From the NCBI GenBank assembly GCA_002441305.1, contig DJVT01000002.1:16335-80334 (forward strand): a DNA stretch of 64,000 bases, given 5' to 3'. Numbering within the stretch: the stretch's first letter is position 1; each line of letters begins with the position of its first letter. Positions 1 through 64,000 of the stretch are shown here, one piece after another. This stretch comes from Candidatus Omnitrophica bacterium UBA6249 (lineage in GTDB: Bacteria > Omnitrophota > Gorgyraeia > Gygaellales > Profunditerraquicolaceae). A model generated the notes under the pieces. That model was not told where the DNA came from. It was given only the letters and a program-made list of their open reading frames with translations, and made no database searches. Made by a program: the position numbers and the translations under genes.

Positions 1-3000
1 TGCTTGCAAGATTGAAAAGCCCCTGCCCCGCAAAAGCCTTTACTTTATCGCTATAATCGGATGCTTGTATATAACGGGTCTCTCCGTTATAACTTACGGC
101 GAGATACCCGGTCGGCATCCATACTACCTGGCCGCCATCGGTAGCGCTGCTAATCCAATTAGGATTATCGAGCAAATACGTATTTATCAACTCGCATTGA
201 CGGCTCGAAAAATCCATATATTTGCTGAAATACGTCAATCCTGTATTCATGGCGGTTTCATTGGCGCGTAAGGCTCCGGCATAGTTGCTGGCCACGCCGC
301 CATAGGCGTTAGTGAAACTGTATAAATCCTGTATCGCAACGGGCATATCTTCTTTCATCTCAAGAGATCCCGTGCTGTCATCGAAATAAGGATTGTTTTC
401 GTAATAATTGTAGTCTGTTTTGGCAACCCGATAAACCGTCCAATTATAATTATCCGTAACTAAGGTAGGAACCAGCTTTGCAAAAGGATGGTCTTCTTTG
501 GCGTTCTCGGAATAGAATTTAGCGAATGCATCTTCCGATCTTGCTTCATAAAAACTGCCGAACATGCGGAAAGCCTTGGCCGGGAAATTTTGATTCGCGT
601 CAAAATTAGCCCATACATTCTTGGCTGTTTCTAAATCTATGCTGATATCTGATAACCCTGCGGAAGCGGCCGCCTGAGCGCCAAAGGTAGGGCCGTCATC
701 GGTGTACCCAATACTGTTAGATCCAGTATAGGTAAGCAATGATTCTGTGAAATTGTTGCCATCCAGAGGCACAAACTGCGTACCGTTATCCGAACCGAGC
801 ATATAAACTTCATGGAAGCTGTCATTTATCCCGTTGCCCACCGCGAAATTCTGGACGCCATATATGCCTTCATCCACCCTGACATCCTTGGTATACAGTA
901 TACTCGCACCGGAAGAATCCAAATCGGTAAAAGAATTGGTAATCCTAAAACGTGGCAGAAGGGCATCAAATGCCTCTCCGGGGATTCCGGTAGAAAAATC
1001 TATAGTCTCCATCTGCACGCTTACGGGATCAAGCTCTCTCTTCTGAGCAAACATGCCATTTACGCTCATCGTGATTTGAGACAAATATAAGCCGCTATAA
1101 TTGCCGGCTCCATAAGCATACTGATTAATAGGCAGCTCTATTCTATTCTCTGTGCCGCTTGCATTGCTCCCCACCCTTGCTACTATATTAAGCCCGGGTA
1201 TCGAACCGCTATCTTCCCCGAAATCCTCCAAAGAAAGGGTGCCCAGTATGGTTTTTCCGTCAGCAGATTTAATATCGGTATTTATGCCGTTCCAGAAAGG
1301 ATTGATGTCTGAAAAAGAATAATTTGTAAAACGCTCTATTGCGTTAGCGGCAAAAATATTATTTTGGTTGTAAAGATAGGAATTCCATCCGTCTGAAGTA
1401 AAGACTTCGCAATCATTGATAAGATCCCGGCTTATCCCCATGAATGAAAAAGACGTGGGGTCGGGTGTAACTAAACTGAATTTCCCTATGCCCATACCGG
1501 TATTCGGGTCCAGCTGCCTTGCCATGCCTATCGATGCATCTCCTGAACCAAACCAGCTCCCCTGAACCAGTTCTAAACCTGAAGAAGGAGATCTGACAAT
1601 AGTCATATAAGCATCGAAATTGGGCTTACCGTAATTCTCGCCATTGATGCCCCCGGCGGTAATGATACGGTCAAACCATGGGATCACTCCACGGGTAACC
1701 GTACCGAGATCCGTGGTAACGGTTGTCGCGTTGGCAAGCGGCATATTGAAATTTACATAAACCGAGGTACCCTTATAGTTATAAATACCCGGCAAAGACA
1801 AAGTGCTAGAAGAAGCCACATTGCGCGAAAAGATTGGAGAGGAAAAAGCCTTATTGCTGAACCCATGATAATAATCTTTATTTTCCAGCAAGGCAAAACT
1901 CATGGCCTTGCCAGCCAGAAAAGCGCCTTTGATAGCTCCATTAGAGGTGCCTATCGTACTGCCCAGATAATTATTTATTACATCTACGCTAAAATCATAC
2001 CCTGTGGCAATAGCATAAACATTGCTGCCAAGCGTTAAATTGGAATTATAACCTAATTCAATCAGATTCGCCGTTAAGATACTTACATCGGAGCTAAGCT
2101 GAACCTTAGAATTATAAGATTTACCTGCGGTTGCGGAATTAACATGTTCAGCCCCTACCAAAACACCGGACTCAACATATACTGCGGCGATCTCCCCTCT
2201 TGTTAACTGTACATAGTTATTTGAAGCTATCCTTACGGCCCGGGGATCAGTCCAGTCCACTCCCAGGCTTCCATAGAAATCTTGCTGGAATTGAGTCCCT
2301 CCCCATAACGCATCCCAATAATAACCCCAATCATCCGAAAATCCCGCATCCTTGGCTGCCTGACGGACATCATTGGCATAACCAAGGCCCGATCCGCTGC
2401 GTTGTATTACTGTATTAACGGTCACCGTGGAAGCTTTCTGGGTAGCCGAATAATCCAGATAATCGGAATTCATAGTATAAGTTTGCGTCGGGGTAGAAAC
2501 AAACTTGGCGGGAGAATAAGCACGAGTAACCGTTCTATTTATTTTCTTAACGGCATTACCCCAAGAGTAATCCTTTGTTCTCCCGGCTCCCAAGATCGTT
2601 TTGCTTTCGGCTGGATTAAGAACGCGCACACCTGCCGGCAAGACGCTTGTCAGGGCATACCCGGTAAACTTGCTTAGAAAGGTATCGATCGGGAAGAACT
2701 CTTCTTTATGGTTGTCTACATAATAAACTCTATCTTTTGATATGCGCGAAACTAAAATATAATGGTCTAAATTTAAATGGGCGATAAAAGGAACCATTGT
2801 CTCAATTACAGAGGAATCTTCTATCTTTACCGGATATAAATCAAGCCCGAAGAATTTAGAGGCCTGAGAAAGCGCATACAGTGAATTTTTGATTATTTTA
2901 GGATTACCTTCTGGCCTAACCACTTCATTAAGAATATCAGTAGTAAGGGCCATTATAGCTACATCTTCTTCAGAGGCCTTAATTCCTGCATAATTTAAAT

Positions 3001-3406
3001 AGTCAAAAATCGCCTTTGAACCACATGGCTTCCCTTTCAGCCACTCAAATAATTCTTCGATTCTTTGATTGGACATTCTTAGTGGTTTGTCCAAAGACAA
3101 GGTCAGATTGGACGAAACCCTAACCGCAGTTACCGGCTTGTTCGCTATTTCTTTTAGAATGTTACGAATTGTTAAAGCAGTATTAATATTGTTGAGGTTA
3201 TTGAAGTGCGCGGGAGCTATGCTACCAACAGTGGGCTTATTCCAAATGACCCGCCAATCATATTCAACGGCTTGAGCAACTTGTTCAGGAAGGAATACCG
3301 CAACCAAGACAAAAGCAACCATGCGGATCCAAGCTTTAAAATTTGACTTGAATTCCTTCTTTGGTTGCTCAAACCTTTTTTCTGTCGGTTGCAGGTTTTT
3401 GGTCAT
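1..3406 (-). CDS. Large membrane-anchored protein with N-terminal peptidase C39-like domain (partial; C-terminus beyond window start, >1135 aa)
   Basis: Absent from the ORF track only because no stop codon lies in the window. My minus-strand translation from ATG 3406..3404 (in-frame TAA directly upstream, AGGT 7 nt upstream) stays open to base 1: MTKNLQPTEKRFEQPKKEFKSNFKAWIRMVAFVLVAVFLPEQ... One TM helix is followed by LKGKPCGSKAIFDYLNYAG and PFIAHLNLDHYILVSRISKDRVYYVDN, which fit the Cys and His motifs of C39-type papain-fold peptidase domains. The remaining ~850 aa are N/S/G/T/Y-rich with no motif I recognise. Other-frame ORFs in 65..3275 are all <=92 aa. Confidence 0.75.
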   Translation of the reverse strand, partial: MTKNLQPTEKRFEQPKKEFKSNFKAWIRMVAFVLVAVFLPEQVAQAVEYDWRVIWNKPTVGSIAPAHFNNLNNINTALTIRNILKEIANKPVTAVRVSSNLTLSLDKPLRMSNQRIEELFEWLKGKPCGSKAIFDYLNYAGIKASEEDVAIMALTTDILNEVVRPEGNPKIIKNSLYALSQASKFFGLDLYPVKIEDSSVIETMVPFIAHLNLDHYILVSRISKDRVYYVDNHKEEFFPIDTFLSKFTGYALTSVLPAGVRVLNPAESKTILGAGRTKDYSWGNAVKKINRTVTRAYSPAKFVSTPTQTYTMNSDYLDYSATQKASTVTVNTVIQRSGSGLGYANDVRQAAKDAGFSDDWGYYWDALWGGTQFQQDFYGSLGVDWTDPRAVRIASNNYVQLTRGEIAAVYVESGVLVGAEHVNSATAGKSYNSKVQLSSDVSILTANLIELGYNSNLTLGSNVYAIATGYDFSVDVINNYLGSTIGTSNGAIKGAFLAGKAMSFALLENKDYYHGFSNKAFSSPIFSRNVASSSTLSLPGIYNYKGTSVYVNFNMPLANATTVTTDLGTVTRGVIPWFDRIITAGGINGENYGKPNFDAYMTIVRSPSSGLELVQGSWFGSGDASIGMARQLDPNTGMGIGKFSLVTPDPTSFSFMGISRDLINDCEVFTSDGWNSYLYNQNNIFAANAIERFTNYSFSDINPFWNGINTDIKSADGKTILGTLSLEDFGEDSGSIPGLNIVARVGSNASGTENRIELPINQYAYGAGNYSGLYLSQITMSVNGMFAQKRELDPVSVQMETIDFSTGIPGEAFDALLPRFRITNSFTDLDSSGASILYTKDVRVDEGIYGVQNFAVGNGINDSFHEVYMLGSDNGTQFVPLDGNNFTESLLTYTGSNSIGYTDDGPTFGAQAAASAGLSDISIDLETAKNVWANFDANQNFPAKAFRMFGSFYEARSEDAFAKFYSENAKEDHPFAKLVPTLVTDNYNWTVYRVAKTDYNYYENNPYFDDSTGSLEMKEDMPVAIQDLYSFTNAYGGVASNYAGALRANETAMNTGLTYFSKYMDFSSRQCELINTYLLDNPNWISSATDGGQVVWMPTGYLAVSYNGETRYIQASDYSDKVKAFAGQGLFNLAS

Positions 3407-3674
3407 TTTTTACCTAATACAAATTAAATAAAAAATAAATTCCCCCCTTACCCCAGAATCATTTTTAATTTTGAAATCTGTTCTTGTCATCATTAATCCG
3501 TTATTATTAAAATCTTTTTAAAATTTTTTATCAAGTACTGTTCAAAAATAGTCTGGTTCTCGTCGATACTGGCAACCCGGCTATCCTTTGAGGCTTTTTT
3601 GATTTGAGGACCCGTGGCTTTGTGTCCCTAGATTTCTCTAGGTTTACCTTTTTCATCATTTCAACTTACACTTA

Positions 3675-3703
3675 AATATAACACTCCAGATCGTCGCTGT
3701 CAA
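3675..3703 (-). promoter_or_regulatory. Candidate sigma70-type promoter for the C39-domain gene
   Basis: Minus strand TTGACA (3703..3698), 17-nt spacer, TATATT (3680..3675). It lies ~270 nt upstream of ATG 3406, implying a long 5' UTR that contains a CCTAGA/TCTAGG hairpin (3627..3642). Confidence 0.4.
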
Positions 3704-3883
3704 GTAAAAAAACGGGCATTTTGGTAGCGCTTTCTTTTAACATTATTCATTTAGAAGCCTGCTAAAAAACACTCTCTAAAAACTGTGTTTTGGTAACCAA
3801 GAATCAATACCGCCATCAGATTATTACTAGAAAACAGTCTTGCCGAGACAGCTTAAAGAACGACAGCGTGATGGGTTTGCTAT

Positions 3884-3946
3884 TAGAATGGACAATAAGA
3901 ATAATAGAATGGACAATATTCTTACTCCTTGTTCAGTCTGGACAAT
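3884..3946. repeat. Triple short direct repeat (core TGGACAAT) in AT-rich intergenic region
   Basis: Identical 14-mers TAGAATGGACAATA at 3884..3897 and 3905..3918 (21-nt register), plus a third TGGACAAT at 3939..3946. Confidence 0.6.
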
Positions 3947-4498
3947 TAATAAGAGCATTTCCTGATGCTTAATTTCATATGGCCGTGTTTATTTTTTACA
4001 ATACTCGACTTATTGCTAATTAAATCTAGCCTAACAAAGAATAACCCAATCAATAAGTCTCAATTATCCATCCTACGGATCCTTAGAATTAAAAGGCAAG
4101 GAAAGTGATTTCGCCCAAAATAAACAGCCTGGTACTAAGATCGTTAAATATTCTGAAAGGGCTGTGCTTAAAACTTGCGATTCTAAAGCATGCAGCATAT
4201 GGCTATAAGGGAAGTAAACATACTTAGCCGGATGTTTATTGCAGCTCTAAATACCGTATTAACGGCACAACAAACCTGCGGCTATTTCTTTAACTGTCAA
4301 CCACATAACGGCAATGGTTTAGTTGTATCGCAAAAGGTCTGCGTAAAAATATCAGGAGGCTCTTTTACAGCATCAAAAAATAAACTGGATGACTGGCATA
4401 AGTTACTGAGAGGCCGGATCGCTGGCAAGATAATCCTGCAATCCAAAAGAAATGAATTGGACCTTAAGGACAGGCATGCATAAAAAGGTTTGCGGGAA

Positions 4499-5356
4499 TT
4501 AGAATCCTCTAATTCCACCCTGCATAAAAGTAAGCAGAATGGGCCCGCCGACAATTATGCCGATTACGGGCATTATAAAGAATATAAGGGGAAGGAGTAT
4601 CTTTATCGGGGCCTGCAAGGCGGTTCTTTCGCCGCGATGGAACCTTTGTTCCCTGGCGTCCTCGGAAAGGACTGTAAATGCTTCGGCAACCGGGGTACCC
4701 ATACGTTCGGCCTGGATGATAGTTTGCACAAAAGAAGTCATCTCCGGAATCTCAAGCCGATGGGACATATCTTTCAAAGCCTGTATGCGAGGTTTACCCC
4801 ATTTTATTTCGTCTACGACAAAAGATAATTCTTCCGTCATTGGGGTGCTCGGGGTGCGTTCAATAACCCATTTTACGGCATTAACGAAATCTAAACCGGC
4901 TTCAATACAAAGACCCAGCAAATCCACCGTCTCGGGAAGCCTGCGCGCAATCATATATTTACGCTGGGTTACCTTCCTTTTTAGATAAAAATCCGGCCCA
5001 ACATATCCAAGAGCAACAGCAATTATCAAAAGCGGGGGTTCAAACTTTCCGACCGCCGCTTGCGCGCAACATGCAAAAATAATGCATAGGAGTACCTTTA
5101 AATTAAAAAAACCCCCTGGAGACATCTGAATTCGTGCGGCATCCAGCGATTTTTTCAAGCTGGCAGCCATGCCGGTACTCTGCAAGAATGCCCCGGTAGG
5201 CAGGATACGGGCAAGGTCAAACGGAGGTTTCTTGAATTGTACGGCCTGCCCCTCTTGAGGCATGTGCAAGAGGGTGCTTGGATGCGAAGAAATCAGCGCC
5301 CAAATAATGAGCCCGGCGGAACCTAGGATAAAAACAAAAATTAATATCTCCATCAC
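4499..5356 (-). CDS. tadC: Tad pilus inner-membrane platform protein, TadC-like (T2SSF domain)
   Basis: 285 aa, polytopic. T2SSF-type region LPETVDLLGLCIEAGLDFVNAV...QAERMGTPVAEAF. Start overlaps the tadB stop (5356/5353). Confidence 0.8.
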   Translation of the reverse strand: MMEILIFVFILGSAGLIIWALISSHPSTLLHMPQEGQAVQFKKPPFDLARILPTGAFLQSTGMAASLKKSLDAARIQMSPGGFFNLKVLLCIIFACCAQAAVGKFEPPLLIIAVALGYVGPDFYLKRKVTQRKYMIARRLPETVDLLGLCIEAGLDFVNAVKWVIERTPSTPMTEELSFVVDEIKWGKPRIQALKDMSHRLEIPEMTSFVQTIIQAERMGTPVAEAFTVLSEDAREQRFHRGERTALQAPIKILLPLIFFIMPVIGIIVGGPILLTFMQGGIRGF

Positions 5357-6198
5357 ACCTTTATCGTACTAAACATCTTTATCAAAACCATCCCCACAAC
5401 TTGCAAAACAACGGCTATAATAATCAGCATTCTGCCTAGATCGCTGTTTAACATAATATCAAAATGGTGTTTATTAACAGAAAGCACCCAGACTACGAAT
5501 ACAATCGGCAAGAAGGACATTATCGCCCCTTGCATACGGCCCTGTAAAGTAAGCGTTTTAATGCTCTCTCTTAATTTACGGTTATCCCTGATTGTAACCG
5601 TTAGCCTGCTGAAGACCTTAGGGAGTTCTCCTCCTGTTTCCCTGGCGACCAAAAGCGCATTTACCACCAGCCCAAGTTCATCGATATTCATCCTCTTTTC
5701 AAGCCGTTTCAAACATTCCTCCAGAGGGATGCCCATTTTATTTTCCCTGACAACCAGCCCCAATTCCTGGTTCATTGGCACAGGCATCTCCTCGACCAAC
5801 ACCTCCAATCCCTGCAAAAGGCTTAAACCGCCTTTTATGCAGCTTGAAAGCATGTTTATTGCGTCTAAAAGCTGATCGTTAAATTTGCTGATCCTGGCTT
5901 TATAACGGGCTTTCAGGATGAAATTGGGTATCGCCACGCCTACAATAACCCCCAAAATCATAAATACCGGAGACTGCATGAGGACGTAACCGGCGCCGCC
6001 GAAGACAAAAGGAAGGACATAATAAAGCATAACGATGCTTTTAGGGCTTTTGTCATAGAACATCTTATCCATTTCTTTAGCGAGAACTGCTTCCTTCTGG
6101 TATTGCCAGGACTGTATTTTCTGCACAAAAAAAGGAAGCAGGCTAAAAGAAATTAAAATAACGGAACATAAAATTAATAAACTTAGCAATATAATCAT
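5353..6198 (-). CDS. tadB: Tad pilus inner-membrane platform protein, TadB-like (T2SSF domain)
   Basis: 281 aa, polytopic. Second T2SSF paralog (NMLSSCIKGGLSLLQGLEVL...VARETGGELPKVF), adjacent to tadC. Confidence 0.8.
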   Translation of the reverse strand: MIILLSLLILCSVILISFSLLPFFVQKIQSWQYQKEAVLAKEMDKMFYDKSPKSIVMLYYVLPFVFGGAGYVLMQSPVFMILGVIVGVAIPNFILKARYKARISKFNDQLLDAINMLSSCIKGGLSLLQGLEVLVEEMPVPMNQELGLVVRENKMGIPLEECLKRLEKRMNIDELGLVVNALLVARETGGELPKVFSRLTVTIRDNRKLRESIKTLTLQGRMQGAIMSFLPIVFVVWVLSVNKHHFDIMLNSDLGRMLIIIAVVLQVVGMVLIKMFSTIKV

Positions 6199-6216
6199 TT
6201 CGCCATTATTGTATTA

Positions 6217-6390
6217 TTATGGAGTATACTGTTCGCCGCCGCCTAAGACATCACCTGTTTGACGGTATTTCCCCTGGAGACTGCGGCGATAATACGCCCC
6301 TGCCGCGATAAAAACTGCGACTACCAAGATAAGTATCCCTAGATATTCTATTATGGATTGCGCTTTATGACCCGGATTTTTTATAGGCAT
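6217..6390 (-). CDS. Small prepilin-like protein (57 aa) of the extended-pilin family
   Basis: Below the track cutoff. My translation: MPIKNPGHKAQSIIEYLGILILVVAVFIAAGAYYRRSLQGKYRQTGDVLGGGEQYTP. GGTGGA sits 5 nt upstream of ATG 6390. It overlaps the 3' end of the upstream ORF by 26 nt. It shows the same Q-S-x-x-E-Y, hydrophobic helix, Y-x-R-[RG]-x-Q-G and QY pattern as the genes at 9800..11497. Confidence 0.55.
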   Translation of the reverse strand: MPIKNPGHKAQSIIEYLGILILVVAVFIAAGAYYRRSLQGKYRQTGDVLGGGEQYTP

Positions 6391-7105
6391 TATAGTCCAC
6401 CGAGATACTTGTTTTTTTCAATGGGATCAAGTCGCTGCCGAACTTGGCATTCAAATTCTCGGAAACCTTTATTTTGCAGTTTTCTTTATTCTCTTTCCTG
6501 CGAAACAGCAAGACGGTATTCTTGGAAATCCCCGTTACCGGATTCCGGGCGGCAAGCTCCCATCCGTATTTCAGCATAGCAGATTCATAGAAAAAAACCA
6601 CATCTTTTACGCTATCATCGGTTTCATATACGAATGAGATTTTACCAAGGAACTTCAAAGAAATGGTCTGGATACTGCCGGGATAAACAGGCATAAAACT
6701 TACCCTATCGGGTTTTTTCTTGCTCATTGACAGAAATTCTTCTTTATCCGGGGTGTTCCCTATGGTTATACTGAATTTACTCTCTTTCTCTGGATTGCCC
6801 GAAGGATAGAATTGAATTGTGGCCAAATGCTTGTCTTTTGAGAATACCCCTTTACCTGCCACGCTCCATCCTGCCTGGGATAGTTTTTCTTCATAAAAAT
6901 CATATATCTCGCCCTCTCCCAAAAAGGTTTTATACATGCTTGTAGACATCTTTACTGGACCAAACTCCGAGCTTCTTTCATTAATTTTAGAAGTTTGGGA
7001 GGGAACCGGCATCCTGAAATTGGCGGCAAATAAAACAGGAGTAGCAACAAAAATAACCAAGAATAAACTCAATAAAAAATTCCCTAATAATCTGTAAATA
7101 CGCAT
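6365..7105 (-). CDS. Secreted/membrane-anchored hypothetical protein with internal duplication
   Basis: The track ORF starts at GTG 7120; ATG 7105 with GGGAG upstream is preferred (246 aa). Signal/anchor LLGNFLLSLFLVIFVATPVLFAANF. Two similar modules (IYDFYEEKLSQAGWSV / VVFFYESAMLKYGWEL). No family recognised. Confidence 0.6.
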   Translation of the reverse strand: MRIYRLLGNFLLSLFLVIFVATPVLFAANFRMPVPSQTSKINERSSEFGPVKMSTSMYKTFLGEGEIYDFYEEKLSQAGWSVAGKGVFSKDKHLATIQFYPSGNPEKESKFSITIGNTPDKEEFLSMSKKKPDRVSFMPVYPGSIQTISLKFLGKISFVYETDDSVKDVVFFYESAMLKYGWELAARNPVTGISKNTVLLFRRKENKENCKIKVSENLNAKFGSDLIPLKKTSISVDYNAYKKSGS

Positions 7106-7159
7106 TAAACTGGCTCCCACGTGTCTTTCGATAAATAAACTGGTTAATCTCCCGGGCTC

Positions 7160-8869
7160 TTAATCAATGCTTACTATCTGGGTTTCGTAGTTATCTTTAA
7201 AATCCTTCAACACCCCCTCGCCATGAAACTCTGCGGTGCTGGTACTTGTAGTAGCTGAATAAGGACTGCAGGTCTCCTCGCGCTCATTATATAAATTCTC
7301 ACAAAACGAGGATACACTGCATTTTGTCTGCCAAGCAGCAGGAGGACCTTCAAATACAGGATCATCGCCTATATTTATAATCATCGGGGTATCTTCATAA
7401 AAACTTGTCAGTTCATTCGAAGCTCCTTCGAAAGCACTATTGGCTTCATCATATCCTGCCTCGCCTTCTTGAAAGCCGCCGAGGGCTTCATCCGCATCGC
7501 TTACCGAACCGGTAAGCGTTTCATAACTGCCGCATATTTCTCCGGAATCAACGAATAAGCCTGCTTCAGTAAGCCATACATTTTTATATGTATCGGCATC
7601 CCTGGAATAAAGAGTCGCAATAGTTAAATCACTGCTCGAGGCATCGGAATTTTTAAGGATAGCATCAAGCGCTGCACATACTGATTCCTGTTTTGTCGTA
7701 AGAGCCTGCTTCCTGTTAGTCGCAGGGTCATAATAGTTAGGGTGGGCGTCGCAGGGGGGGTCTACAGCGTCACAGCATTCTTGAGCATAAACGGTCAATT
7801 GATAAATATCCTGCCCTTCTGTCGCGTTAATCGCTAAATTGTTATAAATACAAACCATGATGACCGTCAATGCCTTATAAGCTATCTGGTTAAAAGGATC
7901 GTCTGAAATAGAGGTTTCTTCGAATTCTATAAGATTTAATACATCACTTGGGATATTAAACGTCTTGTCATCCGGATAAGCCTTGTTTGTATATCTAAGT
8001 TTATAGTCGGTCAATTTCGGCATTTCCAGCGTTACAGTAGCCCCGCAAGTGCTCGTACCGCATTTTGAATCCCAATTCCAATCATAAGTTGAATTACTGG
8101 TAGTATCCTGGAAGGAGGCGTCATCTTTATACTTGCCGGTTCCCATCCAATAGCTAAATTTATCGCTGTTCGGGGACCTGGAAGACGTTCCGCTGTTATT
8201 AAAAGCATACTGCATCCCTACATCTTTGGCCTGTTCAATAGAATCATCCATAAGGTTCCTGGCCTGGCAATAATTTGCCACCTGCGACTGCTTAAAGCTA
8301 TCCGTAATTTGTTGAAGATAATAAGCAAGGACGTAACTGGCATAAAAAAAGTGCGCTGATGTCAACGCAAATGAAGCAGCTCCGATGACATCCTCGCTTT
8401 CGCTAAAGTTTTTTTCTGCCCCTTGTTGTTGATTTACCCAAATAGCACAATACTCTTCTGTAGTATCGATCTTTGCCAATGCCTCATAGGCCTTGTTTTT
8501 TGCTTGCTGAGCGTAAGTTTTGCCCTCATCACTATATCCGGAAAAATCCGCAATTCCTTCGCATTCATGTAAAAAATTATACAGATAATGGTAATTGGCC
8601 AAAGCGTAATCATAGTATTCATCCATATCCCTATTCTCAATGGCCAACTCATTAAAGGCCCCGGCCATAACAGAACCTGCGGCTAAAGAACAGGCGTCTG
8701 CGCCATTGGAAACGTTGGTTTTGCTTATTGCGCTTTTTCCTGCCGAAATGGCAATTTTTGCGCCTACAATCAAAATAACTATAAAAATAAGCAATAACGG
8801 AAATACCTGCCCTGCCGGCTTTCCCGCCGGACAAAAGCCTTTATTCCCGGGCAATCGGTGGATAAACAT
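7160..8869 (-). CDS. TadG-like large pilus-associated protein, Cys-rich (569 aa)
   Basis: The track ORF (609 aa) begins inside the upstream gene. ATG 8869, preceded by GGGGGAAAAGG and 10 nt after the stop of 8880..9116, is preferred. The N-terminus PAGQVFPLLLIFIVILIVGAKIAISAGKSAISKTNVSNGADACSLAAGSVMAG resembles the TadE/G-like N-terminal domain. About 16 Cys by my count; the rest is D/E/N/S/T/Y-rich. Confidence 0.6.
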   Translation of the reverse strand: MFIHRLPGNKGFCPAGKPAGQVFPLLLIFIVILIVGAKIAISAGKSAISKTNVSNGADACSLAAGSVMAGAFNELAIENRDMDEYYDYALANYHYLYNFLHECEGIADFSGYSDEGKTYAQQAKNKAYEALAKIDTTEEYCAIWVNQQQGAEKNFSESEDVIGAASFALTSAHFFYASYVLAYYLQQITDSFKQSQVANYCQARNLMDDSIEQAKDVGMQYAFNNSGTSSRSPNSDKFSYWMGTGKYKDDASFQDTTSNSTYDWNWDSKCGTSTCGATVTLEMPKLTDYKLRYTNKAYPDDKTFNIPSDVLNLIEFEETSISDDPFNQIAYKALTVIMVCIYNNLAINATEGQDIYQLTVYAQECCDAVDPPCDAHPNYYDPATNRKQALTTKQESVCAALDAILKNSDASSSDLTIATLYSRDADTYKNVWLTEAGLFVDSGEICGSYETLTGSVSDADEALGGFQEGEAGYDEANSAFEGASNELTSFYEDTPMIINIGDDPVFEGPPAAWQTKCSVSSFCENLYNEREETCSPYSATTSTSTAEFHGEGVLKDFKDNYETQIVSID

Positions 8870-8879
8870 CCTTTTCCCC

Positions 8880-9116
8880 CTACTTCTTAAGAAAATATAT
8901 CTGGTCATCGGTAATCTCCGATGCGCCATAAGGAACTGCGGGCTCTCCCGCGGAATCCCTTGAACCTGCCTGGACCCTGGTATCTTCATAGCTTCCCTGC
9001 CGGGCCCAAATCTGATCCTTTGACCAAGACCATAAATTCAACAGGCCGGCGATCAAAGCTACCGCTATTATAAAGATTAAAGTAAATTCTAAAGTGGCCT
9101 GGGCCTTTTTCATCAT
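8880..9116 (-). CDS. TadE-like pseudopilin (78 aa)
   Basis: MMKKAQATLEFTLIFIIAVALIAGLL...: short basic leader, then Q-A-T-L-E-F and a hydrophobic helix. Start overlaps the upstream stop (9116/9113). Confidence 0.6.
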   Translation of the reverse strand: MMKKAQATLEFTLIFIIAVALIAGLLNLWSWSKDQIWARQGSYEDTRVQAGSRDSAGEPAVPYGASEITDDQIYFLKK

Positions 9117-9757
9117 TGCATCGTAGTCTGGCGCGACATCGTTCCCCCGCCGGAAGTATATTTACCGCCCTCTCCCAATCCTCCTTCAAGATCTATAGAT
9201 GTCCCTTCTACATCGGAATCCCCTCCCAACGTATCCGTAACTACAAGTGATTTCCGGGTCACTATATTGCCGTTAGCCTCGTCTTTTTGAAAAGTCACAG
9301 TGCTGTAAGATGTACTTGTAAAACCGGAATGGGTGGTTTCGCTGGTATTATAAGGGGCATCACGGGCGGGAATCTCCTGAGGCTCGCCCCTGTTCAACTG
9401 AAACCACGACTTGGACTCAGTATCCGTTTTTACGGTAGCGCCGCTTTCATCGGTAGTCACGTCCTGTTTACCGTCTGACCAAAGGACATTGCTCGAGGCG
9501 CCAAATTGCTGCAACTCTCCCAGCTCCATAGGGCTGGTCACATTGGACATCCTGCGGAAATCGGTTGTCTGCCAAGATGCTGAATTGTTGAGTTTTCTGG
9601 CCTCTTTCAAAGCCGCGCGGAAGGTTTGTTGTATGTAAGACTGCTGCCGGTTGTATATCTCGCTGTGTTTTATGGCAAGAGCAAAAGCCATGAGTATTAT
9701 TGAGCCTAAAATGGCCAATTCTAATACTGCCTGTCCTTTAGATTTCCAGAACATCAT
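9113..9757 (-). CDS. TadE-like pseudopilin (214 aa)
   Basis: MMFWKSKGQAVLELAILGSIILMAFALAI...: a K-G/Q-A-V-L-E-L class-III-like signal plus helix, then an S/T/G/D-rich extracellular part. Confidence 0.6.
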   Translation of the reverse strand: MMFWKSKGQAVLELAILGSIILMAFALAIKHSEIYNRQQSYIQQTFRAALKEARKLNNSASWQTTDFRRMSNVTSPMELGELQQFGASSNVLWSDGKQDVTTDESGATVKTDTESKSWFQLNRGEPQEIPARDAPYNTSETTHSGFTSTSYSTVTFQKDEANGNIVTRKSLVVTDTLGGDSDVEGTSIDLEGGLGEGGKYTSGGGTMSRQTTMQ

Positions 9758-9799
9758 CGGCCCCCTGCAATACTGGATCTAAAACCACCAACCAAGCCT

Positions 9800-10093
9800 C
9801 TATTGGCTATATTGATACGTAGATTCCTCTTTCCCCGTAAGTTTTCTGCCTCCCCCAAGCAGCTCTTGGTTAGTCATGGTTGATTTCAAAGAGGTCGAAC
9901 TTTCGGTATCCGCGGCATCTTCGTCGGGAGCCTGCTGGTCGCTTATGATGTAATCGGTCAAGCTCTTAACTTTCCCCTGCATACCCCTTCTTAGGTAAGC
10001 TTCCATCCCGATAACTACAAGCCCTATGATCCCGATAAGCAAAGCGATCTCGATTACGCTCTGTCCCCTGTCTAAAGAAAACACTGTTTTCAC
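9800..10093 (-). CDS. Extended prepilin-like protein (97 aa), paralog family member
   Basis: MKTVFSLDRGQSVIEIALLIGIIGLVVIGMEAYLRRGMQGKVKSLTDY..., acidic/S/T-rich tail ending YQYSQ. Start overlaps the upstream stop. Confidence 0.6.
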   Translation of the reverse strand: MKTVFSLDRGQSVIEIALLIGIIGLVVIGMEAYLRRGMQGKVKSLTDYIISDQQAPDEDAADTESSTSLKSTMTNQELLGGGRKLTGKEESTYQYSQ

Positions 10094-10821
10094 AGGCCAC
10101 CCAGACTTTCATTTATATTCTTGCTGGTGGATGTTTTGCCGCTTTCGCTGCTATAAGAAGTGGAGGATGAAGAATCTTCGGTTATCTCCCTTGCGTCCCA
10201 GTCCTCCTTCAAAGCATCATATTCATCGCTAAGCTGGCCCAATGTTTCGTATTTGCTATTTAATTCGGTTATATAATTTGCTACTATGCCGCCCTCCGGG
10301 GGACCGGCCCATGTAAGAGCTGTTGCCGGGTCAATCTGGCCGCCTTCCCCGGAAATCGCGAAGGTCTCTTCGAATGCCTTTAAAGCCTCCTCGTCTCCTT
10401 CTATAGCCAGGGCTCCTTCGAATCTAGATTGCATTTCTTCTATTTCTTCATCGGTATATCCACCCTGATTTTTCTCTTGCAGCTCGTCCTCCGTAAACCC
10501 ACCTCTTTCAAAACTGTCTATATCCTCCTGCTGTGTTTGAAGTTCCTCTAATTTATTATCCAAAGCTTCGTTTGGTTCATTCATATTGCCGTAATTTACC
10601 GTGGTGTTCGTCCCGGAAGATTGGGTGGTCTCTATCTTCTTAACCTCGGTATTATGGATGGTGGTATTCCCCGGGTCATACTGTCCTGCCCCCAATTTCT
10701 CAGCATTGCTGCGCACCCCCCCTTGTAACCCGCGATTAACATAAACCAGCATGGCAACTAATGCGGCGGCGAATACCCCGATTAACAAAATATAATCCAA
10801 GGCCGCCTGTCCTTTTTTCAT
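10090..10821 (-). CDS. Extended prepilin-like protein (243 aa) with long acidic tail, paralog family member
   Basis: MKKGQAALDYILLIGVFAAALVAMLVYVNRGLQGGVRSNAEKLGAGQYDPG..., then ~190 aa very rich in E/D/S/T (EDIDSFERGGFTEDELQEKNQGGYTDEEIEEMQ...). Confidence 0.6.
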   Translation of the reverse strand: MKKGQAALDYILLIGVFAAALVAMLVYVNRGLQGGVRSNAEKLGAGQYDPGNTTIHNTEVKKIETTQSSGTNTTVNYGNMNEPNEALDNKLEELQTQQEDIDSFERGGFTEDELQEKNQGGYTDEEIEEMQSRFEGALAIEGDEEALKAFEETFAISGEGGQIDPATALTWAGPPEGGIVANYITELNSKYETLGQLSDEYDALKEDWDAREITEDSSSSTSYSSESGKTSTSKNINESLGGL

Positions 10822-11135
10822 TAGTCCTCCGAGCCAAGATCGCTTATAGTCTCGCTTCCGGTTTTTCTTTGTTCATTTTGAACGATCTCTGTAGTAACCC
10901 TCCCTCCCGATGTCATGTTTTCAACCTGCTCCATGTCAACTGTCGTGGTGTAAGTGGAAGTAGTGTGCCCGGCTGAATACTGCTCTCCTATCTGGTCCGT
11001 CGAACTTCTTAACCTGCCTTGCACGCCCCTTTTCATATACGCCCCCATGGCAATCAGGGCCGCAACGACAAACCCTATCAGGATAACTACTTCAAGAGTG
11101 GTCTGACCTTTTGTTCTGATAAGCGACATATACAC
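10821..11135 (-). CDS. Extended prepilin-like protein (104 aa), paralog family member
   Basis: MYMSLIRTKGQTTLEVVILIGFVVAALIAMGAYMKRGVQGRLRSSTDQIGEQYSAGHTT..., T/S/E-rich tail. Confidence 0.6.
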   Translation of the reverse strand: MYMSLIRTKGQTTLEVVILIGFVVAALIAMGAYMKRGVQGRLRSSTDQIGEQYSAGHTTSTYTTTVDMEQVENMTSGGRVTTEIVQNEQRKTGSETISDLGSED

Positions 11136-11161
11136 CTCCCCGCAAAAGTTATTAAAGCGAT

Positions 11162-11497
11162 TTAATCGTCTACCCCCAAAACGGTACTGGTCCCTGTTCT
11201 TGTGCTGACATCATCTCCCACGATCGATCTGGTTATTCCCCCGCCTTCGGTGGTCGATTCTCTTTCCTGGCTCTTGCGGGTAGAAACCATATCCGAAGTG
11301 GTCTGATAATCAGGTTCATATTGCCCGGTCTGTCCGGTAATATTATCGCTCGCGTCTGTGTAATCCACGGCGTCTTTTATCTTACCCTGAAGCCCGCGCT
11401 TTACATAAACCTGCATAGCTACCGCCGCGGCAATAACTAAACCGATAACAATCGCGTATTCCGCGGTACTTTGCCCTTTGCTTAATCGTCTTAACAT
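11162..11497 (-). CDS. Extended prepilin-like protein (111 aa), paralog family member
   Basis: MLRRLSKGQSTAEYAIVIGLVIAAAVAMQVYVKRGLQGKIKDAVDYTDASDNITGQTGQYEPDY... Strong RBS AAGGAGG upstream of ATG 11497. Confidence 0.65.
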   Translation of the reverse strand: MLRRLSKGQSTAEYAIVIGLVIAAAVAMQVYVKRGLQGKIKDAVDYTDASDNITGQTGQYEPDYQTTSDMVSTRKSQERESTTEGGGITRSIVGDDVSTRTGTSTVLGVDD

Positions 11498-11528
11498 TCC
11501 TGCACCTCCTTGCTTATAAAGACATATT

Positions 11529-11544
11529 CCCGTTTATAAACGGG
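11529..11544 (-). terminator. Weak hairpin after the fourth flp gene (possible partial terminator/attenuator)
   Basis: CCCGTT-TATA-AACGGG, a 6-bp stem immediately after the stop at 11549. The downstream T-tract is poor (AATATGTCTTTAT), so at best it is leaky. Confidence 0.3.
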
Positions 11545-11548
11545 GTCA

Positions 11549-11716
11549 TTAAAAAGAAACCTCCCCCACTTTATCCTGCATCTTATCGGCCAGCTCGCTA
11601 TAAGAAGAGTTTAATTTAGGTTTCAACATACTTCCTACCGCAATTATTGCTCCGACGACCGCAGCTAAAATAATAACGTATTCCAGTGTCCCCTGCCCTT
11701 TTCTGAACTTTTTCAT
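11549..11716 (-). CDS. flp: Flp-family type IVb pilin (55 aa)
   Basis: Below the track cutoff. My translation: MKKFRKGQGTLEYVIILAAVVGAIIAVGSMLKPKLNSSYSELADKMQDKVGEVSF. It has the G/xxxxEY Flp processing motif plus a hydrophobic helix. GGAGGGAGAG precedes ATG 11716. Confidence 0.7.
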   Translation of the reverse strand: MKKFRKGQGTLEYVIILAAVVGAIIAVGSMLKPKLNSSYSELADKMQDKVGEVSF

Positions 11717-11737
11717 CTCTCCCTCCTTATGAAAAAA

Positions 11738-11959
11738 TTATTCCGATCGGTAATAATTAAGCTCCGTCTGCCTCTGTTTAAGACAGGCGTTGGTCGAACG
11801 CATCAGATAAATCGTCATCGCGATCAACGCCGCACTAACAATAATAATAAGCATCGCATATTCTATAAACCCTTGCCCGGATGCTCGTCTATAAAATGCC
11901 ATTTTACCTGGACTCTTTATCCCCCTGTCTTCATCCATCAGCCGTACATAAGCCATCAT
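11738..11959 (-). CDS. flp: Flp-family pilin (73 aa, or 54 aa from internal ATG 11902)
   Basis: ...MAFYRRASGQGFIEYAMLIIIVSAALIAMTIYLMRSTNACLKQRQTELNYYRSE. ATG 11959 overlaps the upstream TGA (ATGATG coupling). The alternative start is 11902. Confidence 0.65.
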   Translation of the reverse strand: MMAYVRLMDEDRGIKSPGKMAFYRRASGQGFIEYAMLIIIVSAALIAMTIYLMRSTNACLKQRQTELNYYRSE

Positions 11960-12114
11960 TGCCCAAGACGTGCATTCATCGCCCTTATCACATAAGTGCT
12001 CATCGCCACTAAGGCCGTGCTTATAACAATAATCAGCATGGTATATTCCAGAAAACTCTGGCCTTGATTTCGTACCATTGCCATCGGCTTTAGAATTGAT
12101 TTTCTTACGGGCAT
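11956..12114 (-). CDS. flp: Flp-family pilin (52 aa)
   Basis: MPVRKSILKPMAMVRNQGQSFLEYTMLIIVISTALVAMSTYVIRAMNARLGQ. ATG 12114 has GAGAGG 6 nt upstream. The track start 12147 would overlap the preceding flp gene. Confidence 0.65.
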   Translation of the reverse strand: MPVRKSILKPMAMVRNQGQSFLEYTMLIIVISTALVAMSTYVIRAMNARLGQ

Positions 12115-12124
12115 ATGAAACCTC

Positions 12125-12280
12125 TCATTGATTGTACACGGTGTCATATATTACAGTCAATTGCGGATTTGCCACTGAGGCAGCCGCGACTATAACACCG
12201 ATAACCACAGCCAAAATTATTACATATTCCAAAGTACTTTGGCCGCACTTACAATATAGAGTACCTCTATTATTAAACAT
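12125..12280 (-). CDS. flp: Flp-family pilin (51 aa)
   Basis: Below the track cutoff. My translation: MFNNRGTLYCKCGQSTLEYVIILAVVIGVIVAAASVANPQLTVIYDTVYNQ. It has the G/QSTLEY motif. No Shine-Dalgarno sequence is present; see the promoter at 12289..12317. Confidence 0.6.
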   Translation of the reverse strand: MFNNRGTLYCKCGQSTLEYVIILAVVIGVIVAAASVANPQLTVIYDTVYNQ

Positions 12281-12288
12281 TCTAACTA

Positions 12289-12317
12289 AATATACCATTT
12301 AAGGATATAACAATCAA
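12289..12317 (-). promoter_or_regulatory. Candidate promoter for the flp/pilin gene string
   Basis: Minus strand TTGATT (12317..12312), 17 nt, TATATT (12294..12289). The -10 ends 8 nt before ATG 12280, so the predicted transcript would be leaderless or nearly so. Confidence 0.35.
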
Positions 12318-12330
12318 GGTTAATCCAGGG

Positions 12331-14235
12331 CTATTTGAAAGCGTTTTCGAACCAGAATATCTTATTCTCGGACGTTTTAACCTTACGCTCATTTAATCTG
12401 TTATTAAAATACCCCAGGTCCTTGAGAAATTGGTAGTCATTGCTCACCAACAACTTAGCGATAAACCTCTCTTTAACAGCACCAAGCTCTGCCAGATTAC
12501 TGTAAAAGAATTTTTCCATATAGGAAAAATCCTTGGCGGAATATTCCGAAGGCAAAAAATGCCAGCGTAAATACTCATCCAGCATCTTAAGGTACAAAGA
12601 GAAAACCTTGGTTAAATCGGCAGGGGCTCCTGTTTTATTCAAATCAAAATTTTCTTTGGGGAAAATCTTGCGCTCGGCCCCGGTATATTTAAAAAGTTCT
12701 ATCTTGCTGTTAAAATCCTGAAACGCTTCTTCAAAATCCGGCCAATGGCTTAAATAAATACCGGCAAGCTTATTTAAATCCTCCGCAAGGGAATTCTCGC
12801 TTGAAAGAATTACTAGGCGGATTTTCTCTCTCAGATCGGTCTTAACCGCGCACCCTTTCAAAGAAAGTTTTCTATTCGGCATACAAAACAAATCGATTTC
12901 AATATCGCCCAAATATAAATCTTGTCCTGTTTCCTCGATATGCCTCAACGAGAAATCGCCGATTTTCTTGACTTTGCGGGTAGAACTGAATTGCCAAGGC
13001 CAAATCCCGAAAACAACGCCAAACTGCGTTTCTTTAACCAAAGAAATCTTTTCTAATTCCTCTAGCTGATCGCCAAACAACACTAAACCTTCCGGATGAT
13101 TATCCGTTCCGGACAGCTTAACGATAAGATCAAAGAACTCAGGTGGAAAAATATCCGAACTGGAAGGAGACAGCAATACCAATGGTTCCCCTTGCATAAA
13201 ATGCTTATCCAGCCTTTTCTTTATTTCATGTATCGTATTGGAAAAATCACAGGGGAAGCGGGTAGCCGGCCAGATTGAATGCAACTGGCCGTCCAAATGA
13301 CTGATACTCCCGTCGGCAAAACTTATTTTCACTCCTTTTGCTTCGGTAAAAAGTTCAGAAACAATCCCGACGCTCTCAGGAACAATATCAGCTATCTGTT
13401 TAATCTGGTCAAAATAATTATTTAATTCTTCACGCGAATACCCGGCACCGACCAAGGCCCCTAAGGCGGGATAATCCTGATCCCTGAACAAAGAGCTGAA
13501 TATCAAAGCCTCCGTAAGTTTCTCTGTGCTTTCTGGCTTGCTCCCAAGCCCCCAGCTTATAACAGAATTAATCTCCTTACTCCCCCCGATCAAACAATCG
13601 ATGGCCTTCAGCATAATCAACCCGGAAGATTTTTTGCTCTTAAGAGATGCTTCGGAATTTAAAGATACACCCTCTGGATGAACAGTTTCTACTTTCTTGT
13701 CCTGCTTAAGTTTTTGCTGTTCCTCTTCCGATATTCTGATCCATCTTTCCTTTTCGGCATTTAATTCGGTTTGGCGGGCCTCCTCCTCTTGTTTCTTCCT
13801 CTCCTCCTCAAGCCTCAAGGCCTCTTCCTGCTTCTTGCTTTCCTCGGCTTCCTGGGCCAGCCTCTTCTCTTCAAGCAGCCTGGCCTCTTCAGCAGCCTTT
13901 GCCTTGGCCATCTCCTCGGCTTCCTGGGCTTCTTTCAGGCGGCGGGCCTCCTCCTCTTGTTTAGTATCAGAAAGCGGTTTTGAGCCGGAAATATCATCTA
14001 TAACCGGTAAAGCAGGCATATTAAATTTCTTCTGCTTTGGCTTTCTTCTCCTGCCAATAGGCATACTCAATTTATTATCTTTAAAAACGTTATTTATACT
14101 GGATTTTGAAACTTTTACATGAAGGTTTTCTAAAAGCAGTGTGGACAAATCGCGGCAGCTTAATGCAGGATTTTCTCGCTTGTTTTCTATGATAAAATTA
14201 ATTATTTCCGGTTTAAGCTTATGAATTACTCCCAT
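12331..14235 (-). CDS. HTH-domain protein with E/K/A-rich coiled coil and large uncharacterised C-terminal domain (634 aa)
   Basis: N-terminus KLKPEIINFIIENKRENPALSCRDLSTLLLENLHVKVSKSSINNVFK (HTH-like), then a basic stretch GRRRKPKQKK. Residues ~90-185 are EEARRLKEAQEAEEMAKAKAAEEARLLEEKRLAQEAEESKKQEEALRLEEERKKQEEEARQ. The remaining ~430 aa belong to no family I recognise. GGAGAG RBS. Confidence 0.7.
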   Translation of the reverse strand: MGVIHKLKPEIINFIIENKRENPALSCRDLSTLLLENLHVKVSKSSINNVFKDNKLSMPIGRRRKPKQKKFNMPALPVIDDISGSKPLSDTKQEEEARRLKEAQEAEEMAKAKAAEEARLLEEKRLAQEAEESKKQEEALRLEEERKKQEEEARQTELNAEKERWIRISEEEQQKLKQDKKVETVHPEGVSLNSEASLKSKKSSGLIMLKAIDCLIGGSKEINSVISWGLGSKPESTEKLTEALIFSSLFRDQDYPALGALVGAGYSREELNNYFDQIKQIADIVPESVGIVSELFTEAKGVKISFADGSISHLDGQLHSIWPATRFPCDFSNTIHEIKKRLDKHFMQGEPLVLLSPSSSDIFPPEFFDLIVKLSGTDNHPEGLVLFGDQLEELEKISLVKETQFGVVFGIWPWQFSSTRKVKKIGDFSLRHIEETGQDLYLGDIEIDLFCMPNRKLSLKGCAVKTDLREKIRLVILSSENSLAEDLNKLAGIYLSHWPDFEEAFQDFNSKIELFKYTGAERKIFPKENFDLNKTGAPADLTKVFSLYLKMLDEYLRWHFLPSEYSAKDFSYMEKFFYSNLAELGAVKERFIAKLLVSNDYQFLKDLGYFNNRLNERKVKTSENKIFWFENAFK

Positions 14236-14263
14236 ACACTCTCCAGATTGGACATTTTTAATT

Positions 14264-14292
14264 ACTATACTGCCTATTCAGCAGGTTGTCAA
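14264..14292 (-). promoter_or_regulatory. Candidate sigma70-type promoter upstream of the HTH/coiled-coil gene
   Basis: Minus strand TTGACA (14292..14287), exactly 17 nt, TATAGT (14269..14264), ~30 nt upstream of ATG 14235. Confidence 0.45.
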
Positions 14293-14338
14293 GAAACCAT
14301 ATCTTCCAGACTAACAAAATTAGATATCTAACAGGCGG

Positions 14339-14683
14339 TTAAGATGAAAAAGAAAGGTTGTCGCCTTTTTGAGTGCATGTCAAGCTAATGGTTCCGGAAG
14401 GCAATTCAATCACTTTGGAAGAATTCCAGTATACGGGACTGAGTTTATTCGGGGATAGTTTATGGATAATATCTATTACTCGAAAAGCTTTATCTGCAAA
14501 AATTACATCTATCGGGAAACGCATAAAGAAAGTATGCACAGAAATACAGGGTTCCAGAATAAGCGCTTGCCCGGAAGAAAAAGTATTTTTCCCCAACAAC
14601 CCTTTAACTCTTTTTAAGAAAGTATCGGCTAAAATTACATCATCGGATAAAACGGTATTTTTTGTCCGGTTTATCAAACGCAT
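14339..14683 (-). CDS. DUF192 domain protein
   Basis: 114 aa. ADTFLKRVKGLLGK...GQALILEPCISVHTFFMRFPIDVIFADKAFRVIDI...VIELPSG matches the DUF192/COG1430 pattern. Confidence 0.7.
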   Translation of the reverse strand: MRLINRTKNTVLSDDVILADTFLKRVKGLLGKNTFSSGQALILEPCISVHTFFMRFPIDVIFADKAFRVIDIIHKLSPNKLSPVYWNSSKVIELPSGTISLTCTQKGDNLSFSS

Positions 14684-14693
14684 GGATATTCCC

Positions 14694-16853
14694 TTACGAT
14701 TTGACGGGTTTGAATATATCGTCGGAGATGGCTATTCCGCGGACGCGAATCTCATTAACAAAAGTAGGCTTGTACCCTGTAGGAGTAAAATACCCCAACA
14801 CTTTTCCCTGCGCATCAACACCTGTTTGTTTAAAAATAAAAATGTCGTTCAGGTTTATATGCATTTCGTCCTGCATCCCGGCCACTTCGGATACGCAAAG
14901 CACTTTCCTTGATCCGTCGGAGAGCCGGGCAGTATGCACAATTATATCCACGGCGGAAGAGACCATTTCGCGAATAGCCCTTGCCGGTAGCTCTATGCCG
15001 GACATCAGAATCATCGAATCCAGACGCGATAAAACATCTGCCGTAGAATTAGCGTGAATCGTGGTCATGGAACCGTCATGCCCGGTATTCATCGCCTGAA
15101 GCATATCCAAAGATTCGGTCCCGCGGCATTCTCCTACGATAATCCTGTCGGGACGCATACGCAAAGTGTTCCTAAAAAGGTCACGAATGGTCAACCCGCC
15201 TTTACCTTCTATGTTCGGCGGACGTGACTCCAGCCTCACCCAATGCCTTTGGTTCAACTTGAGCTCCGCGGCATCCTCAAGCGTAACAATCCTTTCCCCT
15301 TCCGGGATATACTCGGAAAGGGCATTTAAAACCGTAGTCTTGCCTGAACCCGTACCTCCCGACACAATCATATTCTTGCGGCACAACACGCAAGCCCTGA
15401 TAAAATCAGCCATGCCCTGGGTAAGCGCACCGAAATTAATCAAATCGCTTGTCTTGTATCTTTCCTTGCGGAATTTCCTGATAGTCAAGGTGGGCCCGGT
15501 AAGAGACAAGGGGGGGATAATTGCGTTTACGCGCGAACCGTCATTCAAACGGGCGTCCACCATGGGAACAGACTCATCGATACGCCGGCCTATGGGGGCA
15601 ATAATGCGCTCGATTATAGTCCTTACCTGTTCGTTGGAAATAAATTTTTTGCTGGTAAGCTCCAGTTTTCCGAAACGCTCCACATATACTTCATCCTTAT
15701 TATTGACCATTATATCCGTAACATCAGGATCGGCCAAAAGGTCCTCTATCGCCCCCAGCCCCAATGCCTCGTCGAGGATCTCTTTGATTAACTTCCTCCG
15801 CACCTCCTGAGAGGGGATAAAACTGCCTGCTTCTTCAAGCAGGAGGTTACTTACCACTACCTCCGCTTTTTTCTTAAGTTCTTCTCCCTTTTTATGGTCG
15901 CTAAAAACTTTCAGGTCTATCTTCTTTATATTCATACTCTCGAGAAGACGGCTGTGTATTCTTCGCTTGAGTATCAATATTTCATCCTTGTCTTCATTGA
16001 CATCCGGGTCAAGTACGGTCTCTCCTAACCCCTGCCCCTCCCAAAACTGAGCCGCCTTGCTGTCGGGTTCCTTCTTCAGCTTCAATTGATCTATATTCCT
16101 GCGTTCCACGAATACGGATTTATTCGAAATAAGAGTATTGGTTAAACCGGAAAAAGCCGAGGCGATCCTGGAGCGCGGAGAATCTATTACTACCGGAATC
16201 CCCTGATTAACCGCCTGGTTTACCAGCCTGCCTTCGGAAGGAATTTTTTCGATAATCTCGACCGGTAAATGCACGCGGATCTCCTGCCAGCTGATACTGG
16301 ACAGGGATTCCGCCCTATTCAATAGGAGTTGGATCATATTCAGGGGAAAATGCAAAAACTGCAAAGTATCCAAAGCCCATTTTGTCTGGTATATGGATAA
16401 GGCATCCGGGGTTACAATAAGCAGGATAAGGTTTGCCTGGTTGAGCACAGCGAGAAACAAATCACTGAAACTTTTCCCGGCGTCGACGATTATATAGTCG
16501 TAATCTTTATCCAACAAAGAAAATACCTCTGGTATCTTCTCCGGGTACAAATACCCCGATTGCTGAGGCTTAAGCACGCCCGCGATAAAATCGACTCCGT
16601 TAAATTTTGATTTGACGATAAAATTCTGTTTCTTGGTTAACTGAGGTTGTTTTTTCAAAAAGCTCATCAGATCCGCCATGCATACTTGCGGATCCACGCC
16701 AAGTATATGCGACATATCCCCTACAACCTGCGTATCCAGGTCAATGGCGCAAACGCGCTTTCCTTCTTTGGCCAAGGAAGCAGCCAGGTTAGCGGCGATT
16801 AAAGTCTTGCCTACTCCGCCTTTAGTGCTGAATATGACTATTACTTTTGCCAT
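14694..16853 (-). CDS. cpaF: Fusion of ParA/MinD-like ATPase (TadZ/CpaE-type) with CpaF/TadA secretion ATPase (719 aa)
   Basis: Residues 1-~255: MAKVIVIFSTKGGVGKTLIAANLAASLAKEGKRVCAIDLD (deviant Walker A). Residues ~330-719: T2SSE ATPase with Walker A SGGTGSGKTT, plus RPDRIIVGECRG and MNTGHDGSMTTIHAN. Confidence 0.85.
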   Translation of the reverse strand: MAKVIVIFSTKGGVGKTLIAANLAASLAKEGKRVCAIDLDTQVVGDMSHILGVDPQVCMADLMSFLKKQPQLTKKQNFIVKSKFNGVDFIAGVLKPQQSGYLYPEKIPEVFSLLDKDYDYIIVDAGKSFSDLFLAVLNQANLILLIVTPDALSIYQTKWALDTLQFLHFPLNMIQLLLNRAESLSSISWQEIRVHLPVEIIEKIPSEGRLVNQAVNQGIPVVIDSPRSRIASAFSGLTNTLISNKSVFVERRNIDQLKLKKEPDSKAAQFWEGQGLGETVLDPDVNEDKDEILILKRRIHSRLLESMNIKKIDLKVFSDHKKGEELKKKAEVVVSNLLLEEAGSFIPSQEVRRKLIKEILDEALGLGAIEDLLADPDVTDIMVNNKDEVYVERFGKLELTSKKFISNEQVRTIIERIIAPIGRRIDESVPMVDARLNDGSRVNAIIPPLSLTGPTLTIRKFRKERYKTSDLINFGALTQGMADFIRACVLCRKNMIVSGGTGSGKTTVLNALSEYIPEGERIVTLEDAAELKLNQRHWVRLESRPPNIEGKGGLTIRDLFRNTLRMRPDRIIVGECRGTESLDMLQAMNTGHDGSMTTIHANSTADVLSRLDSMILMSGIELPARAIREMVSSAVDIIVHTARLSDGSRKVLCVSEVAGMQDEMHINLNDIFIFKQTGVDAQGKVLGYFTPTGYKPTFVNEIRVRGIAISDDIFKPVKS

Positions 16854-16855
16854 TT

Positions 16856-18451
16856 TTATTCAAGTTGATAAATTATCGGGATATCCACCCACATCTCTTT
16901 CTTATTGACCTCCGGGGGGAACGGAGGATACGGCGAAATCTTCTGCGCCGCGCTTACCGCGTTATCGTCAAGCAAACGGTAATTGGAGGGTTCTTTAACT
17001 TTCAAATCCAACAGGTCTCCCTGGGCGGAAAGTTTAAGACTTAATTTTACCTTGCCTTGAAAACCGGCTTCTTTTGCTGCTTCCGGATAAGCAAGATTTT
17101 CCAAGACTTTACGCTGAATAATTTTGGCATACCTGGTAACCGGATCCTTGGCATCTTCTTCAGTAAAAACAGGAGTGCCGGATATAACAGGCTTTGTCTC
17201 CTGGAGCGCTTTATTCTGATCCATCACGTGAGGAGTCAAGGTAATAAAAAGTTCCGTATCGTCGGCCTTGGCAAGATCCGAATTCCACCCTTGAGATGAT
17301 GTCTTTTGCCTGAAAAACAAACCTAAAACAGGAATATCGGAAAGCCAGGGAACCCTCTTTAATTCTTCGGTAGACTTTTTCTTAATCAGCCCGCCGATCG
17401 CCATAGTCTGCCCGTCGTCGAGAAAAAGTTCGGTCGTCGCAGTACGCTTGGTCATTTTGTACGCAAGGGCATACGTAGTACTTACCACATCCCCCAGCTC
17501 GCTTACGGTAACGTCAAGATTAAGATGTACACGCCCGGAATCATTGATCAGGGGCCTGACGTTCAGAATAATCCCGTACTCTTTGTACTCAACAGAACCG
17601 TTGCTTGTCGCGCCTACAGAAGTAGAACCGCTTGTCCCGGGAGTAACCGTACCGCTCAAAACAGGGACCTCCCCTCCAACCACCAGCTTGGCCTCTTTTC
17701 CGCTCTGGCAGGAAACCCTGGGGCGGGAAAGAATACGCGCCTTGCCGTCTTTTATCAAGGCATCCAGTTTGAGGGTAAAAGCATCCCTGGTAACATTGAC
17801 CACATGAAACAGCTTACCCCAAGTGGTCCCGGCTTCGGAAATTCCAGGAGAGCCTACTTCGGTCAAATTCAGAGAGCTCGGCCAGGTAAACCCAAGGGTA
17901 TCCTGAGAGCCCCTGTTAAGCTCGATTACCTGGACATCTATCTCTATAACAGCTTCTTCCTCTTTAAGTTTTATCAAGTCTATAGTCTTATCCTTAAGAG
18001 CACCTAAAACGGTAGCGATACGCTCTCTGTCCGCGGCATTCTTGACAAAACCCAAGAGCACCACTTTTCCTCCGTCTTCGTCCGCGCTTGAATAGACATC
18101 CGGCAGATTTAATTTCTGTAAAGCTTTATCTATGCGCTCTTTTACTTCTAGCATATTTTCAGTGAATACTTTAAGGCGGTATGACTGCTCGCCAAAATCA
18201 TCCCAGATAACAAGCGTAGTTGTCCCTGCGGATTTGGGATTAACTGTCAAATCGTTTTTTGTAATATTGACCACGTCGGCAACCGAAGGATTTCCAATCG
18301 CTATTCTTTTTGGTGAATTTATGGCAATCACTTGCGGTTCGCCTAAATAGAGTTTCATCTCCTCATCAACGTCATCCGCTGCGCGCCCGCCCAGAGGAAA
18401 AAGGGATACAAAAGCACAAAATAATAACAGATTAAAAAATAACTTTCTCAT
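16856..18451 (-). CDS. cpaC: CpaC/RcpA-type secretin with C-terminal TonB-C-like domain (531 aa)
   Basis: Signal peptide, then pilus-N domain (LYLGEPQVIAINSPKRIAIGNPSVADVV...TTLVIWD), then secretin core (ILSRPRVSCQSGKEAKLVVGGEVP...VPWLSDIPVLGLFFR...ELFITLTPHV). The last ~85 aa, YPEAAKEAGFQGKVKLSLKLSAQGDLLDLKVKEPSNYRLLDDNAVSAAQKISPYPPFP, fit the TonB C-terminal domain pattern. Confidence 0.8.
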   Translation of the reverse strand: MRKLFFNLLLFCAFVSLFPLGGRAADDVDEEMKLYLGEPQVIAINSPKRIAIGNPSVADVVNITKNDLTVNPKSAGTTTLVIWDDFGEQSYRLKVFTENMLEVKERIDKALQKLNLPDVYSSADEDGGKVVLLGFVKNAADRERIATVLGALKDKTIDLIKLKEEEAVIEIDVQVIELNRGSQDTLGFTWPSSLNLTEVGSPGISEAGTTWGKLFHVVNVTRDAFTLKLDALIKDGKARILSRPRVSCQSGKEAKLVVGGEVPVLSGTVTPGTSGSTSVGATSNGSVEYKEYGIILNVRPLINDSGRVHLNLDVTVSELGDVVSTTYALAYKMTKRTATTELFLDDGQTMAIGGLIKKKSTEELKRVPWLSDIPVLGLFFRQKTSSQGWNSDLAKADDTELFITLTPHVMDQNKALQETKPVISGTPVFTEEDAKDPVTRYAKIIQRKVLENLAYPEAAKEAGFQGKVKLSLKLSAQGDLLDLKVKEPSNYRLLDDNAVSAAQKISPYPPFPPEVNKKEMWVDIPIIYQLE

Positions 18452-18512
18452 TTTTCTCCTTTTATCCGTTTATCCCGCGCAGAACCCTCACGCAGACAAA
18501 AGTGTCATATGC

Positions 18513-19433
18513 CTATTTAGGCAAAGATACCTGCTCCTTTTTCAAACCGCGCAGTACTTCCACATACTCCGTCGGCTCCGCGGGTACGGTCTCTATCGGT
18601 TTTTCTACCGCTTTTTCTGCATCCTGCTTCTGCGGCATAATATATTGGAATAAAGCCTCCCAGCTTGCGGGGGTAAGCGGTTCAATTTTGGCATCGGCGG
18701 GGGAACGCATAGTCAAACGCACCTTTCCCTGCTCCTGGACAAAAGCTATAAGGCTTGCCTCCTGTGGAGTAAGTGCTAAGGTAATCAAATTGCTTGTTCC
18801 CTTGGGAGCCTCTCCTTGCTTATCATACCTCCCGGAGGAAAGCTCAGGACCGCCTATATTTTGTCCTACGGCCAGAATTAAAACGTTTTGAAACAAAGGA
18901 ATAACCGCTACCTGACTTAACATTTTCCCATCCGGTCCTGGGACTGGAATTTGTATCGTGGCAAGTACATCAACATAATCCCCGGGCCTAACCATATGGG
19001 CCAAAGAAGACAGGTTATCTACAACAATAGATATAGCCCTTTTGCCCGCAGGAGTAACTCCGGATAAATTCCCTCCCCCGGACTGCCTTATACGCGTAAG
19101 CTTCGAGAGGCTTATCTGCTCTCCCTTGGAAATAGGCGCGACAGTAACCATCCCGGAAATCCTGTCCAAAGACGTAACCGCCTGCGGCTGAACGAATTTA
19201 TTCGGGACGATCGAGGTATCAAACATCTCCGGTTCAATAGCTGCCCCCTGGGGAATATCCTGTTTAGCCACCAGCACAGCGGTTTGGCTGGATCTCATAT
19301 TGGCAATCGCCGCCTTGGCTTTAACCTGCATAGCTTGCTGCTGCTGGTCAAGGTACATCTTGGTCATGGCAATAGCCATAACGCCTAACACTATGCCGCT
19401 GAGCAATATAAGCTTCTGCTTTTCGATTGCCAT
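18513..19433 (-). CDS. cpaB: Flp pilus assembly protein CpaB/RcpC
   Basis: 306 aa. N-terminal anchor LILLSGIVLGVMAIAMTKMYL, then SAF-like and RcpC-like regions. ATG shares one base with the upstream stop (TAATG). Confidence 0.8.
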   Translation of the reverse strand: MAIEKQKLILLSGIVLGVMAIAMTKMYLDQQQQAMQVKAKAAIANMRSSQTAVLVAKQDIPQGAAIEPEMFDTSIVPNKFVQPQAVTSLDRISGMVTVAPISKGEQISLSKLTRIRQSGGGNLSGVTPAGKRAISIVVDNLSSLAHMVRPGDYVDVLATIQIPVPGPDGKMLSQVAVIPLFQNVLILAVGQNIGGPELSSGRYDKQGEAPKGTSNLITLALTPQEASLIAFVQEQGKVRLTMRSPADAKIEPLTPASWEALFQYIMPQKQDAEKAVEKPIETVPAEPTEYVEVLRGLKKEQVSLPK

Positions 19434-20347
19434 TATTTTATCTCCCCTTCGAATACTTCGATCTTTGCGTCACGGGAAAGCTTTCCAATCAGTTCTTCGA
19501 TCGCCTGCTGTTGCTTAAGAAAAACAAGTCCCCTGTTAATATCGTCCCACATTTCCGACAAGGGCCTTTGCTTGCCTCCGCGTTTTGCCTCAAGCCTAAT
19601 GATCGCATACCCTTCTGGAACCTTGAATATATTGCTTACCTTGCCTATATCCAAAGAGTCAGAGAAGGCAACAGCATCGAACTGGGCAGATTTTTGCCCT
19701 TTTTTGATAAACCCGATATTCCCTCCGTCTTTAGCGCTGCCAGACCTGGAGCTGCTTCTTGCCAATGCGGCAAAATCCGCCCCCTGAAGAAGCTGTATTA
19801 ATACATCTCTGGCGTCCTGTTCACTGCCAACGATAATCTCGGAAACCTGCCTCTCTTCCGGCTCTTTGAATTGATCTTTATAAGTATTGTAGTAATCCTC
19901 CACTTCCTTAGAAGTAACATTGATATCTTTGGCTATTTCTTTGATATCCTGCAGAACCATGAGATCGCGTTTATTTTTTTCCACCGCCTGCCTAACTTCT
20001 TCGTCACGGTCAAGCCCATTATCAAGGGCATGTTGATAAAGCAAGGCCCTGCGCACCATTTCATTCTTTAAATAATTGACCTTTTGTTCTTTGGTGGTTA
20101 TTTTTAACTCTGAGCGGTCCTCCGGGACATTTGCGTTATAAACAGTAATCTCGGCATTCAAATCATCCAATCCTATAGAAATATTGTTTACCTTGGCGAC
20201 TACCGGCCCCTTAGCTTCTACAACCGCTGGCTGAACTTCGATTTTAACCTCGGGCTTGCTTTTTACCGCCGGTTTAAATTTGTCACACCCCAAAACCCCG
20301 CCGCATAATAAGACAAGTGCAGAAAAAAGAATAATATTATTTCTCAT
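19433..20347 (-). CDS. Parvulin-type peptidyl-prolyl isomerase lipoprotein (PrsA/SurA-like)
   Basis: 304 aa. Lipobox LLCGGVLGC. Rotamase region SEIIVGSEQDARDVLIQLLQGADFAALARSSS...GGNIGFIKKGQ...FKVPEGYAIIRLE. Confidence 0.75.
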   Translation of the reverse strand: MRNNIILFSALVLLCGGVLGCDKFKPAVKSKPEVKIEVQPAVVEAKGPVVAKVNNISIGLDDLNAEITVYNANVPEDRSELKITTKEQKVNYLKNEMVRRALLYQHALDNGLDRDEEVRQAVEKNKRDLMVLQDIKEIAKDINVTSKEVEDYYNTYKDQFKEPEERQVSEIIVGSEQDARDVLIQLLQGADFAALARSSSRSGSAKDGGNIGFIKKGQKSAQFDAVAFSDSLDIGKVSNIFKVPEGYAIIRLEAKRGGKQRPLSEMWDDINRGLVFLKQQQAIEELIGKLSRDAKIEVFEGEIK

Positions 20348-20549
20348 TTTATTGCCTCCGTATTAGTCTATAATCTACCTTTTGTTGCCAAAAACAAAAA
20401 ATCCAGGCAATGACTTTACCCACTGCACTGGAAGATTTTATGAAACCGAGATGTTTTATTCATCCGCCCCCCGTTATTCCATTAATCTTATAACGCTCTC
20501 GAAAAAAATGCAAGAAAAATCTTGTGCCTTTCGGCGTCGACGCAAAATT

Positions 20550-20627
20550 TGGTAGCCCCAACCGGATTTGAACCGGTGTTTACAGGCTGAGAACCTGACG
20601 TCCTGGACCGGGCTAGACGATGGGGCC
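20550..20627 (-). tRNA. tRNA-Glu (anticodon CUC), CCA encoded
   Basis: Minus strand GGCCCCATCGTCTAGCCCGGTCCAGGACGTCAGGTTCTCAGCCTGTAAACACCGGTTCAAATCCGGTTGGGGCTACCA. It folds as a cloverleaf with acceptor GGCCCCA/TGGGGCT, anticodon loop TTCTCAG and T-loop TTCAAAT, and closely parallels bacterial tRNA-Glu. Confidence 0.85.
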
Positions 20628-20690
20628 AAATATTAGATGTATTTTACTATAATTGCCTTTTTAGTCAACAACTTAATAAATACAATTTTA

Positions 20691-20719
20691 TTGACCCTCC
20701 ATAATTTACATTATATACT
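20691..20719 (+). promoter_or_regulatory. Candidate promoter of the FIST-kinase-GGDEF operon
   Basis: TTGACC (20691..20696), 17 nt, TATACT (20714..20719). The -10 ends 7 nt before ATG 20727 and there is no SD sequence, which is leaderless geometry. Confidence 0.4.
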
Positions 20720-20726
20720 GGTTGGC

Positions 20727-21911
20727 ATGAACATAAGTCTCGGGTTCAGCGACAATAAAGACCACATTCAGGCCACTAATGAGGCAATCGGCCAGGCGAT
20801 AATAGGCCTGGGGAAAAAACGCAGAGACCTGGCTATAATATTCACCACCATAGAGTTCGCTCATCCGTTAGTATTAAAGATCACCAACAACCTTTTGGGC
20901 GAAATCCCCATATTAGGCTGCAGCAGCCTGGGGATAATGACAAACAAGGGCATACACAAACACGGGTTTGCCGTGCTTTTAATCAGCCTGGGAGAGCAGG
21001 TCTTTTTAAACTTCGCCGCCGTCAAGGATGTAAACAAAATGACCCCCGTTGCCGCAGGAAGAGACCTGGGGAAAAAGCTGCTCTACGGATGCAAAGATGT
21101 GCGCAGGAATCTCAGCCTCATCTTCTCGGACGGCCTGATCACCGACGGAACAAGCCTGATAAACGGCCTGCAGGAAAATCTGGGAAAAAGCTTCCCTCTG
21201 ATCGGAGTTTCGGCTTCAGATAACTTCGCTTTTACAAAAACCTTCCAGTATTTCAATAAAGAGGCTCTCTCCGATTCCTGCTGCGGACTTCTTTTCGGGG
21301 GGAAAATGCATTTTGGTTTCGGGATCAAACATGGATGGAAACCCTTGGGGAAAATCCATCATGTCACCAAATCAGAGGGGAACATCATCAAAGAGATTGA
21401 CGGAGAACCTGCGATAAAACTATACGAGAACTATTTTGCCAAAGACGCCCTTGAACTTGCCAAAGAACTGCGCAGAATCTCCATATTCTATCCCATAGGA
21501 GTTTACCTGGAGGGGGAAAAAGAATATCTTTTACGCAATATTATCTCAATTAAAGACGATGGGTCTCTGGTAACCCAAGGAGATATCCTCCAGGACAGCC
21601 CGATACGCCTGATGATCGGGACCAAGGATTCCTGTCTTTCCGCTGCCGCGGCTTCCTGCGAAGAGGCAAAAAAAGACCTCGGCGCGCAGGCAAAATTCAT
21701 CATGGTATTCGACTCGGCGGCAAGATTCACGCTTCTCGGCAGGCAATATACAAAAGAACTCGATATAATCAAAGCCGCATTCGGTGAGGATGTCCCTTTG
21801 ATAGGGATCTATTCCTACGGAGAGCAGGCCCCCCTGAAATCCATAAGTTATCTTGGCCGGGCTTATTTCCATAATCAAAGCATGAACATCCTGGCATTCG
21901 GAGGCCAATAA
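20727..21911 (+). CDS. FIST (N+C) domain signal-sensing protein
   Basis: The track ORF begins at 20637, but the conserved part starts at MNISLGFSDNK (ATG 20727). It has FIST_N/FIST_C-like regions (GCSSLGIM...LIFSDGLITDG...GFGIKHGWKPLG...FYPIG...MVFDSAARFTLLG...IGIYSYGEQAP). Confidence 0.75.
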   Translation: MNISLGFSDNKDHIQATNEAIGQAIIGLGKKRRDLAIIFTTIEFAHPLVLKITNNLLGEIPILGCSSLGIMTNKGIHKHGFAVLLISLGEQVFLNFAAVKDVNKMTPVAAGRDLGKKLLYGCKDVRRNLSLIFSDGLITDGTSLINGLQENLGKSFPLIGVSASDNFAFTKTFQYFNKEALSDSCCGLLFGGKMHFGFGIKHGWKPLGKIHHVTKSEGNIIKEIDGEPAIKLYENYFAKDALELAKELRRISIFYPIGVYLEGEKEYLLRNIISIKDDGSLVTQGDILQDSPIRLMIGTKDSCLSAAAASCEEAKKDLGAQAKFIMVFDSAARFTLLGRQYTKELDIIKAAFGEDVPLIGIYSYGEQAPLKSISYLGRAYFHNQSMNILAFGGQ

Positions 21912-21912
21912 A

Positions 21913-23388
21913 ATGTTCAATCTCGTCCTATTCGCTATTTTTCTGGTAACTTTCGGTTTGGCGGTATTTTCCTTATCGAAGATGCAGCAGATCAAAAATA
22001 AAGAGGCTAAGATATCCGAGCTAAAAAGGTCCCTGGAGGAAATGGACGAGCAGGCAAAATTGATTATGCGCACGGATATGGAGCTTAATAAGACCCAGGA
22101 AGAGTTGGACAAAAAAATCGCCGGGCTCGATACTCTGCAGCGCCTTTCCAGGGATATAAGCACCACTCTCGAGGAAAAACAGATCTTTAAAAAAATACGC
22201 AACGACCATTTGGAGGAACTTGGTTTTGAAAAATGTACCGCCTTTTTATGGAATGATCTGAAGAGAGAATTTTACCTATGCCTGAACCTGGGGTACGGAA
22301 ACGATGAATCCGAACAAATAGGCAGAGCGGTAAATGCGGAAAAGGAGGCGTTTCTCGAATTAATCCGCAGCGGTAAAAATGCCTCTTCCGTATTTATCCC
22401 CGCGGATTTTCTTGCTAAAGACAAAATCTGCGGCATATTTATGACCCATTCATTTATCATCTGTCCTATACTCGCCCAGGAGGGAGACCAGGGGTTCATC
22501 TCCGTGGGGACAGAAAATATCGAAACTTGCATAACCGAAGGAGAACAGGAACTTATTACAATTCTTGCCAACCAAATCGGGCAGACCCTGGATAACGCCA
22601 GGCTCTTCGAAAAAACCTGGAGATCCCAGCAAGAGCTTGAAATAAAGGTCACCGAAAGAACGCGCCAGCTTACCCAGGCCCTGGAAGAAGTGGGTAAAGT
22701 CAGCAAACGCAAAAGCGATTTCATCTCGAGCGTATCCCACGAACTCAGAACCCCCCTTACTTCGATAAAAGGCTATGCGGCTATACTCCTCGCCGGGAAG
22801 TTAGGCGCCGTCCCGGAAGAGATAAAAGCCAGGCTCGCGAAAATAAACCGTCATAGCGACGAATTGGTGCACATGATAAACGACCTTCTGGATATCTCGC
22901 GTATCGAATCCGGAAAAGTAAATATGAAAATAGAAAATATAGAACTGAAGTACGTTGTGGATAAGGTGGCGGATCTTCTCGGCGTGCAGATGAAAGGCAA
23001 AGATATCGCTTTCGAAAGCAGCATACCCGAAGATTGCCAAAGAGTTATGGCGGATCGCAGTCAGATAGAAAGGATTTTTATAAACCTGGTCGGAAACGCA
23101 ATTAAATTCACTCCGGAAAAAGGGACAATCAGCGTAAACGCGCACTGCTCGAGCAGGGTCATCCAGGTAGACGTAAAAGATACGGGATTCGGGATACCCG
23201 AAGATGCCCAGGAGAAAATATTCGAGGAGTTCTACCGCGTAGAAAATACCATAAATCAGGAGGTAAAAGGCACGGGCCTGGGGCTCGCCTTGGTCAAACA
23301 TATCATCGAGGCTCACCAGGGACGTATTTGGGTAAAAAGCAAGGTTGGAGAAGGCTCCACCTTCAGCTTCACTCTTAACGCCGCTTAA
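21913..23388 (+). CDS. Sensor histidine kinase (TM, coiled coil, GAF-like, HisKA, HATPase_c)
   Basis: 491 aa. H-box SHELRTPLTSIKGYA. ATP-binding boxes NLVGNAIKFT, DTGFGIP, GTGLGLALV. Starts 2 nt after the FIST gene stop. Confidence 0.85.
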   Translation: MFNLVLFAIFLVTFGLAVFSLSKMQQIKNKEAKISELKRSLEEMDEQAKLIMRTDMELNKTQEELDKKIAGLDTLQRLSRDISTTLEEKQIFKKIRNDHLEELGFEKCTAFLWNDLKREFYLCLNLGYGNDESEQIGRAVNAEKEAFLELIRSGKNASSVFIPADFLAKDKICGIFMTHSFIICPILAQEGDQGFISVGTENIETCITEGEQELITILANQIGQTLDNARLFEKTWRSQQELEIKVTERTRQLTQALEEVGKVSKRKSDFISSVSHELRTPLTSIKGYAAILLAGKLGAVPEEIKARLAKINRHSDELVHMINDLLDISRIESGKVNMKIENIELKYVVDKVADLLGVQMKGKDIAFESSIPEDCQRVMADRSQIERIFINLVGNAIKFTPEKGTISVNAHCSSRVIQVDVKDTGFGIPEDAQEKIFEEFYRVENTINQEVKGTGLGLALVKHIIEAHQGRIWVKSKVGEGSTFSFTLNAA

Positions 23389-23396
23389 AAACTACT

Positions 23397-24332
23397 ATGG
23401 GAATAAAAATACTTATCGCAGACGACGACCCGGATATAAGAGATGTCCTTAAACTGACGCTTGAAGAAGAAAACTATGAAATTACCGAAGCGCGTGACGG
23501 CGAGGAGGCATTAAAGATCATCCGCGCCAAGCCTTTGGACCTGGTATTGCTGGACTACAAAATGCCCCACATGGATGGCAGACAGGTATGTAATTTGATC
23601 AAAAAGGACCTTTTACTGCAGCATCTGCCGACAATAATGGTCACCGGAAAAGGGGAAATCAGCGATAAGATAGACGGAATCGACGCCGGAGCCGACGACT
23701 ACATAGTAAAGCCTTTCGAACCGAAAGAGCTGCTGGCGAGGATACGCATGGTCTTAAGGCGCACCCAAAGGGATCTGGAGGCAAACCCGCTTACCCGCCT
23801 GCCGGGGAATGTTTCTATCTTAAAAGACCTTTCCGTCCGCATAGATAAGAAATCCCCTTACGCCGTCTGTTACGTAGACTTGGATAAATTTAAGGCATAC
23901 AACGACAAATACGGGTTCGAGCATGGAGATGAAGTTATCCGGGAAACCGCACGCATATTGATCGGGGCGGCAAAAGAATATGGAAACCCCGGTGACTTTG
24001 TCGGACATATCGGCGGGGATGACTTTGTGGTAGTAACCACTCCGGATCTGTCCGATAAAATATGCGACAAAATAATCCGGGATTTCGACAAGATCTCTCC
24101 CTCTTTCTACAGCCAGGAAGACAGGGATAATGGCTTTATCATCGGCTGCGATCGCCAAAGCAATGTCCATAAAATCCCTTTGATTTCGGTCTCCATAGGG
24201 GTGGTAACCAACGAATTGCGGGAGATTACTCATGTAGCGCAAATCGGGGAGATCGGTGCGGAACTAAAAAAACTGGCAAAAAGCGTGGGCAAAAGCAATT
24301 ACGTAAAAGACAAAAGGCAGGGCAATGCTTGA
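23397..24332 (+). CDS. Response regulator with GGDEF-type (diguanylate cyclase) output domain, motif variant GGDDF
   Basis: 311 aa. Receiver domain (ILIADDDPD...LLDYKMP...KPF) plus GGDEF domain (RLPGN, YVDLDKFKAYNDKYGFEHGDEV, HIGGDDFVVV; motif codons 24012..24026). No RxxD I-site upstream of the motif. Confidence 0.85.
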   Translation: MGIKILIADDDPDIRDVLKLTLEEENYEITEARDGEEALKIIRAKPLDLVLLDYKMPHMDGRQVCNLIKKDLLLQHLPTIMVTGKGEISDKIDGIDAGADDYIVKPFEPKELLARIRMVLRRTQRDLEANPLTRLPGNVSILKDLSVRIDKKSPYAVCYVDLDKFKAYNDKYGFEHGDEVIRETARILIGAAKEYGNPGDFVGHIGGDDFVVVTTPDLSDKICDKIIRDFDKISPSFYSQEDRDNGFIIGCDRQSNVHKIPLISVSIGVVTNELREITHVAQIGEIGAELKKLAKSVGKSNYVKDKRQGNA

Positions 24333-24338
24333 AATTAA

Positions 24339-24419
24339 TGCGCGGGGGGGGAGTTGAACCCCCAAGCCTTTCGGCACAAGCCCCTCATGCTTGCGTGTCT
24401 GCCATTTCACCACCCGCGC
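24339..24419 (-). tRNA. tRNA-Leu (anticodon GAG), long variable arm, CCA not encoded
   Basis: Minus strand GCGCGGGTGGTGAAATGGCAGACACGCAAGCATGAGGGGCTTGTGCCGAAAGGCTTGGGGGTTCAACTCCCCCCCCGCGCA. Acceptor GCGCGGG/CCCGCGC, anticodon stem CAAGC/GCTTG with loop ATGAGGG, 13-nt variable arm. Confidence 0.85.
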
Positions 24420-24433
24420 GTAAACTGCATTCT

Positions 24434-24461
24434 ATTTTAAAGCATAACGCGAAATTGTCAA
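24434..24461 (-). promoter_or_regulatory. Candidate promoter of tRNA-Leu
   Basis: Minus strand TTGACA (24461..24456), 16 nt, TAAAAT (24439..24434), ~14 nt upstream of the mature 5' end. Confidence 0.4.
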
Positions 24462-24494
24462 AATCTTTCTTGCGGCACGCAGCCTATAAATTGC

Positions 24495-24523
24495 TTGTGA
24501 AAAACAGACACGCAGAATATAAT
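24495..24523 (+). promoter_or_regulatory. Candidate promoter of the MoxR-DUF58 operon
   Basis: TTGTGA (24495..24500), 17 nt, TATAAT (24518..24523), followed by RBS AAGGAGG and ATG 24558. Confidence 0.45.
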
Positions 24524-24557
24524 GCTTTCAGATCTATATAAATAAGGAGGCTGGCAA

Positions 24558-25484
24558 ATGGGTAACGAAGCTATCTATAAGCTTATCGCAAACATCGAGA
24601 AAGTTATCATCGGAAAGACAGAAACAATTAAAATGCTGATCATCGGCTTATTGACCAACGGGCATATTCTGGTAGAGGATATCCCGGGGATGGGAAAAAC
24701 CATGCTCGCCCTGACTTTAGCCAAATCGGTAAGCGGGGATTTTAAAAGAATCCAAGCCACCCCCGACCTGCTGCCTACAGATATCACCGGGGGCTTTGTT
24801 TACAGCCCCAAAACCGGAGAATTCGACTTTAAAAAAGGCCCTGTCTTCGCGCATATCCTTCTTGTGGACGAAATCAACAGGACTACGCCTCGTACGCAAT
24901 CAGCCCTGCTCGAATGCATGCAGGAATACAAAGTCACCGTGGAAGGCCTTACCTACCAGCTTCCCACCCCATTTATGACTATCGCCACGCAAAACCCTAT
25001 CGAATACCAGGGGACATACGTGCTTCCCGAAGCGCAGATAGACAGATTTTTGATGAAAATCAATGTAGGATACCCCTCTCTGAACGAAGAAATCAAGGTC
25101 ATTTCCGAACAAAAAATCAAACACCCCGTAGAAAGCGTTATGCCGGTCATGAATCTGGATGATGTTATAAAACTTCAGGAACAGGTTAAAAAAGTACAGG
25201 TTTCCCCTGAAGTCCTCGAATATATAGTCAAACTGGTCTCTTCCACGAGAAAATCCGATGCGGTCAAACAGGGGGCGAGTCCGCGCGCTTCAATTGCCAT
25301 CATGAAAGCCAGCTGCGCCTGGGCTTTTATCGAAGGCAGAGATTATGTTATCCCCGATGACGTCATCAAGCTTCTCCCCCGCGTATTGAAACATAGGATC
25401 ATTTTGCATCCGAAAGCGATAATTTCCGGAATTACGCCCGAATCCGTTATCGATAACATATTGAAACAAATCCCGATTTCTTAA
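24558..25484 (+). CDS. MoxR-family AAA+ ATPase
   Basis: 308 aa. Walker A EDIPGMGKT, Walker B LLVDEINR, and typical MoxR/AAA_3 regions (ATQNPIEYQGTYVLPEAQIDRF). Confidence 0.9.
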   Translation: MGNEAIYKLIANIEKVIIGKTETIKMLIIGLLTNGHILVEDIPGMGKTMLALTLAKSVSGDFKRIQATPDLLPTDITGGFVYSPKTGEFDFKKGPVFAHILLVDEINRTTPRTQSALLECMQEYKVTVEGLTYQLPTPFMTIATQNPIEYQGTYVLPEAQIDRFLMKINVGYPSLNEEIKVISEQKIKHPVESVMPVMNLDDVIKLQEQVKKVQVSPEVLEYIVKLVSSTRKSDAVKQGASPRASIAIMKASCAWAFIEGRDYVIPDDVIKLLPRVLKHRIILHPKAIISGITPESVIDNILKQIPIS

Positions 25485-25494
25485 CCTTAATAAT

Positions 25495-26727
25495 ATGCGT
25501 AAGAAGTTCCTGGGAAAATGGCTTCTTTTTCTCCTCCTTCTCGGGTTCAGTCTGTTTATGAGCCTGAAGACGCCGTTCATAATCTTCTGCCTGCTCTTCT
25601 GGATATTCCTTTCCGTATTCACCATCAGCTTCTCGTGGCTGGCGGTCGTGTTCTTGTGTGAAAGGGTACAGCTGGAAAGAAAAACAACGCTCAGGGTAGA
25701 AGAAGACGATACCCTAAAAATATCCCTGGACATAAAAAACGGCGGGCTGCTGCCGGTATTCGATATTATCCTAAAAGACTCCTTAACCTGCGCCAGCAGT
25801 CCGGAAAAAGATGTATTCATGGTACCGGAAGTGCTCATGCCCGGGGCAACCTGCAGGCTTGAATACGGCTGCCTATGTCCCCAAAGAGGCAGATACAATA
25901 TCGGCCCCATAACCGCCTATTTCTTCGACCCCCTGGGAATGTTCTATTTTAAGAAAGTGTACCGCCTGTATTCTGAAGTATACGTTTACCCCAGGACGTT
26001 CCGTATCCGTAAATTCCCGTCTCTGAACAAAGGCACCTCCCCCCTGCTCGGAGTAGAAACTTCGCGCGTCAGCGGGGACGACGATGAATTTTACGGAGTA
26101 CGCGAATACAAACGGGGAGACCCCTTAAAAAAAATACACTGGATGGTATCGGCGCGTAAAAATCAGCTCATCGTAAAAGAATTTCAGCGTCAAAGCTTCT
26201 TCAGGGCAACCATAATGTTCAACCTGAACAAAGAAGAAAACCTCGGGGAAGGAAAAGAATCGGTTGCCGAGTATATCGTAAAAATAGTCGCCTCGATCGC
26301 AAAATACCTTACCGACCTGGGCGTATCCATTGAAATCATATCCCACGCAGGCGAAGTCGTATGCATCCCCTTCAACAAAGGACAGGAACACCTGGAGGAT
26401 ATAATGAAATTCCTTACTATCGCCCAGGCGGAAAGCAGGATCAGCTTATTTGAGCTTTTTACCACCTTCCAACGCAATATCCTGGAAGATTCAAGCTTGA
26501 TTGTGGTGATGTCCGACAAAAATAAAGCCTTTTTATCGACCATGCTGTCTTTAGGGGTGCAGAACGTATCGCTCATACCTGTACTTATCAAATCTTCGAC
26601 ATTTGTTAAGGGAGCCGGCGCGCAAATCCCCGGGAAAGAGCATGAAACCGGGATGCCGGAAAATATAAACCTTAAACCTATTTATATAGCACGTAAGGAT
26701 AACTTGGCGGAAAAGTTCCAAACATAG
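25495..26727 (+). CDS. DUF58 domain protein (MoxR partner)
   Basis: 410 aa. Two N-terminal TM helices. DUF58 signature GDDDEFYGVREYKRGDPLKKIHW. Confidence 0.85.
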   Translation: MRKKFLGKWLLFLLLLGFSLFMSLKTPFIIFCLLFWIFLSVFTISFSWLAVVFLCERVQLERKTTLRVEEDDTLKISLDIKNGGLLPVFDIILKDSLTCASSPEKDVFMVPEVLMPGATCRLEYGCLCPQRGRYNIGPITAYFFDPLGMFYFKKVYRLYSEVYVYPRTFRIRKFPSLNKGTSPLLGVETSRVSGDDDEFYGVREYKRGDPLKKIHWMVSARKNQLIVKEFQRQSFFRATIMFNLNKEENLGEGKESVAEYIVKIVASIAKYLTDLGVSIEIISHAGEVVCIPFNKGQEHLEDIMKFLTIAQAESRISLFELFTTFQRNILEDSSLIVVMSDKNKAFLSTMLSLGVQNVSLIPVLIKSSTFVKGAGAQIPGKEHETGMPENINLKPIYIARKDNLAEKFQT

Positions 26728-26730
26728 GAC

Positions 26731-29424
26731 ATGGAAAGAAAAGAACATTTCTCTTATCTGGAGCACCTGCTCACCTTCCTGCTTTTTATCCCGCTCCCCT
26801 TTTTATTCCCCGCGGAAGTGCTGCCTTTGCGCCTTTTCCTGTGCGGGGGGGTAATCATTGGGGCAATAACCGCTTACATAAGCAGGGAAAAGTTCTGCAC
26901 TTTCAGAAAATTCGCCACTTTAACCGTAAACCTGGCGATCCTCTCCGGAACCCTGTATTACGTGCTAAACTCATCATTTTTATACAGAGAAGTTATCATA
27001 ATATGCATCAAAAGCCTGTCTCTGCTTATTGTCGCAAGCAGCTTCAGCTCTTTCCAGCAAAGCTATCTTAACTCCATGCAGGTCTTCTGCATTCTTCTCT
27101 TCCTCTGCATATGTGCCCTGGCGAAAAACTATAGCGGGTTATTTCTCGGGCTCTCTTCCGGGTTCGCCCTGACCTTGCTGGCGGTAACCAGGGCTAAATT
27201 CCATGCCCTTTTCGCAAATCCGCAAAAAATAAAAAACAAATACCAGGGGATAAACGCGCTCTTCGTAATCATTCTTATCCTATCGGCACTGCTGGCATGG
27301 ACGCTATTCTTTAGATTCCCTCTTGGCAAAATAAGCACTCTCGAAGCCCTGAAGGAAGAAGACCTCACCGCGACAGAAGAATGGGAAAAAGAAGACGGAG
27401 AGTCTTTGCCGGAAGAACAACTCCAGAAAGAGCTTACTGAACTGACCTTCAAGCTCTCCTCTACCGACGAAATGCATAAACTCCTGGCCGGAATACAGGA
27501 TTTGATAGCGAAAAGAGAACAATTCGCCTGCGAGGTAAACGCGGCTAAAAAAGAGATCCTGGACATACTTGAGAAATTGATCATTGCCGAAGACGCAAAG
27601 AAAGCAAAAGAACTGTATAAAGCAGTGAAGCTATATACGGATAAAAAGACAACGGATAATCTTTCCGGAATCAAGAATCAAATTAAGGAAACAACCGAGG
27701 CCAACCGCGCCAGCCTGGGGCAAAAATTTGCCATATTGAACGCGGTAAACCGGCTCGACTACAGCGATTCCGCTTCGAAGCTGGACGCAAACGACCAAAG
27801 ATCTCGGGACGCGATCAACCGCAGCTTCCTGAATGAACAGGCAAAAAGACAATTGAGGCAACTCGAAAAACAGTTCAAAGAATGGAAAGCATACCAGCTG
27901 TATTCTCAAAAACTCTCTTCCCTGCAGAAAAAAATAGCCGCCATGGACCAAAATGAATCATACGGCCTTTCGGACTTAATAAACCGTATCGATGATTTTA
28001 AAACGGATTCCGGATACGGAATGATAAACGACCTCATTAAAAAAGAGGCTGCGGAAATACCCCCGGAACGGAAAAAGGCGCTGGATGAAATGCGGCAATT
28101 GATCGGGTTAAAAAAGATCCTCCTCTCTTCCAAGGAAATGGGACAGCTGCGCAAGAAACTCGAAGAATCCGGACAACAAATAGACCGACCCCCGGAACTC
28201 GAAGAAGCGCTTGATGCCATAGAAGAATCCCGCAACCCCGGGGAAATCCTTGAGAAAATCAACAAACTCGTAGAACGCATACAGAAAGAACGCTATTTTC
28301 AAATCTCCGGGGAGACAAAAGAAATAATCAAAGGGCAGCTCGAGGATCTAATCAAAGAATCAATAAATAATTTAAAAACCGAAATAAAACAGGATGGGCT
28401 GGCCGATTCCGGAGAAGACCTGCTTAAGGAAATTAACAAGATGAATACGGCCCGCTCAGAAGAAGAACTGTCCTCCCCTGCTTCTGAAATCAAAAAGCTG
28501 CTAAAAGAGCTGGGGGCCCAGGGAAGAATCGACGAAGCAACAGAAAAAAGGCTCACAAGGATGGCGGAAGAAACAGGACAGCTTATTGCCGCTCGTATCA
28601 AAATGGAAAATATGGACAACGGGCAGGAAGAACGGGATAACGAAAAGACGCTGGACTACAAGAAAGAGACGGATAATTTAATAGACAAGACGCGCCTGGA
28701 AAAAGCCCAGAAAGAACAAATAAACAAACTTATGGAAAAATTAAGGGGCGCTCAGACAATAAATCAGGTTAAAAATATAGTTGAAGCGATTAATAAAGAA
28801 CTGGAATTATCCGGGGAAAAAAGCGGGGAGATGGATAAATTCAGGGACCTTTTGAATAAAGAAGCGGAGACAAAGAAAATGCTCATCATGGAACAAGAAG
28901 GCCGTAACCTGCGGGAAGAAATAGAGGCTTTAAAAGAACTGTCCCCACAGCAAGCAGCTGTGCTGGAGGATAAGCTGGATACCCTGAAAGAAAGTAAAAA
29001 CGAAAAAGATGTGCTTATGAATGCAGATGAGCTTAAGAATGTTTCGGAGTCTGACCAGCTCAAAAAAGACATCATGTCTTCTGAATCGGCGGACATTCCA
29101 AAGGACGATAAACAACAAGGGGAGCTAAGGATAGAAATACTGCCTGCCTACGCTATCCTGCCTATCGACGGCAGCATCGGGTTAAATAATGTGGCGATTT
29201 ATGATAATTTCATCAAAGAAATTTCCCCTGAATTGGAGTGGTCCTCTTCGCGCCCTAACGTAGTCTTTGTAAGCCAATCCGGTATTGCTTACGCCAAGGG
29301 CGCCGGAGAGGCGGAAATAACCTGCAGGTATAAAGACACGATAAGCACCAAATGCAAGATTACGGTAGTCGGGTCTATCCCGGAAGAAGAATTCAGCATC
29401 ATTAGGAAAGAGGCGGCAAAATAA
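26731..29424 (+). CDS. Polytopic membrane protein with ~600-aa K/E-rich coiled coil and C-terminal Big_2-like domain (897 aa)
   Basis: The first ~200 aa carry several TM helices. They are followed by a long heptad-like E/K/L/Q region. The C-terminus SPELEWSSSRPNVVFVSQSGIAYAKGAGEAEITCRYKDTISTKCKITVVG resembles a bacterial Ig-like group 2 domain. Confidence 0.7.
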   Translation: MERKEHFSYLEHLLTFLLFIPLPFLFPAEVLPLRLFLCGGVIIGAITAYISREKFCTFRKFATLTVNLAILSGTLYYVLNSSFLYREVIIICIKSLSLLIVASSFSSFQQSYLNSMQVFCILLFLCICALAKNYSGLFLGLSSGFALTLLAVTRAKFHALFANPQKIKNKYQGINALFVIILILSALLAWTLFFRFPLGKISTLEALKEEDLTATEEWEKEDGESLPEEQLQKELTELTFKLSSTDEMHKLLAGIQDLIAKREQFACEVNAAKKEILDILEKLIIAEDAKKAKELYKAVKLYTDKKTTDNLSGIKNQIKETTEANRASLGQKFAILNAVNRLDYSDSASKLDANDQRSRDAINRSFLNEQAKRQLRQLEKQFKEWKAYQLYSQKLSSLQKKIAAMDQNESYGLSDLINRIDDFKTDSGYGMINDLIKKEAAEIPPERKKALDEMRQLIGLKKILLSSKEMGQLRKKLEESGQQIDRPPELEEALDAIEESRNPGEILEKINKLVERIQKERYFQISGETKEIIKGQLEDLIKESINNLKTEIKQDGLADSGEDLLKEINKMNTARSEEELSSPASEIKKLLKELGAQGRIDEATEKRLTRMAEETGQLIAARIKMENMDNGQEERDNEKTLDYKKETDNLIDKTRLEKAQKEQINKLMEKLRGAQTINQVKNIVEAINKELELSGEKSGEMDKFRDLLNKEAETKKMLIMEQEGRNLREEIEALKELSPQQAAVLEDKLDTLKESKNEKDVLMNADELKNVSESDQLKKDIMSSESADIPKDDKQQGELRIEILPAYAILPIDGSIGLNNVAIYDNFIKEISPELEWSSSRPNVVFVSQSGIAYAKGAGEAEITCRYKDTISTKCKITVVGSIPEEEFSIIRKEAAK

Positions 29425-29433
29425 AACTGTAAA

Positions 29434-31581
29434 ATGATAAGAAAAATCCCTGTTTTTATACTGTTTATATCCCTGTTCTGCCTGGGGCGGCTTTACGCAA
29501 AACAACCTGTCAGGGAAAAGATAATCCCGCAGGGGAGGATTATTTCCGGGTTGAGCGAAGAAGAGGCCGTCGAAAAATACGGCATCCCTTCTTATGTTAA
29601 AGAAAGGCTATGGCTTTACGACGGAAAAGAAAAATTATATATATACTTTGAAGATACCCCTAAAATATACCTTTACCCGCGCTTTGTCCAAGGCTATATC
29701 GGGTCTCCTTTAGAATTCAAAACGTTATACGATTCCGGAACGGTCACGGACGTAACTTCTCAGTCGGAATTGATTTTAGACAAACCAAAATATTTCGATG
29801 CCAATGGCACAGGAGTCTTAACCCCCAAGAAAACAGGAGAATACCAGGTCATTGCGGAATATAAAGGTCAATATAGCAACGCCGGTTTTATTTCTATATC
29901 CGAAAGCCCGCAGGACAATTCCTCGGAAGAGCGGCTTTTAAACATAGATATTTTCCCCGCTAAGCCATACGCGAATGTAAATACAGTTGTATATTTTTAT
30001 GCTTTCGGGACCTTCACCCTCAAAGGCCATTATTCGGTCAGGGAAATAACCCGGCAGGTAGACTGGTTCGGAGAACAGGACGGAAGGACTTATAAATTGA
30101 AGGAATCGAAGGTCTTTTTATCGTCTTATGGAAAATATAGAGTATTTTGTAAATACAGAGGGCTGCGGAGCGCTTCCCGGGAAATAAGCATTAGTACAAA
30201 ACCTGCACGGATGAACAAAACCTTAAAACAAATCGACGCCCTCCCCTCAAATGTATATATTGCGCGTCAAACCAGCGTGCCTTTCCGCGCTATTGCCAGT
30301 TATGAAGACAACAGCGTGGAAGAAGTAACCGATAAAGTACGTTGGGCGATAAAGGACAAATTGCTCCTGGAAAGGGCTTCGGATAATGTCTTTGCCGCAA
30401 AGGGTATAGGGATAACCGAACTTCAGGCGGTTATGGGCGGACTGCGCAGCCTTCCCGTTAAAGTGGTAATATCCGGTTCCCAGATTAAGAAAAAGCGCTC
30501 CAATAAAATACGGCCTCAAAAGAAAGAAAAGGAAGAACTGCTCGAGGGAATAAAAGAAGATGTCCGCATGCTGCATAAAAAGGTCACTGAAAGCAACAGT
30601 TTCAAATATATAAAAATTGCCCCTTCCTATTGCTCCCTGCCGGCAGGGTCACGGGAACAACTTTTAGCCTTCGGCGTACGCAGGGATAACAGCGAAGAGG
30701 ATATAACTATCCTTGGAGAATGGCATGTCTCAGATCCCGAAGTAGCCTCCGTGGAAAACGGAACGATCAAAGCCATCGTTCCCGGGGAAACAAAAATCCG
30801 TTTTAAATATAAAAATATGGAAAGCGCATATATCCCCGTTATCGTGGGAGAAGCAAGGTTAGTCTCAATTAACATCTCTCCCCGCCAGTTGACATTGACA
30901 AAAAACGAATCCCCGTTGCTGCAGGCAGAAGGTTATTTCGGGGATTCATCCCATAAAGACATTACCTCCCTGGCGGCATGGACAAGCGAGAATCCCCGTA
31001 CGGCAAAGATGGAAAGAAACCGCATACGCCCTGCAAGAATAGGAAAAACCAGGATTTTCGCTGAATACTCGGGGGTAAAAAGCATCCCCGCCGATGCGGA
31101 AATAGTGAAAGAAAAATACTGGCTCCTTAAACTCCTCCTGAAAATAGCAATTGTCATACTTTCAATTATGGCGGCGTTATTTTTATACTCCTGCCTGATG
31201 ATCGAAAACGCAAAAATGGAGATACTAAAGCTTTATGCCGATCCCCGTAAACTAATCATAGCCCTTTATAAAAACCTGCAGGCAATAACCGCCGTATTCG
31301 GGTTCAAACAACAATCATGCACCCCTCCCCTGCTTCTGGCCGCTTCCATAGACGATAAATACTTTCCGGGCGAGAACCTGTTCTTGGACTTCACCCGGAA
31401 ATACGAAGAGGCTAAATACAGCTTACACGAAATTACTGCGGAAGGATCTGCTGCGGCGCTCGATGAATACAACCGCATCGTAAAGTCTCTTTTGGGCAAA
31501 CAAAAAGCGGGCGTGCTGTTCTATGCTTATTTAAAATCCTATGCGGGGAAAATCCCGTTTTTTATAATAAAAAACGGCTAA
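29434..31581 (+). CDS. Secreted/anchored protein with ~5 Big_2-like repeats, a TM segment and DUF4129-like C-terminus (715 aa)
   Basis: Signal sequence MIRKIPVFILFISLFCLG. Repeated modules end in ...GxxxIxAxYxGxxS (for example TGEYQVIAEYKGQYS, GKYRVFCKYRGLRS, GITELQAVMGGLRS, GETKIRFKYKNMES, GKTRIFAEYSGVKS). TM helix LLLKIAIVILSIMAALFLYSCLMI. Tail ...DFTRKYEEAKYSLHEITAEG is DUF4129-like. Confidence 0.7.
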   Translation: MIRKIPVFILFISLFCLGRLYAKQPVREKIIPQGRIISGLSEEEAVEKYGIPSYVKERLWLYDGKEKLYIYFEDTPKIYLYPRFVQGYIGSPLEFKTLYDSGTVTDVTSQSELILDKPKYFDANGTGVLTPKKTGEYQVIAEYKGQYSNAGFISISESPQDNSSEERLLNIDIFPAKPYANVNTVVYFYAFGTFTLKGHYSVREITRQVDWFGEQDGRTYKLKESKVFLSSYGKYRVFCKYRGLRSASREISISTKPARMNKTLKQIDALPSNVYIARQTSVPFRAIASYEDNSVEEVTDKVRWAIKDKLLLERASDNVFAAKGIGITELQAVMGGLRSLPVKVVISGSQIKKKRSNKIRPQKKEKEELLEGIKEDVRMLHKKVTESNSFKYIKIAPSYCSLPAGSREQLLAFGVRRDNSEEDITILGEWHVSDPEVASVENGTIKAIVPGETKIRFKYKNMESAYIPVIVGEARLVSINISPRQLTLTKNESPLLQAEGYFGDSSHKDITSLAAWTSENPRTAKMERNRIRPARIGKTRIFAEYSGVKSIPADAEIVKEKYWLLKLLLKIAIVILSIMAALFLYSCLMIENAKMEILKLYADPRKLIIALYKNLQAITAVFGFKQQSCTPPLLLAASIDDKYFPGENLFLDFTRKYEEAKYSLHEITAEGSAAALDEYNRIVKSLLGKQKAGVLFYAYLKSYAGKIPFFIIKNG

Positions 31582-31588
31582 AAACATC

Positions 31589-33316
31589 CTAATGTATAAG
31601 CAGATTGAGCGAGGCACCGGTTACCAGGGCGACAATAAACATAATCAAGAAAGCCTTGAGTAAATCCTTTAAACCGAGCTCTTTCAGGAATACGAAAAAC
31701 GTCGCTACGCAGGGAAACGATACTGCTAAAAGTACGGCGGCAATAAATAACTGTTTAACATTAAGGGAAAGCGGAATAAGCATTCCCGCTGCCACATCTT
31801 TTCTAAACAACCCCATCACTAAAGCTACCGCCGCCTCTTTGGGCAGGCCAAATACACCCGTTATCAACGGAGAAAAAATACCTGTAACCAGGTCAAAAAG
31901 CTTAAAATACAAGAGCAGATTGATTATCAACACCCCCAGCAGTACCAGTGGGGCGGCTTCAAACAGAAATCCTTTGATGCGCAAAAAAAGTTTTTTCCAT
32001 AGAGTAGAGAATGAGGGCAGTCTATAGGGGGGAATTTCCACCAAAAGCTCCGGGCTGTAACCTTTGACCGTATGGTTCAATATCACCCCCAGCACAACCC
32101 AGATAACAAGCAACACCAAATATACCCCCGAAACATAAAAACCCGAAAACCTGCCTAAAAGTCCGAAAATCATAGCCTGTAACGCCACGCAGGGCACGCC
32201 GATGGAGATTAAAGTGGCGGCGATAAAACGTTCGCGTCGTGATTCCAGGTTACGCGTAGCAAGTATCCCGGGGACATTGCATCCCAACCCCAGCAAAACC
32301 GGTATAATCGCAAAACCATGCAGCCCGATATGGTGCAAAATGTTATCAAAAAGCATCGCCAGGCGGGGCAGAATCCCGACGTCCTCGAGTATGCCCAAAA
32401 CAAGATAAAAAGAAATGATATACGGCAGAACCATGGCAAACTCGATATAAGGAGCGGTAGTCAAAAGCCCGAGAGACTGTTCGAAATCGATTTGCCCTCC
32501 GATAAAATCCCCGATAAGCAAATGATGTAAGAAACTTCCCTGCCCGAGGAAGGAACTGAGCTTATCCAATAAAGGCTGGTAAAAATTGACAAAAAAGGGG
32601 TCCGCTATCCTCCCGATCAGGATTTCCCCGATGAACCGCACAACTTGGAAAGCGACAAATATCGTCCCGGCAGCTATCAGCGAACCGCTGAAAGGCCTTA
32701 CCGAAGCATCTTCCAGTATCTCGCGTAAGTTATGATGCCGGTGGGAAAGACGCTGCACCTGCTCAACGATTAAACCGATTGCCTGCCAACGCTCCTGATG
32801 CCCCGATTTAACCCTGCCGCAAGCCTTGACATTCTCTAGCTTGTCAATCAGCGTTTTTATCCCCAGGCCGGTTACCGCGCAGGTCGGGACTACGGGAACC
32901 CCGAGAAGCTCCTCCAATTTGGCTACCTCGATGCTTACGCCATGATGTTTAGCCTCATCGCACATATTCAAACAAACCATTACCGGCAGGGACTCTTCAA
33001 GCAATTGCAGGGTAAGATAAAGATTGCGTTCCAGGTTTGTCGAATCGACTATATTGATAACCGCCGTGGTGCCTCTATCCGATTCGTTAAGCAGGGAAAT
33101 TACCGCTTCTTCGGCTTTTGATCCCGGTTCGAGGGAATATGTCCCAGGCAAGTCAATAACCTCTATCTCTCTTCCTCCGGACCTTAAAAACCCGCGCATT
33201 ATTTCTACGGTAGTGCCGGCATAATTGGAAGAAATCACCTGGACCCCGGTAAGCCGGGAAAAAACCACGCTTTTGCCCACATTAGGGTTACCGACCAAGA
33301 AAATCTTCTTAATCAT
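31589..33316 (-). CDS. feoB: Ferrous iron transporter FeoB
   Basis: G-domain MIKKIFLVGNPNVGKS, DLPGTYS, with a polytopic C-terminal part. ATG 33316 overlaps the feoA stop; the track start 33331 is a TTG. Confidence 0.9.
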   Translation of the reverse strand: MIKKIFLVGNPNVGKSVVFSRLTGVQVISSNYAGTTVEIMRGFLRSGGREIEVIDLPGTYSLEPGSKAEEAVISLLNESDRGTTAVINIVDSTNLERNLYLTLQLLEESLPVMVCLNMCDEAKHHGVSIEVAKLEELLGVPVVPTCAVTGLGIKTLIDKLENVKACGRVKSGHQERWQAIGLIVEQVQRLSHRHHNLREILEDASVRPFSGSLIAAGTIFVAFQVVRFIGEILIGRIADPFFVNFYQPLLDKLSSFLGQGSFLHHLLIGDFIGGQIDFEQSLGLLTTAPYIEFAMVLPYIISFYLVLGILEDVGILPRLAMLFDNILHHIGLHGFAIIPVLLGLGCNVPGILATRNLESRRERFIAATLISIGVPCVALQAMIFGLLGRFSGFYVSGVYLVLLVIWVVLGVILNHTVKGYSPELLVEIPPYRLPSFSTLWKKLFLRIKGFLFEAAPLVLLGVLIINLLLYFKLFDLVTGIFSPLITGVFGLPKEAAVALVMGLFRKDVAAGMLIPLSLNVKQLFIAAVLLAVSFPCVATFFVFLKELGLKDLLKAFLIMFIVALVTGASLNLLIH

Positions 33317-33545
33317 GTATTTCCACGGCAACCTTGTTGGCTACTCCGTGCCCCAGAACCAATACGCTCCTGCCTACTTTTATCGCCACAGGCCCGCTTA
33401 AACCGATATGGCTGACCTTGGTGATTTCCCTGCCTATATAAACCCCCATGCTCATAAGCTTGTTTTTCAAACCCGCACCTGCGTTGATCTCAAAGACAAC
33501 GCCTTTCTGTCGCGCCTTCATTTGAATCAAACTTGCTTTTTTCAT
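33309..33545 (-). CDS. feoA: FeoA domain protein
   Basis: 78 aa. SH3-like FeoA pattern (GVVFEINAGAGLKNKLMSMGVYIGREI...), directly upstream of feoB. Confidence 0.8.
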   Translation of the reverse strand: MKKASLIQMKARQKGVVFEINAGAGLKNKLMSMGVYIGREITKVSHIGLSGPVAIKVGRSVLVLGHGVANKVAVEIHD

Positions 33546-33546
33546 T

Positions 33547-34155
33547 TTATTTTATATGTCTCGATATGGCATTGAATACCCGGCCGGCTATAACTTTATA
33601 ACCGCGGGCGTTCGGATGAAAAAAATCGCTTTTCATCGATGGGTTGGTAATAATCTTATTAAGCACGACAGGAATGAATACGGCTTGTTTTTTCTCTGCC
33701 AGCCTTTTAAAGGCCTTTCTGTATTGTTTAAAGAACATCCCCGCGCTTATGTCCATTAAGGCGACCATTGCCCCGCGTTCCTGGATAAGGTCGATAATCC
33801 GGTCCAGGTTTTCTATGGTCGTTTCCTCGGGGATATTTTTCAGAAAGTCGTTCCCGCAGAATTCGACAATAACCAGCCTGGGATTCTTAGAAAGCACATC
33901 CTGCTCTAAACGTTCCAGGGCGGCAAAAGAAGTATCTCCGTCAACGCCCGCGTTAATTACCGGAGCTTTGAGCATCTTCTCCAGGACAGAAGGATAATCA
34001 TCCCCCCGGTTTACCCCGTATCCGAAAGTAATACTGTCTCCGAAACAAATAATATTGCCGTCTTTTTTCCCTGCGTTCCTGATTTCCTGCCTGGTGCACC
34101 CGGCCAAAATGAAGGCTGCGGCAACCAGCACAATCGTTTTATTAATTATTTTCAT
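33547..34155 (-). CDS. SGNH/GDSL-family hydrolase lipoprotein (TesA/arylesterase-like)
   Basis: 202 aa. Lipobox FILAGC. Block I ICFGDSITFGYG, block III EFCGND, block V FHPNARG. Confidence 0.8.
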   Translation of the reverse strand: MKIINKTIVLVAAAFILAGCTRQEIRNAGKKDGNIICFGDSITFGYGVNRGDDYPSVLEKMLKAPVINAGVDGDTSFAALERLEQDVLSKNPRLVIVEFCGNDFLKNIPEETTIENLDRIIDLIQERGAMVALMDISAGMFFKQYRKAFKRLAEKKQAVFIPVVLNKIITNPSMKSDFFHPNARGYKVIAGRVFNAISRHIK

Positions 34156-35224
34156 GTCTCAGCCTCAACTGTCCGCATGCGGCGTCGATATCGGCCCCTC
34201 TCCTTTTCCTCAAAGTAACATTGACCCCGGACTTTGCCAGGCATTCCTTAAAACATAACGCCTGCGCGGCTGAAGGAGGAATGATTTTCTTTCCGCTTAC
34301 GGGGTTTGCCGGAATCAGGTTGACCTTAGCCAGTCTCAGTCCGGACAACAGGATAGCCAGCTTCCGGGCGCAAGACAAATCCGAATTGAGCCCCTTGATC
34401 AAAATGTACTCGAAAGTTATCTGCCGGTTGGTGGCCTCGATATACTCATTGCAGCAAGGGATCAATTCCCCAAGCGGGTATTTACGGTTCACCGGCATAA
34501 TCTCCGTGCGCAACTTATCATCCGCAGCATGCAAAGAAACGGATAACTCCACCTGCAAATCCTCCTCTTTCAACTTATTGATCCCCGGAATAATCCCGCA
34601 AGTGGAAATAGTAATATGCCTGGCACCTATATTGAAGGCATCCGGAGAATTGATCATCCTGACAGCCTGTAATACATTGGCATAATTATCCAGCGGTTCT
34701 CCCGTGCCCATAAATACGACATTGTTCAGCCTTGCTTTATGCAGCTGGCTTTTCAATAACAGTATTTCATCCAGAATTTCACCGCATTTTAAATTACGCC
34801 TGAGACCTTTAACCCCGCTGGCGCAAAATCCGCAGGAAAACTTACATCCGGCCTGAGAGGAGATACAGGCGGTAACCCCGGAATAAGATCCGGCACAGGA
34901 CCTGCCAGAATCGCCCGGCAGACGCAAGGCCATAGGAATATTCACTCCTTCGACTAAGTTGCCGTCGTAAAGCTCAAAAAGCAATTTTTCGGTCCCGTCC
35001 GAAGACCTGCTCCCTGCGGATTTCTTGAGCCCCAAGATATAAAAATTACTATTAAGCTTCTCTCTAAGCGGCAGGGGAATATCGCTCATCTGGCTGAAAC
35101 TTAATGCCCCTTTTTGAAAAATCCAGGTAAATATCTGCTTGGCGCGGTATCCGGGCACTCCCCAAGACGCCAGCCTGTCTTTCAAGCCGCTTAAGCCGAT
35201 ATCCTTAACGTCCTCCATAATCAA
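34142..35224 (-). CDS. rlmN: 23S rRNA/tRNA (adenine-C2)-methyltransferase RlmN (radical SAM)
   Basis: 360 aa. N-terminus YRAKQIFTWIF, radical SAM cluster CKFSCGFCASG, GTGEPLDN, and a C-terminal ...DIDAACGQL motif. Confidence 0.85.
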   Translation of the reverse strand: MIMEDVKDIGLSGLKDRLASWGVPGYRAKQIFTWIFQKGALSFSQMSDIPLPLREKLNSNFYILGLKKSAGSRSSDGTEKLLFELYDGNLVEGVNIPMALRLPGDSGRSCAGSYSGVTACISSQAGCKFSCGFCASGVKGLRRNLKCGEILDEILLLKSQLHKARLNNVVFMGTGEPLDNYANVLQAVRMINSPDAFNIGARHITISTCGIIPGINKLKEEDLQVELSVSLHAADDKLRTEIMPVNRKYPLGELIPCCNEYIEATNRQITFEYILIKGLNSDLSCARKLAILLSGLRLAKVNLIPANPVSGKKIIPPSAAQALCFKECLAKSGVNVTLRKRRGADIDAACGQLRLRHENN

Positions 35225-36729
35225 ACACCGCTTCTTAGCTTCTCTTTATCCACCTTGCCGGATCGGTTCTTGGGAAGTTCTGCGCGAAAATCAAAGCAAT
35301 GGGGTATCTTAAAATGAGCCAGGTGCTGGCGCAGAAAATAACGCAAATCTTCTTCCAAAAGATCGCTTCCTTCCCTGCGCACCAGGAAGGCTTTAGGCAC
35401 TTCTCCTCTCAATTTATCCAGTACCCCTACCACGGCGGCCTCGGCGATATCCGGATGCTTCAGCAAAACCGACTCCACCTCCGGTTCGAAAACAATCTCC
35501 CCGCCCACCTTAATCATCTCTTTCTTTCTCCCTACGATATAAAGAAATCCTTCATCGTCGAATCTGCCGAGGTCTCCGGTATAAAACCACCCGTCGCGGA
35601 CAGTTTCACGGGTGAGCTCTTCATCCTTAAGATAGCCATCGGTTACTACCCAGCTCTTCACTGCCACTTCTCCAATCTGTCCATTCTCCAGTTTTTGCTG
35701 GCCTTCGCCAAAAATCCCTACGTCAATCCAGGGAGCGGGCCGGCCTACGCTCTCTATTTTATCCGACCCCATAGGCAAGACTACGGTAGGAGCGTTTGTT
35801 TCGGTAAGCCCCCAGCCGTTCAAAAGATAGGCCTTGGGGCAAAATTTATGGAATCTGCGCAAAGCATCGGGCGAGCTTGAAGCGCCAAAAGTCACTATCC
35901 ATCGCAAGCTGGATAAATCGAAGGTTTCAAATTCCTTCAGCTGCAGCAACGCATAATACATAGAAGGGACGATCCAAAAGAAATTTACCTTATGGCCTTG
36001 AACGTTTCTCAGGAAATCCAAAGGCATGAACCTCTCCATCAACACCATGGTCAGGCCAAAAGTAATCGTATTCTGGATATAAATCAACCCACCCAGATGG
36101 GAGAAGGGTAAGGCGCATAAAGTAACATCCCGAGAAGAAATGTCCTTATTCACGAAAAAGGCCATCGATTTCGGAGGAGCATTCAATTGCTTGTAGCTAA
36201 TCAGTACCCCTTTGGGCTTTCCCGTAGTACCGGAAGTATAAAAGACGATGGCATAATCATTTTCTTTGAGCGGGAGTCCGGAAAAATCCTGCCGGGAGCA
36301 AGAAAGCAGGTCTTCGAAATTTAAAGCACCCTCTTCCCTGCGGCGGCAGGAAATAATATGTTTCAATAAAGGCAGGTTTTCCTTAAGGCGGGAAATCGAA
36401 ACATTGGCCTTATGCTTGGTGACAAGAACCTTTGCCTCGCAATGGCTTAAACAGGAAATTATTTCATCCTCGGTAAGCATAAAATCCAAAGGGACCGCGC
36501 ATGCCCCAATCGACCAAATTGCCAAATAACTGTAAATGTATTCCGGCCAGCTGGGCAAATATATGGCCACCTTGTCTCCGGGGCTTATACCCAGATTTAT
36601 CATGTTTTGGGCCAGGGCGAAAACTTTACGCTTAAGTTCAAGAAAAGAAATTGCTTCCTGGCCAAAAAGTACAGCGGTTTTCCCGCCGTAATCCGCAGCA
36701 CATTTTTTTAGAATATTCACAACATCCAT
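35221..36729 (-). CDS. AMP-dependent acyl-CoA synthetase/ligase
   Basis: 502 aa. AMP-binding motif YTSGTTGKPKGV, plus YTGDLGRFDDEGFLYIVGRKKEMIKVGG. Confidence 0.85.
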   Translation of the reverse strand: MDVVNILKKCAADYGGKTAVLFGQEAISFLELKRKVFALAQNMINLGISPGDKVAIYLPSWPEYIYSYLAIWSIGACAVPLDFMLTEDEIISCLSHCEAKVLVTKHKANVSISRLKENLPLLKHIISCRRREEGALNFEDLLSCSRQDFSGLPLKENDYAIVFYTSGTTGKPKGVLISYKQLNAPPKSMAFFVNKDISSRDVTLCALPFSHLGGLIYIQNTITFGLTMVLMERFMPLDFLRNVQGHKVNFFWIVPSMYYALLQLKEFETFDLSSLRWIVTFGASSSPDALRRFHKFCPKAYLLNGWGLTETNAPTVVLPMGSDKIESVGRPAPWIDVGIFGEGQQKLENGQIGEVAVKSWVVTDGYLKDEELTRETVRDGWFYTGDLGRFDDEGFLYIVGRKKEMIKVGGEIVFEPEVESVLLKHPDIAEAAVVGVLDKLRGEVPKAFLVRREGSDLLEEDLRYFLRQHLAHFKIPHCFDFRAELPKNRSGKVDKEKLRSGV

Positions 36730-38216
36730 TATAATCCGTACCAGAAATTGACCAGTGGTTTGCCTTCCGGCGAAAGATCCAGGACCGTATTCTTGAGCCT
36801 GGTGTACTCAAGGAATCCTGACTGCCCCATCTCTTTTCCAAAACCGCTCTGCTTAAAACCTCCATAAGGCAGCTGGTTGTAAAACATCCCGTATGTATTC
36901 ACCCATATGGTACCGGCGTTTATCTGCCTGGATACTTCCCGGGCTAAAGATAAATCTTTGCTCCAAACACATGCGGCCAGGCCAAAATCCGCATCGTTGG
37001 CAAGTTTTACGGCTTCGTCTGGTCCGGAAAATTTGTTTATCAATACTACCGGTCCGAAAACCTCTTCCCTGAATATGCGTGAATGCGTATTCACGTCCGC
37101 CAAAACTGCCGGTTCCAGGAAATACCCGTTCTTCAATTCAGGATCTTCGGGTATCCTGCCGCCGCAGACAAGCCTCGAGCCTTCCGCCTTCGCCTTATCT
37201 ATGTAAGCCATGACTTTCTTACGCTGGGCATCGTTAATCAACGGGCCCATCTGGGTCTGAAAATCTTCCGCAATCCCCAATTTTATACGCCTTGCCTTAT
37301 TTGTAAAATCCGCAAGGAACCTGTCGTATATGCTTTCCTGGACCAGTATCCTGGACATGGCGGTACACATTTCCCCCTGGTTAAGGAATATGGATGTAAG
37401 CGAGCTGTTGACTGCCACCTCCGGATCAACGTCATCGAATATTATGCTGGCTGATTTTCCCCCTAATTCCATAGTCATCTTTTTCACGCTCTTTGAGGAA
37501 TACTGCAATATCTGCCTGCCTGTTTCGTTGCTTCCCGTGAACGAGATCATATCCAGGCGCCTGTCTGCGCAAAGCTCCTCGCCTATCAGGGATCCGCTTC
37601 CGTTTACGACATTTACCACCCCGGGGGGCAACCCGGACTTCCTTATAATCTTTGCCAGTTCAAAAGCCGTAAGGGGAGTCAAACTGGAAGGCTTCAAAAC
37701 AACAGTATTGCCTGCTGCCAAAGCGGAAGCCAGTTTCCAACAGGCGATCAAAAGCGGGTAATTCCAAGGTATGACCAGAAGAGCAACCCCCAAAGGCTCG
37801 CGGGAAAGGCAGGCTTTAGCTTCCCCGGAAACGGATATCTCTTCATCGCGCAAATAATCCATGAAATTGTTTGCTGCAAAATCGAAAGCCCTGGCGCTGG
37901 AAGGAACATCCATAAATGTCGTTTCTTTTATCGGTTTTCCTGTATTCTGTGTTTCCAGCTGCGCAAGAACTGCAGCCTCATCTAGAATTCCCTGGGCAAT
38001 CTTTAAAATAAAATCCTTGCGCTCCGCCAAAGAGAACGCTGTCCACGGCCCAGAATCAAAAGCGCTCCTTGCGGCGGACAAAGCCAAATCCACTTCCTTA
38101 AAAGAAGCCATCGAGGCTTCCGCAATTACCCTGCCGGTAGAAGGGTTAATAATGTTTTGTCTATTCGGAGTATCGATAAATTCTCCGTTTATAAAAAGCG
38201 GGCATTTCGAATCCAT
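36729..38216 (-). CDS. NAD(P)-dependent aldehyde dehydrogenase
   Basis: 495 aa. ELGGKSA, catalytic-Cys region FLNQGEMCTA, EEVFGPV. Confidence 0.9.
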   Translation of the reverse strand: MDSKCPLFINGEFIDTPNRQNIINPSTGRVIAEASMASFKEVDLALSAARSAFDSGPWTAFSLAERKDFILKIAQGILDEAAVLAQLETQNTGKPIKETTFMDVPSSARAFDFAANNFMDYLRDEEISVSGEAKACLSREPLGVALLVIPWNYPLLIACWKLASALAAGNTVVLKPSSLTPLTAFELAKIIRKSGLPPGVVNVVNGSGSLIGEELCADRRLDMISFTGSNETGRQILQYSSKSVKKMTMELGGKSASIIFDDVDPEVAVNSSLTSIFLNQGEMCTAMSRILVQESIYDRFLADFTNKARRIKLGIAEDFQTQMGPLINDAQRKKVMAYIDKAKAEGSRLVCGGRIPEDPELKNGYFLEPAVLADVNTHSRIFREEVFGPVVLINKFSGPDEAVKLANDADFGLAACVWSKDLSLAREVSRQINAGTIWVNTYGMFYNQLPYGGFKQSGFGKEMGQSGFLEYTRLKNTVLDLSPEGKPLVNFWYGL

Positions 38217-39230
38217 TTAGACCTCTTTCGCGCAAGTTCTAATTTTTACCTCTTTAAACAAAGCAAATAACCTGGTAAAAGGCACATACCATTTAGAAAG
38301 CTGCCCCAATTGGCCGCTCAATTTCATCTTGCCCTGCGTAACCGCCACAAAACAATCCAATCTGCCCAAGAAAACCTGCTCCCAGACATCCGCAGGCGCC
38401 GATATCACAAACGGAGCCTGCGCGTCAAAATCAAGCTTGATGATTTTGCCTTTTTCAAAATTGAACTTATACGCTTGTTCGCATCCGTCCATCTTTACAG
38501 CGAGGCTAACCGTTAAATCCAGCTCTCTCCCCTTCTCCCCAATAAAAGAATCTTTATTAACCAGATCCACGATCGCCTCAATATGCTCCCGGCTGAACAT
38601 GGCATAAGAAACCTGGCTCTTCTTCAAATCGTCCCTTAAAGCTGTATCCAATCCGTCTAAAATATTCTTATCGAACAAGCGCGCCAATGCCGCGCTCTTT
38701 ACCGCCTCTTCCAGCGCCTCGGTAACATCAAGCGCATCAACAAACTTGTCTGCGATCGCTATTACTCCATGATTCCTCAATACGACCAGATTACTGCTTT
38801 TCAAAGCTGCAATCACCGGGCCCGGAACGGTTACCGTAGGAGTATCCTGGTCTATTACCGGGATATCCCCCAAATAGAATTTAGTCTCAAAGCTCATCGC
38901 CTTGAGTGTCTTGACAACGGCAAAATATCCATTAATCAACGGAGGGTGGCAATGCAGGATAACCTTAGAAGGGAAATTTCTGTAGATCAGGCTATGCAAA
39001 GGCAACTCGGAACTGGGTTTTATATCCGGCATAAGGCTGTCTGCGGAAAGATCAACCTTGATTACGTCTTTTTCCGTCAACCTGCCTAATGACGAACCGC
39101 TGGAGGTAATCAGTATATGTTTTTCGCTCACCCTAACACTTAAATTTCCTGACTTGGCTACCGCCAACCCCGCTAAATGCAATTGCTTGCCTGTTTCTAT
39201 AATCTCTCTGACCGCTTCTTGTTCCAGCAC
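38217..39230 (-). CDS. Class II aldolase/adducin-family domain fused to C-terminal SCP2-like domain
   Basis: 337 aa. N-terminal ~200 aa are aldolase_II-like (AKSGNLSVRV, ILHCHPP, LRNHGVIA). The C-terminal ~110 aa, ...FVISAPADVWEQVFLGRLDCFVAVTQGKMKLSGQLGQLSKW..., fit an SCP2 sterol-carrier fold pattern. Confidence 0.7.
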   Translation of the reverse strand: MLEQEAVREIIETGKQLHLAGLAVAKSGNLSVRVSEKHILITSSGSSLGRLTEKDVIKVDLSADSLMPDIKPSSELPLHSLIYRNFPSKVILHCHPPLINGYFAVVKTLKAMSFETKFYLGDIPVIDQDTPTVTVPGPVIAALKSSNLVVLRNHGVIAIADKFVDALDVTEALEEAVKSAALARLFDKNILDGLDTALRDDLKKSQVSYAMFSREHIEAIVDLVNKDSFIGEKGRELDLTVSLAVKMDGCEQAYKFNFEKGKIIKLDFDAQAPFVISAPADVWEQVFLGRLDCFVAVTQGKMKLSGQLGQLSKWYVPFTRLFALFKEVKIRTCAKEV

Positions 39231-39231
39231 T

Positions 39232-40155
39232 CTACACCTCCAAATGAATATGTTTTGTTATCAGGCGGGCGGGAGTAACATCAAAAGCCGGATAATAAGC
39301 CTTGACCTCCCTGGGAGCAAGCAATATCCCCCGGTAAAACTTAAGTTCATTTTCAGGGCGGATTTCGATTTTTATTTCCTTGCCGCTCTTCAGTCTTGAA
39401 GGAGGCGGGCATAATACATAAAAAGGTATTTTAAAATACCTGGCAACAACGGCAATCTGGTAAGTGCCGATCTTATTCGCGATATCCCCGTTTTTAGCCA
39501 AGTGATCCGCCCCTACAATCACCTTGGTTACCTTGCCCAAAGACAGAAGATATGCCACCATGTTATCCGTGATAACAGTAACGGGGTATCCGGCCTTCAT
39601 AAGCTCCCAGGCAGTCAAACGCGACCCCTGGAGATACGGGCGCGTTTCCGTGACATAAAAACTGATTTTTTTGGCATCTTTCCTGGCAAATTCCGCTATC
39701 AAAGGCAACAAACCGCTGACGTTGCAATGCGTAAGAATAACATCGCCGTCCTTAAGTAATCCGGCCGCCTGAAACGCCTGTTTCATCCGGCTCCTCTTGA
39801 GCCTCTCCAGGAAATCCGGAATGCTTTTTTCCAGCGGGATCCCGCGCTTTTCCCAATCAAGCACCATATCGGTCAAAACCTTGAACGAAAGCGTGGGACG
39901 GGTGGAATTAATCGCCTTGGCTACCTTAGCCAAATTGACCTTCTGCATCCTGCTTAAAAGAAAAGTATACATAACCAAGAGCACCTGCCCAACCGCGCGC
40001 GTTTTCATGTCCTTGATTGCCGCGCAGGACTGGCGGTAACCCCTGGATTTTATATAAACCTCTCTCTGGGGGAGCCTTGTTTCATCTAATATATAAATAA
40101 CCTTCCCCTTCATGCGCACCGGCCAAAATAAAGGAGAAAGACCCCCCGTTTTCAT
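39232..40155 (-). CDS. mtnA: eIF-2B/MtnA-family sugar-1-phosphate isomerase (methylthioribose-1-P isomerase-like)
   Basis: 307 aa. IVGADHLAKNGDIANKIGTYQIAVVARYFKIPFYVLCP is the family hallmark. It is shorter than typical MtnA. Confidence 0.6.
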   Translation of the reverse strand: MKTGGLSPLFWPVRMKGKVIYILDETRLPQREVYIKSRGYRQSCAAIKDMKTRAVGQVLLVMYTFLLSRMQKVNLAKVAKAINSTRPTLSFKVLTDMVLDWEKRGIPLEKSIPDFLERLKRSRMKQAFQAAGLLKDGDVILTHCNVSGLLPLIAEFARKDAKKISFYVTETRPYLQGSRLTAWELMKAGYPVTVITDNMVAYLLSLGKVTKVIVGADHLAKNGDIANKIGTYQIAVVARYFKIPFYVLCPPPSRLKSGKEIKIEIRPENELKFYRGILLAPREVKAYYPAFDVTPARLITKHIHLEV

Positions 40156-40901
40156 CTGCCCTCCATCCTCTTGACCAATTCCAACGATATATTGATCAAA
40201 TTGCTTTCCGCCATGTAATAAAGAGGATTCATGAACCCCATCTCTCCGGTAATCACATTATCGCTGACCGCCAGGATAGAGCCAGCTTTGATATTGTATG
40301 TCTGGCAAATCGTCAAAATAGTAGAAGACACCATATCTACCGCTTTCGCCCCCTCGGCACGCTTAGCTTCGATAATATCCCGGGTCTCGCGCAGCAATGC
40401 GTCAGTAGTCCAGGCCTTGCCGCGGTGCACACTCAACCCCATTCCCTTGGCTATTTCGAATAATAAATCGGATATCCCCTTATCTGCGGCAGTCTTGAAG
40501 TCATCCTTGACATAATAAGGAGTCACTCCGTCTCCCCGGATAACCTCATCAACAACGAATAAATCCCCGACCTTCATAGAATCGTCGAGCGCCCCGCAGG
40601 TGCCTATGCGGATTATATTCTGTATGCCCGCATTGCACATTACTTCCGTAGTAATTGACGTATCGGTGGAAAACCTCCCCCCGTTTATAGCGGTGACCTT
40701 GATTCCGTCGAAGGCCCCGGTATACATAGTATATTCCATAAAAGAAAAATTGCGCACCGGATTTTCGATTTTCTTCATCAATACGTCCAGCCTGTCACGC
40801 GGTCCGGGAACGATTGCGTACTTCCCTACATCCTGGGGCCTGAGCTGAACCATTTGTGTCAAATCCTTGCCTGTCAAGTGTACATCTTTTTTCATCTGCA
40901 T
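40152..40901 (-). CDS. PNP_UDP_1-family nucleoside phosphorylase
   Basis: 249 aa. ...IIRIGTCGALD..., ...DMVSSTILTI..., ...SDNVITGE... fit purine/uridine/MTA phosphorylase family 1. It is the first gene of the operon. Confidence 0.75.
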   Translation of the reverse strand: MQMKKDVHLTGKDLTQMVQLRPQDVGKYAIVPGPRDRLDVLMKKIENPVRNFSFMEYTMYTGAFDGIKVTAINGGRFSTDTSITTEVMCNAGIQNIIRIGTCGALDDSMKVGDLFVVDEVIRGDGVTPYYVKDDFKTAADKGISDLLFEIAKGMGLSVHRGKAWTTDALLRETRDIIEAKRAEGAKAVDMVSSTILTICQTYNIKAGSILAVSDNVITGEMGFMNPLYYMAESNLINISLELVKRMEGR

Positions 40902-40925
40902 AACAAAGTTCTCCTCTCGTTTATC

Positions 40926-41255
40926 CTAAGCACGATACATAATTACACTGGCCTTCTCAAGGGTAACCAGGCCTTCTTTGACCATTGCGTCCAAATGGGG
41001 TATAAACTTGCCTATTTTGTCCTCACTGTCCACAATCTCGACAACGACAGGCAAGTCCTCAGACAATCTTAACAGTTTGGCAGTATGCATATGGCTCTTG
41101 CGCCCGAACCCCATAAACCCCTTCCATGCCGTAGCTCCTGCCAAACCCATCCTTTTTGCCAAGATTACTATTTCTTCATAAAGCGGCTTACCGTTCCACT
41201 TATCCGTTTCTCCGATAAAAATCCTTAAAAGCTTGCCGTCTTCGGGAATTTTCAT
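40926..41255 (-). CDS. DUF190 domain protein (CrcB-associated)
   Basis: 109 aa. LLRIFIGETDKWNGKPLYEEIVILAKRMGLAGATAWKGFMGFG is the DUF190 pattern. Overlaps the crcB stop. Confidence 0.75.
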   Translation of the reverse strand: MKIPEDGKLLRIFIGETDKWNGKPLYEEIVILAKRMGLAGATAWKGFMGFGRKSHMHTAKLLRLSEDLPVVVEIVDSEDKIGKFIPHLDAMVKEGLVTLEKASVIMYRA

Positions 41256-41626
41256 ATTATTTCTCCTAAATAAGATCCTGCTCTGAATAAGATCAGTCCA
41301 AAAACCAGGCTGGCAAAAAGATTCAGGGAAGCGCGCATAATCTGGCCGCTTCTTAGCAGGGTGTCGGTCTCGAATATAAATGTGGAAAAAGTGGTAAAGG
41401 CGCCGCAGAAGCCGATCATTAAAAGCATTCTCGCATCGGGGCTGAGCACGAACTTCTTCTCAGATAAAGAAGCAAGTAACCCCAGGATAAAACACCCGCA
41501 AACATTAACAGCCATTGTCCCATAAGGAAAAGAGGTCCCGGCAACTCTATAAACAAACCCCGACAATAAATATCTGGCTGCCGTTCCCGCTGCGCCACCA
41601 ATGACTAAATTGATGAATTTTGTCAT
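41252..41626 (-). CDS. crcB: Fluoride ion channel CrcB/FluC
   Basis: 124 aa, four TM helices. GGAAGTAARY...GFCGAFTTFSTF is typical of CrcB. Confidence 0.9.
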   Translation of the reverse strand: MTKFINLVIGGAAGTAARYLLSGFVYRVAGTSFPYGTMAVNVCGCFILGLLASLSEKKFVLSPDARMLLMIGFCGAFTTFSTFIFETDTLLRSGQIMRASLNLFASLVFGLILFRAGSYLGEII

Positions 41627-41634
41627 AAGAATAG

Positions 41635-42546
41635 TTAGAGACCGAAGATTTCTCTCAAATTCCCGCCCAATATGCCGCTTTTATCTTCCTCGGACAGGTC
41701 TAAATCCTTTACCGCTTTTAACCCAGGTTGAATATCTTGTTTGGCCGGCCAGTCGCTTCCCCATAAAATACGCTTCGGCCCCATAAGTTCAAGCGCTAAG
41801 GAAAAATTTGCCGTGCTGGCGTCCCCGCTGGTATCCACATAAATATTCCTGAGGTACTCGGAAGGCAGCCCCTGCAGGTCTTTAACAAAATTAATCCCGC
41901 GCAGCATCCGGTAGGTGGCGTCAAAACGCTGTTTTAAGTAACATACCGCTCCGCCGAAATAAGGGAAAACGAATTTTACCTTCGCATAGCGCCTTAATAT
42001 ATCCGACATCAGCAATTTTCCGGCGGAGATCGTGGTGTCGAACACGTATTCCACTACTGGCGTAAGCAGGGGATCCTTCACGCGTTCGAAACCTATTGGA
42101 TTTACAATCTGCGGGTGCACAAAAATGGGGATGGAATGCTCGGCGCAATATTCATATACGGGAAGAAACATCCTGTCGTCAAGATATATCCCGTTGTAGC
42201 TTGAAGCCAGGGAAACAGCTCTAAACCCCAACTCTTCGCTTGCCCGCTTCAATTCCCCAAGCATATCGATGGAGTTATCCACCGGCATCACTGCCGCCCC
42301 GATAAACCTCCCGGGGAAACGCTTGAGTATCAAAGAAACATTGTCGTTATATATATGCGCGACTTGGCTGATACTGCCTAATTTCAAATGGGCATCGGAC
42401 GTAGGATAGCTCAATACGGCTGCATCTATGCCTTCCCTGTCCATGGACTTAACCTGTGATTCGATATCCCCCCACCCTTTATGGAAAAAATGGGCATTGG
42501 AGATAATTTCCTCCGGCAACCAGTGGCTATGCGCGTCAATCAACAT
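41635..42546 (-). CDS. Amidohydrolase-2 family metal-dependent hydrolase
   Basis: 303 aa. MLIDAHSHWLPEE...; the TIM-barrel amidohydrolase_2 pattern runs to ...LWGSDWP. Confidence 0.8.
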   Translation of the reverse strand: MLIDAHSHWLPEEIISNAHFFHKGWGDIESQVKSMDREGIDAAVLSYPTSDAHLKLGSISQVAHIYNDNVSLILKRFPGRFIGAAVMPVDNSIDMLGELKRASEELGFRAVSLASSYNGIYLDDRMFLPVYEYCAEHSIPIFVHPQIVNPIGFERVKDPLLTPVVEYVFDTTISAGKLLMSDILRRYAKVKFVFPYFGGAVCYLKQRFDATYRMLRGINFVKDLQGLPSEYLRNIYVDTSGDASTANFSLALELMGPKRILWGSDWPAKQDIQPGLKAVKDLDLSEEDKSGILGGNLREIFGL

Positions 42547-42959
42547 CAGTGTTCAGTGCTCCTTAATATGCGTCCGGACATCTCTTCTTCATAGAGATCC
42601 CTAATCCTCTCCAGGCCTCGCCTGCCAAGCTCTTTTACTATAAGTTTTTCTACCGCATTAAGTTTAAAATCAAGAAAAATAAACTCGGGGTTGATTTTTT
42701 TGCCGCGGTATTTCAGTTCCAAGCAAGCCTTTTCTTTATCCGAAATATACTGGCGGTATTGATTAATGAATTTTTCTAATGCGGTTTTGTCGTGCGGCAG
42801 ATAAGCGCCAAGCAGCTGATTTTCTATCTCGGAAAGCAGATCTTTGTCTATGTCTATCTGGGTAAACTTGCGCTCATATTTATCGAATGCTTCTTTAGTC
42901 GTCTTATACAGCCATAGGAGATAACGCCTTCTTAAGTTTTTTATGTCCTGATTATTCAT
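42546..42959 (-). CDS. Hypothetical protein (137 aa, helical, K/E-rich)
   Basis: ORF only; coupled to the downstream amidohydrolase (stop/start share base 42546). No recognisable motif. Confidence 0.5.
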   Translation of the reverse strand: MNNQDIKNLRRRYLLWLYKTTKEAFDKYERKFTQIDIDKDLLSEIENQLLGAYLPHDKTALEKFINQYRQYISDKEKACLELKYRGKKINPEFIFLDFKLNAVEKLIVKELGRRGLERIRDLYEEEMSGRILRSTEH

Positions 42960-43018
42960 TGCTGTTCTCCTTTCGGGACTGTGCCGCAGAAAGCGTTCCG
43001 GTTATGATGTTTAACGGC

Positions 43019-43636
43019 CTATTCTTTTACCAGTTCAACCGTATCGAAGTACAACGTTCCGCTGGAGCCGGCGAGCGGCTCGAATTGAAACACCTTTATG
43101 GGAAAATCCAGCTTCCAGTTCTGCTCGGCATTCTCCGGCTGCCAATCGTCGCGCAGCACAAACTTGTCGAAACTGCAGACTACCCGCTTCCACCCTTTAA
43201 AGTCGTCTTGTGCGATAAAACGCCAGATCTCTCCGCCGTTATCTTTGATATCAAAAGCGATTTTTTCTTTCGAATCGGTACCATAGACATAAAAAGAAAT
43301 TGCGTTATACTCCTGCCATTTTATATCGGAAGGGCTAACCTGCCAATCAGCGTTCTTCGCATCCAGCCCGCTGCCTTTAGCCACATAAATATACCCCCCT
43401 TCCACGGCATCATAAACCACCTTGAGAGAACTTTCTCCGCTGTTTTTTATATCGGTATCCCTGGTAACCGTGACTGCAGACCCGTTCCCGGCTCCAAAAT
43501 CAACCGTACCCTCCGGCCCGGAAGTCACGGAAACCTCAAAGTCATCGATTAATGTCCCATTATCGGCAAAACAGGCAACGGAAATCCCCAGAAATATTGC
43601 TGCCATGAAAAATATTTTTTTCATCGATACCTCCAT
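43019..43636 (-). CDS. Secreted protein with carbohydrate-binding-module/CIA30-like beta-sandwich pattern
   Basis: 205 aa. Signal peptide MKKIFFMAAIFLGISVACFA. DDFE...SLKVVY...W..YNAISFYVYG...FKGWKRVVCSFDKF...LYFDTVELV resembles CBM11/CIA30-type domains (pattern-level call). Confidence 0.5.
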   Translation of the reverse strand: MEVSMKKIFFMAAIFLGISVACFADNGTLIDDFEVSVTSGPEGTVDFGAGNGSAVTVTRDTDIKNSGESSLKVVYDAVEGGYIYVAKGSGLDAKNADWQVSPSDIKWQEYNAISFYVYGTDSKEKIAFDIKDNGGEIWRFIAQDDFKGWKRVVCSFDKFVLRDDWQPENAEQNWKLDFPIKVFQFEPLAGSSGTLYFDTVELVKE

Positions 43637-43666
43637 TTTATATTCCTTTTAACAAGCGCGGCGAAT

Positions 43667-44443
43667 TCATTTGCCGGGATGTTGCTGCTTAAAGGGGATT
43701 ACCGGAGCCGTCCACGGAGTCCTTTGGTTAATTACCGAAATCTCCAGAGGGCAAACGTTTGCCGGTACGGTTAAAGCAAAACGCACCGCATCCTCGATAG
43801 CCTGCGTGCTCATAAGGCGGGAGGTGTCGTTGCTGATCTCTTTGAGTTTGCCGGTCAGGTCTGTATCGGTTACCCCGGGCATAATGGAAGTTACTTTAAT
43901 CCCGTGGTCGCGCAGTTCCCAGAATAGCCCTTTGGAAAAAGCCTTAAGCCCCACCTTAAGAGAGCTGTAGACTATGAAATTCCTGGGAAGAGGGTCGCAC
44001 AATGTCGACCCTGAAACCATGTTTATGATTGCCCCGCTTTTATCTTTAATCATATCTCCGATCACCAGCCGGATAAGCCTGACATACCCGAGATAATTCG
44101 TATAAGCGAGCCTTTCGATATCCTCCAACGGTTGATCCTGAAAAGGATACTGGCTTGATACTCCGGCATTATTGATCAATACGTCTATCTTGGTAAATTC
44201 TTTCTTGGCTGACGCCACCAGGTTCTCCAAGTCGCTTAATTTGGTAACGTCGCAAACAACCGGAAGCACCCGCACATTGAACCGCTCTGCCAATTCCTTT
44301 GCGGTTTCCTCAAGGGGGCCCTTCGTACGTGCCCCGATAACCAGATTCATCCCTAAAGCTGCCGCGGTGGATGCAAGCGCCTTGCCTATTCCCCGGCTGG
44401 CTCCGGTAACAACCGCAGTCCTGCCCTTCAATTCCAACCCCAT
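43667..44443 (-). CDS. Short-chain dehydrogenase/reductase (possible polyketide ketoreductase)
   Basis: 258 aa. TGASRGIGKA, NNAG, catalytic YSSLK. Confidence 0.85.
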   Translation of the reverse strand: MGLELKGRTAVVTGASRGIGKALASTAAALGMNLVIGARTKGPLEETAKELAERFNVRVLPVVCDVTKLSDLENLVASAKKEFTKIDVLINNAGVSSQYPFQDQPLEDIERLAYTNYLGYVRLIRLVIGDMIKDKSGAIINMVSGSTLCDPLPRNFIVYSSLKVGLKAFSKGLFWELRDHGIKVTSIMPGVTDTDLTGKLKEISNDTSRLMSTQAIEDAVRFALTVPANVCPLEISVINQRTPWTAPVIPFKQQHPGK

Positions 44444-44452
44444 AATCCCTCC

Positions 44453-45574
44453 TTATTTTTGACTAAGCAAAAACCTTCCTGTAAACAAAATAGCAAGCAG
44501 CATGAAACCAAAACAGAGAAACGCCATAGAAAAACTTTTATGCATAAGAAAACCGCCCAAACCTGCGCCTACCCCCCCGGAGATAAAACGCACGCCGCTG
44601 TTTAACCCCGCGGCCTCATTCAAAAATCCCTCGGGTAAATCCGTGAGCAGGGTCGCCAGGGCGGCATGGTTGAAGGTCCAGCTTAGCCCCCAAAAAACCA
44701 TCACAATAGCCAAAGGCCCCAGTGACATCCTTGCTAAAAACAAACAAGCGCAGGCAATCATTCCAACCGCCCCCAAACAAGCCACCTTCCCCCGTCCTAT
44801 CTTATCCGATAGGCGGCCTCCCCAGAGTTCTCCAAATACCCCGCTGAAACTGGTCAGGGTAATCAAAATACTTATATAAAACTGCTCCAGGAAAAGCTGG
44901 GTGGAAAAATATACGCCAAGCCATTGCTGTATCCCGTGGTAAACCAGGCTTATAGAAAATATATATATGAACAACCCGATTGCCTTCCTGCTCCTGAACA
45001 ACAAGGGATATCCAAAACGGATCTTTTGTTCCCCCGCTTCAATATCCGGCATATAAAAATACATAAAAACCCAAAGAGCAAAACCAAAACAGGCGGGAAT
45101 TACGAATATTGCACGCCACGGGATTACCCCGCTCAAAAGCAGCCCCGCCAGGGAAGAAACAAAAGAAGAGGCGAAAAAGACGCCTATGTGCCCGCCGCGC
45201 GCATCCTTACGCGCGTATCTGGATATAAGTATAATCCCAAGCGGGATTACTGAAGCCCCAAAAATTCCCATCAGGAACCGGGCGATAAAGAGCATCCGGA
45301 TATGCCCGGCGAACCCAGCCATAAGGTTCGACAGAGAAAATAAGAAAATACAGGTCAGCTCTATTTTTCTGGCGTTGAATAACCTTACCAGCGGTCCATA
45401 GAAAAGGGCGGCCAAACCATAGGGGATCATATACAACCAGATTATGTTCCCGGTCACGAACTGAGAAAGAGCGAAAGAGGAAGCGATCGAAGGAACTAAT
45501 GCGGAAGAAGCGGCAACATTGAAAGAAAGAACCGCCCCTTCCAGGCAGAGAATAAAAAACAAAATCCTTTTCAC
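44453..45574 (-). CDS. MFS transporter
   Basis: 373 aa, ~11-12 TM helices. MFS loop motif-like ...GRLSDKIGRGK.... Confidence 0.85.
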   Translation of the reverse strand: MKRILFFILCLEGAVLSFNVAASSALVPSIASSFALSQFVTGNIIWLYMIPYGLAALFYGPLVRLFNARKIELTCIFLFSLSNLMAGFAGHIRMLFIARFLMGIFGASVIPLGIILISRYARKDARGGHIGVFFASSFVSSLAGLLLSGVIPWRAIFVIPACFGFALWVFMYFYMPDIEAGEQKIRFGYPLLFRSRKAIGLFIYIFSISLVYHGIQQWLGVYFSTQLFLEQFYISILITLTSFSGVFGELWGGRLSDKIGRGKVACLGAVGMIACACLFLARMSLGPLAIVMVFWGLSWTFNHAALATLLTDLPEGFLNEAAGLNSGVRFISGGVGAGLGGFLMHKSFSMAFLCFGFMLLAILFTGRFLLSQK

Positions 45575-46011
45575 CTTCTGACTTCTTTTTCGATTACTTC
45601 TTTAAATATTTTCAGGTTGTGTTGTGAACCCTCGTTGATAAAACCCTCTATTTGCTTATCGTCGAATTTAGCCTTTTTATCCATGTGAAAATGCTGTATC
45701 CATGTCAATTCCACCCCGTCTTCCCGGAGAGTATAAAGCCAGATAATTTTCATGTATTCAAAAGGAAACTTTGGATCCTGACGCTCGGCGTAAGTAAAGC
45801 ACCTGTCTTTAAAAAGAAGCCGCCATGAAACCCAGCTTTTACCGTCTTCGTCCGTAAGACGAAAAGTTATCTTATTGGAGTTGCGTTCAAGCAATTCGGC
45901 ATTTTTATATTCCTGGCCGAATAATTCCGTCCATCTGGGGATATCATTGGATATATCAAACACCAGATCGTAAGGGGCGTTAATCAATATCGAATTGCAG
46001 GTATGTCCCAT
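45571..46011 (-). CDS. SRPBCC-fold polyketide cyclase/aromatase-like protein
   Basis: 146 aa. ...INAPYDLVFDISNDIPRWTELF...; the size and pattern match monodomain ARO/CYC (Polyketide_cyc) proteins. Start overlaps the MFS gene. Confidence 0.65.
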   Translation of the reverse strand: MGHTCNSILINAPYDLVFDISNDIPRWTELFGQEYKNAELLERNSNKITFRLTDEDGKSWVSWRLLFKDRCFTYAERQDPKFPFEYMKIIWLYTLREDGVELTWIQHFHMDKKAKFDDKQIEGFINEGSQHNLKIFKEVIEKEVRR

Positions 46012-46044
46012 CTTGCCTCCCGGTTTTCATTTAACAGAGCATGG

Positions 46045-46848
46045 CTATTGCTCAAAAAGGGCAACTACCCTGGACCAGGCCGCCCCGGTTCCCTTTATCC
46101 TCACAGGAAAACAAATAATCTTGAATCCGGAACCGGGAAGCTTATCCAAATTTGCCAGCCTCTCTATATGGATAAACTCCCTTTTCCGTCCATAGAAATG
46201 TGCGGGATAAAAATTCTTGGGGTCTTTTGTCTTCAAAAATTCTCCTAACATGAATTTATACGGCCGGTCGATCCCCATGGTATCGACGCCAAATACTTTT
46301 ACTCCGGAGTTAAGCAAGAAATCTATGGCGGAAGTCGCAACTCCGGGGTAGTCGGAAAAATACTTTGGCCCGCCGTATAATTTGTCCGCCCCCGTACGGA
46401 ACAAAACAATATCCAGCGGCTTGATCTGGTATCCTATCTTTCCAAGCGCGGATTTGACATCATAGACATTGATCGTCTCATCCGGCTTCTTATGTGTCAT
46501 ATCAAGACATACCCCGTCATGATAACAATACTCCAGAGGGATCTCATCCGCAGTCTTCGAAGAACGGTTTTCCGTCCTTGAACCGTAATGAAAAGAGTAA
46601 TCCAGATGGGTGCCTATATGCACGGGAGAATGCACAATCTCCAAGGAAAGAAACTCCTCATCGGGAAGCTGTTCTTTTTTTATTATGCGCATACCCAGGG
46701 CGTATTTGACCTTTCCTAAAAGGGTCTTGCCCATAATCACACGGTTAAACTTGGATACCCCCTCTTTATGCCCGACACGTTCGATATCAACCTTATGTAC
46801 TTCAAAAGCTTTCTCGTCGATGGGCAAACTTAAATCGATAATCTTCAT
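46045..46848 (-). CDS. Cyclase-family protein (PF04199-type, kynurenine-formamidase fold)
   Basis: HSPVHIGTHLDYSFHYG fits HxGTHxDxxxH. ATG 46848 overlaps the ACP stop (ATGA); the track start 46863 is the alternative. Confidence 0.75.
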   Translation of the reverse strand: MKIIDLSLPIDEKAFEVHKVDIERVGHKEGVSKFNRVIMGKTLLGKVKYALGMRIIKKEQLPDEEFLSLEIVHSPVHIGTHLDYSFHYGSRTENRSSKTADEIPLEYCYHDGVCLDMTHKKPDETINVYDVKSALGKIGYQIKPLDIVLFRTGADKLYGGPKYFSDYPGVATSAIDFLLNSGVKVFGVDTMGIDRPYKFMLGEFLKTKDPKNFYPAHFYGRKREFIHIERLANLDKLPGSGFKIICFPVRIKGTGAAWSRVVALFEQ

Positions 46849-47081
46849 TTTGTCATCTTGCATTGAATGCTGCTGGCGATTTCTTCTATTGTCGAATTCT
46901 TAGTGACCTCTTTTACGTCTAACTTTACCCCAAACTCCTTTTCCAGGGCAATCACCGATTCCACCATTTCGGTCGAATCCACCCCTATACTGGAGGATAA
47001 GGATTCTCCGTCCTTTAATTCTTCGATTTTTATTTTTAGCAGACTTGCCAGCGTTTCCTTCACTTTTGTCTTTATATCCAT
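46845..47081 (-). CDS. Acyl carrier protein
   Basis: 78 aa from ATG 47081 (RBS GGAGGGGG). MDIKTKVKETLASLLKIKIEELKDGESLSSSIGVDSTEMVESVIALEKEFG, with the phosphopantetheine-Ser motif DS. Confidence 0.75.
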   Translation of the reverse strand: MDIKTKVKETLASLLKIKIEELKDGESLSSSIGVDSTEMVESVIALEKEFGVKLDVKEVTKNSTIEEIASSIQCKMTK

Positions 47082-47127
47082 ACCCCCTCCAGCCCCTTTG
47101 CTTAGGCGTTTATGCTTTATTGTTCGA

Positions 47128-48591
47128 CTATATCTGTACTTCCCCCCCTGCTGCAGCTGCCTCCCATTTGCCAACCCCGTCCATTACGTCCTTGAAACAA
47201 AGTTTGGCGAGCGGGTCGAAATTGCTTTCCATTATACGGTTTATCCTGCCGGGCTTGGAAAAGAACTCGCGCATACACCATGAACCAAGCCTGCCCAAAT
47301 CCTCTGTGGTCAGATAATCGGTAGGTATTACCGGATGCAGGAAATCCCACGTACTGAAATCAACCTTCTTGGGATCGACCCAGTTCTTCTTGAGGGATAT
47401 CCTCCACATCGGGGAGTTCGGCGCCGGGGTAACATAACCTATCCACAACACATCCGGGTCAGCCTGGTCGGCAAATTCAAACCTCTGTTTTATGATTTCT
47501 TCGGTGTCGTAATCAAACCCCATCATAATGTCAGCTACGACTGCGATATCGTTCTTGCGCAGGATCTCAATCGTCTTTTTGATCTGCTCTATAGTCGTGC
47601 CCTTGGCTATCTTTTTCAACTCTGCCTGAGTGGTAACCTCTATGCCGAATACCCCCATGATCAAACCGACTTCTTTCATCAAAGGAACCACCGATTCGCA
47701 ATTTACCCAATCCACCGCTCTGCCCAAAGAAAACCATTTGGTCGGAATCCCTTTTTCTTTCTTAAGCTCGCAGAATCTCTTTACGCGTTCCGGATCAACG
47801 TTAAAATTGTCATCTTGTATGCCTACGACTTGTACGCCATATTTCTTGTGCAAAAGCTCCAGCTCCTCAATAACGCGTTCGGGGGATTTAGCGCGCCACT
47901 TCAAGAAATCCGAAGGGTGGCGCGGATCAAATTGGTCCCATTCGTAACAAAATGTGCAGGCTGAAGGACAGCCGCGCGAAGTGACCATGTCCACAAAAGG
48001 CTTCCAGTAAGTATGCCCGACATATTTATCCATGGGAAACAGGTCGTAAGCGGGCAAAGGAAGTTTATCCAGATCGGTCATTAACGGCTTATGCGGCCCC
48101 ATGACAATCTCCCCGTCTACGCGGACAGTCACCCCTCCGATATCTTTCAGGTTCTTCTTCTTATCTATCGCCTCAATCAGGTCGGCAAATGATTCCTCTT
48201 CGCCCATAACTACAAAATCCACCGCGGGATTCTCTTCGAGAGTCGGTACGGGCATAGCTGAATACCATAAGCCGCCCAGAATTATTTTTACCGAAGGAAG
48301 CTCTTTCTTGATTCTCTGGGAAGCCTCACGGAAATGACGCAATACCCCATACCCTCCGTAACCGTGTATCTGTTCTCCCATAACTACTATATCCGGATTC
48401 TTGGCTTTCACCTGTTCGACAAGCTGATCCATAGGGATCTCCAGGGCCCTCCCGTCTATGACTGAAACGTCCGAATATCCTCGTTCGCGTATATAGGCTG
48501 CCCAATGCGCATATAGCTGGTTCGGCGATCTATGTATACCGTGAGTTGCCCAGGCTCCTACCTTAGGCATTACGAATAATATCTTCATCAC
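47128..48591 (-). CDS. B12-binding-domain radical SAM enzyme (class B radical SAM)
   Basis: 487 aa. N-terminal cobalamin-binding-like Rossmann region (KILFVMP...DIVVMGEQ...KIILGG) plus radical SAM cluster SRGCPSACTFC (CX3CX2C). Confidence 0.85.
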   Translation of the reverse strand: MMKILFVMPKVGAWATHGIHRSPNQLYAHWAAYIRERGYSDVSVIDGRALEIPMDQLVEQVKAKNPDIVVMGEQIHGYGGYGVLRHFREASQRIKKELPSVKIILGGLWYSAMPVPTLEENPAVDFVVMGEEESFADLIEAIDKKKNLKDIGGVTVRVDGEIVMGPHKPLMTDLDKLPLPAYDLFPMDKYVGHTYWKPFVDMVTSRGCPSACTFCYEWDQFDPRHPSDFLKWRAKSPERVIEELELLHKKYGVQVVGIQDDNFNVDPERVKRFCELKKEKGIPTKWFSLGRAVDWVNCESVVPLMKEVGLIMGVFGIEVTTQAELKKIAKGTTIEQIKKTIEILRKNDIAVVADIMMGFDYDTEEIIKQRFEFADQADPDVLWIGYVTPAPNSPMWRISLKKNWVDPKKVDFSTWDFLHPVIPTDYLTTEDLGRLGSWCMREFFSKPGRINRIMESNFDPLAKLCFKDVMDGVGKWEAAAAGGEVQI

Positions 48592-48618
48592 TCCCTCCCT
48601 TTTTATCTATTTCTCCGT

Positions 48619-49848
48619 TTAAGCTTTTTCAACTACAAGCGCCGCGTTGATTCCTCCCCGGCCGCGCGAGATAACCAGGCATTTATTTATTTTACGCTCC
48701 CGCGCCTGCTGAGAAACATAGTCGATTCCCCCCGCAACCGGATCTTCGAGATTTAAGGTCGGGGGAACCAATCCATGCTCCATAGACAAAATTGCAATAA
48801 TCATATCCAAAGCCCCCGATGCCCCCAGCAGATTACCAAACATGCTCTTCGGACAACTGGCGGGGATACCCGGTAAAGCATCCCCAAAAACTATCTTGAG
48901 CGCATTGATCTCGGAATCATCCCATATATCGACGGCTAAACCATCCAGGCTGATATAATCTATATCCCGTGGATTCACCTTAGCATCTTCAAGTGCAGTA
49001 TTTATCGCCCTGGCGAGCTCTTTCCCGTCCGAAGAAGGATTTATCCTGTCCACTCCGTCACAAGATGTCCCGTATCCGCTTATATAACCCAGGATATTCG
49101 CCCCGCGCTGCCTGGCCCTTTGCACGCCCTCCATAACTACTATTCCCGCCCCTTCGCCAATAACGAAACCACTGCGCTGCCTATCAAACGGCCGGTATAC
49201 AGCTTCAGGGTTCTGGTTGTTTACCGACAGCGCCCCATAGGTATTGCAGCACAATAATGCATACGGGGAAACCGGGGCTTCCATGCCTCCGCCTAAAATC
49301 ATATTCAGCTTGTTTTTGCATAATACTTTCCTGGCGTAGCCCAAAGCCATCAGAGATCCCGCCCGGTCCGCAACTACCGTTTTGCTGAAACCTTTGATCC
49401 CGTAATAAATCGACACCTGCCCCTGAGGAGCCGCGGGAAACCAGGCAGAGGCCATATAAGGAGAGACCCCTTCCCTGCCTTCCAGGTACAAATCCCTTAA
49501 TTCAGTCTCCGCATAAAGCCATCCCCCGATCGCATTCCCCAGAAAAATCCCCATAAGATTGGGATCCTCGTTTTTTATATCTATGCCTGCATCCTGCAAT
49601 GCCAGCTCCGAAGCAACCAGGGCCATATGTGAAAAAGCGTCTATTTTCTTAAGCAGCCTTTCGGATATGTGGCTGTATTTTTCCAGATCGTCTATCTGCC
49701 CGGCAATGCGCGAAGGGTATCTTAAGGCGTCAAAACGGCTTATCTCCTTTATGAAAGAACGCCCGCTTTTGATGTTCGCCCAAAACTGGCGTTTGCCTAT
49801 CCCCGAAGGGCTGACTACCCCTATGCCTGTAACCGCTATCTTTTCCAT
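48619..49848 (-). CDS. Type II PKS chain-length factor (KS-beta), active-site position = Arg
   Basis: 409 aa. AWFPAAPQGQVSIYYGIKGFSKTVVADRAGSLMALGYARKVL aligns with the CLF signature AWF.AA..GQ.SI..G..G....VAEQAGGLDAL. There is no catalytic Cys (R162, codon 49365..49363). The His boxes are degenerate (SLDGLAVD, MFGNLLGASG). ATG overlaps the KS-alpha stop. Confidence 0.8.
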   Translation of the reverse strand: MEKIAVTGIGVVSPSGIGKRQFWANIKSGRSFIKEISRFDALRYPSRIAGQIDDLEKYSHISERLLKKIDAFSHMALVASELALQDAGIDIKNEDPNLMGIFLGNAIGGWLYAETELRDLYLEGREGVSPYMASAWFPAAPQGQVSIYYGIKGFSKTVVADRAGSLMALGYARKVLCKNKLNMILGGGMEAPVSPYALLCCNTYGALSVNNQNPEAVYRPFDRQRSGFVIGEGAGIVVMEGVQRARQRGANILGYISGYGTSCDGVDRINPSSDGKELARAINTALEDAKVNPRDIDYISLDGLAVDIWDDSEINALKIVFGDALPGIPASCPKSMFGNLLGASGALDMIIAILSMEHGLVPPTLNLEDPVAGGIDYVSQQARERKINKCLVISRGRGGINAALVVEKA

Positions 49849-51110
49849 TATTCACCGAACCTTTTAAATACGATGGATGAATGTATGCCGGAAAAACCAC
49901 TGCTGGTCTTAAGAATCAAATTTACCTCCTTGGCAACCGCCTGATTGGGCACATAAAAGAGATCGCATTGCGGATCCTTTTCTTCCTGGTTGATAGTAGG
50001 AGGCAGGATATTCTTTTCGAAAATCATACTTGTCATGGTCATTTCAATGGCGTTTGCGGCGGCCAAAGGATGCCCGATCATGGATTTAAAAGAGCTTATC
50101 GGAAGCTTATAAGCGTAATCCCCGAAAACCGCCTTGTAAGCGCTCGTCTCAAAAATATCGTTCATACGCGTGCTTGAACCGTGCGCGTTGATATAATCTA
50201 TATCTTCGGGTTTTACGGAAGAATCTTTCAAGGCTAAAGTAATGCAATTTTCCATAGCCCGGCCGTCGGACGGCAAATCGGTCATATGGAAAGCGTTGCA
50301 GCTGGTGCCAAAACCCAACACTTCGCAATAAATCCGGGCTTTACGACGCAAGGCGTGTTCCAGTTCCTCCAATATCAGGATGCCTGCCCCTTCGCCAAGC
50401 ACAAACCCGTCGCGCTTATTGTCAAACGGGCGCGATGCCTTTTGCGGTTCGTCATTATGTACCGAAAGCACATTTACTACGTCAAAGGCTCCGAAAGTTA
50501 TCGGGGTAAGCGGCGCTTCCGCGGCCCCGCATACCATAATATCCTGCTCTCCGTCCTGGATTGATTCAAGCCCAAAACCCAAAGAATCAGTACCTGCGGT
50601 GCACCCCGTGGATATAGTATTGCAGATACCTCTCAGGCCAAAACGAGAGCTTATCTCTATTGAAGGGGTATTGAACATAGCCGCATCATACAGGTCCGGG
50701 CGCACCAAAGCGGGATTGATCGGTTTTTTGCCGTCCTCGGTCACCAGGGCAAACTCTTCTTCCATGTATTTTGTCCCGCAAATGGCATTGGCGAGGCAAA
50801 CGCCTGCCCTCCGGGGGTCTTCTTTGGAAAAAACCAAACCGCTGTCTTCGATCGCCATCATGCCGGCCGCCAGACCGAATTGCACGTAACGGTCCATGCG
50901 CATGACCTCTTCGTGTTTAAGGCCTAATTTAAAAGGATCAAAATCCCTTACCTGGGCTGCAATTTTTGTATGAAAAACAGAGACATCGAAACCGTCCACC
51001 AGGCTTATTCCGGACTTCCCTTTTGAAAACGCATCCCAGGCGTTAATCTTCCCTATCCCGTTGGGGGATATAACTCCTATACCAGTTATAACAACGCGCC
51101 TTTTATCCAT
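49848..51110 (-). CDS. Type II PKS ketosynthase alpha (KS-alpha)
   Basis: 420 aa. Active-site Cys in ISTGCTAGTDSLG (C170). His boxes INAHGSSTRMND and SMIGHPLAAA. Closest in pattern to type II PKS KS-alpha (STGCTSGLDSVG). Confidence 0.85.
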   Translation of the reverse strand: MDKRRVVITGIGVISPNGIGKINAWDAFSKGKSGISLVDGFDVSVFHTKIAAQVRDFDPFKLGLKHEEVMRMDRYVQFGLAAGMMAIEDSGLVFSKEDPRRAGVCLANAICGTKYMEEEFALVTEDGKKPINPALVRPDLYDAAMFNTPSIEISSRFGLRGICNTISTGCTAGTDSLGFGLESIQDGEQDIMVCGAAEAPLTPITFGAFDVVNVLSVHNDEPQKASRPFDNKRDGFVLGEGAGILILEELEHALRRKARIYCEVLGFGTSCNAFHMTDLPSDGRAMENCITLALKDSSVKPEDIDYINAHGSSTRMNDIFETSAYKAVFGDYAYKLPISSFKSMIGHPLAAANAIEMTMTSMIFEKNILPPTINQEEKDPQCDLFYVPNQAVAKEVNLILKTSSGFSGIHSSIVFKRFGE

Positions 51111-51139
51111 TTTACGTAATACTCCGCATTATAAACACC

Positions 51140-51751
51140 TTAACCCTTAACCTTATCATCTACACGGCTGACCTTGAATATCACATTTCCCCCGTCCGGA
51201 CAGGTAACCGTATCTATCGAATCCGGATTATCCATAAAAAAGAACTTCGCCCCGAAATTCAAGGCAAATAGCGCCGGAAATGCCGTATGGAACGCCGCTC
51301 CGCAAAACCCGGGGATGCATTTTAACCCCTGGGTCTCCCATTTATCCCCCACTTTATAGCCAAAGCTGCATTTCCCTTTTGCCTTGACAACCTCTATTAC
51401 CATTTTTTTGGGATTTGGACCTTTGTGGTTTGGGTCGCGGGGGATAACCTGCAGGTTTCCTTCTTTATCCAGGATCTCCGCTTTAAACTCCAGTTTTCCG
51501 CCGTCGGGACAGGTGACCGAAAGCGAACGCTGGTTATCGCGAAAGCCGAACCGGGCTCCAAAACTCAAGGCGTATATGGTCGGGAAAAGCGCATGCGCAA
51601 GCCCCAGGCAAAAATGTTCAGGGGGATGCGTAAAATCCTCCAGATAAATTTCGTCTCCTATTTTGTACCCATGGTAACAAGTTCCGAAAACCCCGGTTAC
51701 CGTCAATTTCAGTTTCGGAAAAGGCGTCTTTACTTTCTTCTCTCCGCTCAT
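51140..51751 (-). CDS. Tandem-duplicated TIGR04076-like Cys-motif protein
   Basis: Two ~90-aa modules. Module 1: CYHGYKIGDEIYLEDFTHPPEHFCLGLAHALFPTIYALSFGARF...VTCPDGGKLEFK. Module 2: CSFGYKVGDKWETQGLKCIPGFCGAAFHTAFPALFALNFGAKF...VTCPDGGNVIFK. The family assignment is from memory. ATG 51751 overlaps the upstream stop; the track start is 51766. Confidence 0.55.
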   Translation of the reverse strand: MSGEKKVKTPFPKLKLTVTGVFGTCYHGYKIGDEIYLEDFTHPPEHFCLGLAHALFPTIYALSFGARFGFRDNQRSLSVTCPDGGKLEFKAEILDKEGNLQVIPRDPNHKGPNPKKMVIEVVKAKGKCSFGYKVGDKWETQGLKCIPGFCGAAFHTAFPALFALNFGAKFFFMDNPDSIDTVTCPDGGNVIFKVSRVDDKVKG

Positions 51752-52761
51752 TTTATCTCTCCGCATCCTCCCACTTTACCCATAAGTTCCTCTTTGCTAA
51801 AAAATCTCTTGGTGTCCTCAACCTGGTGCACCAACCCCACCAATATCCTGTTCAGGGGAGCATCAACACCGTTCTTTTCGGCAATACGCAGGAATTCCCC
51901 GTTTATATAATCAATCTCCGATTTCCGGCCGCGCATAATACTCTGCAGTATGGAACCGTAAAGCGGCTCGCTGCTTAAATTCTTCATGGTCTGGGATAAG
52001 ATTGCGGAGGCCTGAGGAACGGGCAGGGAAGCCAGCCCGGTGATCTTTTCCAGCGGGAAACCCGGCAAAGAAACAAGTTTTAATCCCGATTTAGCGATAA
52101 CTTCAAGACCTTCCTTCCATATAGCCACACTTATACAACTGATCTCAGGATCGCTAAAAACCTCCTGCATGCTCTTCCCTAATATCGCCGGCAGGCAATT
52201 ATTGGCATTGGCGAATATTTTTAATAATTTCATCCCCTTGATACTTTCCGATACAACAACGGGGAAGGACCCGCTCAATATCTCAGTTATGCGGGACAAT
52301 TCTTCCGGCACCTTCTCTTCAAAAGAATAACCGAGGACCCATGGGCCTTCAAAATTATGTACCAGCCTGGCTTCCCCCAGATAGGTGGAACCAAACATAA
52401 CCACGCTGGAAAACACATTCTCCTTAGACAGGCATCCGGCAGCGATCTGATCCGCCTGCACGCCATTTTGCACGGTAAGCACCAGAGAGCCGCGGATATA
52501 ATTTATATTATCGCTGATAGCGTATTGTAAATCCTGGGTCTTGGTAGTTAAAATAACCAGATCCGGGGAATAAGGCAGTTTCTCGTAAACATCCAGCTCC
52601 ACCCTGAAATCACCCCGTACTCCGGATATACAAAGGCCGTTTTTCTTTATCGCGGACACGGAACTCCCGTGTCCGGCGACAACCACATTTTTACCCTTTA
52701 ACTTCAGGTATGCCGCCGTAAGGCAGCCGATGGCCCCGGCACCTATGATCCCTATGCGCAT
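51748..52761 (-). CDS. Ketopantoate-reductase (ApbA/PanE) family oxidoreductase
   Basis: 337 aa. MRIGIIGAGAIGCLTAAYL Rossmann N-terminus and a family-typical C-terminal helical domain. Confidence 0.75.
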   Translation of the reverse strand: MRIGIIGAGAIGCLTAAYLKLKGKNVVVAGHGSSVSAIKKNGLCISGVRGDFRVELDVYEKLPYSPDLVILTTKTQDLQYAISDNINYIRGSLVLTVQNGVQADQIAAGCLSKENVFSSVVMFGSTYLGEARLVHNFEGPWVLGYSFEEKVPEELSRITEILSGSFPVVVSESIKGMKLLKIFANANNCLPAILGKSMQEVFSDPEISCISVAIWKEGLEVIAKSGLKLVSLPGFPLEKITGLASLPVPQASAILSQTMKNLSSEPLYGSILQSIMRGRKSEIDYINGEFLRIAEKNGVDAPLNRILVGLVHQVEDTKRFFSKEELMGKVGGCGEIK

Positions 52762-52763
52762 AA

Positions 52764-53042
52764 TCAGGCCTGCCCCTTTGGAAATCCGTACTTCTTATAG
52801 TCGAAACCGTTTTGCTCCAGGAGCCTGACCATCATGCTGTAAAAAGGCGAAGGGACATCAGAGAAGAATGCGGAAATCACGTCTTCCTCTTCCACGCGCA
52901 AAGACTTGCGGGCGGCCGCATTGGCCTGCGCCTGTTTCCTTACCACCGACTCGGTGATCCTGCGATGGAACACCGGGATCCTTGAAATTAAAACATTAAA
53001 TTTTTCTTCGGTCTTTACATCCCAATCCATTGCTTGCCCCAT
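52764..53042 (-). CDS. PCP_red-like small protein (protochlorophyllide-reductase C-terminal-type domain)
   Basis: 92 aa. WDVKTEEKFNVLISRIPVFHRRITESVVRKQAQANAAARKSLRVEEEDV fits the W..eAe..l..iP.f.R......e..A pattern of PF08369. Confidence 0.55.
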   Translation of the reverse strand: MGQAMDWDVKTEEKFNVLISRIPVFHRRITESVVRKQAQANAAARKSLRVEEEDVISAFFSDVPSPFYSMMVRLLEQNGFDYKKYGFPKGQA

Positions 53043-53079
53043 GCGCCTAAAACCGGGAAGGACCCGGATTATTAAATAT

Positions 53080-53097
53080 ATAGTAAAATTTTACTAT
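53080..53097. promoter_or_regulatory. Perfect 18-bp palindrome, candidate (PadR?) operator
   Basis: ATAGTAAAATTTTACTAT is self-complementary. It lies ~17-34 nt downstream of the -10 at 53119..53114 and ~40 nt upstream of ATG 53042. Confidence 0.5.
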
Positions 53098-53113
53098 TGT
53101 ATTTTATGGTCTT

Positions 53114-53142
53114 ATTTTATTATCTATGCGCCCCATTGTCAA
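53114..53142 (-). promoter_or_regulatory. Strong candidate sigma70-type promoter of the PKS operon
   Basis: Minus strand TTGACA (53142..53137), exactly 17 nt, TAAAAT (53119..53114), in the 115-nt gap after padR. Confidence 0.5.
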
Positions 53143-53157
53143 GGAGTAATATCAGGA

Positions 53158-53673
53158 TCAAAGTTCTTTTAACAGTTTGTTCAAGAAATCCCCTTCCGCC
53201 TGAAGCAGGCACAGGTTATGCCGCAATATGCGGGATAAAGAAGTCGATTTCCTGATTTTCCCGGAGTTCAGTGATTTTTGTATACTGGAAGAAATCTTGT
53301 TCAATATGGTCAGTCTGGCAGCCAGCCTGCGGCGGCTTAAGGCAGGTTTAAGATAATCCAGAAAATATAAACTTAGGTCAAGGGTGAACTGGGGGCGCTT
53401 GAAATCAAGAAGGCTTTTATTCAGCAGCTCTTCGAAACGCTCCCTGCCCTTATGGGTCAGGCAATAGACAAGTTTCTCCGGCCTGTTGCCTTTTTTATCA
53501 ATATGCTTATCAAGCAGGCCCTTGCTTTCCAGCACTCTTAAAGGATAGTATATGGATTTTAGATCTACCCCGGCGAACAAGGAAAGGATTTGTTTTATTT
53601 TAACCTTAATCTCGTAACCGTGCTTGGGGCTTTGACGCAATAAACCTAATAATATGAATTCCTGTTCGATCAT
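53158..53673 (-). CDS. PadR-family transcriptional regulator
   Basis: 171 aa. LLGLLRQSPKHGYEIKVKIKQILSLFAGVDLKSIYYPLRVLESKGLL is a PadR winged-helix pattern. ATG overlaps the accA stop. Confidence 0.85.
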   Translation of the reverse strand: MIEQEFILLGLLRQSPKHGYEIKVKIKQILSLFAGVDLKSIYYPLRVLESKGLLDKHIDKKGNRPEKLVYCLTHKGRERFEELLNKSLLDFKRPQFTLDLSLYFLDYLKPALSRRRLAARLTILNKISSSIQKSLNSGKIRKSTSLSRILRHNLCLLQAEGDFLNKLLKEL

Positions 53674-54617
53674 CCGGTAGCGCCTATGGCCCTGAATTTC
53701 TTATACCTTAAATCGAGCAACTCTTCTTTAGAAAAAGACTCCAATTCCTTGAAATTCCTCAAGAGGGTATCTTTCACATTCTGGGCCACTTTCCCGGGAT
53801 CCCTGTGCGCCCCCCCTAAAGGCTCGGGAACAACCTCATCGATGATCCCCATCTTTAAAAGATCCGGCCCGGTAAGCTTCAACACCTCCGCCGCACGGGA
53901 AGCCTTTGTCCCGTCTTTCCAAAGGATCGCTGCGCATCCTTCCGGGGAGATTACCGAATAATACGCATTTTCCAATACTGCCACGCGGTCTGCCACTCCT
54001 ACCCCCAAAGCCCCCCCTGACCCGCCTTCTCCGATTACTACCGCCACAACCGGAACCTTGATACGCATCATTTCCCTAAGATTAAGCGCGATCGCATGAG
54101 ACTGTCCGCGCTCCTCCGCCCCGATGCCGGGGTAGGCCCCGGGAGTGTCTATAAAGACGGATATGGGGAGATTGAACTCTTCGGCCAGCTGCATAACGCG
54201 CAACGCCTTACGGTAACCCTCCGGGTGAGCGCACCCAAAGTTACGTTTCAGGTTCTCTTTCGTATCCCTGCCTTTTTGGTGCCCCATAACCACAACTTTT
54301 TTCTTGTTAAGTTTTGCAACCCCGCAAACCATAGCTTTATCGTCGCTAAAAAGCCTGTCTCCGTGCAATTCCACAAAATCCGTCATAATCATATTTATGT
54401 AATCCAGGGTGTACGGTCTCATGGGATGACGGGCCAATTGCACCTTTTGCCAGGGCGTAAGATTGGCATAGACATCCTTTCTCAACTGCTCGAGTTTTTC
54501 CTCGAGCTTCTTTACCTCGGAAGATAAATCAATCTTCTTCTCGGAGATAAAGGACCTGAGATCCTGTATTTTTTTCTCTAATTCAATAATGGGTTTTTCG
54601 AAATCCAGTCCTGCCAT
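53670..54617 (-). CDS. accA: Acetyl-CoA carboxylase carboxyltransferase subunit alpha
   Basis: 315 aa. ...RHPMRPYTLDYI..., VVIGEGGSGGALG, SVISPEGCAAILW. Confidence 0.9.
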   Translation of the reverse strand: MAGLDFEKPIIELEKKIQDLRSFISEKKIDLSSEVKKLEEKLEQLRKDVYANLTPWQKVQLARHPMRPYTLDYINMIMTDFVELHGDRLFSDDKAMVCGVAKLNKKKVVVMGHQKGRDTKENLKRNFGCAHPEGYRKALRVMQLAEEFNLPISVFIDTPGAYPGIGAEERGQSHAIALNLREMMRIKVPVVAVVIGEGGSGGALGVGVADRVAVLENAYYSVISPEGCAAILWKDGTKASRAAEVLKLTGPDLLKMGIIDEVVPEPLGGAHRDPGKVAQNVKDTLLRNFKELESFSKEELLDLRYKKFRAIGATG

Positions 54618-54623
54618 AATATC

Positions 54624-55460
54624 CTACTCTACTACGGTAACCTCTGTCCCTGTGGGGACGATATCGTAGAGCTCCTCTACATCGGAATTACTCATGCGCA
54701 CACACCCCTGCGTTACTTGTTTGCCCAACTCCTGCGGCTCGGTAGTACCGTGTATTCCGTAACCGGAAAGGTTAAATCCCATCCAGCGGGTTCCTAAAAC
54801 ATTGTCCAGGCTCCCCGCAGGAACCACAGTACCTGCTTTGAACCATGTCGGATTTGCAAGTTTATTGACTATTTTAAAAACCCCGGCCGGGGTGCAGTTA
54901 TCTTTACCGGTAGAAACGATGTAAGTTTTTACCAGCTCTTCGTCGCTCTTAAGCAGCATGATGTTCTGTGACTTGTCCACCAATATGCTGAAAGGCGCAT
55001 TCCAGACTTTTATTTTACGGCCAGGGATTATAAGTGAATCGTTGATGTCGTTGCTTTTCATAATAAGTTCGGTGGTGGTTTTATACTCGCGGGCTATCTT
55101 ATTAAGCGTATCCCCGGGTTTAATCTGATAAATTATACTATGCGGAGTTATTGCCGGAGAAAATAACAATTTAATGTTGATTTCCTCGGTCTTCTTTTGC
55201 CAGTTAACCACATCCGGAGACTGAAAGAAATCATTAACCAGCTTCTGGTAAACAGCTTTTGCCTCAAGAAGATCCCCCTTCGTTTCCAATTTTCTGGCTT
55301 CATTAAGCAGGCTGTGAATAGATGAACGGCTTTCTGCAGTTCTAATGGCTTTAACCGATTTTTTTACCCCCACAAAGGCAAGGAACACCGCTGCTGCCGC
55401 TACTGCCAAAACCGTAAAAATTACTTTCTTATTCACAAAACCTCCGATCTGCCCCGTCAA
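54624..55460 (-). CDS. LysM-domain L,D-transpeptidase (YkuD family)
   Basis: 278 aa. TM anchor, LysM region YQIKPGDTLNKIAREYKTT, and catalytic IHGT...GCVRMSN. Confidence 0.85.
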   Translation of the reverse strand: MTGQIGGFVNKKVIFTVLAVAAAAVFLAFVGVKKSVKAIRTAESRSSIHSLLNEARKLETKGDLLEAKAVYQKLVNDFFQSPDVVNWQKKTEEINIKLLFSPAITPHSIIYQIKPGDTLNKIAREYKTTTELIMKSNDINDSLIIPGRKIKVWNAPFSILVDKSQNIMLLKSDEELVKTYIVSTGKDNCTPAGVFKIVNKLANPTWFKAGTVVPAGSLDNVLGTRWMGFNLSGYGIHGTTEPQELGKQVTQGCVRMSNSDVEELYDIVPTGTEVTVVE

Positions 55461-55906
55461 ATACGGGACAATAAAGCTATGGCGATCCCGAGCAGCAGCC
55501 CCATAATAACTTCTATCGGGGTATGCCCGATAAGCTCCCGCAGGCGGGTCTCCTGCATTTTACCCTGCCAGTATATATCATCCATGATCTTATTCAGAAT
55601 GACCGCTTGTTTACCAGTAGCCCGGCGTACACCCTGGGCATCAAACATAACCACGATCGCAAAAGCAAAAGCGAGGGCAAAATATACACTGTCAAAACCG
55701 CAATCCAGGCCAACGCTCATTGCCAAGCAGGAAGCCCCGGAAGCGTGGGAAGAAGGCATCCCCCCGCTTCCAATAAACAAGCGAAAATCGAACTTCTTCT
55801 TGCGAAACACGCCTATACCCACTTTTATCGCTTGAGCGATAAGCCAAGCGGAAATAGTCGTCATTAGAATCTTGTTGCTGTAAATCGCTATAAAAAAGCT
55901 CTTCAT
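55457..55906 (-). CDS. Divergent PAP2-family membrane protein (DUF212)
   Basis: 149 aa, polytopic. GGMPSSHAS and MFDAQGVRR motifs of PF02681. Confidence 0.75.
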   Translation of the reverse strand: MKSFFIAIYSNKILMTTISAWLIAQAIKVGIGVFRKKKFDFRLFIGSGGMPSSHASGASCLAMSVGLDCGFDSVYFALAFAFAIVVMFDAQGVRRATGKQAVILNKIMDDIYWQGKMQETRLRELIGHTPIEVIMGLLLGIAIALLSRI

Positions 55907-55913
55907 CTGGCGG

Positions 55914-55942
55914 AAAAAGGGCAGTTTCTCAAACTAGCCCTT
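55914..55942 (-). terminator. Intrinsic-terminator-like hairpin inside a 5' leader (attenuator candidate)
   Basis: Minus strand AAGGGC-T-AGTTT-GAG-AAACT-GCCCTT followed by TTTCC, an ~11-bp interrupted stem plus a U-tract. It ends 7 nt before ATG 55906. Confidence 0.45.
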
Positions 55943-56073
55943 TCTTTAGCTTTCGCAATAAGTTTCGTTCCTGTTTAACCGATCTACGTGTCCGGAACTT
56001 GAAAAACAAGATTCCCGCAAGCCGAAAAATACCCGTTAATTCCGTAACCGGCCTGCCCTATTTATGAAGTTAT

Positions 56074-56102
56074 ATTATAGTGACCCGCCAGGCAAAAAGC
56101 AA
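56074..56102 (-). promoter_or_regulatory. Candidate sigma70-type promoter driving the leader of the DUF212 / L,D-transpeptidase / accA string
   Basis: Minus strand TTGCTT (56102..56097), 17 nt, TATAAT (56079..56074). The predicted TSS is ~160 nt upstream of ATG 55906. Confidence 0.45.
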
Positions 56103-56173
56103 GATATTTTATCCTTGAAATAGTTAGATTTGCCTTGTTTGCCCGTCTATTACCGTAAACAAAAGGAGGGGCC

Positions 56174-57703
56174 ATGATATCAAGAGTAACCAGCTTTGGA
56201 CTGCTGGGGTTAGACGCATACCCGGTAGAAATAGAAGTCGATGTAACAAAAGGGCTGCCGGCGGTCAGCCTGGTAGGGATGACCGATACAGCTGTGAAAG
56301 AAAGCAAGGAAAGGGTCCGTTCGGCAATCAAAAACTCCGGATTCAAATGGCCGGCGGGTAGAATAACCATAAATCTTGCTCCTTCCGATATCAAAAAGGA
56401 AGGGGCGTGTTTCGACCTCCCCATAGCCCTCGGGATACTTATTTCAAGCGGGCAGATCAATCCCGAGCGTATTCACGAATACGTCTTCTTGGGAGAGCTA
56501 TCCCTGGATGGCAGGATCAAGCCAATACACGGCATTCTGGCCATAGGGATGGGAATGACAAGCCGGCGCTTCAACAATCTTGTCTTGCCGGAGGAAAACG
56601 CGAATGAATCCGGGATAATCCCGGATCTCGACACATGGCCACAAAGGACCTTGAAGGATGTGATACAATTCCTGAGCGAAAGCCCTGCAAAAGAACCATA
56701 CCGTTTCACCCCGGGAGCGACAACCGCAAAAAGAAAAAACTATGATATGGATTTCTCCGAAGTAAAAGGTCAATATTTCGCAAAAAGGGCTCTTGAGGTG
56801 GCAGTTGCCGGGGGACATAATATAGCCATGATCGGCCCTCCCGGAAGCGGAAAAACAATGCTTGCAAAAAGAATACCCACAATCATGCCGGATCTTTCTC
56901 TCGACGAGATACTCGAGATAACCAGAATCCATTCTGTGGCCGGAACGATGATAAACAAAACCGGACTTCTGGACACAAGGCCTTTCCGCTCACCACACCA
57001 CAGTATTTCCCATACCGCCCTTACCGGAGGAGGATCTATTCCTAAACCCGGAGAGATAAGCCTGGCGCACTACGGGGTGCTCTTTCTGGATGAACTGCCG
57101 GAATTCAACCGCAACACGCTTGAAGCGCTAAGGCAGCCGTTGGAAGACAATTTTATTTGCATAGGCCGTATCAAACATACGGTGGTCTTTCCTTGCTGCT
57201 TTATTTTAGTGGCCGCCCTTAATCCCTGCCCCTGCGGAAATTATTTTACTCCCGGTAAAATTTGCCACTGCAGCCCCACCAAAATAAAGAATTACCTGGG
57301 GAAGATATCCGGTCCGCTGCTCGATAGGATAGATATACATATAGAAGTGCCGCAGTTAAAATACCGCGAAATGTCGGAAAACAGGGAAGAGGAATCCTCC
57401 GAAAAGATCAGGGGCCGCGTAGAAAAGGCGCGGGAGCTGCAAAAGAAGAGGTTCAGGAGTTATCCAAAGGTACTGCATAACGCCCAAATGAACGGAAAAA
57501 TAATCAAGGAGTGCTGTCTGCTGGACGAAGAAGCCTGGAGGATACTACGTATGGCTATCGCGGAGCTGGGGCTTTCAGCGAGGGCTCATGATAAAATATT
57601 AAAAATAAGCAGGACTGTCGCTGACTTATCCGGCTCAGAACAGATACTCGCTGAACATATTTCCGAAGCGGCGCAATACCGGAACATGGACAGGTTCTTT
57701 TAG
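56174..57703 (+). CDS. comM: YifB/ComM-family Mg-chelatase-like ATPase
   Basis: 509 aa. Lon-like N-terminal domain, Walker A GPPGSGKT, GVLFLDELPEF, and C-terminal ...ARAHDKILKISRTVADL. RBS AAAAGGAGGGG. Confidence 0.9.
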   Translation: MISRVTSFGLLGLDAYPVEIEVDVTKGLPAVSLVGMTDTAVKESKERVRSAIKNSGFKWPAGRITINLAPSDIKKEGACFDLPIALGILISSGQINPERIHEYVFLGELSLDGRIKPIHGILAIGMGMTSRRFNNLVLPEENANESGIIPDLDTWPQRTLKDVIQFLSESPAKEPYRFTPGATTAKRKNYDMDFSEVKGQYFAKRALEVAVAGGHNIAMIGPPGSGKTMLAKRIPTIMPDLSLDEILEITRIHSVAGTMINKTGLLDTRPFRSPHHSISHTALTGGGSIPKPGEISLAHYGVLFLDELPEFNRNTLEALRQPLEDNFICIGRIKHTVVFPCCFILVAALNPCPCGNYFTPGKICHCSPTKIKNYLGKISGPLLDRIDIHIEVPQLKYREMSENREEESSEKIRGRVEKARELQKKRFRSYPKVLHNAQMNGKIIKECCLLDEEAWRILRMAIAELGLSARAHDKILKISRTVADLSGSEQILAEHISEAAQYRNMDRFF

Positions 57704-57712
57704 GGGTTGCAT

Positions 57713-58657
57713 TTACTCTCCTACAACCTCGATATCGACGGTTGCGCTTGCTTTTCCCCCTTTATCATCCTTTACCGTTAACTTGGCGGTAAAAAAACGC
57801 GAGCCGTAAGTAGTGCTCCAATAGGTATTGGAAGGATTCTTGCCCGAAGAAACATCCCCGTCTCCAAAATCCCAAGAATAAGAAACTATCTTGCCGGAGG
57901 AAGAATAGGACTTTGCGCCGTTAAAATTCACCTGCAAGGGAGAAGCCCCTTTCGTGGGCCTGGCGGTAATTACGGCAACCGGAGATTCCAATCTTTCCTC
58001 CTCCTGAGGGATAAGACTGCGGTTATCTTTAGGGGAGGATTCTTCTGCTATGACCCCGCTCACCGCTCCGGCATCGAGAGCCACGGGATCCCGAGGGGCG
58101 ACTTCCGGGGTTTCTTTACGGATAGGCGCAACTTCCGGCGAGACTTGCACGGCAACAGATCCCTGCTCCAAAGGCTTCTCCGCAGCCAGATCCTCTTCTA
58201 CGTAAATCATCAGCCTTGCCTTCAGATTTTCCGCTTGAGTCTTCTCCAGCTCGTCCTTCTTCTCATCCATAAAATCAACTGTTTTCCTGTATTCCGGATC
58301 ACGGTTATATTTATAGTCATCGAAGGCGATAAACGGCCAGCGCAATATCCCCCCCAGAAAATCCAGCATCATGAGGGGAGGATCCAGGAAAATCGATTTG
58401 AACCGCCCCTCTATTAACCCCAGCTTCTTATAGTAATACTCGACGGTAGCGCGCCTCCTGAGGAAGCGCTCTTTTGCCAGAGAAAGATCCGGGACGGAAT
58501 TATCTTTTCCAAGCGTATATTCGGGGATAGCCTTCCCATCATAACAGACGACATATCCATTTTCATAAGGAGCGTCCCCCTTCTGGAATTTATAAGTGGC
58601 GCATCCTGATAAAAATAATAAAGCCAGCAGCAAAAATATTTTTCTCAATTTAGTCAC
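57713..58657 (-). CDS. Lipoprotein with C-terminal PKD domain
   Basis: 314 aa. Lipobox LLFLSGC. C-terminus [29 protein letters not shown]...[11 protein letters not shown] is a PKD domain pattern. Confidence 0.7.
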
Positions 58658-59213
58658 CTTTTTTCATCAAGGCCAGCGCCTCGGAGCGGGTTTTCTGGTT
58701 TTCCTTAAAGATTCCGCGCACCGCGCTGGTTACCGTCATTACTCCCGGTTTCTTGACGCCGCGCATGGACATACAGAGGTGTTCGGCCTCGATCACAACC
58801 ATAACCCCCAAAGGATCCAGCTTGTGCATGATGATATCCGCAATCTGAGTGGTCAAACGTTCCTGCACCTGCGGACGCCGGCTGAATATATCCACCACCC
58901 GGGCAAGCTTGCTTAATCCAGTCACCCTCCCGTTCTTGGGGATATAAGCTATATTCGCCTTGCCGGTGAAAGGCAGGAGGTGGTGTTCGCAAACCGAATA
59001 AAGAGGTATCCCGCGCAACAAAACAATCTCATGATGCTTCTGCTCCAGGACGACTTCCAGCTCTTTTTCGGGATCCTGGTTTATCCCTGAAAAAATCTCT
59101 TCATACATATCGGCGACCCTCCGCGGAGTTTCCAGCAAATCCTCTCTCCCGGGATCATCTCCGATCGCCTCCAATATCTGGAAAACAGCTTTTTCAATCT
59201 TATTTTTATCCAT
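58650..59213 (-). CDS. folE: GTP cyclohydrolase I
   Basis: 187 aa. ...[20 protein letters not shown]..., ...ERLTTQIA..., HLCMSMRGV. Confidence 0.9.
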
Positions 59214-59255
59214 ATGGTTTTATTATCTAACGAAAAAAGCCTTTCTGCAATAAGT

Positions 59256-60641
59256 TTATTTCCCGATGCAGAAATCCGAGAATATCCTGTCCAGGACGGA
59301 AGCGGAAGAATCCCTGCCCAGTATTCTGTCCAGGCAGGACACCGCGTCTTTCAAATCCTGCGCCAGGAGCTCCGCAGACAATCTTTCGGATAATCCGGAA
59401 GAAGCCGCCGCAATAAATCCTTGCGCCTTTCTCAATTCCTCTACATGCCTCATGCTGGTAACCAGCACGGATTCCGAATCGGCACTTTTACCCTGGTAAA
59501 CAAAATCATAAATGGCCTCTTCAAGAAAGCCGATATTTTTCATCTTCCGGGCAGAGATTTCCACCACCCTGGGAAAAGCTTTCCTGATCGCCCCGCCGTC
59601 AATCTGCTGCCTGAGATCTATCTTGTTGATTACGGCAATGACATTATCCTTCATGCGTAATCTGCGCATAATAAGACGGTCCTCTTTCGTAAGCCTTCTG
59701 CCTGCGTCAAATAAAACGATGACTAAATCGGCCGAACGTATGTGGGCCCGGGTTCTGGATACGGCCTTCTTCTCGATCAAATCGCGGGGTTCAAGTATGC
59801 CTGCGGTATCCATAATTTTTACCGGGATGCCCTTTATATCTACTACTTCTTCTATGGAATCACGCGTAGTACCCGCTACAGAAGTAACAATAGCCCTTTC
59901 TTTTTTAAGCAAAGCGTTCAAGAGGGACGATTTGCCTACGTTAGGCCTCCCGCAAATTACCGCGCTCACTCCCTCGCGCAGCATCAAACCGGCGCCGGCC
60001 CCCTCCAATAATTTATTTATTCCGAAAAGGGCGGAACTTAATTCTTTGTCTATATTTGGCCTATCCCGGGAACCGGTATCCTCCTCGGGAAAATCTATTT
60101 GCGCTTCGAGAACCACAAGGCAATCCGTAAGAAAACGGCTGATTCTGCCCAATTCTTTTGACAATCCCCCTTTTAACTGGCTTAAGCTGATCTTGAGCGC
60201 GGATTCGGTTTTTGCCTCAATCACGCCTGCCACCGCTTCAGCCTGGGCAAGATCTATCCGCCCGTTTAAAAATGCCCTTCTGGTAAATTCTCCCGGGGAG
60301 GCCATGCGGCACCCGCTGGCTAAAACTGCATCGAGGACATTTTTTAACGGCAACAGCCCTCCATGGCAGTTTATCTCGACTACATCCTCTCTGGTATAAG
60401 AAAAGGGTGCGCGCATAACCGAAACGAGCACTTCATCAAGGGTGCGCGCGTCATAAACTATGCTTCCATAATGAAAAGTGTAGGTTTTAAATGCGGAAGG
60501 CTTTATGCCTTTCTTGCTCACGAATATTTTATCGACTATGCTCAGCGCCTGCGGCCCGCTCAAACGCACAATACCTACCGGGCTTTTTCCTGAACCCGTG
60601 GTTACCGCGGCAATCGTATCACGAATATTTTCTATAAACAT
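59256..60641 (-). CDS. mnmE: tRNA modification GTPase MnmE
   Basis: Start moved to ATG 60641 (MFIENIRDTIAAV...); the track start 60686 lies inside folC. G-domain GRPNVGKSSLLNAL, DTAG. C-terminus FCIGK. Confidence 0.9.
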   Translation of the reverse strand: MFIENIRDTIAAVTTGSGKSPVGIVRLSGPQALSIVDKIFVSKKGIKPSAFKTYTFHYGSIVYDARTLDEVLVSVMRAPFSYTREDVVEINCHGGLLPLKNVLDAVLASGCRMASPGEFTRRAFLNGRIDLAQAEAVAGVIEAKTESALKISLSQLKGGLSKELGRISRFLTDCLVVLEAQIDFPEEDTGSRDRPNIDKELSSALFGINKLLEGAGAGLMLREGVSAVICGRPNVGKSSLLNALLKKERAIVTSVAGTTRDSIEEVVDIKGIPVKIMDTAGILEPRDLIEKKAVSRTRAHIRSADLVIVLFDAGRRLTKEDRLIMRRLRMKDNVIAVINKIDLRQQIDGGAIRKAFPRVVEISARKMKNIGFLEEAIYDFVYQGKSADSESVLVTSMRHVEELRKAQGFIAAASSGLSERLSAELLAQDLKDAVSCLDRILGRDSSASVLDRIFSDFCIGK

Positions 60642-61950
60642 CCCTGAACTCCCCCACAACAAACAATGACCCCGTAACCAGCACAAGATCCTCTGCGCGG
60701 GCTTTATGCAAAGCTGTGAAAAATGCCTCTTTCACGCTTCTTGTCACATCCACTGCATTTTTCCCTTTAGATGCAAAATACCCCTTAAGCTGAACAGGTT
60801 CGGCCGCCCTGGGCGTATCCGCGCAGGTCAAAACAATATCTGCCCCCAAAGAAGAAAGCTCTCTTGCCATACCCTTGATATCCTTATCCTGCGAAGAACC
60901 AAACACCAGTATGATTCTTTTATATTTGAAATTGTCCCGCAATGCTGTTTTCAATGCTGAGACAGAGGCTGCATTTTGCGCACCGTCTAATACAATATAC
61001 GGATTGCGGCGGAGCACTTCTATCCTGCCCGGCCAAAGTGTATTATAAAGCCCTTTCTTTAAGCAATCGACGCTGACCTCAAAACCATGCTCCCCCAAGG
61101 CCTCCACTATCCCGACGGCCTGGCATGCATTCGATATCTGGTGGCTGCCTAAAAGCTTTATCTTCAAGCCCGGGTAATACCCCCTTGCCCCCTGTACGGA
61201 AAAACGATCTCCCCGCGCAAAACACTTTATCTCCCTGCCCACGGTAAAAAGCCTGGCCCGCATAATGGCGCATTTCCTCCGGATAACCCTTGCCGCCTCT
61301 TCAGGCTGCCGGGCGGATATTACAAGCGCGTGTTTTTTTATTATGCCGGATTTCTCCCGGGCGATCATGGCAAGGGTATTCCCTAAATAACGGGTATGTT
61401 CGTAACTTAGAGGGGTTATGCCGCACACCAGGCTTGCGGCCGCATTGGTAGCATCAAGTCTTCCGCCCATCCCTGTTTCCATCACCGCGAAATCTACACC
61501 CTTGCTCCTGAAATGCAGGAATGCTAAAGCCGTGTATACCTCAAAAAAGGAAAGCTGTCCGAATTTTTCGATTGCCGGTTTTAGGAAAGCTGTCAAACGC
61601 GCCAGGCTATCCCTGGAAATAGCCCCTTCAAAAGGCAAACCGGTGTTTGCCGAAAAAGGTCTTAGGATGCGGATACGTTCCCTGAAATCCGAGAGGTGGG
61701 GTGAGGTGTACAGTCCGACGGAAAACCCGGCCTGCCTCAATACATACGCGGTAAAGGCACATACCGAGCCTTTTCCTTTAGATCCTGCTACATGAATGAT
61801 CTTTAAGCCTTCCTGGGGATTACCGATAATCCTCAGGAAATCTTTCATCCTGTTCAGGCTAAAGGCTTTCTTATAAGGATACCGGTTAACCCTTTCGTAG
61901 TTAACGAAAGATCCCAGGTATTCTACGGCCTTGCGGTAACCGGACATCAA
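60619..61950 (-). CDS. folC: Folylpolyglutamate synthase/dihydrofolate synthase
   Basis: 443 aa. Mur-ligase P-loop VAGSKGKGSV and family-typical layout. Confidence 0.85.
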   Translation of the reverse strand: MMSGYRKAVEYLGSFVNYERVNRYPYKKAFSLNRMKDFLRIIGNPQEGLKIIHVAGSKGKGSVCAFTAYVLRQAGFSVGLYTSPHLSDFRERIRILRPFSANTGLPFEGAISRDSLARLTAFLKPAIEKFGQLSFFEVYTALAFLHFRSKGVDFAVMETGMGGRLDATNAAASLVCGITPLSYEHTRYLGNTLAMIAREKSGIIKKHALVISARQPEEAARVIRRKCAIMRARLFTVGREIKCFARGDRFSVQGARGYYPGLKIKLLGSHQISNACQAVGIVEALGEHGFEVSVDCLKKGLYNTLWPGRIEVLRRNPYIVLDGAQNAASVSALKTALRDNFKYKRIILVFGSSQDKDIKGMARELSSLGADIVLTCADTPRAAEPVQLKGYFASKGKNAVDVTRSVKEAFFTALHKARAEDLVLVTGSLFVVGEFRDVYRKYS

Positions 61951-63500
61951 TGTCTAAAGTGTCTTATCCCCGTGGTGACCATGGCGATTTTATACCTGTC
62001 GCATGCCGCGATTATTTTTGGGTCGGCGATCGAGCCCCCGGGTTGAATTATCGCCTTAACCCCCGCTTTATGCGCCCAGGAGATTGCGTCTTCTTTTGGG
62101 AAAAAAGCGTCCGACGCCATACAACAACCGCTGTTCAAACCCGCGGATTTCTTTTTGGCAATCATCACGGAATCTACACGGGACATCTGCCCGGCGCCTA
62201 TCCCTACCGTCTTCGTCCCCCGGGTAAATACAATCGCGTTGGACTTAACGTGCTTAGCAACCTTCCATCCGAAAATCAGGCTTTTCATCTGTTGCGGAGT
62301 CGGCCTTTTCCGGGTAACCACCTTTATGGCCTTCGGGTCAAGGACAAGCGCGTCCTTTTCTTGCAAAAGCATCCCGCCGCTGACACGTTTGAATTCCGGC
62401 TCGATAACAGCGGATAGCTTGCCCGCTTCAATCAGACGGAGGTTCTTCCGGCCTGCAAACAATTCCGGCACGCCCCTCTCGTAAGAAGGGGCCACAACAC
62501 ACTCCAGAAACCCGCTTTTTAAGATCTTCTTGGCGGTAGGCAAATCCATTCTTCTGTTCAAGGCGACAATCCCTCCAAAAGCAGAAAGTTTATCGCATTT
62601 CCAGGCATTGAAATAAGCCCTGTCTAAAGACGTATCCTCCGCGGCCCCGCAGGGATTGTTGTGCTTAACGACGACTGCCGCAGGATTGTCAAATTCCTTT
62701 ACCAGCTCCAAGGCAGCGTTGAGATCCAGGATGTTGTTAAAAGAAAGCTCCTTGCCCTGTATCTGACTGATATTAATCAGCCCCCCGCTCTTCCCGTTTT
62801 CTTTATAAAAAGCTGCTTTCTGGTGGGGGTTTTCCCCATAGCGCAAGGATTGGATTTTTTCGAAGGAAAGCTCGAAAGTTTCGGGAAACTGCTTTTCCGC
62901 GCCGGACTTAAAATACCCGCTTAAATAACCGTATATCGCCGCGTCATACCTGCTTGTACGAAGATAGGTTTCGATGCCCAGCCGGCGGGACAGGTTCTCG
63001 GACAAGGCCCCATTGTTCTTCTTTAAATCATCGATGACCGCGGGATAGTATTTCGGGTCGCAAACTACCGCTACAGAACGGTAATTCTTTGCCCCTGAAC
63101 GCAACATAGACGGCCCGCCGATATCGATATTTTCGATAACTTCATCTATGCCCACCCCTGGCCTGCGGATGACCTTCTCAAAAGGATACAGGTTTACCAC
63201 GACCAAATCTATCGGGCCTATTCCCTGTTCTCCAAGCACGCGCATATGCTCCGGCTTATCGCGCAAAGCCAGTAATCCGCCGTGTATCTTAGGATGCAAG
63301 GTCTTGACTCTCCCATCCAGCATTTCGGGAAAACCGGTATAATCGGAGACTTCGCATACCTGGATATTGTTTTCACGCAACAATTTTGCGGTCCCGCCGG
63401 TAGAGAGAATTTCCACTCCGTATTTCTTAAGCTCCACCGCTAAATCCAAAATGCCTGTCTTATCCGATAAGCTTATAAGTGCGCGCTTCACAGCAATCAT
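61947..63500 (-). CDS. purH: Bifunctional AICAR transformylase/IMP cyclohydrolase
   Basis: Start at ATG 63500 (MIAVKRALISLSDKTG...); the track start 63584 overlaps ychF. MGS-like and AICARFT_IMPCHas regions run to ...GIRHFRH. Confidence 0.9.
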   Translation of the reverse strand: MIAVKRALISLSDKTGILDLAVELKKYGVEILSTGGTAKLLRENNIQVCEVSDYTGFPEMLDGRVKTLHPKIHGGLLALRDKPEHMRVLGEQGIGPIDLVVVNLYPFEKVIRRPGVGIDEVIENIDIGGPSMLRSGAKNYRSVAVVCDPKYYPAVIDDLKKNNGALSENLSRRLGIETYLRTSRYDAAIYGYLSGYFKSGAEKQFPETFELSFEKIQSLRYGENPHQKAAFYKENGKSGGLINISQIQGKELSFNNILDLNAALELVKEFDNPAAVVVKHNNPCGAAEDTSLDRAYFNAWKCDKLSAFGGIVALNRRMDLPTAKKILKSGFLECVVAPSYERGVPELFAGRKNLRLIEAGKLSAVIEPEFKRVSGGMLLQEKDALVLDPKAIKVVTRKRPTPQQMKSLIFGWKVAKHVKSNAIVFTRGTKTVGIGAGQMSRVDSVMIAKKKSAGLNSGCCMASDAFFPKEDAISWAHKAGVKAIIQPGGSIADPKIIAACDRYKIAMVTTGIRHFRH

Positions 63501-63522
63501 TTTCTTCTCCGCTGAAAATATG

Positions 63523-64000
63523 TCACTTGTTAAAACGGAAATTGACCAGGTCGGCGTCTTGCATAACATAATCTTTCTGCTCAAGCCTCATCTTCCCGGC
63601 CTGCTTGGCCTGTGTTTCCCCCTGGGCCTGCGTAAAATCAGAAAAACTGATTATTTCCGCGCGGATAAATCCCTTCTGTATGTCCGTATGTATCGCTCCT
63701 GCCGCTTCCCAGGCGGTTGTTCCTTTCTTGATCAGCCAGGCGCGGTTTTCTTTGTCCCCCACGGTGAGAAAGCATATAAACCCGCTTTCCGCCAGGACCT
63801 GCGCCAATAATGCCCCTGCATCCGCCGCCTCATCCTTATTGACAACGACTACGGGCTTAAGTGTCAGGAACCCATACCCCGAAACAATTTCCTTGTCTTC
63901 GGAAGATAGCTCCAGGGAAGAAATGAATTCCTCCCTCTCAAGCGCCTCTTTCATCCTTATCAATAAGGCTTTTTCTTTATCTTCGGGAGACCTCGCCAGG
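63523..64000 (-). CDS. ychF: Ribosome-binding ATPase YchF (C-terminal part; N-terminus beyond window end)
   Basis: The frame is open from base 64000 (LARSPEDKEKALLIRMKEAL...). The C-terminus ...AAGAIHTDIQKGFIRAEIISF...DLVNFRFNK is typical of YchF. The track M at 63963 is a TTG. Confidence 0.85.
   Translation of the reverse strand, partial: LARSPEDKEKALLIRMKEALEREEFISSLELSSEDKEIVSGYGFLTLKPVVVVNKDEAADAGALLAQVLAESGFICFLTVGDKENRAWLIKKGTTAWEAAGAIHTDIQKGFIRAEIISFSDFTQAQGETQAKQAGKMRLEQKDYVMQDADLVNFRFNK

Follow-up and report, generated by a model that had tools for sequence, protein, structure and literature searches.

A class B-type radical SAM gene in an aromatic-type polyketide synthase cluster of Omnitrophota travels with putative 5'-deoxyadenosine-processing genes and points to oxygen-free polyketide chemistry

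Among the class B radical SAM enzymes characterised so far, none is known from an aromatic type II polyketide synthase (PKS) pathway, and the closest described systems share different parts with the gene cluster considered here. The radical SAM enzyme CoeI of coelulatin biosynthesis tailors an aromatic type II polyketide at a carbon that is out of reach for ordinary methyltransferases (PMC9714029); it is a HemN-like class C enzyme without a B12 domain that uses two SAM molecules, and its host is actinobacterial and aerobic, with no linked nucleoside-processing module. Since CoeI methylates an anthraquinone (PMC9714029), the statement of the first-pass annotation of this DNA that methylation in type II PKS pathways uses only ordinary methyltransferases does not strictly hold. 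The methylases TokK/ThnK and CysS, which belong to beta-lactam and cystobactamid biosynthesis rather than to type II PKS pathways, set an example of class B chemistry on biosynthetic intermediates that are tethered as thioesters; the titles of the structure entries indicate that the crystals of TokK and CysS contained pantetheinylated substrates, so that there is a precedent for substrates linked to a carrier. In BchE, the anaerobic Mg-protoporphyrin IX monomethyl ester oxidative cyclase, a B12 domain is followed by a radical SAM domain, and this enzyme provides the notion that an O2-independent reaction can take the place of an oxygenase. In the anammox Cluster I (KustE3603-3608, putative ladderane), a ketosynthase (KS) with a dead KS paralogue, a dedicated acyl carrier protein (ACP), and a cobalamin-dependent radical SAM protein occur together in anaerobic hosts of the PVC group. 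HpnH, which adenosylates diploptene on the way to adenosylhopane, and MqnE, which adenosylates an enol ether in the futalosine route, are radical SAM enzymes followed by the PNP_UDP_1-family enzymes HpnG and MqnB, respectively, and the product is hydrophobic. Finally, a phosphorylase, an IF-2B-type isomerase, and a class II aldolase (MtnP/DrdK, MtnA/DrdI, Ald2/DrdA) form the DHAP shunt, an established route for the disposal of 5'-deoxyadenosine (PMC6079011). Islands encoding this shunt are mobile and permit growth on 5'-deoxynucleosides (PMC10986504).

The window, which is the whole stretch of 64,000 nucleotides from Candidatus Omnitrophica bacterium UBA6249 that was analysed, contains a radical SAM (rSAM) ORF at 47128..48591 on the minus strand, which encodes 487 aa when started at GTG. 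An ATG at position 48588 follows directly after this GTG, and because GGGAGGGAG precedes the ATG and nearly all homologues are 486 aa long, the shorter reading frame is the likely coding sequence (Table 1). Residues 31 to 134 matched the B12-binding family PF02310 (E 2.7e-11, 43.8 bits versus a gathering score of 32.1) and residues 202 to 373 the family Radical_SAM PF04055 (E 6.9e-22, 78.8 bits), and the cluster motif SRGCPSACTFC supplies C207-x3-C211-x2-C214. The B12-binding match was above threshold, and the original domain call of a B12-binding-like domain plus a CPSACTFC radical SAM cluster was confirmed. The motif was invariant in 81 of 86 related loci and the three cysteines in an alignment of 100 class B-like sequences, among which the N-terminal domain retained every position with at least 90% conservation (P8, A30, D45, K94, G105, G106, D124, G129, E130, E132, and G152). 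This indicates that the B12 region of the window protein is not degenerate.

The AlphaFold (AF2) model of the protein had a mean pLDDT of 93.3, and its best structural matches in Foldseek were class B radical SAM enzymes, with MgmA, TokK, CysS, TsrM, and OxsB at TM 0.64 to 0.72. TokK/ThnK and CysS share the Rossmann B12 domain and the radical SAM barrel with it (TM 0.67 to 0.69) but only 15 to 17% identity, are longer (about 625 to 665 residues), and possess extra C-terminal domains. The best single PDB match, by sequence and by fold, was AprD4, presumably a diol dehydratase with a B12-type domain that does not use cobalamin. With 830 homologues at E ≤ 1e-10, relatives in 207 species-representative genomes, a confident model, and class B enzymes as structural matches, the pattern is not a product of chance. 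The ORF encodes a functional representative of the radical SAM superfamily with a B12-binding domain (class B), for which cobalamin binding may be expected.

The protein was not accepted into any curated family, since every equivalog score was far below its cut-off. BchE (TIGR02026) was the best curated family with 213.2 bits versus a cut-off of 481.35 and a match spanning residues 4 to 432, followed by the hopanoid enzyme HpnJ (TIGR03471; 145.5 versus 577.6 bits). The methylase equivalogs ApyD (122.6 versus 750), PhpK (111.8 versus 600), HpnR (100.9 versus 650), and KedN5 (72.7 versus 700) and the ladderane-type TIGR04072 (67.7 versus 360) were rejected as identities for the same reason, as were BchE and HpnJ. 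The closest curated families, BchE and HpnJ, are thus non-methylating ones and not methylases. The substrate must also differ from that of BchE: no (bacterio)chlorophyll genes were present in the window, where the sole Mg_chelatase match was a ComM/ChlI-like AAA protein at 56174-57703. Hopanoid genes were not seen in the window either, nor were cobalamin genes, and an Rfam scan of the window yielded no cobalamin or SAM riboswitch near the cluster; the sole Rfam matches, a c-di-GMP riboswitch and a tRNA, are both located away from it. The protein belongs to a distinct clade of its own, which shares about 30% identity with the remaining class B enzymes. A search with 50% representatives had suggested an isolated family, and this was overturned by the broad clade, with 37 to 65% identity and several gene contexts.

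Table 1. Features of the radical SAM locus in the window; all features are on the minus strand.
Feature	Coordinates	Strand	Evidence
Class B-type radical SAM protein, 486 aa (ATG) or 487 aa (GTG)	47128..48588	-	Pfam, motif, model
Ketosynthase alpha, 420 aa, intact Cys-His-His (STGCTAG, NAHGSST, MIGHPLA)	49848..51110	-	
CLF-like KS paralogue, 409 aa, start overlaps KS stop	48619..49848	-	
Acyl carrier protein, 78 aa, GVDSTEM phosphopantetheine site	46845..47081	-	PP-binding, E 7.9e-12
PF04199 "putative cyclase" family, 272 aa, HxGTHxD motif	46045..46863	-	Pfam, E 3.2e-29
SRPBCC mono-domain aromatase/cyclase (ARO/CYC), TcmN/WhiE type, 146 aa	45571..46011	-	
MFS transporter, 373 aa, variably present in cluster	44453..45574	-	
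SDR, putative ketoreductase, 258 aa	43667..44443	-	
Secreted/lipoprotein-like CBM_11-like beta-sandwich protein, 205 aa, variably present	43019..43636	-	
Conserved helical protein, 137 aa, no family match	42546..42959	-	
Amidohydrolase_2 protein, 303 aa	41635..42546	-	
Tandem-duplicated TIGR04076 family protein, 208 aa	51140..51766	-	
PanE/ApbA-like NAD(P)H ketoreductase, 337 aa	51748..52761	-	
h92, DUF2621-like small protein, 92 aa	52764..53042	-	
PadR-family regulator, syntenic upstream of cluster	53158..53673	-	
Top promoter-like site, TTGACA-17-TAAAAT, 11/12, in PadR-h92 gap, putative operon start	53114..53142	-	Consensus match only
PNP_UDP_1 nucleoside phosphorylase/nucleosidase, 249 aa	40152..40901	-	
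MtnA-like (IF-2B family) ribose-1-phosphate isomerase, 307 aa	39232..40155	-	TIGR00524
Class II aldolase (residues 1-190) fused to SCP2-like lipid-binding domain (205-330)	38217..39230	-	
Non-acylating NAD(P)-dependent aldehyde dehydrogenase (ALDH), 495 aa	36729..38216	-	
AMP-forming acyl-CoA ligase, fatty-acyl/aryl type, 502 aa	35221..36729	-	

The ORFs and domain matches verified the CLF gene upstream of the radical SAM gene, with a gap of 27 nt to the GTG or 30 nt to the ATG, and the ACP gene, which begins 46 nt downstream. The KS paralogue was called CLF-like because its catalytic Cys, His, and His are replaced by Arg, Asp, and Asn, respectively. These substitutions are kept in all related loci; the Arg stands where the active-site Cys would be, both in the CLF of the window and in each of the 75 related CLFs that were scored, and none of them has the canonical Gln. 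The KS had its best PDB sequence matches in 6smo_B (374 bits), which we take to be the Photorhabdus AntD/E complex, and in the actinorhodin KS 1tqy_A (363 bits), followed by FabF at 351 bits or less and by 9s5h_B, assumed here to be an anammox heterodimer, at 270 bits. The SRPBCC protein had a weak Pfam match, and phmmer against the PDB aligned it to TcmN (2rez, E 2.2e-24) and WhiE (3tvr, E 6e-24). With these matches of the KS and the SRPBCC protein, the assignment of the PKS to the aromatic type is genuine. The KR-like SDR, the cyclase, and the AMP-ligase presumably correspond to the Photorhabdus Ant gene set as well. Compared to the Ant, actinorhodin, and tetracenomycin PKSs, with which it shares KS similarity and a TcmN/WhiE-like ARO/CYC, the cluster nevertheless differs by the Arg in the CLF, by its anaerobic and uncultivated hosts, by the additional genes for the radical SAM, PanE-like, TIGR04076, and DUF2621-like proteins, and by the lack of oxygenases, no family of which was found among the cluster proteins scanned. 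FabZ and a phytoene-desaturase homologue were not present in the cluster.

Some of the accessory genes could be placed only in broad families. The PF04199 protein had isatin hydrolases as its only, remote PDB relatives, and its gene is syntenic in related loci. The amidohydrolase_2 protein presumably belongs to the ACMSD/LigW-type superfamily of metal-dependent (de)carboxylases and hydrolases. The TIGR04076 gene is exchanged for one encoding a DUF4440/SnoaL-like protein in one lineage; two papers on TIGR04076 were uninformative on this protein. Promoter and terminator scans of the region gave counts not above those of shuffled sequence, and only the top promoter-like site was well placed.

Linkage of the radical SAM gene to a type II PKS was substantiated by co-occurrence, and neither of the two outcomes named as refuting in the first-pass annotation, homologues unlinked to PKS/FAS genes or a degenerate B12 region, was observed. 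The gene order h92-PanE-like-TIGR04076-KS-CLF-rSAM-ACP-cyclase-TcmN-type ARO/CYC-SDR-amidohydrolase_2 was syntenic in all 80 genome loci fetched. When sufficient room was available upstream of the gene (63 genome loci), the CLF gene ended less than 200 nt before it in 59 cases and KS/CLF genes were also located upstream in the remaining 4, and among the metagenome loci with a length of 7 kb or more, 33 of 54 likewise had the homologue linked to KS/CLF. Rather than being a sporadic island of secondary metabolism, the cluster is syntenic in at least 80 Omnitrophota genomes at the species level. The median identity across loci was 86% for the radical SAM protein, 81% for the KS, and 77.5% for accA, so that the radical SAM gene is the most conserved and slowest-evolving gene of the cluster. 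Evolution slower than that of KS or accA suggests that the product is important to these ultra-small uncultivated anaerobes.

The position between the CLF and ACP genes, as described in the first-pass annotation, applies to the lineage of the window but not to others, where the gene sits elsewhere in the cluster: an orthologue or paralogue precedes the h92-ApbA genes or follows the SDR or the amidohydrolase gene, and the linkage to the PKS persists despite this rearrangement in more distant lineages. A position varying in this manner is weak evidence for an action on ACP-bound intermediates. In the type B loci, the radical SAM gene is located exactly at the junction of the PKS module and a nucleoside-processing module, in arrangements with h92 directly downstream of it. 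In "Ca. Velamenicoccus archaeovorus" and in the C1 loci, it occurs with the PKS and no nucleoside-processing module within 10 kb, and some relatives carry neither module. A 479-aa gene between CLF and ACP in locus L096 was rejected as a counterpart, since its product is unrelated to the radical SAM protein and has no Pfam match, and it was regarded as an insertion. The contigs P0123 and P0127 were too short to show the gene context.

This second module, which was omitted by the first-pass annotation together with its PKS-less occurrences and the relatives with neither module, adjoins the PKS genes or interleaves with them, as in L127 and L128; in the window, the phosphorylase gene is about 6 kb away from the radical SAM gene. 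The phosphorylase reached no equivalog, with uridine phosphorylase as the best one (107 bits versus 280) and weak matches to HpnG (50.7 bits), futalosine hydrolase (26.5 bits), and MTAN. The isomerase passed TIGR00524 with 200.4 bits versus a cut-off of 185.85. The model of the aldolase matched the disposal aldolase DrdA of B. thuringiensis (6btg, E 3.8e-12) in Foldseek. All of the top 50 Foldseek matches of the whole aldolase model were aldolases, so that the SCP2 call rests on Pfam, a PDB profile search, and a confident extra C-terminal alpha/beta domain. The SCP2 fusion was present in all lineages examined, the ALDH gene co-occurred with the aldolase gene in all of them, and the ligase gene was tied to the module in several gene orders. 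Compared to the DHAP shunt, with which it shares the sequence of phosphorylase, isomerase, and class II aldolase, the module is extended by the SCP2 domain, the ALDH, and the ligase and is tied to one radical SAM protein, often also to PKS or lipid-export genes. The HpnH/HpnG and MqnE/MqnB systems contain no isomerase, aldolase, and ALDH steps, and all window matches to these families were below the family cut-offs.

PKS-less operons in Methanoperedenaceae, Deferribacterota, and L092 are headed by radical SAM relatives with 37 to 48% identity, followed by the genes for phosphorylase, isomerase, aldolase-SCP2, and ALDH. A Deferribacterota MAG contains a self-contained six-gene operon (rSAM-PNP-IF2B-x-aldolase/SCP2-ALDH) with unrelated flanks, Methanoperedenaceae add genes for MMPL, LolA-like, DUF1329, DUF1302, and ligase proteins to the same set, and in L092 stops and starts overlap from a methyltransferase gene through the ALDH gene. 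The archaeal and the Deferribacterota radical SAM proteins are 78% identical, which argues for a horizontal movement of the unit as a whole, that is, for an exchange between bacteria and an archaeon.

These data are best explained by a cobalamin- and radical SAM-dependent polyketide tailoring step with dedicated 5'-deoxyadenosine processing, a tentative assignment with a probability of roughly 45%. In strictly anaerobic Omnitrophota, the protein would carry out the radical-based tailoring in an aromatic type II pathway that is conserved by vertical descent, with the KS, the Arg-type CLF, the ACP, the TcmN-type ARO/CYC, the PF04199 cyclase, the SDR, the amidohydrolase_2 protein, the PanE-like reductase, and the DUF2621-like and TIGR04076 proteins as the other parts of this pathway. 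The [4Fe-4S] cluster would cleave SAM reductively, and the resulting 5'-deoxyadenosyl radical would abstract a hydrogen from a non-nucleophilic carbon of the polyketide, which probably is still bound to the ACP or has just left it. Cobalamin would then deliver the new group, with methyl transfer from methylcobalamin as the single likeliest outcome and, almost as likely, a BchE-like O2-independent oxygenation or cyclisation that replaces the missing oxygenases. Each turnover would release 5'-deoxyadenosine, which the phosphorylase, MtnA-like isomerase, aldolase, ALDH, and ligase may convert to DHAP and an acyl (acetyl) thioester, so that the inhibitor is removed and the PKS may be fed. Omnitrophota contain no aerobic terminal oxidases and appear to be fermentative (bioRxiv 10.64898/2026.06.07.730766).

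Several observations do not fit easily to such a tailoring step. The best PDB match is the presumably cobalamin-free AprD4, and the precomputed B12-binding Pfam match is weak or faint in the relatives from Methanoperedenaceae and Deferribacterota. Poly-beta-keto chains normally receive methyl groups on their carbons from ordinary SAM methyltransferases, and the place of the gene relative to that of the ACP is not constant. Moreover, operons without a PKS but with the radical SAM gene at their head would be odd for a mere salvage of a by-product, the disposal of 5-deoxyribulose-1-phosphate or acetaldehyde does not need an SCP2 domain, and the ligase, also not needed for disposal, is of the fatty-acyl/aryl type and not an acetyl-CoA synthetase. 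Alternatively, in what would be a new route of SAM-ribose C2 homologation, the radical SAM protein may couple the 5'-deoxyadenosyl radical with a hydrophobic acceptor (R) in the manner of HpnH and MqnE, without hydrogen abstraction, or otherwise elaborate C5' of a deoxynucleoside, and the ribose would be trimmed to a C2 unit afterward. The PNP_UDP_1 enzyme would strip adenine by phosphorolysis as HpnG and MqnB do, the isomerase would yield a 5-substituted ribulose-1-phosphate, the SCP2-fused aldolase would free DHAP and R-CH2-CHO, the ALDH would form R-CH2-COOH, and the ligase would activate this acid as a KS/CLF starter or for lipid export. In Omnitrophota, the thioester would prime an oxygen-independent aromatic PKS and lead to an alkyl-aromatic, possibly quinone-like lipid, and export of the acid by MMPL/DUF1329/DUF1302 systems would take place in Methanoperedenaceae, Deferribacterota, and other lineages. 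The constant SCP2 fusion, the ligase type, the self-contained and horizontally moving operons with their lipid-exporter genes and overlapping reading frames, the interleaving with PKS genes in L127 and L128, and the junction position in type B loci all agree with this sequence of events. To our knowledge, however, the known adenosylating enzymes HpnH and MqnE have no B12 domain, and the protein of the window has the N-terminal consensus of class B in full. In addition, no compound can be put forward as the acceptor R, several lineages possess the radical SAM and PKS genes with no module within 10 kb, other branches carry neither module, and SCP2 domains can be non-lipid or purely structural. 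Adenosylation is thus judged unlikely, also considering that the DHAP shunt for 5'-deoxyadenosine fully explains the same gene set (PMC6079011).

A function mainly in nucleoside or methionine salvage instead of polyketide formation would mean that the protein modifies a 5'-deoxynucleoside or its sugar phosphate, with 5'-deoxyadenosine, MTA, or SAH as candidate substrates, that carbon or sulfur is recycled anaerobically by the DHAP-shunt-like enzymes, and that the proximity of the PKS reflects only the supply of acetyl or propionyl starters or hitch-hiking in an operon. A precedent is the class B enzyme OxsB, one of the structural matches, whose substrate is a nucleotide sugar, and the PKS-less operons and the mobility of the DHAP-shunt islands, which support growth on 5'-deoxynucleosides, would also be explained. 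Salvage is nevertheless quite improbable when it is considered that the gene is the most conserved one of the PKS cluster, is embedded in the PKS operon at a distance from the phosphorylase gene in the subclade of the window, and occurs with the PKS but without the module in "Ca. Velamenicoccus archaeovorus", and that an SCP2 domain and lipid exporters are ill-suited to small hydrophilic substrates. A ladderane-like or other aliphatic lipid pathway, in which the KS/CLF-like pair, the ACP, and the radical SAM protein assemble a fatty acyl chain and then cyclise or cross-link it in the way proposed for the anammox Cluster I, would lead to an unusual membrane lipid and not to an aromatic polyketide. 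Omnitrophota and the anammox phylum are both members of the PVC group, and a product of lipid character is hinted at by the MMPL, DUF1329, and SCP2 components. The core parts match those of the anammox Cluster I, in which the KS/CLF-like pair is a FabF heterodimer (bioRxiv 10.64898/2026.05.19.726425), and "ladderane" BGC calls have been reported for Omnitrophota MAGs (PMC9902471). Such a pathway is highly improbable here, however, given the low TIGR04072 score, the missing FabZ and phytoene-desaturase homologue, the presence of a TcmN/WhiE-type aromatase/cyclase (E 2e-24), and a KS that is nearer to the aromatic PKS KSs than to 9s5h_B; the cluster also differs from Cluster I by its PF04199 cyclase, SDR, and amidohydrolase.

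In the literature searched, KS-CLF pairs of Omnitrophica appear only as catalogue entries and BGCs of the phylum only as "ladderane-like" calls, with nothing that combines BchE, polyketide, radical SAM, and ketosynthase, that connects a radical SAM enzyme with the oxidation of anthrones in anaerobes, or that treats the Velamenicoccus PKS, and with neither a cultured producer nor a product reported for the Omnitrophota cluster. A radical SAM gene that resides in a PKS cluster and travels with genes for 5'-deoxyadenosine processing points to oxygen-free polyketide chemistry, the elucidation of which would reveal by what means anaerobes tailor aromatic polyketides without oxygenases. The linked module would be either a dedicated recycling device for the 5'-deoxyadenosine of a high-flux radical SAM enzyme or a new route from the ribose of SAM to an acyl starter. 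With the same core of KS/CLF-like pair, ACP, and B12 radical SAM protein, the cluster may also serve as a comparison case for the anammox ladderane cluster. Outside of the PKS cluster, the gene for the CBM_11-like protein was also found adjoining the PKS-less module in L092.

Genetic linkage ties the gene for rSAM, a protein with a B12-binding domain and a radical SAM domain, to two modules, an aromatic type II PKS module and one resembling the DHAP shunt, which have this gene in common. The open reading frame was present at 47128..48591 on the minus strand with a GTG start, as the first-pass annotation had placed it, and the spacings to the neighboring CLF and ACP genes indicated there were also right, with the ACP gene beginning 46 nt past the rSAM stop. 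An ATG at position 48588 directly follows the GTG. Because a GGGAGGGAG box precedes this ATG and almost all rSAM homologues have a length of 486 aa, the coding sequence was taken to begin here. Pfam assigned residues 31-134 to a B12-binding domain (43.8 bits, gathering score 32.1) and residues 202-373 to a radical SAM core (E 6.9e-22); the cluster motif is SRGCPSACTFC.

Positions of the features in the window and in related loci (L numbers)
Feature	Locus	Position	Strand	Remark
accA	window	53670-54617	-	acetyl-CoA carboxylase carboxyltransferase alpha
True KS	window	49848..51110	-	STGCTAG / NAHGSST / MIGHPLA motifs
CLF-like KS paralogue	window	48619..49848	-	upstream neighbor of rSAM
rSAM coding sequence	window	47128..48588	-	
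ACP	window	46845..47081	-	GVDSTEM
CrcB + DUF190	window	40926-41626	-	fluoride-resistance pair
PNP_UDP_1 phosphorylase (PNP)	window	40152-40901		
MtnA-like isomerase (IF2B)	window	39232-40155		
Class II aldolase	window	38217-39230	-	
Aldehyde dehydrogenase (ALDH)	window	36729-38216		
Acyl-CoA ligase	window	35221-36729		
RlmN	window	34142-35224	-	TIGR00048, 362 bits, cut-off 290
Tad/Flp-like pilus locus	window	4499-19433	-	
Secretin	window	16856-18451		
CpaF-type T2SSE ATPase	window	14694-16853		
c-di-GMP-I-GGC riboswitch	window	3567-3657	-	69 bits, E 3e-14
Aldolase/SCP2 fusion	L083	5932-6915		
Aldolase/SCP2 fusion	L092	12281-13270		
Aldolase/SCP2 fusion	L093	13528-14508		
Aldolase/SCP2 fusion	L095	13536-14525		
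PKS-less locus	L093	7658-21461		LR991655.1
PKS-less locus	L095	10001-15958		JAXHVM010000006.1
Two rSAM paralogues	L088	10001-11446 and 1-1288		first is P0124
rSAM branch	L112	9989-15058		
rSAM branch	L115	7702-11235		

None of the curated equivalog models reached its cut-off with rSAM: the scores and cut-offs in bits were 213/481 for BchE, 145/578 for HpnJ, 123/750 for ApyD, 112/600 for PhpK, 101/650 for HpnR and 68/360 for the ladderane-type TIGR04072. When 1.8 billion cluster representatives were searched exhaustively, 40,492 relatives had E<=0.001, very few of which exceeded 35% identity, and a search from a 44%-identical relative revealed a broad clade, the members of which share 37-65% identity with each other and about 30% with generic class B proteins. 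The B12 domain, for which the first-pass annotation had considered degeneration, is not degenerate because every N-terminal position conserved to at least 90% among class B-like sequences is kept in rSAM (100-sequence alignment). Residues specific for the clade are W217, D221 and R223 just past the Cys motif, a G71...G79 loop, and R369, H418 and R448 elsewhere. The confident AlphaFold model (pLDDT 93.3) best matched AprD4, MgmA, TokK, CysS, TsrM and OxsB (TM 0.64-0.75); according to the titles of the PDB entries, the TokK and CysS structures contain pantetheinylated substrates. Judged from sequence, rSAM is a class B radical SAM protein of canonical appearance that belongs to a new clade, with predicted cobalamin binding. 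Three giant representative proteins of 2096-2331 aa (P0128-P0130) each have four class B-like radical SAM stretches in tandem, and every stretch shares 27-28% identity with the query.

The closest rSAM homologues were 72-86% identical, and nearly all named ones came from Candidatus Omnitrophota MAGs. With one genome scanned per species, relatives turned up in 207 genomes, and the best 80 of them were all Omnitrophota by label or evident mislabels. In 80/80 of these, each as far as its contig reaches, the gene order was (YkuD-accA-PadR)-h92-PanE/ApbA-like-TIGR04076-KS-CLF-rSAM-ACP-PF04199 cyclase-SRPBCC-(MFS)-SDR-(CBM11-like)-h137-amidohydrolase_2-(CrcB-DUF190)-PNP_UDP_1-IF-2B, with h92 and h137 being a 92-aa DUF2621-like and a 137-aa helical protein, respectively. 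The linkage to KS and CLF, on which the first-pass annotation had made its proposal depend, was found in all 63 genome loci with room upstream: the CLF end was less than 200 nt 5' of rSAM in 59, and KS and CLF were likewise upstream in the remaining 4. Median identity across the Omnitrophota genomes was highest for rSAM (86%), followed by KS (81%), CLF (79%) and accA (77.5%); since rSAM similarity had been used to pick the loci, only this comparison between genes is meaningful. The rSAM protein is under strong purifying selection.

Alignment to the true KS shows that the paralogue has lost the Cys-His-His residues and carries Arg, Asp and Asn instead. All related loci keep these substitutions. 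The protein is therefore CLF-like, albeit with an Arg at the position where actinobacterial CLFs possess a Gln. Its scores against FabFs and the actinorhodin CLF were roughly equal. The KS scored highest against the PDB chain 6smo_B (374 bits) and the actinorhodin KS (363 bits), with FabFs just below, and the 146-aa SRPBCC protein matched the TcmN and WhiE aromatase/cyclases at E of about 1e-24. Because of these scores, together with the PF04199 "cyclase", SDR and amidohydrolase_2 also encoded in the cluster, an aromatic polyketide is the most reasonable candidate for the product class. The accA gene was syntenic directly upstream of PadR in 24 loci and could provide malonyl-CoA for the PKS, or the synteny could be coincidental. 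The CrcB/DUF190 pair between the amidohydrolase_2 and phosphorylase genes is probably not part of the pathway because it occupies this position in the window and only about 10 of the 80 genome loci.

Phosphorylase, isomerase and aldolase form an established disposal route for the radical SAM by-product 5'-deoxyadenosine (PMC6079011), and the model of the window aldolase matches the disposal aldolase of B. thuringiensis. Atypical for this route are an additional C-terminal aldolase domain of about 130 aa, a non-acylating ALDH that is always present and a usually present ligase of the fatty-acyl/aryl type. The Pfam SCP2 call on the additional domain was weak in the window and clearer in many homologues and all other lineages; its profile matched a Thermus SCP2 at E 2e-4, 9 of 11 PDB matches had the SCP2 fold, and AlphaFold confidently predicted an alpha/beta structure. 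All lineages with the rSAM-linked module retain this fusion of an aldolase of the 5-deoxyribose-disposal type to a lipid-binding, SCP2-like domain. Directly downstream of the ligase gene, RlmN is the second radical SAM gene of the neighborhood and probably has a housekeeping function.

The position of rSAM varies across the lineages of the clade.

Arrangement of rSAM in related loci
Type	Loci	Arrangement
A	window, L001-L080, L091	rSAM between CLF and ACP
A variant	L125, L127, L128, L148	rSAM after SDR
B	L096, L089, L088 copy 1, L122, L136, L159, L160, L164	PadR-ligase-PNP-IF2B-IF2B'-aldolase-ALDH-rSAM-h92-ApbA-...-KS-CLF-ACP-cyclases
C1	Ca. Velamenicoccus archaeovorus CP019384, L100-L103, L116	rSAM after amidohydrolase_2, PKS cluster end
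C2 and D		PKS absent; rSAM first, then PNP-IF2B-IF2B'-aldolase/SCP2-ALDH; loci in the PKS-less rows below
PKS-less	L083, L084, L092	extra genes: methyltransferase, ligase, CBM11-like protein, MMPL, DUF1329
PKS-less	L093, Ca. Methanoperedenaceae	extra genes: MMPL, LolA-like protein, DUF1329, DUF1302, two ligases
PKS-less	L095, Deferribacterota MAG	bare six-gene operon, unrelated genes both sides

Both gene sets are interleaved in L127 and L128 (ligase-PNP-h92-ApbA-T4076-KS-CLF-ACP-Cyc-SRPBCC-SDR-rSAM-amidohydrolase-IF2B-aldolase-ALDH; T4076, TIGR04076 family protein). The archaeal (L093) and the Deferribacterota (L095) rSAM are 78% identical, which indicates horizontal mobility of the whole operon and implies inter-domain transfer of rSAM-PNP-IF2B-aldolase/SCP2-ALDH. 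The MMPL, LolA-like, DUF1329 and DUF1302 genes around the archaeal operon are typical of Gram-negative envelopes. L088, a divergent Omnitrophota MAG, has two paralogous rSAMs of the clade on either side of a single PKS cluster, the first preceding h92 and the second following amidohydrolase_2. Its cyclase and ARO/CYC genes are separated by a 440-aa gene without a recorded Pfam family, at a site where none is present in the window.

Among 54 metagenome loci of at least 7 kb each, 33 contained the PKS module, 16 of these 33 also the DHAP-like module, 4 the DHAP-like module without PKS, and 17 neither. The last are other clade branches in TetR/NikR/CbiM, ResB/NrdD or SDR-FAD-OMT contexts. The neighbors of rSAM in L112 are NrdD/NrdG, another, small rSAM and genes for cytochrome c assembly; in L115 they are TetR, NikR and CbiM metal-uptake genes, and both modules are absent within reach of these two loci. 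A more distant branch from soil and other metagenomes (L165-L172, L175, L176), 48-51% identical to the homologue P0123, has a conserved rSAM-SDR-FAD_binding_4 oxidase-TENA/PQQC-like-O-methyltransferase cluster.

The tentatively preferred explanation, at a probability of roughly 45%, is that rSAM acts on the polyketide by conventional class B chemistry and the adjoining module removes 5'-deoxyadenosine. The 5'-deoxyadenosyl radical would take a hydrogen atom from the polyketide, cobalamin would mediate transfer of a new group, with methyl as the single most likely one, and the module would clear 5'-deoxyadenosine to DHAP and an acyl thioester. A BchE-like O2-independent oxygenation or cyclization may be nearly as likely as methyl transfer because of the affinity to BchE and HpnJ and the absence of oxygenases: the Pfam scan found no oxygenase family among the cluster proteins. 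Aerobic terminal oxidases are absent from Omnitrophota genomes (bioRxiv 10.64898/2026.06.07.730766). Alternatively, rSAM may adenosylate a hydrophobic acceptor, as do HpnH and MqnE, and the module may trim the ribose to an R-CH2-CO-thioester, which would prime the PKS or be exported as a lipid. The PKS-less operons with rSAM as first gene, the SCP2 fusion, the fatty-acyl/aryl type of the ligase and the lipid exporters beside the module fit adenosylation and argue against pure salvage by the module, but the intact B12 domain speaks against adenosylation, which is unlikely. A primary function of rSAM in nucleoside salvage is less likely still.

A ladderane-like aliphatic pathway is the least probable of these explanations and would be quite surprising. 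"Ladderane" cluster calls in Omnitrophota MAGs were reported without explanation (PMC9902471). The most similar architecture is that of anammox Cluster I, which combines a cobalamin radical SAM enzyme with amxACP and a KS/CLF-like FabF heterodimer, but its rSAM family and accessory genes differ from those of the window (bioRxiv 10.64898/2026.05.19.726425). Omnitrophica KS-CLF pairs appeared only as a catalogue entry (PMC10132072), and CoeI, a radical SAM methylase of a type II PKS, belongs to class C (PMC9714029). Neither the rSAM clade, nor its link to a DHAP-shunt-like module, nor a class B enzyme in an aromatic type II PKS was described in the searched literature.

Elsewhere in the window, the riboswitch adjoins the Tad/Flp-like pilus locus, in which several large open reading frames (7160-8989, 12331-14235) had no Pfam match. 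This locus contains unusual fusions: the CpaF-type ATPase carries an N-terminal ParA/MinD-like domain and the secretin a C-terminal TonB_C domain.

Follow-up and report, generated by a model that had tools for sequence, protein, structure and literature searches.

The window, a stretch of 64,000 nucleotides from Candidatus Omnitrophica bacterium UBA6249, contains on its minus strand an operon with the genes of a candidate type II polyketide synthase (PKS). A ketosynthase gene (KS-alpha, 420 aa, 49848..51110) encodes an intact catalytic cysteine (STGCTAG) and both catalytic histidines (NAHGSS and IGHPLA). It is followed by the gene of a chain-length factor (CLF, or KS-beta; 409 aa, 48619..49848), a protein of the KS fold with the PF00109 and PF02801 domains and no Cys-His-His triad. 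The stop codon of KS-alpha overlaps the start codon of the CLF by one base (TAATG), and the two genes are translationally coupled. Their offset (-1262) is conserved in related loci.

All the other genes of the operon lie on the same strand. At its head is a conserved ORF of 92 codons without significant family matches (52764..53042, found in 61/61 loci), followed by an ApbA/PanE-like NAD(P)H reductase (51748..52761, 64/64 loci) and, directly upstream of the KS, a tandem TIGR04076 protein of 208 aa (51140..51766, 71/71 loci). Between the CLF and the acyl carrier protein (ACP) lies a gene for a B12-binding radical SAM enzyme (47128..48591, all 61 covered loci); the closest family is BchE-like, at 213 bits, which is below the cut-off. 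The ACP (78 aa, 46845..47081, 56/56 loci) has the motif GVDSTEM, and its orthologues carry PF00550. Next come two cyclase genes. One encodes a PF04199 'Cyclase' (46045..46863, 56/56 loci), presumably of the OxyN/DpsY-type polyketide cyclase family, the other an SRPBCC protein with matches to Pfam polyketide cyclase/dehydrase families (45571..46011, 52/52 loci), which we take to be of the TcmN aromatase/cyclase type; they are respectively 45% and 43% identical to homologues from a Clostridium cluster. Further downstream are an MFS transporter, which is a variable insertion (44453..45574, 32 of 48 loci), a short-chain dehydrogenase, probably a ketoreductase (43667..44443, 44/44 loci), a CBM_11-like protein of 205 aa (43019..43636, 29 of 44 loci by tblastn, annotated in the two related loci L001 and L002), a conserved protein of 137 aa without family matches (42546..42959, 41 of 43 loci), and an Amidohydro_2 protein, possibly a decarboxylase (41635..42546, 40/40 loci). 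The latter is 34% identical to its homologue in locus L084 and has a counterpart in the Clostridium cluster.

The KS, CLF, radical SAM, ACP, cyclase, SRPBCC, short-chain dehydrogenase and Amidohydro_2 genes, among others, are present in 100% of covered loci. The ACP and aromatic-polyketide cyclases are accompanied by no dehydratase or enoyl reductase in the operon of the window, L001 and L002. No gene for KSIII, an acyltransferase or a CoA ligase is conserved in the operon across the Omnitrophota loci.

The dead active site of the CLF

The codon CGG at 49363..49365 (minus strand) encodes Arg162 of the CLF, as seen both from the minus-strand reading (gta gtt gcg gac CGG gcg gga tct ctg atg gct ttg, giving V-V-A-D-R-A-G-S-L-M-A-L) and from the ORF translation, in which it is codon 162. 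A preceding sequence-only reading had assigned this arginine to the column of the KS catalytic cysteine and the CLF glutamine, and the assignment is correct, as is the identification of the protein as a CLF-type KS paralogue. In a phmmer comparison with PDB FabF chains, Arg162 is aligned with the catalytic cysteine ('tvvadragslmalg' against 'ttvtacatatnsig') with no gap. In a BLASTP alignment with the actinorhodin CLF, using a sequence checked beforehand to be 100% identical to PDB 1tqy_B, it is aligned with Gln161 (KTVVADRAGSLMALGYARKV / SALVAEQAGGLDALGHARRT), and more than 60 residues on either side are gapless. MAFFT and a profile search place it in the same column. An error of register, with Gln or Cys in the true column, was considered and is ruled out by the concordance of the three gapless alignments. 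The CLF signature had been quoted as VVAEQAGGLDAL; the actinorhodin protein has LVAEQAGGLDAL, a trivial difference.

Both catalytic histidines are also gone, as found by phmmer, BLASTP and the multiple alignment. The first is replaced by Asp302 (48943..48945, minus strand) and the second by Asn339 (48832..48834, minus strand), while Lys334 is retained. In the alignment, FabF has SFGFGG at the site where the window CLF has SRGRGG, both phenylalanines, which we take to be the gating positions, being replaced by arginines. With Cys, His and His changed to Arg162, Asp302 and Asn339, the CLF would perform neither condensation nor canonical decarboxylation. It scores 358.9 bits against NCBIfam fabF (TIGR03150), under the cut-off of 493.75, and with the triad missing is not a FabF (KAS II) enzyme. 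The AlphaFold2 model (pLDDT 91) has TM scores of 0.96 to FabF and 0.92 to the actinorhodin CLF (PDB 1TQY chain B); in this model Arg162 starts the helix that follows a strand, which is the nucleophile elbow of ketosynthases.

The actinorhodin CLF is 36% identical to the window CLF over the full length and likewise has Asp at the first histidine position and RGR in place of the FabF FGF. It differs in having Gln161 instead of Arg, Arg332 instead of Asn at the second histidine position, and F/T/F at the gatekeeper positions, which in the window CLF are aligned with Trp110, Ala113 and Leu117. In a neighbour-joining tree, a crude method with bootstrap values under 30 at deep nodes, the clade of proteins without the cysteine (plus P0165) has a bootstrap of 82 and the stand-alone CLFs of 88, and the window protein groups with the CLFs, not with KS-alpha or FabF. 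We consider it rather probable that the protein is the KS-beta/CLF subunit in a type II PKS of the non-reducing, aromatic kind, and predict from the gene coupling and the gatekeeper residues that it forms a heterodimer with KS-alpha and has a role in chain length.

The B12-dependent radical SAM gene directly after the CLF raised another candidate, a FabF/FabF-mut-like lipid system similar to the anammox ladderane cluster. The latter also consists of a KS, a dead KS, an ACP and a B12-binding radical SAM protein, and both KS subunits from the window score best against FabF. However, an operon with two polyketide-type cyclases, one ketoreductase and neither a FabZ/FabA dehydratase nor an enoyl reductase does not fit a lipid pathway, while the anammox pathway is fatty-acid-like and uses FabZ. 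Moreover, the window CLF scores 262 bits against the actinorhodin CLF as opposed to 208 and 185 bits against the two chains of PDB 9S5H, presumably the anammox pair, and seven gene families are common to the window operon and the Clostridium aromatic PKS cluster. A lipid system was dismissed on operon content, and we regard it as very improbable.

Arginine in relatives of the CLF

Arg162 is invariant in the closest 120 database clusters and in all 83 related syntenic loci, 80 of which represent one GTDB species each. All six arginine codons are used in these loci (CGG 37, AGG 24, CGC 13, CGT 4, CGA 3, AGA 2) without a single change of the amino acid; Asp302 and Asn339 are invariant in the same 83 loci. 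Nearly all of the loci are labelled Omnitrophota. Since the best 80 loci of the genome-contig scan all belong to this lineage, they are useful for the analysis of synteny and codons only, and distant relatives were taken from other searches. The conservation of Arg162 exceeds chance, and the 120 clusters together with the six codons argue for purifying selection on this residue.

As many as 43% of all CLF columns are invariant in the Omnitrophota loci, and thus deeper conservation is stronger evidence. The motif D/E-R-A-S/G was found in 17 of 27 neighbouring stand-alone CLF-like representatives at the 50% identity level, plus one fused KS-CLF. In the CLF clusters closest to the window CLF, arginine is found more often at this site than any other residue; it occurs in 104 of 117 matches to the Arg-type profile and persists at 36-57% overall identity in at least six phyla. 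Ser, Met, Lys, Thr, Ile or Ala occupy the site in some lineages. One could argue from these replacements, and from the high proportion of invariant columns, that the arginine has no role and has been kept through shared ancestry only. Set against that are the six codons with no amino acid change in 83 species-level loci and the retention of the residue at low identity across phyla, which make such a reading scarcely credible.

The fragment VADRAGS of the window CLF fits the motif of the Arg-type clade, D/E-R-A/S-S/G, as do the corresponding fragments of P0389, P0128 and P0400. As in this clade, the window CLF is nearer to FabF than the actinorhodin-type CLFs are, and genes of presumed TcmN-type and OxyN-type cyclases are found nearby. 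The Arg-type profile itself scores 432 bits against FabF and 363 bits against the actinorhodin CLF. The Arg-type proteins include Streptomyces resistomycificus Q70DX1 and proteins of Clostridium beijerinckii/C. puniceum and Ktedonobacter racemifer. P0389 (UniRef Q70DX1) is probably RemB, the resistomycin CLF, and P0128/P0386 (C. beijerinckii / C. puniceum) probably ClrB, the clostrubin CLF, as judged by species, cluster content and UniRef names rather than by sequences from the original papers.

The probable RemB has arginine in the identical column (RTFVADRASG) and the same W/A/L residues at the three gatekeeper positions, and its partner KS groups close to FabF. P0357, the representative of its cluster, shares about 41% identity with the window CLF. 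The differences are that RemB comes from an actinomycete and keeps both catalytic histidines, in contrast to Asp302 and Asn339. We know of no B12-binding radical SAM or TIGR04076 genes in the rem cluster. Formation of the RemA/RemB heterodimer has been demonstrated (PMC6638757).

The Clostridium CLF, which is 43% identical to the window CLF, also has arginine in this column (KTTVADRASG). Its cluster and the window operon both contain KS, CLF, TIGR04076, ACP, the PF04199 cyclase, the SRPBCC cyclase and Amidohydro_2. However, the triplet of active site positions is R/E/H instead of R/D/N, the TIGR04076 domain is fused to the ACP, and genes for KSIII, phosphopantetheinyl transferases and hydrolases are present, whereas the B12-binding radical SAM, short-chain dehydrogenase and ApbA genes of the window operon are absent.

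Among the 120 actinorhodin-type CLFs sampled, the cysteine column contains Gln in 60 proteins, Gly in 36, Ala in 20, Ser in three, Glu in one, and Arg in none. All 120 have Asp at the first histidine position and Arg at the second. Conversely, proteins with Arg162 never have arginine at position 339, and 99 of 104 have an acidic residue at position 302. Neither the Gln nor the Asp/Arg pair of the canonical actinobacterial 'chain initiation factor' CLF is found in the window CLF, which has Arg instead of Gln and, beside Asp302, Asn339 instead of Arg. The statement of the sequence-only reading that CLFs have a conserved Gln therefore holds for Gln161 of the actinorhodin protein and is overstated for the family.

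On these sequence comparisons, a large and old branch of CLFs, FabF-like and for the most part from outside the actinobacteria, normally has arginine here; this branch very probably includes the resistomycin and clostrubin proteins. The Omnitrophota CLF joins this already known branch, and Arg162 is not peculiar to the window locus. No mention of arginine at this CLF position was found in the literature searched.

Initiation of the chain and the role of Arg162

In the textbook scheme, priming of type II PKSs rests on the CLF glutamine, and the arginine had accordingly been read as a sign of different priming chemistry, with a non-acetate or externally supplied starter. As arginine is normal in a large CLF branch, by itself it is no sign of unusual starter chemistry; moreover, half of the sampled actinorhodin-type CLFs have no Gln either. 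In favour of such a starter, a gene for an AMP-binding enzyme lies at 35221..36729 of the window, and the Clostridium cluster combines KSIII with an Arg-type CLF. However, the AMP-binding gene lies about 5 kb beyond the operon, with methionine-salvage genes in between, and is not seen beside the operon in L001 or L002, and the operon itself, conserved over 83 loci, has no KSIII, acyltransferase or ligase. Further, the producers of resistomycin and clostrubin have Arg-type CLFs, and labelling has shown that acetate builds the clostrubin chain (PMC4685789). The idea of a non-acetate starter is thus unsupported, and we consider it distinctly unlikely.

Two other dead KS partners from outside the actinobacteria similarly lack Gln, and both are more distant and have different residues at the site. 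AntE, the CLF of Photorhabdus anthraquinone synthesis (PDB 6SMO/6SMP), to which the window CLF scores 195 bits (chain 6smo_B), has Asp at the Cys/Gln position (PMC6638757, S2 Fig legend). The anammox protein amxFabF-mut, 208 bits (9s5h_B), has Val or Thr (bioRxiv 10.64898/2026.05.19.726425), and the Val/Thr pair decarboxylates malonyl-ACP only as a heterodimer. As these two cases show, a heterodimer can work without Gln. If arginine is as widespread as it appears here, and half of the sampled actinorhodin-type CLFs have no Gln, this residue is unfit both as a diagnostic of CLFs and, in genome mining, for predicting the starter. In practical terms little is gained beyond the correct annotation, in Omnitrophota, of a conserved type II PKS operon.

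Arg162 could also be catalytic, its guanidinium binding the malonyl carboxylate or thioester and promoting decarboxylation of malonyl-ACP, analogous to the proposed role of Gln. The very deep conservation across phyla and the presence of Lys334 are in line with this, and a decarboxylase site is possible in the probable RemB and the K. racemifer CLF, which keep the lysine and both histidines. On the other hand, both histidines are replaced in 83/83 Omnitrophota loci, the phenylalanine pair of FabF has given way to arginines, an orthologous-looking operon carries Ser/Asn/Asn at the three positions, and heterodimers with Val/Thr or Asp at the site still prime. A catalytic role is therefore unlikely.

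The distribution of residues at positions 162, 302 and 339 points to Arg162 being, probably, a structural partner of Asp302. The Ser-type clade, Nitrospirota being named for two members, has the triplet (S,N,N) and branches within the (R,D,N) clade with bootstrap 86; P0155 (M,N,N) is the sister of P0194 (R,D,N) with bootstrap 100. In these lineages without Arg162, Asp302 has changed to Asn as well; Lys-types retain Asp302. However, the correspondence is not strict. Thr- and Ala-types retain Asp302 without arginine at either 162 or 339. Arg-types without an acidic residue at 302 also exist, the probable RemB and the K. racemifer CLF keeping His/His and others having Ala or Asn, and thus conservation of the arginine does not depend on Asp302 alone. 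Within the set of 50%-identity representatives, the covariation of 162 and 302 is ambiguous, since Asp302 is also combined with Thr, Ala, Ser and Lys at 162; it becomes informative only when position 339 and the actinorhodin-type sample are added. The mutual exclusion of Arg162 and Arg339 goes back in essence to a single deep split and is therefore phylogenetically non-independent.

We favour, with moderate confidence, a purely structural CLF, which the sequence-only reading had named as its alternative: a catalytically dead FabF-like protein with a structural Arg162, priming by KS-alpha, and an operon inherited through a large Omnitrophota lineage. Arg162, in the first turn of the former nucleophile helix, would fill what is left of the active site and offer its positive charge to Asp302, perhaps pairing with Asp161 as well, and this salt bridge would stabilise a closed, inert pocket. 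In the actinorhodin-type CLFs, the equivalent arginine may be supplied by the second histidine position, so that Gln, Gly or Ala can occupy position 161.

A more tentative extension, possible rather than probable, is that Arg and not Gln is ancestral at the dead nucleophile position of CLFs, that CLFs have retained one buried Arg-Asp pair all along, and that the actinobacterial crown moved the arginine to the second histidine position, freeing 161. Gln-mediated 'chain initiation' would then be a late addition in one lineage and would not define type II PKSs, and the Omnitrophota enzyme would stand for the original CLF design.

Under the favoured structural reading of Arg162, KS-alpha would start the chain by decarboxylating malonyl-ACP, and the CLF would serve in heterodimer formation and control of chain length. 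The match of Trp110, Ala113 and Leu117 to the gatekeeper residues of the probable RemB suggests a chain of about C20.

The arginine site and its operon

The chain-length factor (CLF) gene (48619..49848, minus strand) encodes 409 aa with both ketosynthase (KS) Pfam domains. Its codon 162 is CGG (49365..49363, minus strand), in the context gta gtt gcg gac cgg gcg gga tct ctg atg gct ttg, that is, VVADRAGSLMAL. In phmmer alignments with several FabF structures from the PDB, R162 falls on the catalytic Cys without gaps, and both catalytic His are replaced, by D302 and N339. BLASTP with the actinorhodin CLF (36% identity; the reference sequence is 100% identical to 1tqy_B) places KTVVADRAGSLMALGYARKV over SALVAEQAGGLDALGHARRT, and R162, D302 and N339 correspond to Gln161, Asp297 and Arg332, respectively. 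The profile of relatives puts R162 in the same column. The Arg at the Cys/Gln column noticed in the sequence-only reading is thus borne out, and the error of register considered there is excluded, as three alignment routes agree. In the AF2 model of the CLF (pLDDT 91; TM 0.96 to FabF, 0.92 to 1tqy_B), R162 is predicted in the first part of the helix after a strand, the KS nucleophile elbow.

All listed operon genes are on the minus strand. At the operon head is a 92-aa ORF (52764..53042) without a significant family match, kept in 61/61 related loci; weak DUF2621 matches were obtained for its positional homologue in locus L002 and for small ORFs close to the PKS genes of a further relative, L085. 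It is followed by an ApbA-like reductase and a tandem protein (51140..51766) with two TIGR04076 domains (uncharacterised, Cys-rich). The partner ketosynthase, KS-alpha (49848..51110, 420 aa), has the catalytic Cys (STGCTAG) and both His (NAHGSS, IGHPLA), and its TAA stop shares one base with the CLF start codon (TAATG). Between the CLF and the ACP (78 aa, GVDSTEM) lies a B12-binding radical SAM enzyme (47128..48591), in the same place in 61/61 covered loci; its top match, the BchE anaerobic cyclase (213 bits), is far under the cut-off. In L086, a 61%-identity relative, this gene is upstream of ApbA instead, and in L085 it does not adjoin the PKS genes. Then come a PF04199 cyclase, an SRPBCC cyclase, an MFS transporter (44453..45574), an SDR, a CBM_11-like protein, a 137-aa protein of no known family and an Amidohydro_2 protein. 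Since no dehydratase or enoyl reductase was found among the genes around the KS/CLF pair, the operon is a type II PKS of the non-reducing kind; its minimal PKS is complete.

In 71/71 loci the TIGR04076 tandem protein is encoded immediately upstream of the KS. The Clostridium beijerinckii cluster has this domain fused to an ACP (L084:11260-11787) and contains a second copy of it at L084:15656-15946. These observations point to an accessory component of such PKSs that has so far gone unrecognised.

Conservation in Omnitrophota

Among 90%-identity clusters, the nearest 120 have 80-100% identity to the CLF, and all those with a source name bear that of Candidatus Omnitrophota/Omnitrophica. When one genome per GTDB species was scanned, at least 576 genomes contained a relative; the best 80 of these are Omnitrophota MAGs with 76-86% identity. 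Many such records (L009, L010, L014, L026, L032, L039 and others) are titled "uncultured Planctomycetales", which looks like an inconsistent taxonomic label of those MAG submissions.

The best 80, together with three loci from contig look-ups, form a set of 83 (L001-L083). The operon (41635..53042, minus strand) is syntenic in these loci, with proteins 76-88% identical. Its genes were found wherever the contig reaches, except for the CBM_11-like protein (29/44), the 137-aa protein (41/43) and the MFS transporter, which is a variable insertion in the otherwise fixed operon (32/48 covered loci). Mean identities are 81% for the KS and the CLF, 85% for the radical SAM enzyme and 80% for the SDR; the housekeeping neighbours AccA and IF-2B have 79% and 67%, the PKS genes being equal or higher. 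On this pattern, the operon resembles a near-core trait passed on vertically more than a secondary-metabolite cluster of patchy occurrence.

None of R162, D161, D302 and N339 varies in any of the 83 loci, and all six Arg codons are used for Arg162 (CGG 37, AGG 24, CGC 13, CGT 4, CGA 3, AGA 2). As 43% of CLF columns are invariant in this set, a deeper comparison is more informative.

The dead active site in distant CLFs

A decarboxylase role of the Gln was reportedly proposed by Bisang et al. in 1999, and its necessity is said to have been questioned by Dreier and Khosla in 2000 and in the 1TQY structure paper. A profile of the actinorhodin CLF and two relatives retrieved 120 actinorhodin-type CLFs (P0437-P0554), with Gln 60, Gly 36, Ala 20, Ser 3 and Glu 1 in this column. 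AntE has Asp there (PMC6638757). In the anammox FabF-mut the residue is Val or Thr, and yet its heterodimer decarboxylates malonyl-ACP (bioRxiv 10.64898/2026.05.19.726425). Therefore the premise of a conserved Gln holds for only part of the CLF family.

A search of 1.84 billion 50%-identity representatives yielded 27 nearest stand-alone CLF-like proteins (36-57% identical). Column 162 contains Arg in 17, within a D/E-R-A/S-S/G motif, and Lys, Thr, Ala, Ser, Met, Ile or Cys in the other 10; Gln was observed in none of the 27. A profile of distant Arg-types retrieved 117 proteins, 104 of them with Arg. Arg162 is the mark of a clade and no peculiarity of this locus.

One Arg-type cluster, also annotated "ketosynthase chain-length factor", includes Streptomyces resistomycificus Q70DX1 (UniRef), very probably RemB. 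Cluster look-ups also name the two producers of clostrubin, C. beijerinckii and C. puniceum, whose CLF is very probably ClrB, and Ktedonobacter racemifer, whose KS-CLF has already been expressed (bioRxiv 10.1101/2020.05.18.102780). Further sources are Paenibacillus, Sorangium, Archangium, Leptolyngbya and Rhizonema. The window operon and the Clostridium locus have in common the KS (47% identity), CLF (43%), TIGR04076, ACP, cyclase (45%), SRPBCC (43%) and Amidohydro_2 (34%). Candidatus Omnitrophica is already listed among phyla with KS-CLF pairs in a type II PKS catalogue (PMC10132072), and the window CLF is an Omnitrophota addition to the already known Arg-type, FabF-like CLFs. A literature search, covering the key papers in part, found no publication commenting on the Arg at this site.

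The side chains of the catalytic triad of KS enzymes all meet at a single point. The triplet at columns 162/302/339 (Cys, first His, second His) is (x, D, R) in 120/120 actinorhodin-type CLFs, none with Arg at 162. Of the 104 Arg-types, 99 have an acidic residue (Asp or Glu) at 302, and none has Arg at 339. From this convergence and the triplet pattern we infer that one Arg-Asp pair may occupy the dead CLF active site, in which the Arg would be supplied by position 162 in CLFs of the FabF-like kind and by position 339 in those of the actinorhodin type. Two lineages that have lost Arg162 also show Asp302 replaced by Asn. The Ser-type clade (S,N,N), with two members named Nitrospirota, is nested in an (R,D,N) clade (bootstrap 86), and P0155 (M,N,N) is the sister of P0194 (R,D,N) (bootstrap 100). 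The Ser-type CLFs are 50-53% identical to the window CLF, one variant being Cys/Asn/Asn; their operon (L085:7127-12202), which is related to that of the window, contains ApbA, two small ORFs, KS, CLF, ACP, cyclase and SRPBCC. Lys-types keep Asp302. However, some exceptions weaken the Arg-Asp pairing: the probable RemB and the K. racemifer CLF retain His/His, some Arg-types have Ala at 302, and Thr and Ala types retain Asp without Arg at 162 or 339.

In the NJ tree all non-Cys proteins group together (bootstrap 82%), and nearly all supported subclades contain Arg, the fused KS-CLF outgroup included. The Gln-type of the actinorhodin CLF is nested together with Ser- and Ala-types, and the deep nodes lack resolution. 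One may tentatively suggest, though we think it somewhat doubtful, that CLFs ancestrally had Arg at this site and that actinobacteria rewired the Arg-Asp pair.

Priming, chain length and neighbouring genes

Priming would most simply be assigned to KS-alpha, because the conserved operon contains no starter-unit genes, the only AMP-binding gene (35221..36729) is located past the methionine-salvage genes and is not syntenic, and the clostrubin chain is labelled by acetate (PMC4685789). On the absence of starter-unit genes and the acetate labelling, the altered priming proposed in the sequence-only reading is unsupported, while its other proposal, a purely structural CLF, is plausible. Positions 109, 112 and 116 of the actinorhodin CLF, which we take to be the chain-length gatekeepers, correspond to W110/A113/L117 in the window CLF. 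The probable RemB has identical residues and the probable ClrB has the close W/G/L. Because the resistomycin and clostrubin pathways have been assigned to the C20 clade or a position adjoining it, one may reasonably guess a chain length of about C20.

The PKS operon is flanked (38217..40901, minus strand) by genes with methionine-salvage-type domains (PNP_UDP_1, IF-2B, class II aldolase), then an aldehyde dehydrogenase; such neighbours were also found in L002 and L086. The region 24558..31581 (plus strand) encodes a MoxR-type AAA ATPase and a DUF58 protein, then two large ORFs, one of 897 aa without a Pfam match, the other of 715 aa with weak Big_2 matches. A c-di-GMP-I-GGC riboswitch (3567..3657, minus strand; 69 bits, gathering score 59) lies approximately 160 nt upstream of an ORF (1..3406, minus strand) that starts at 3406, continues beyond the window start (at least 1135 aa) and has a hydrophobic segment at its N-terminus.
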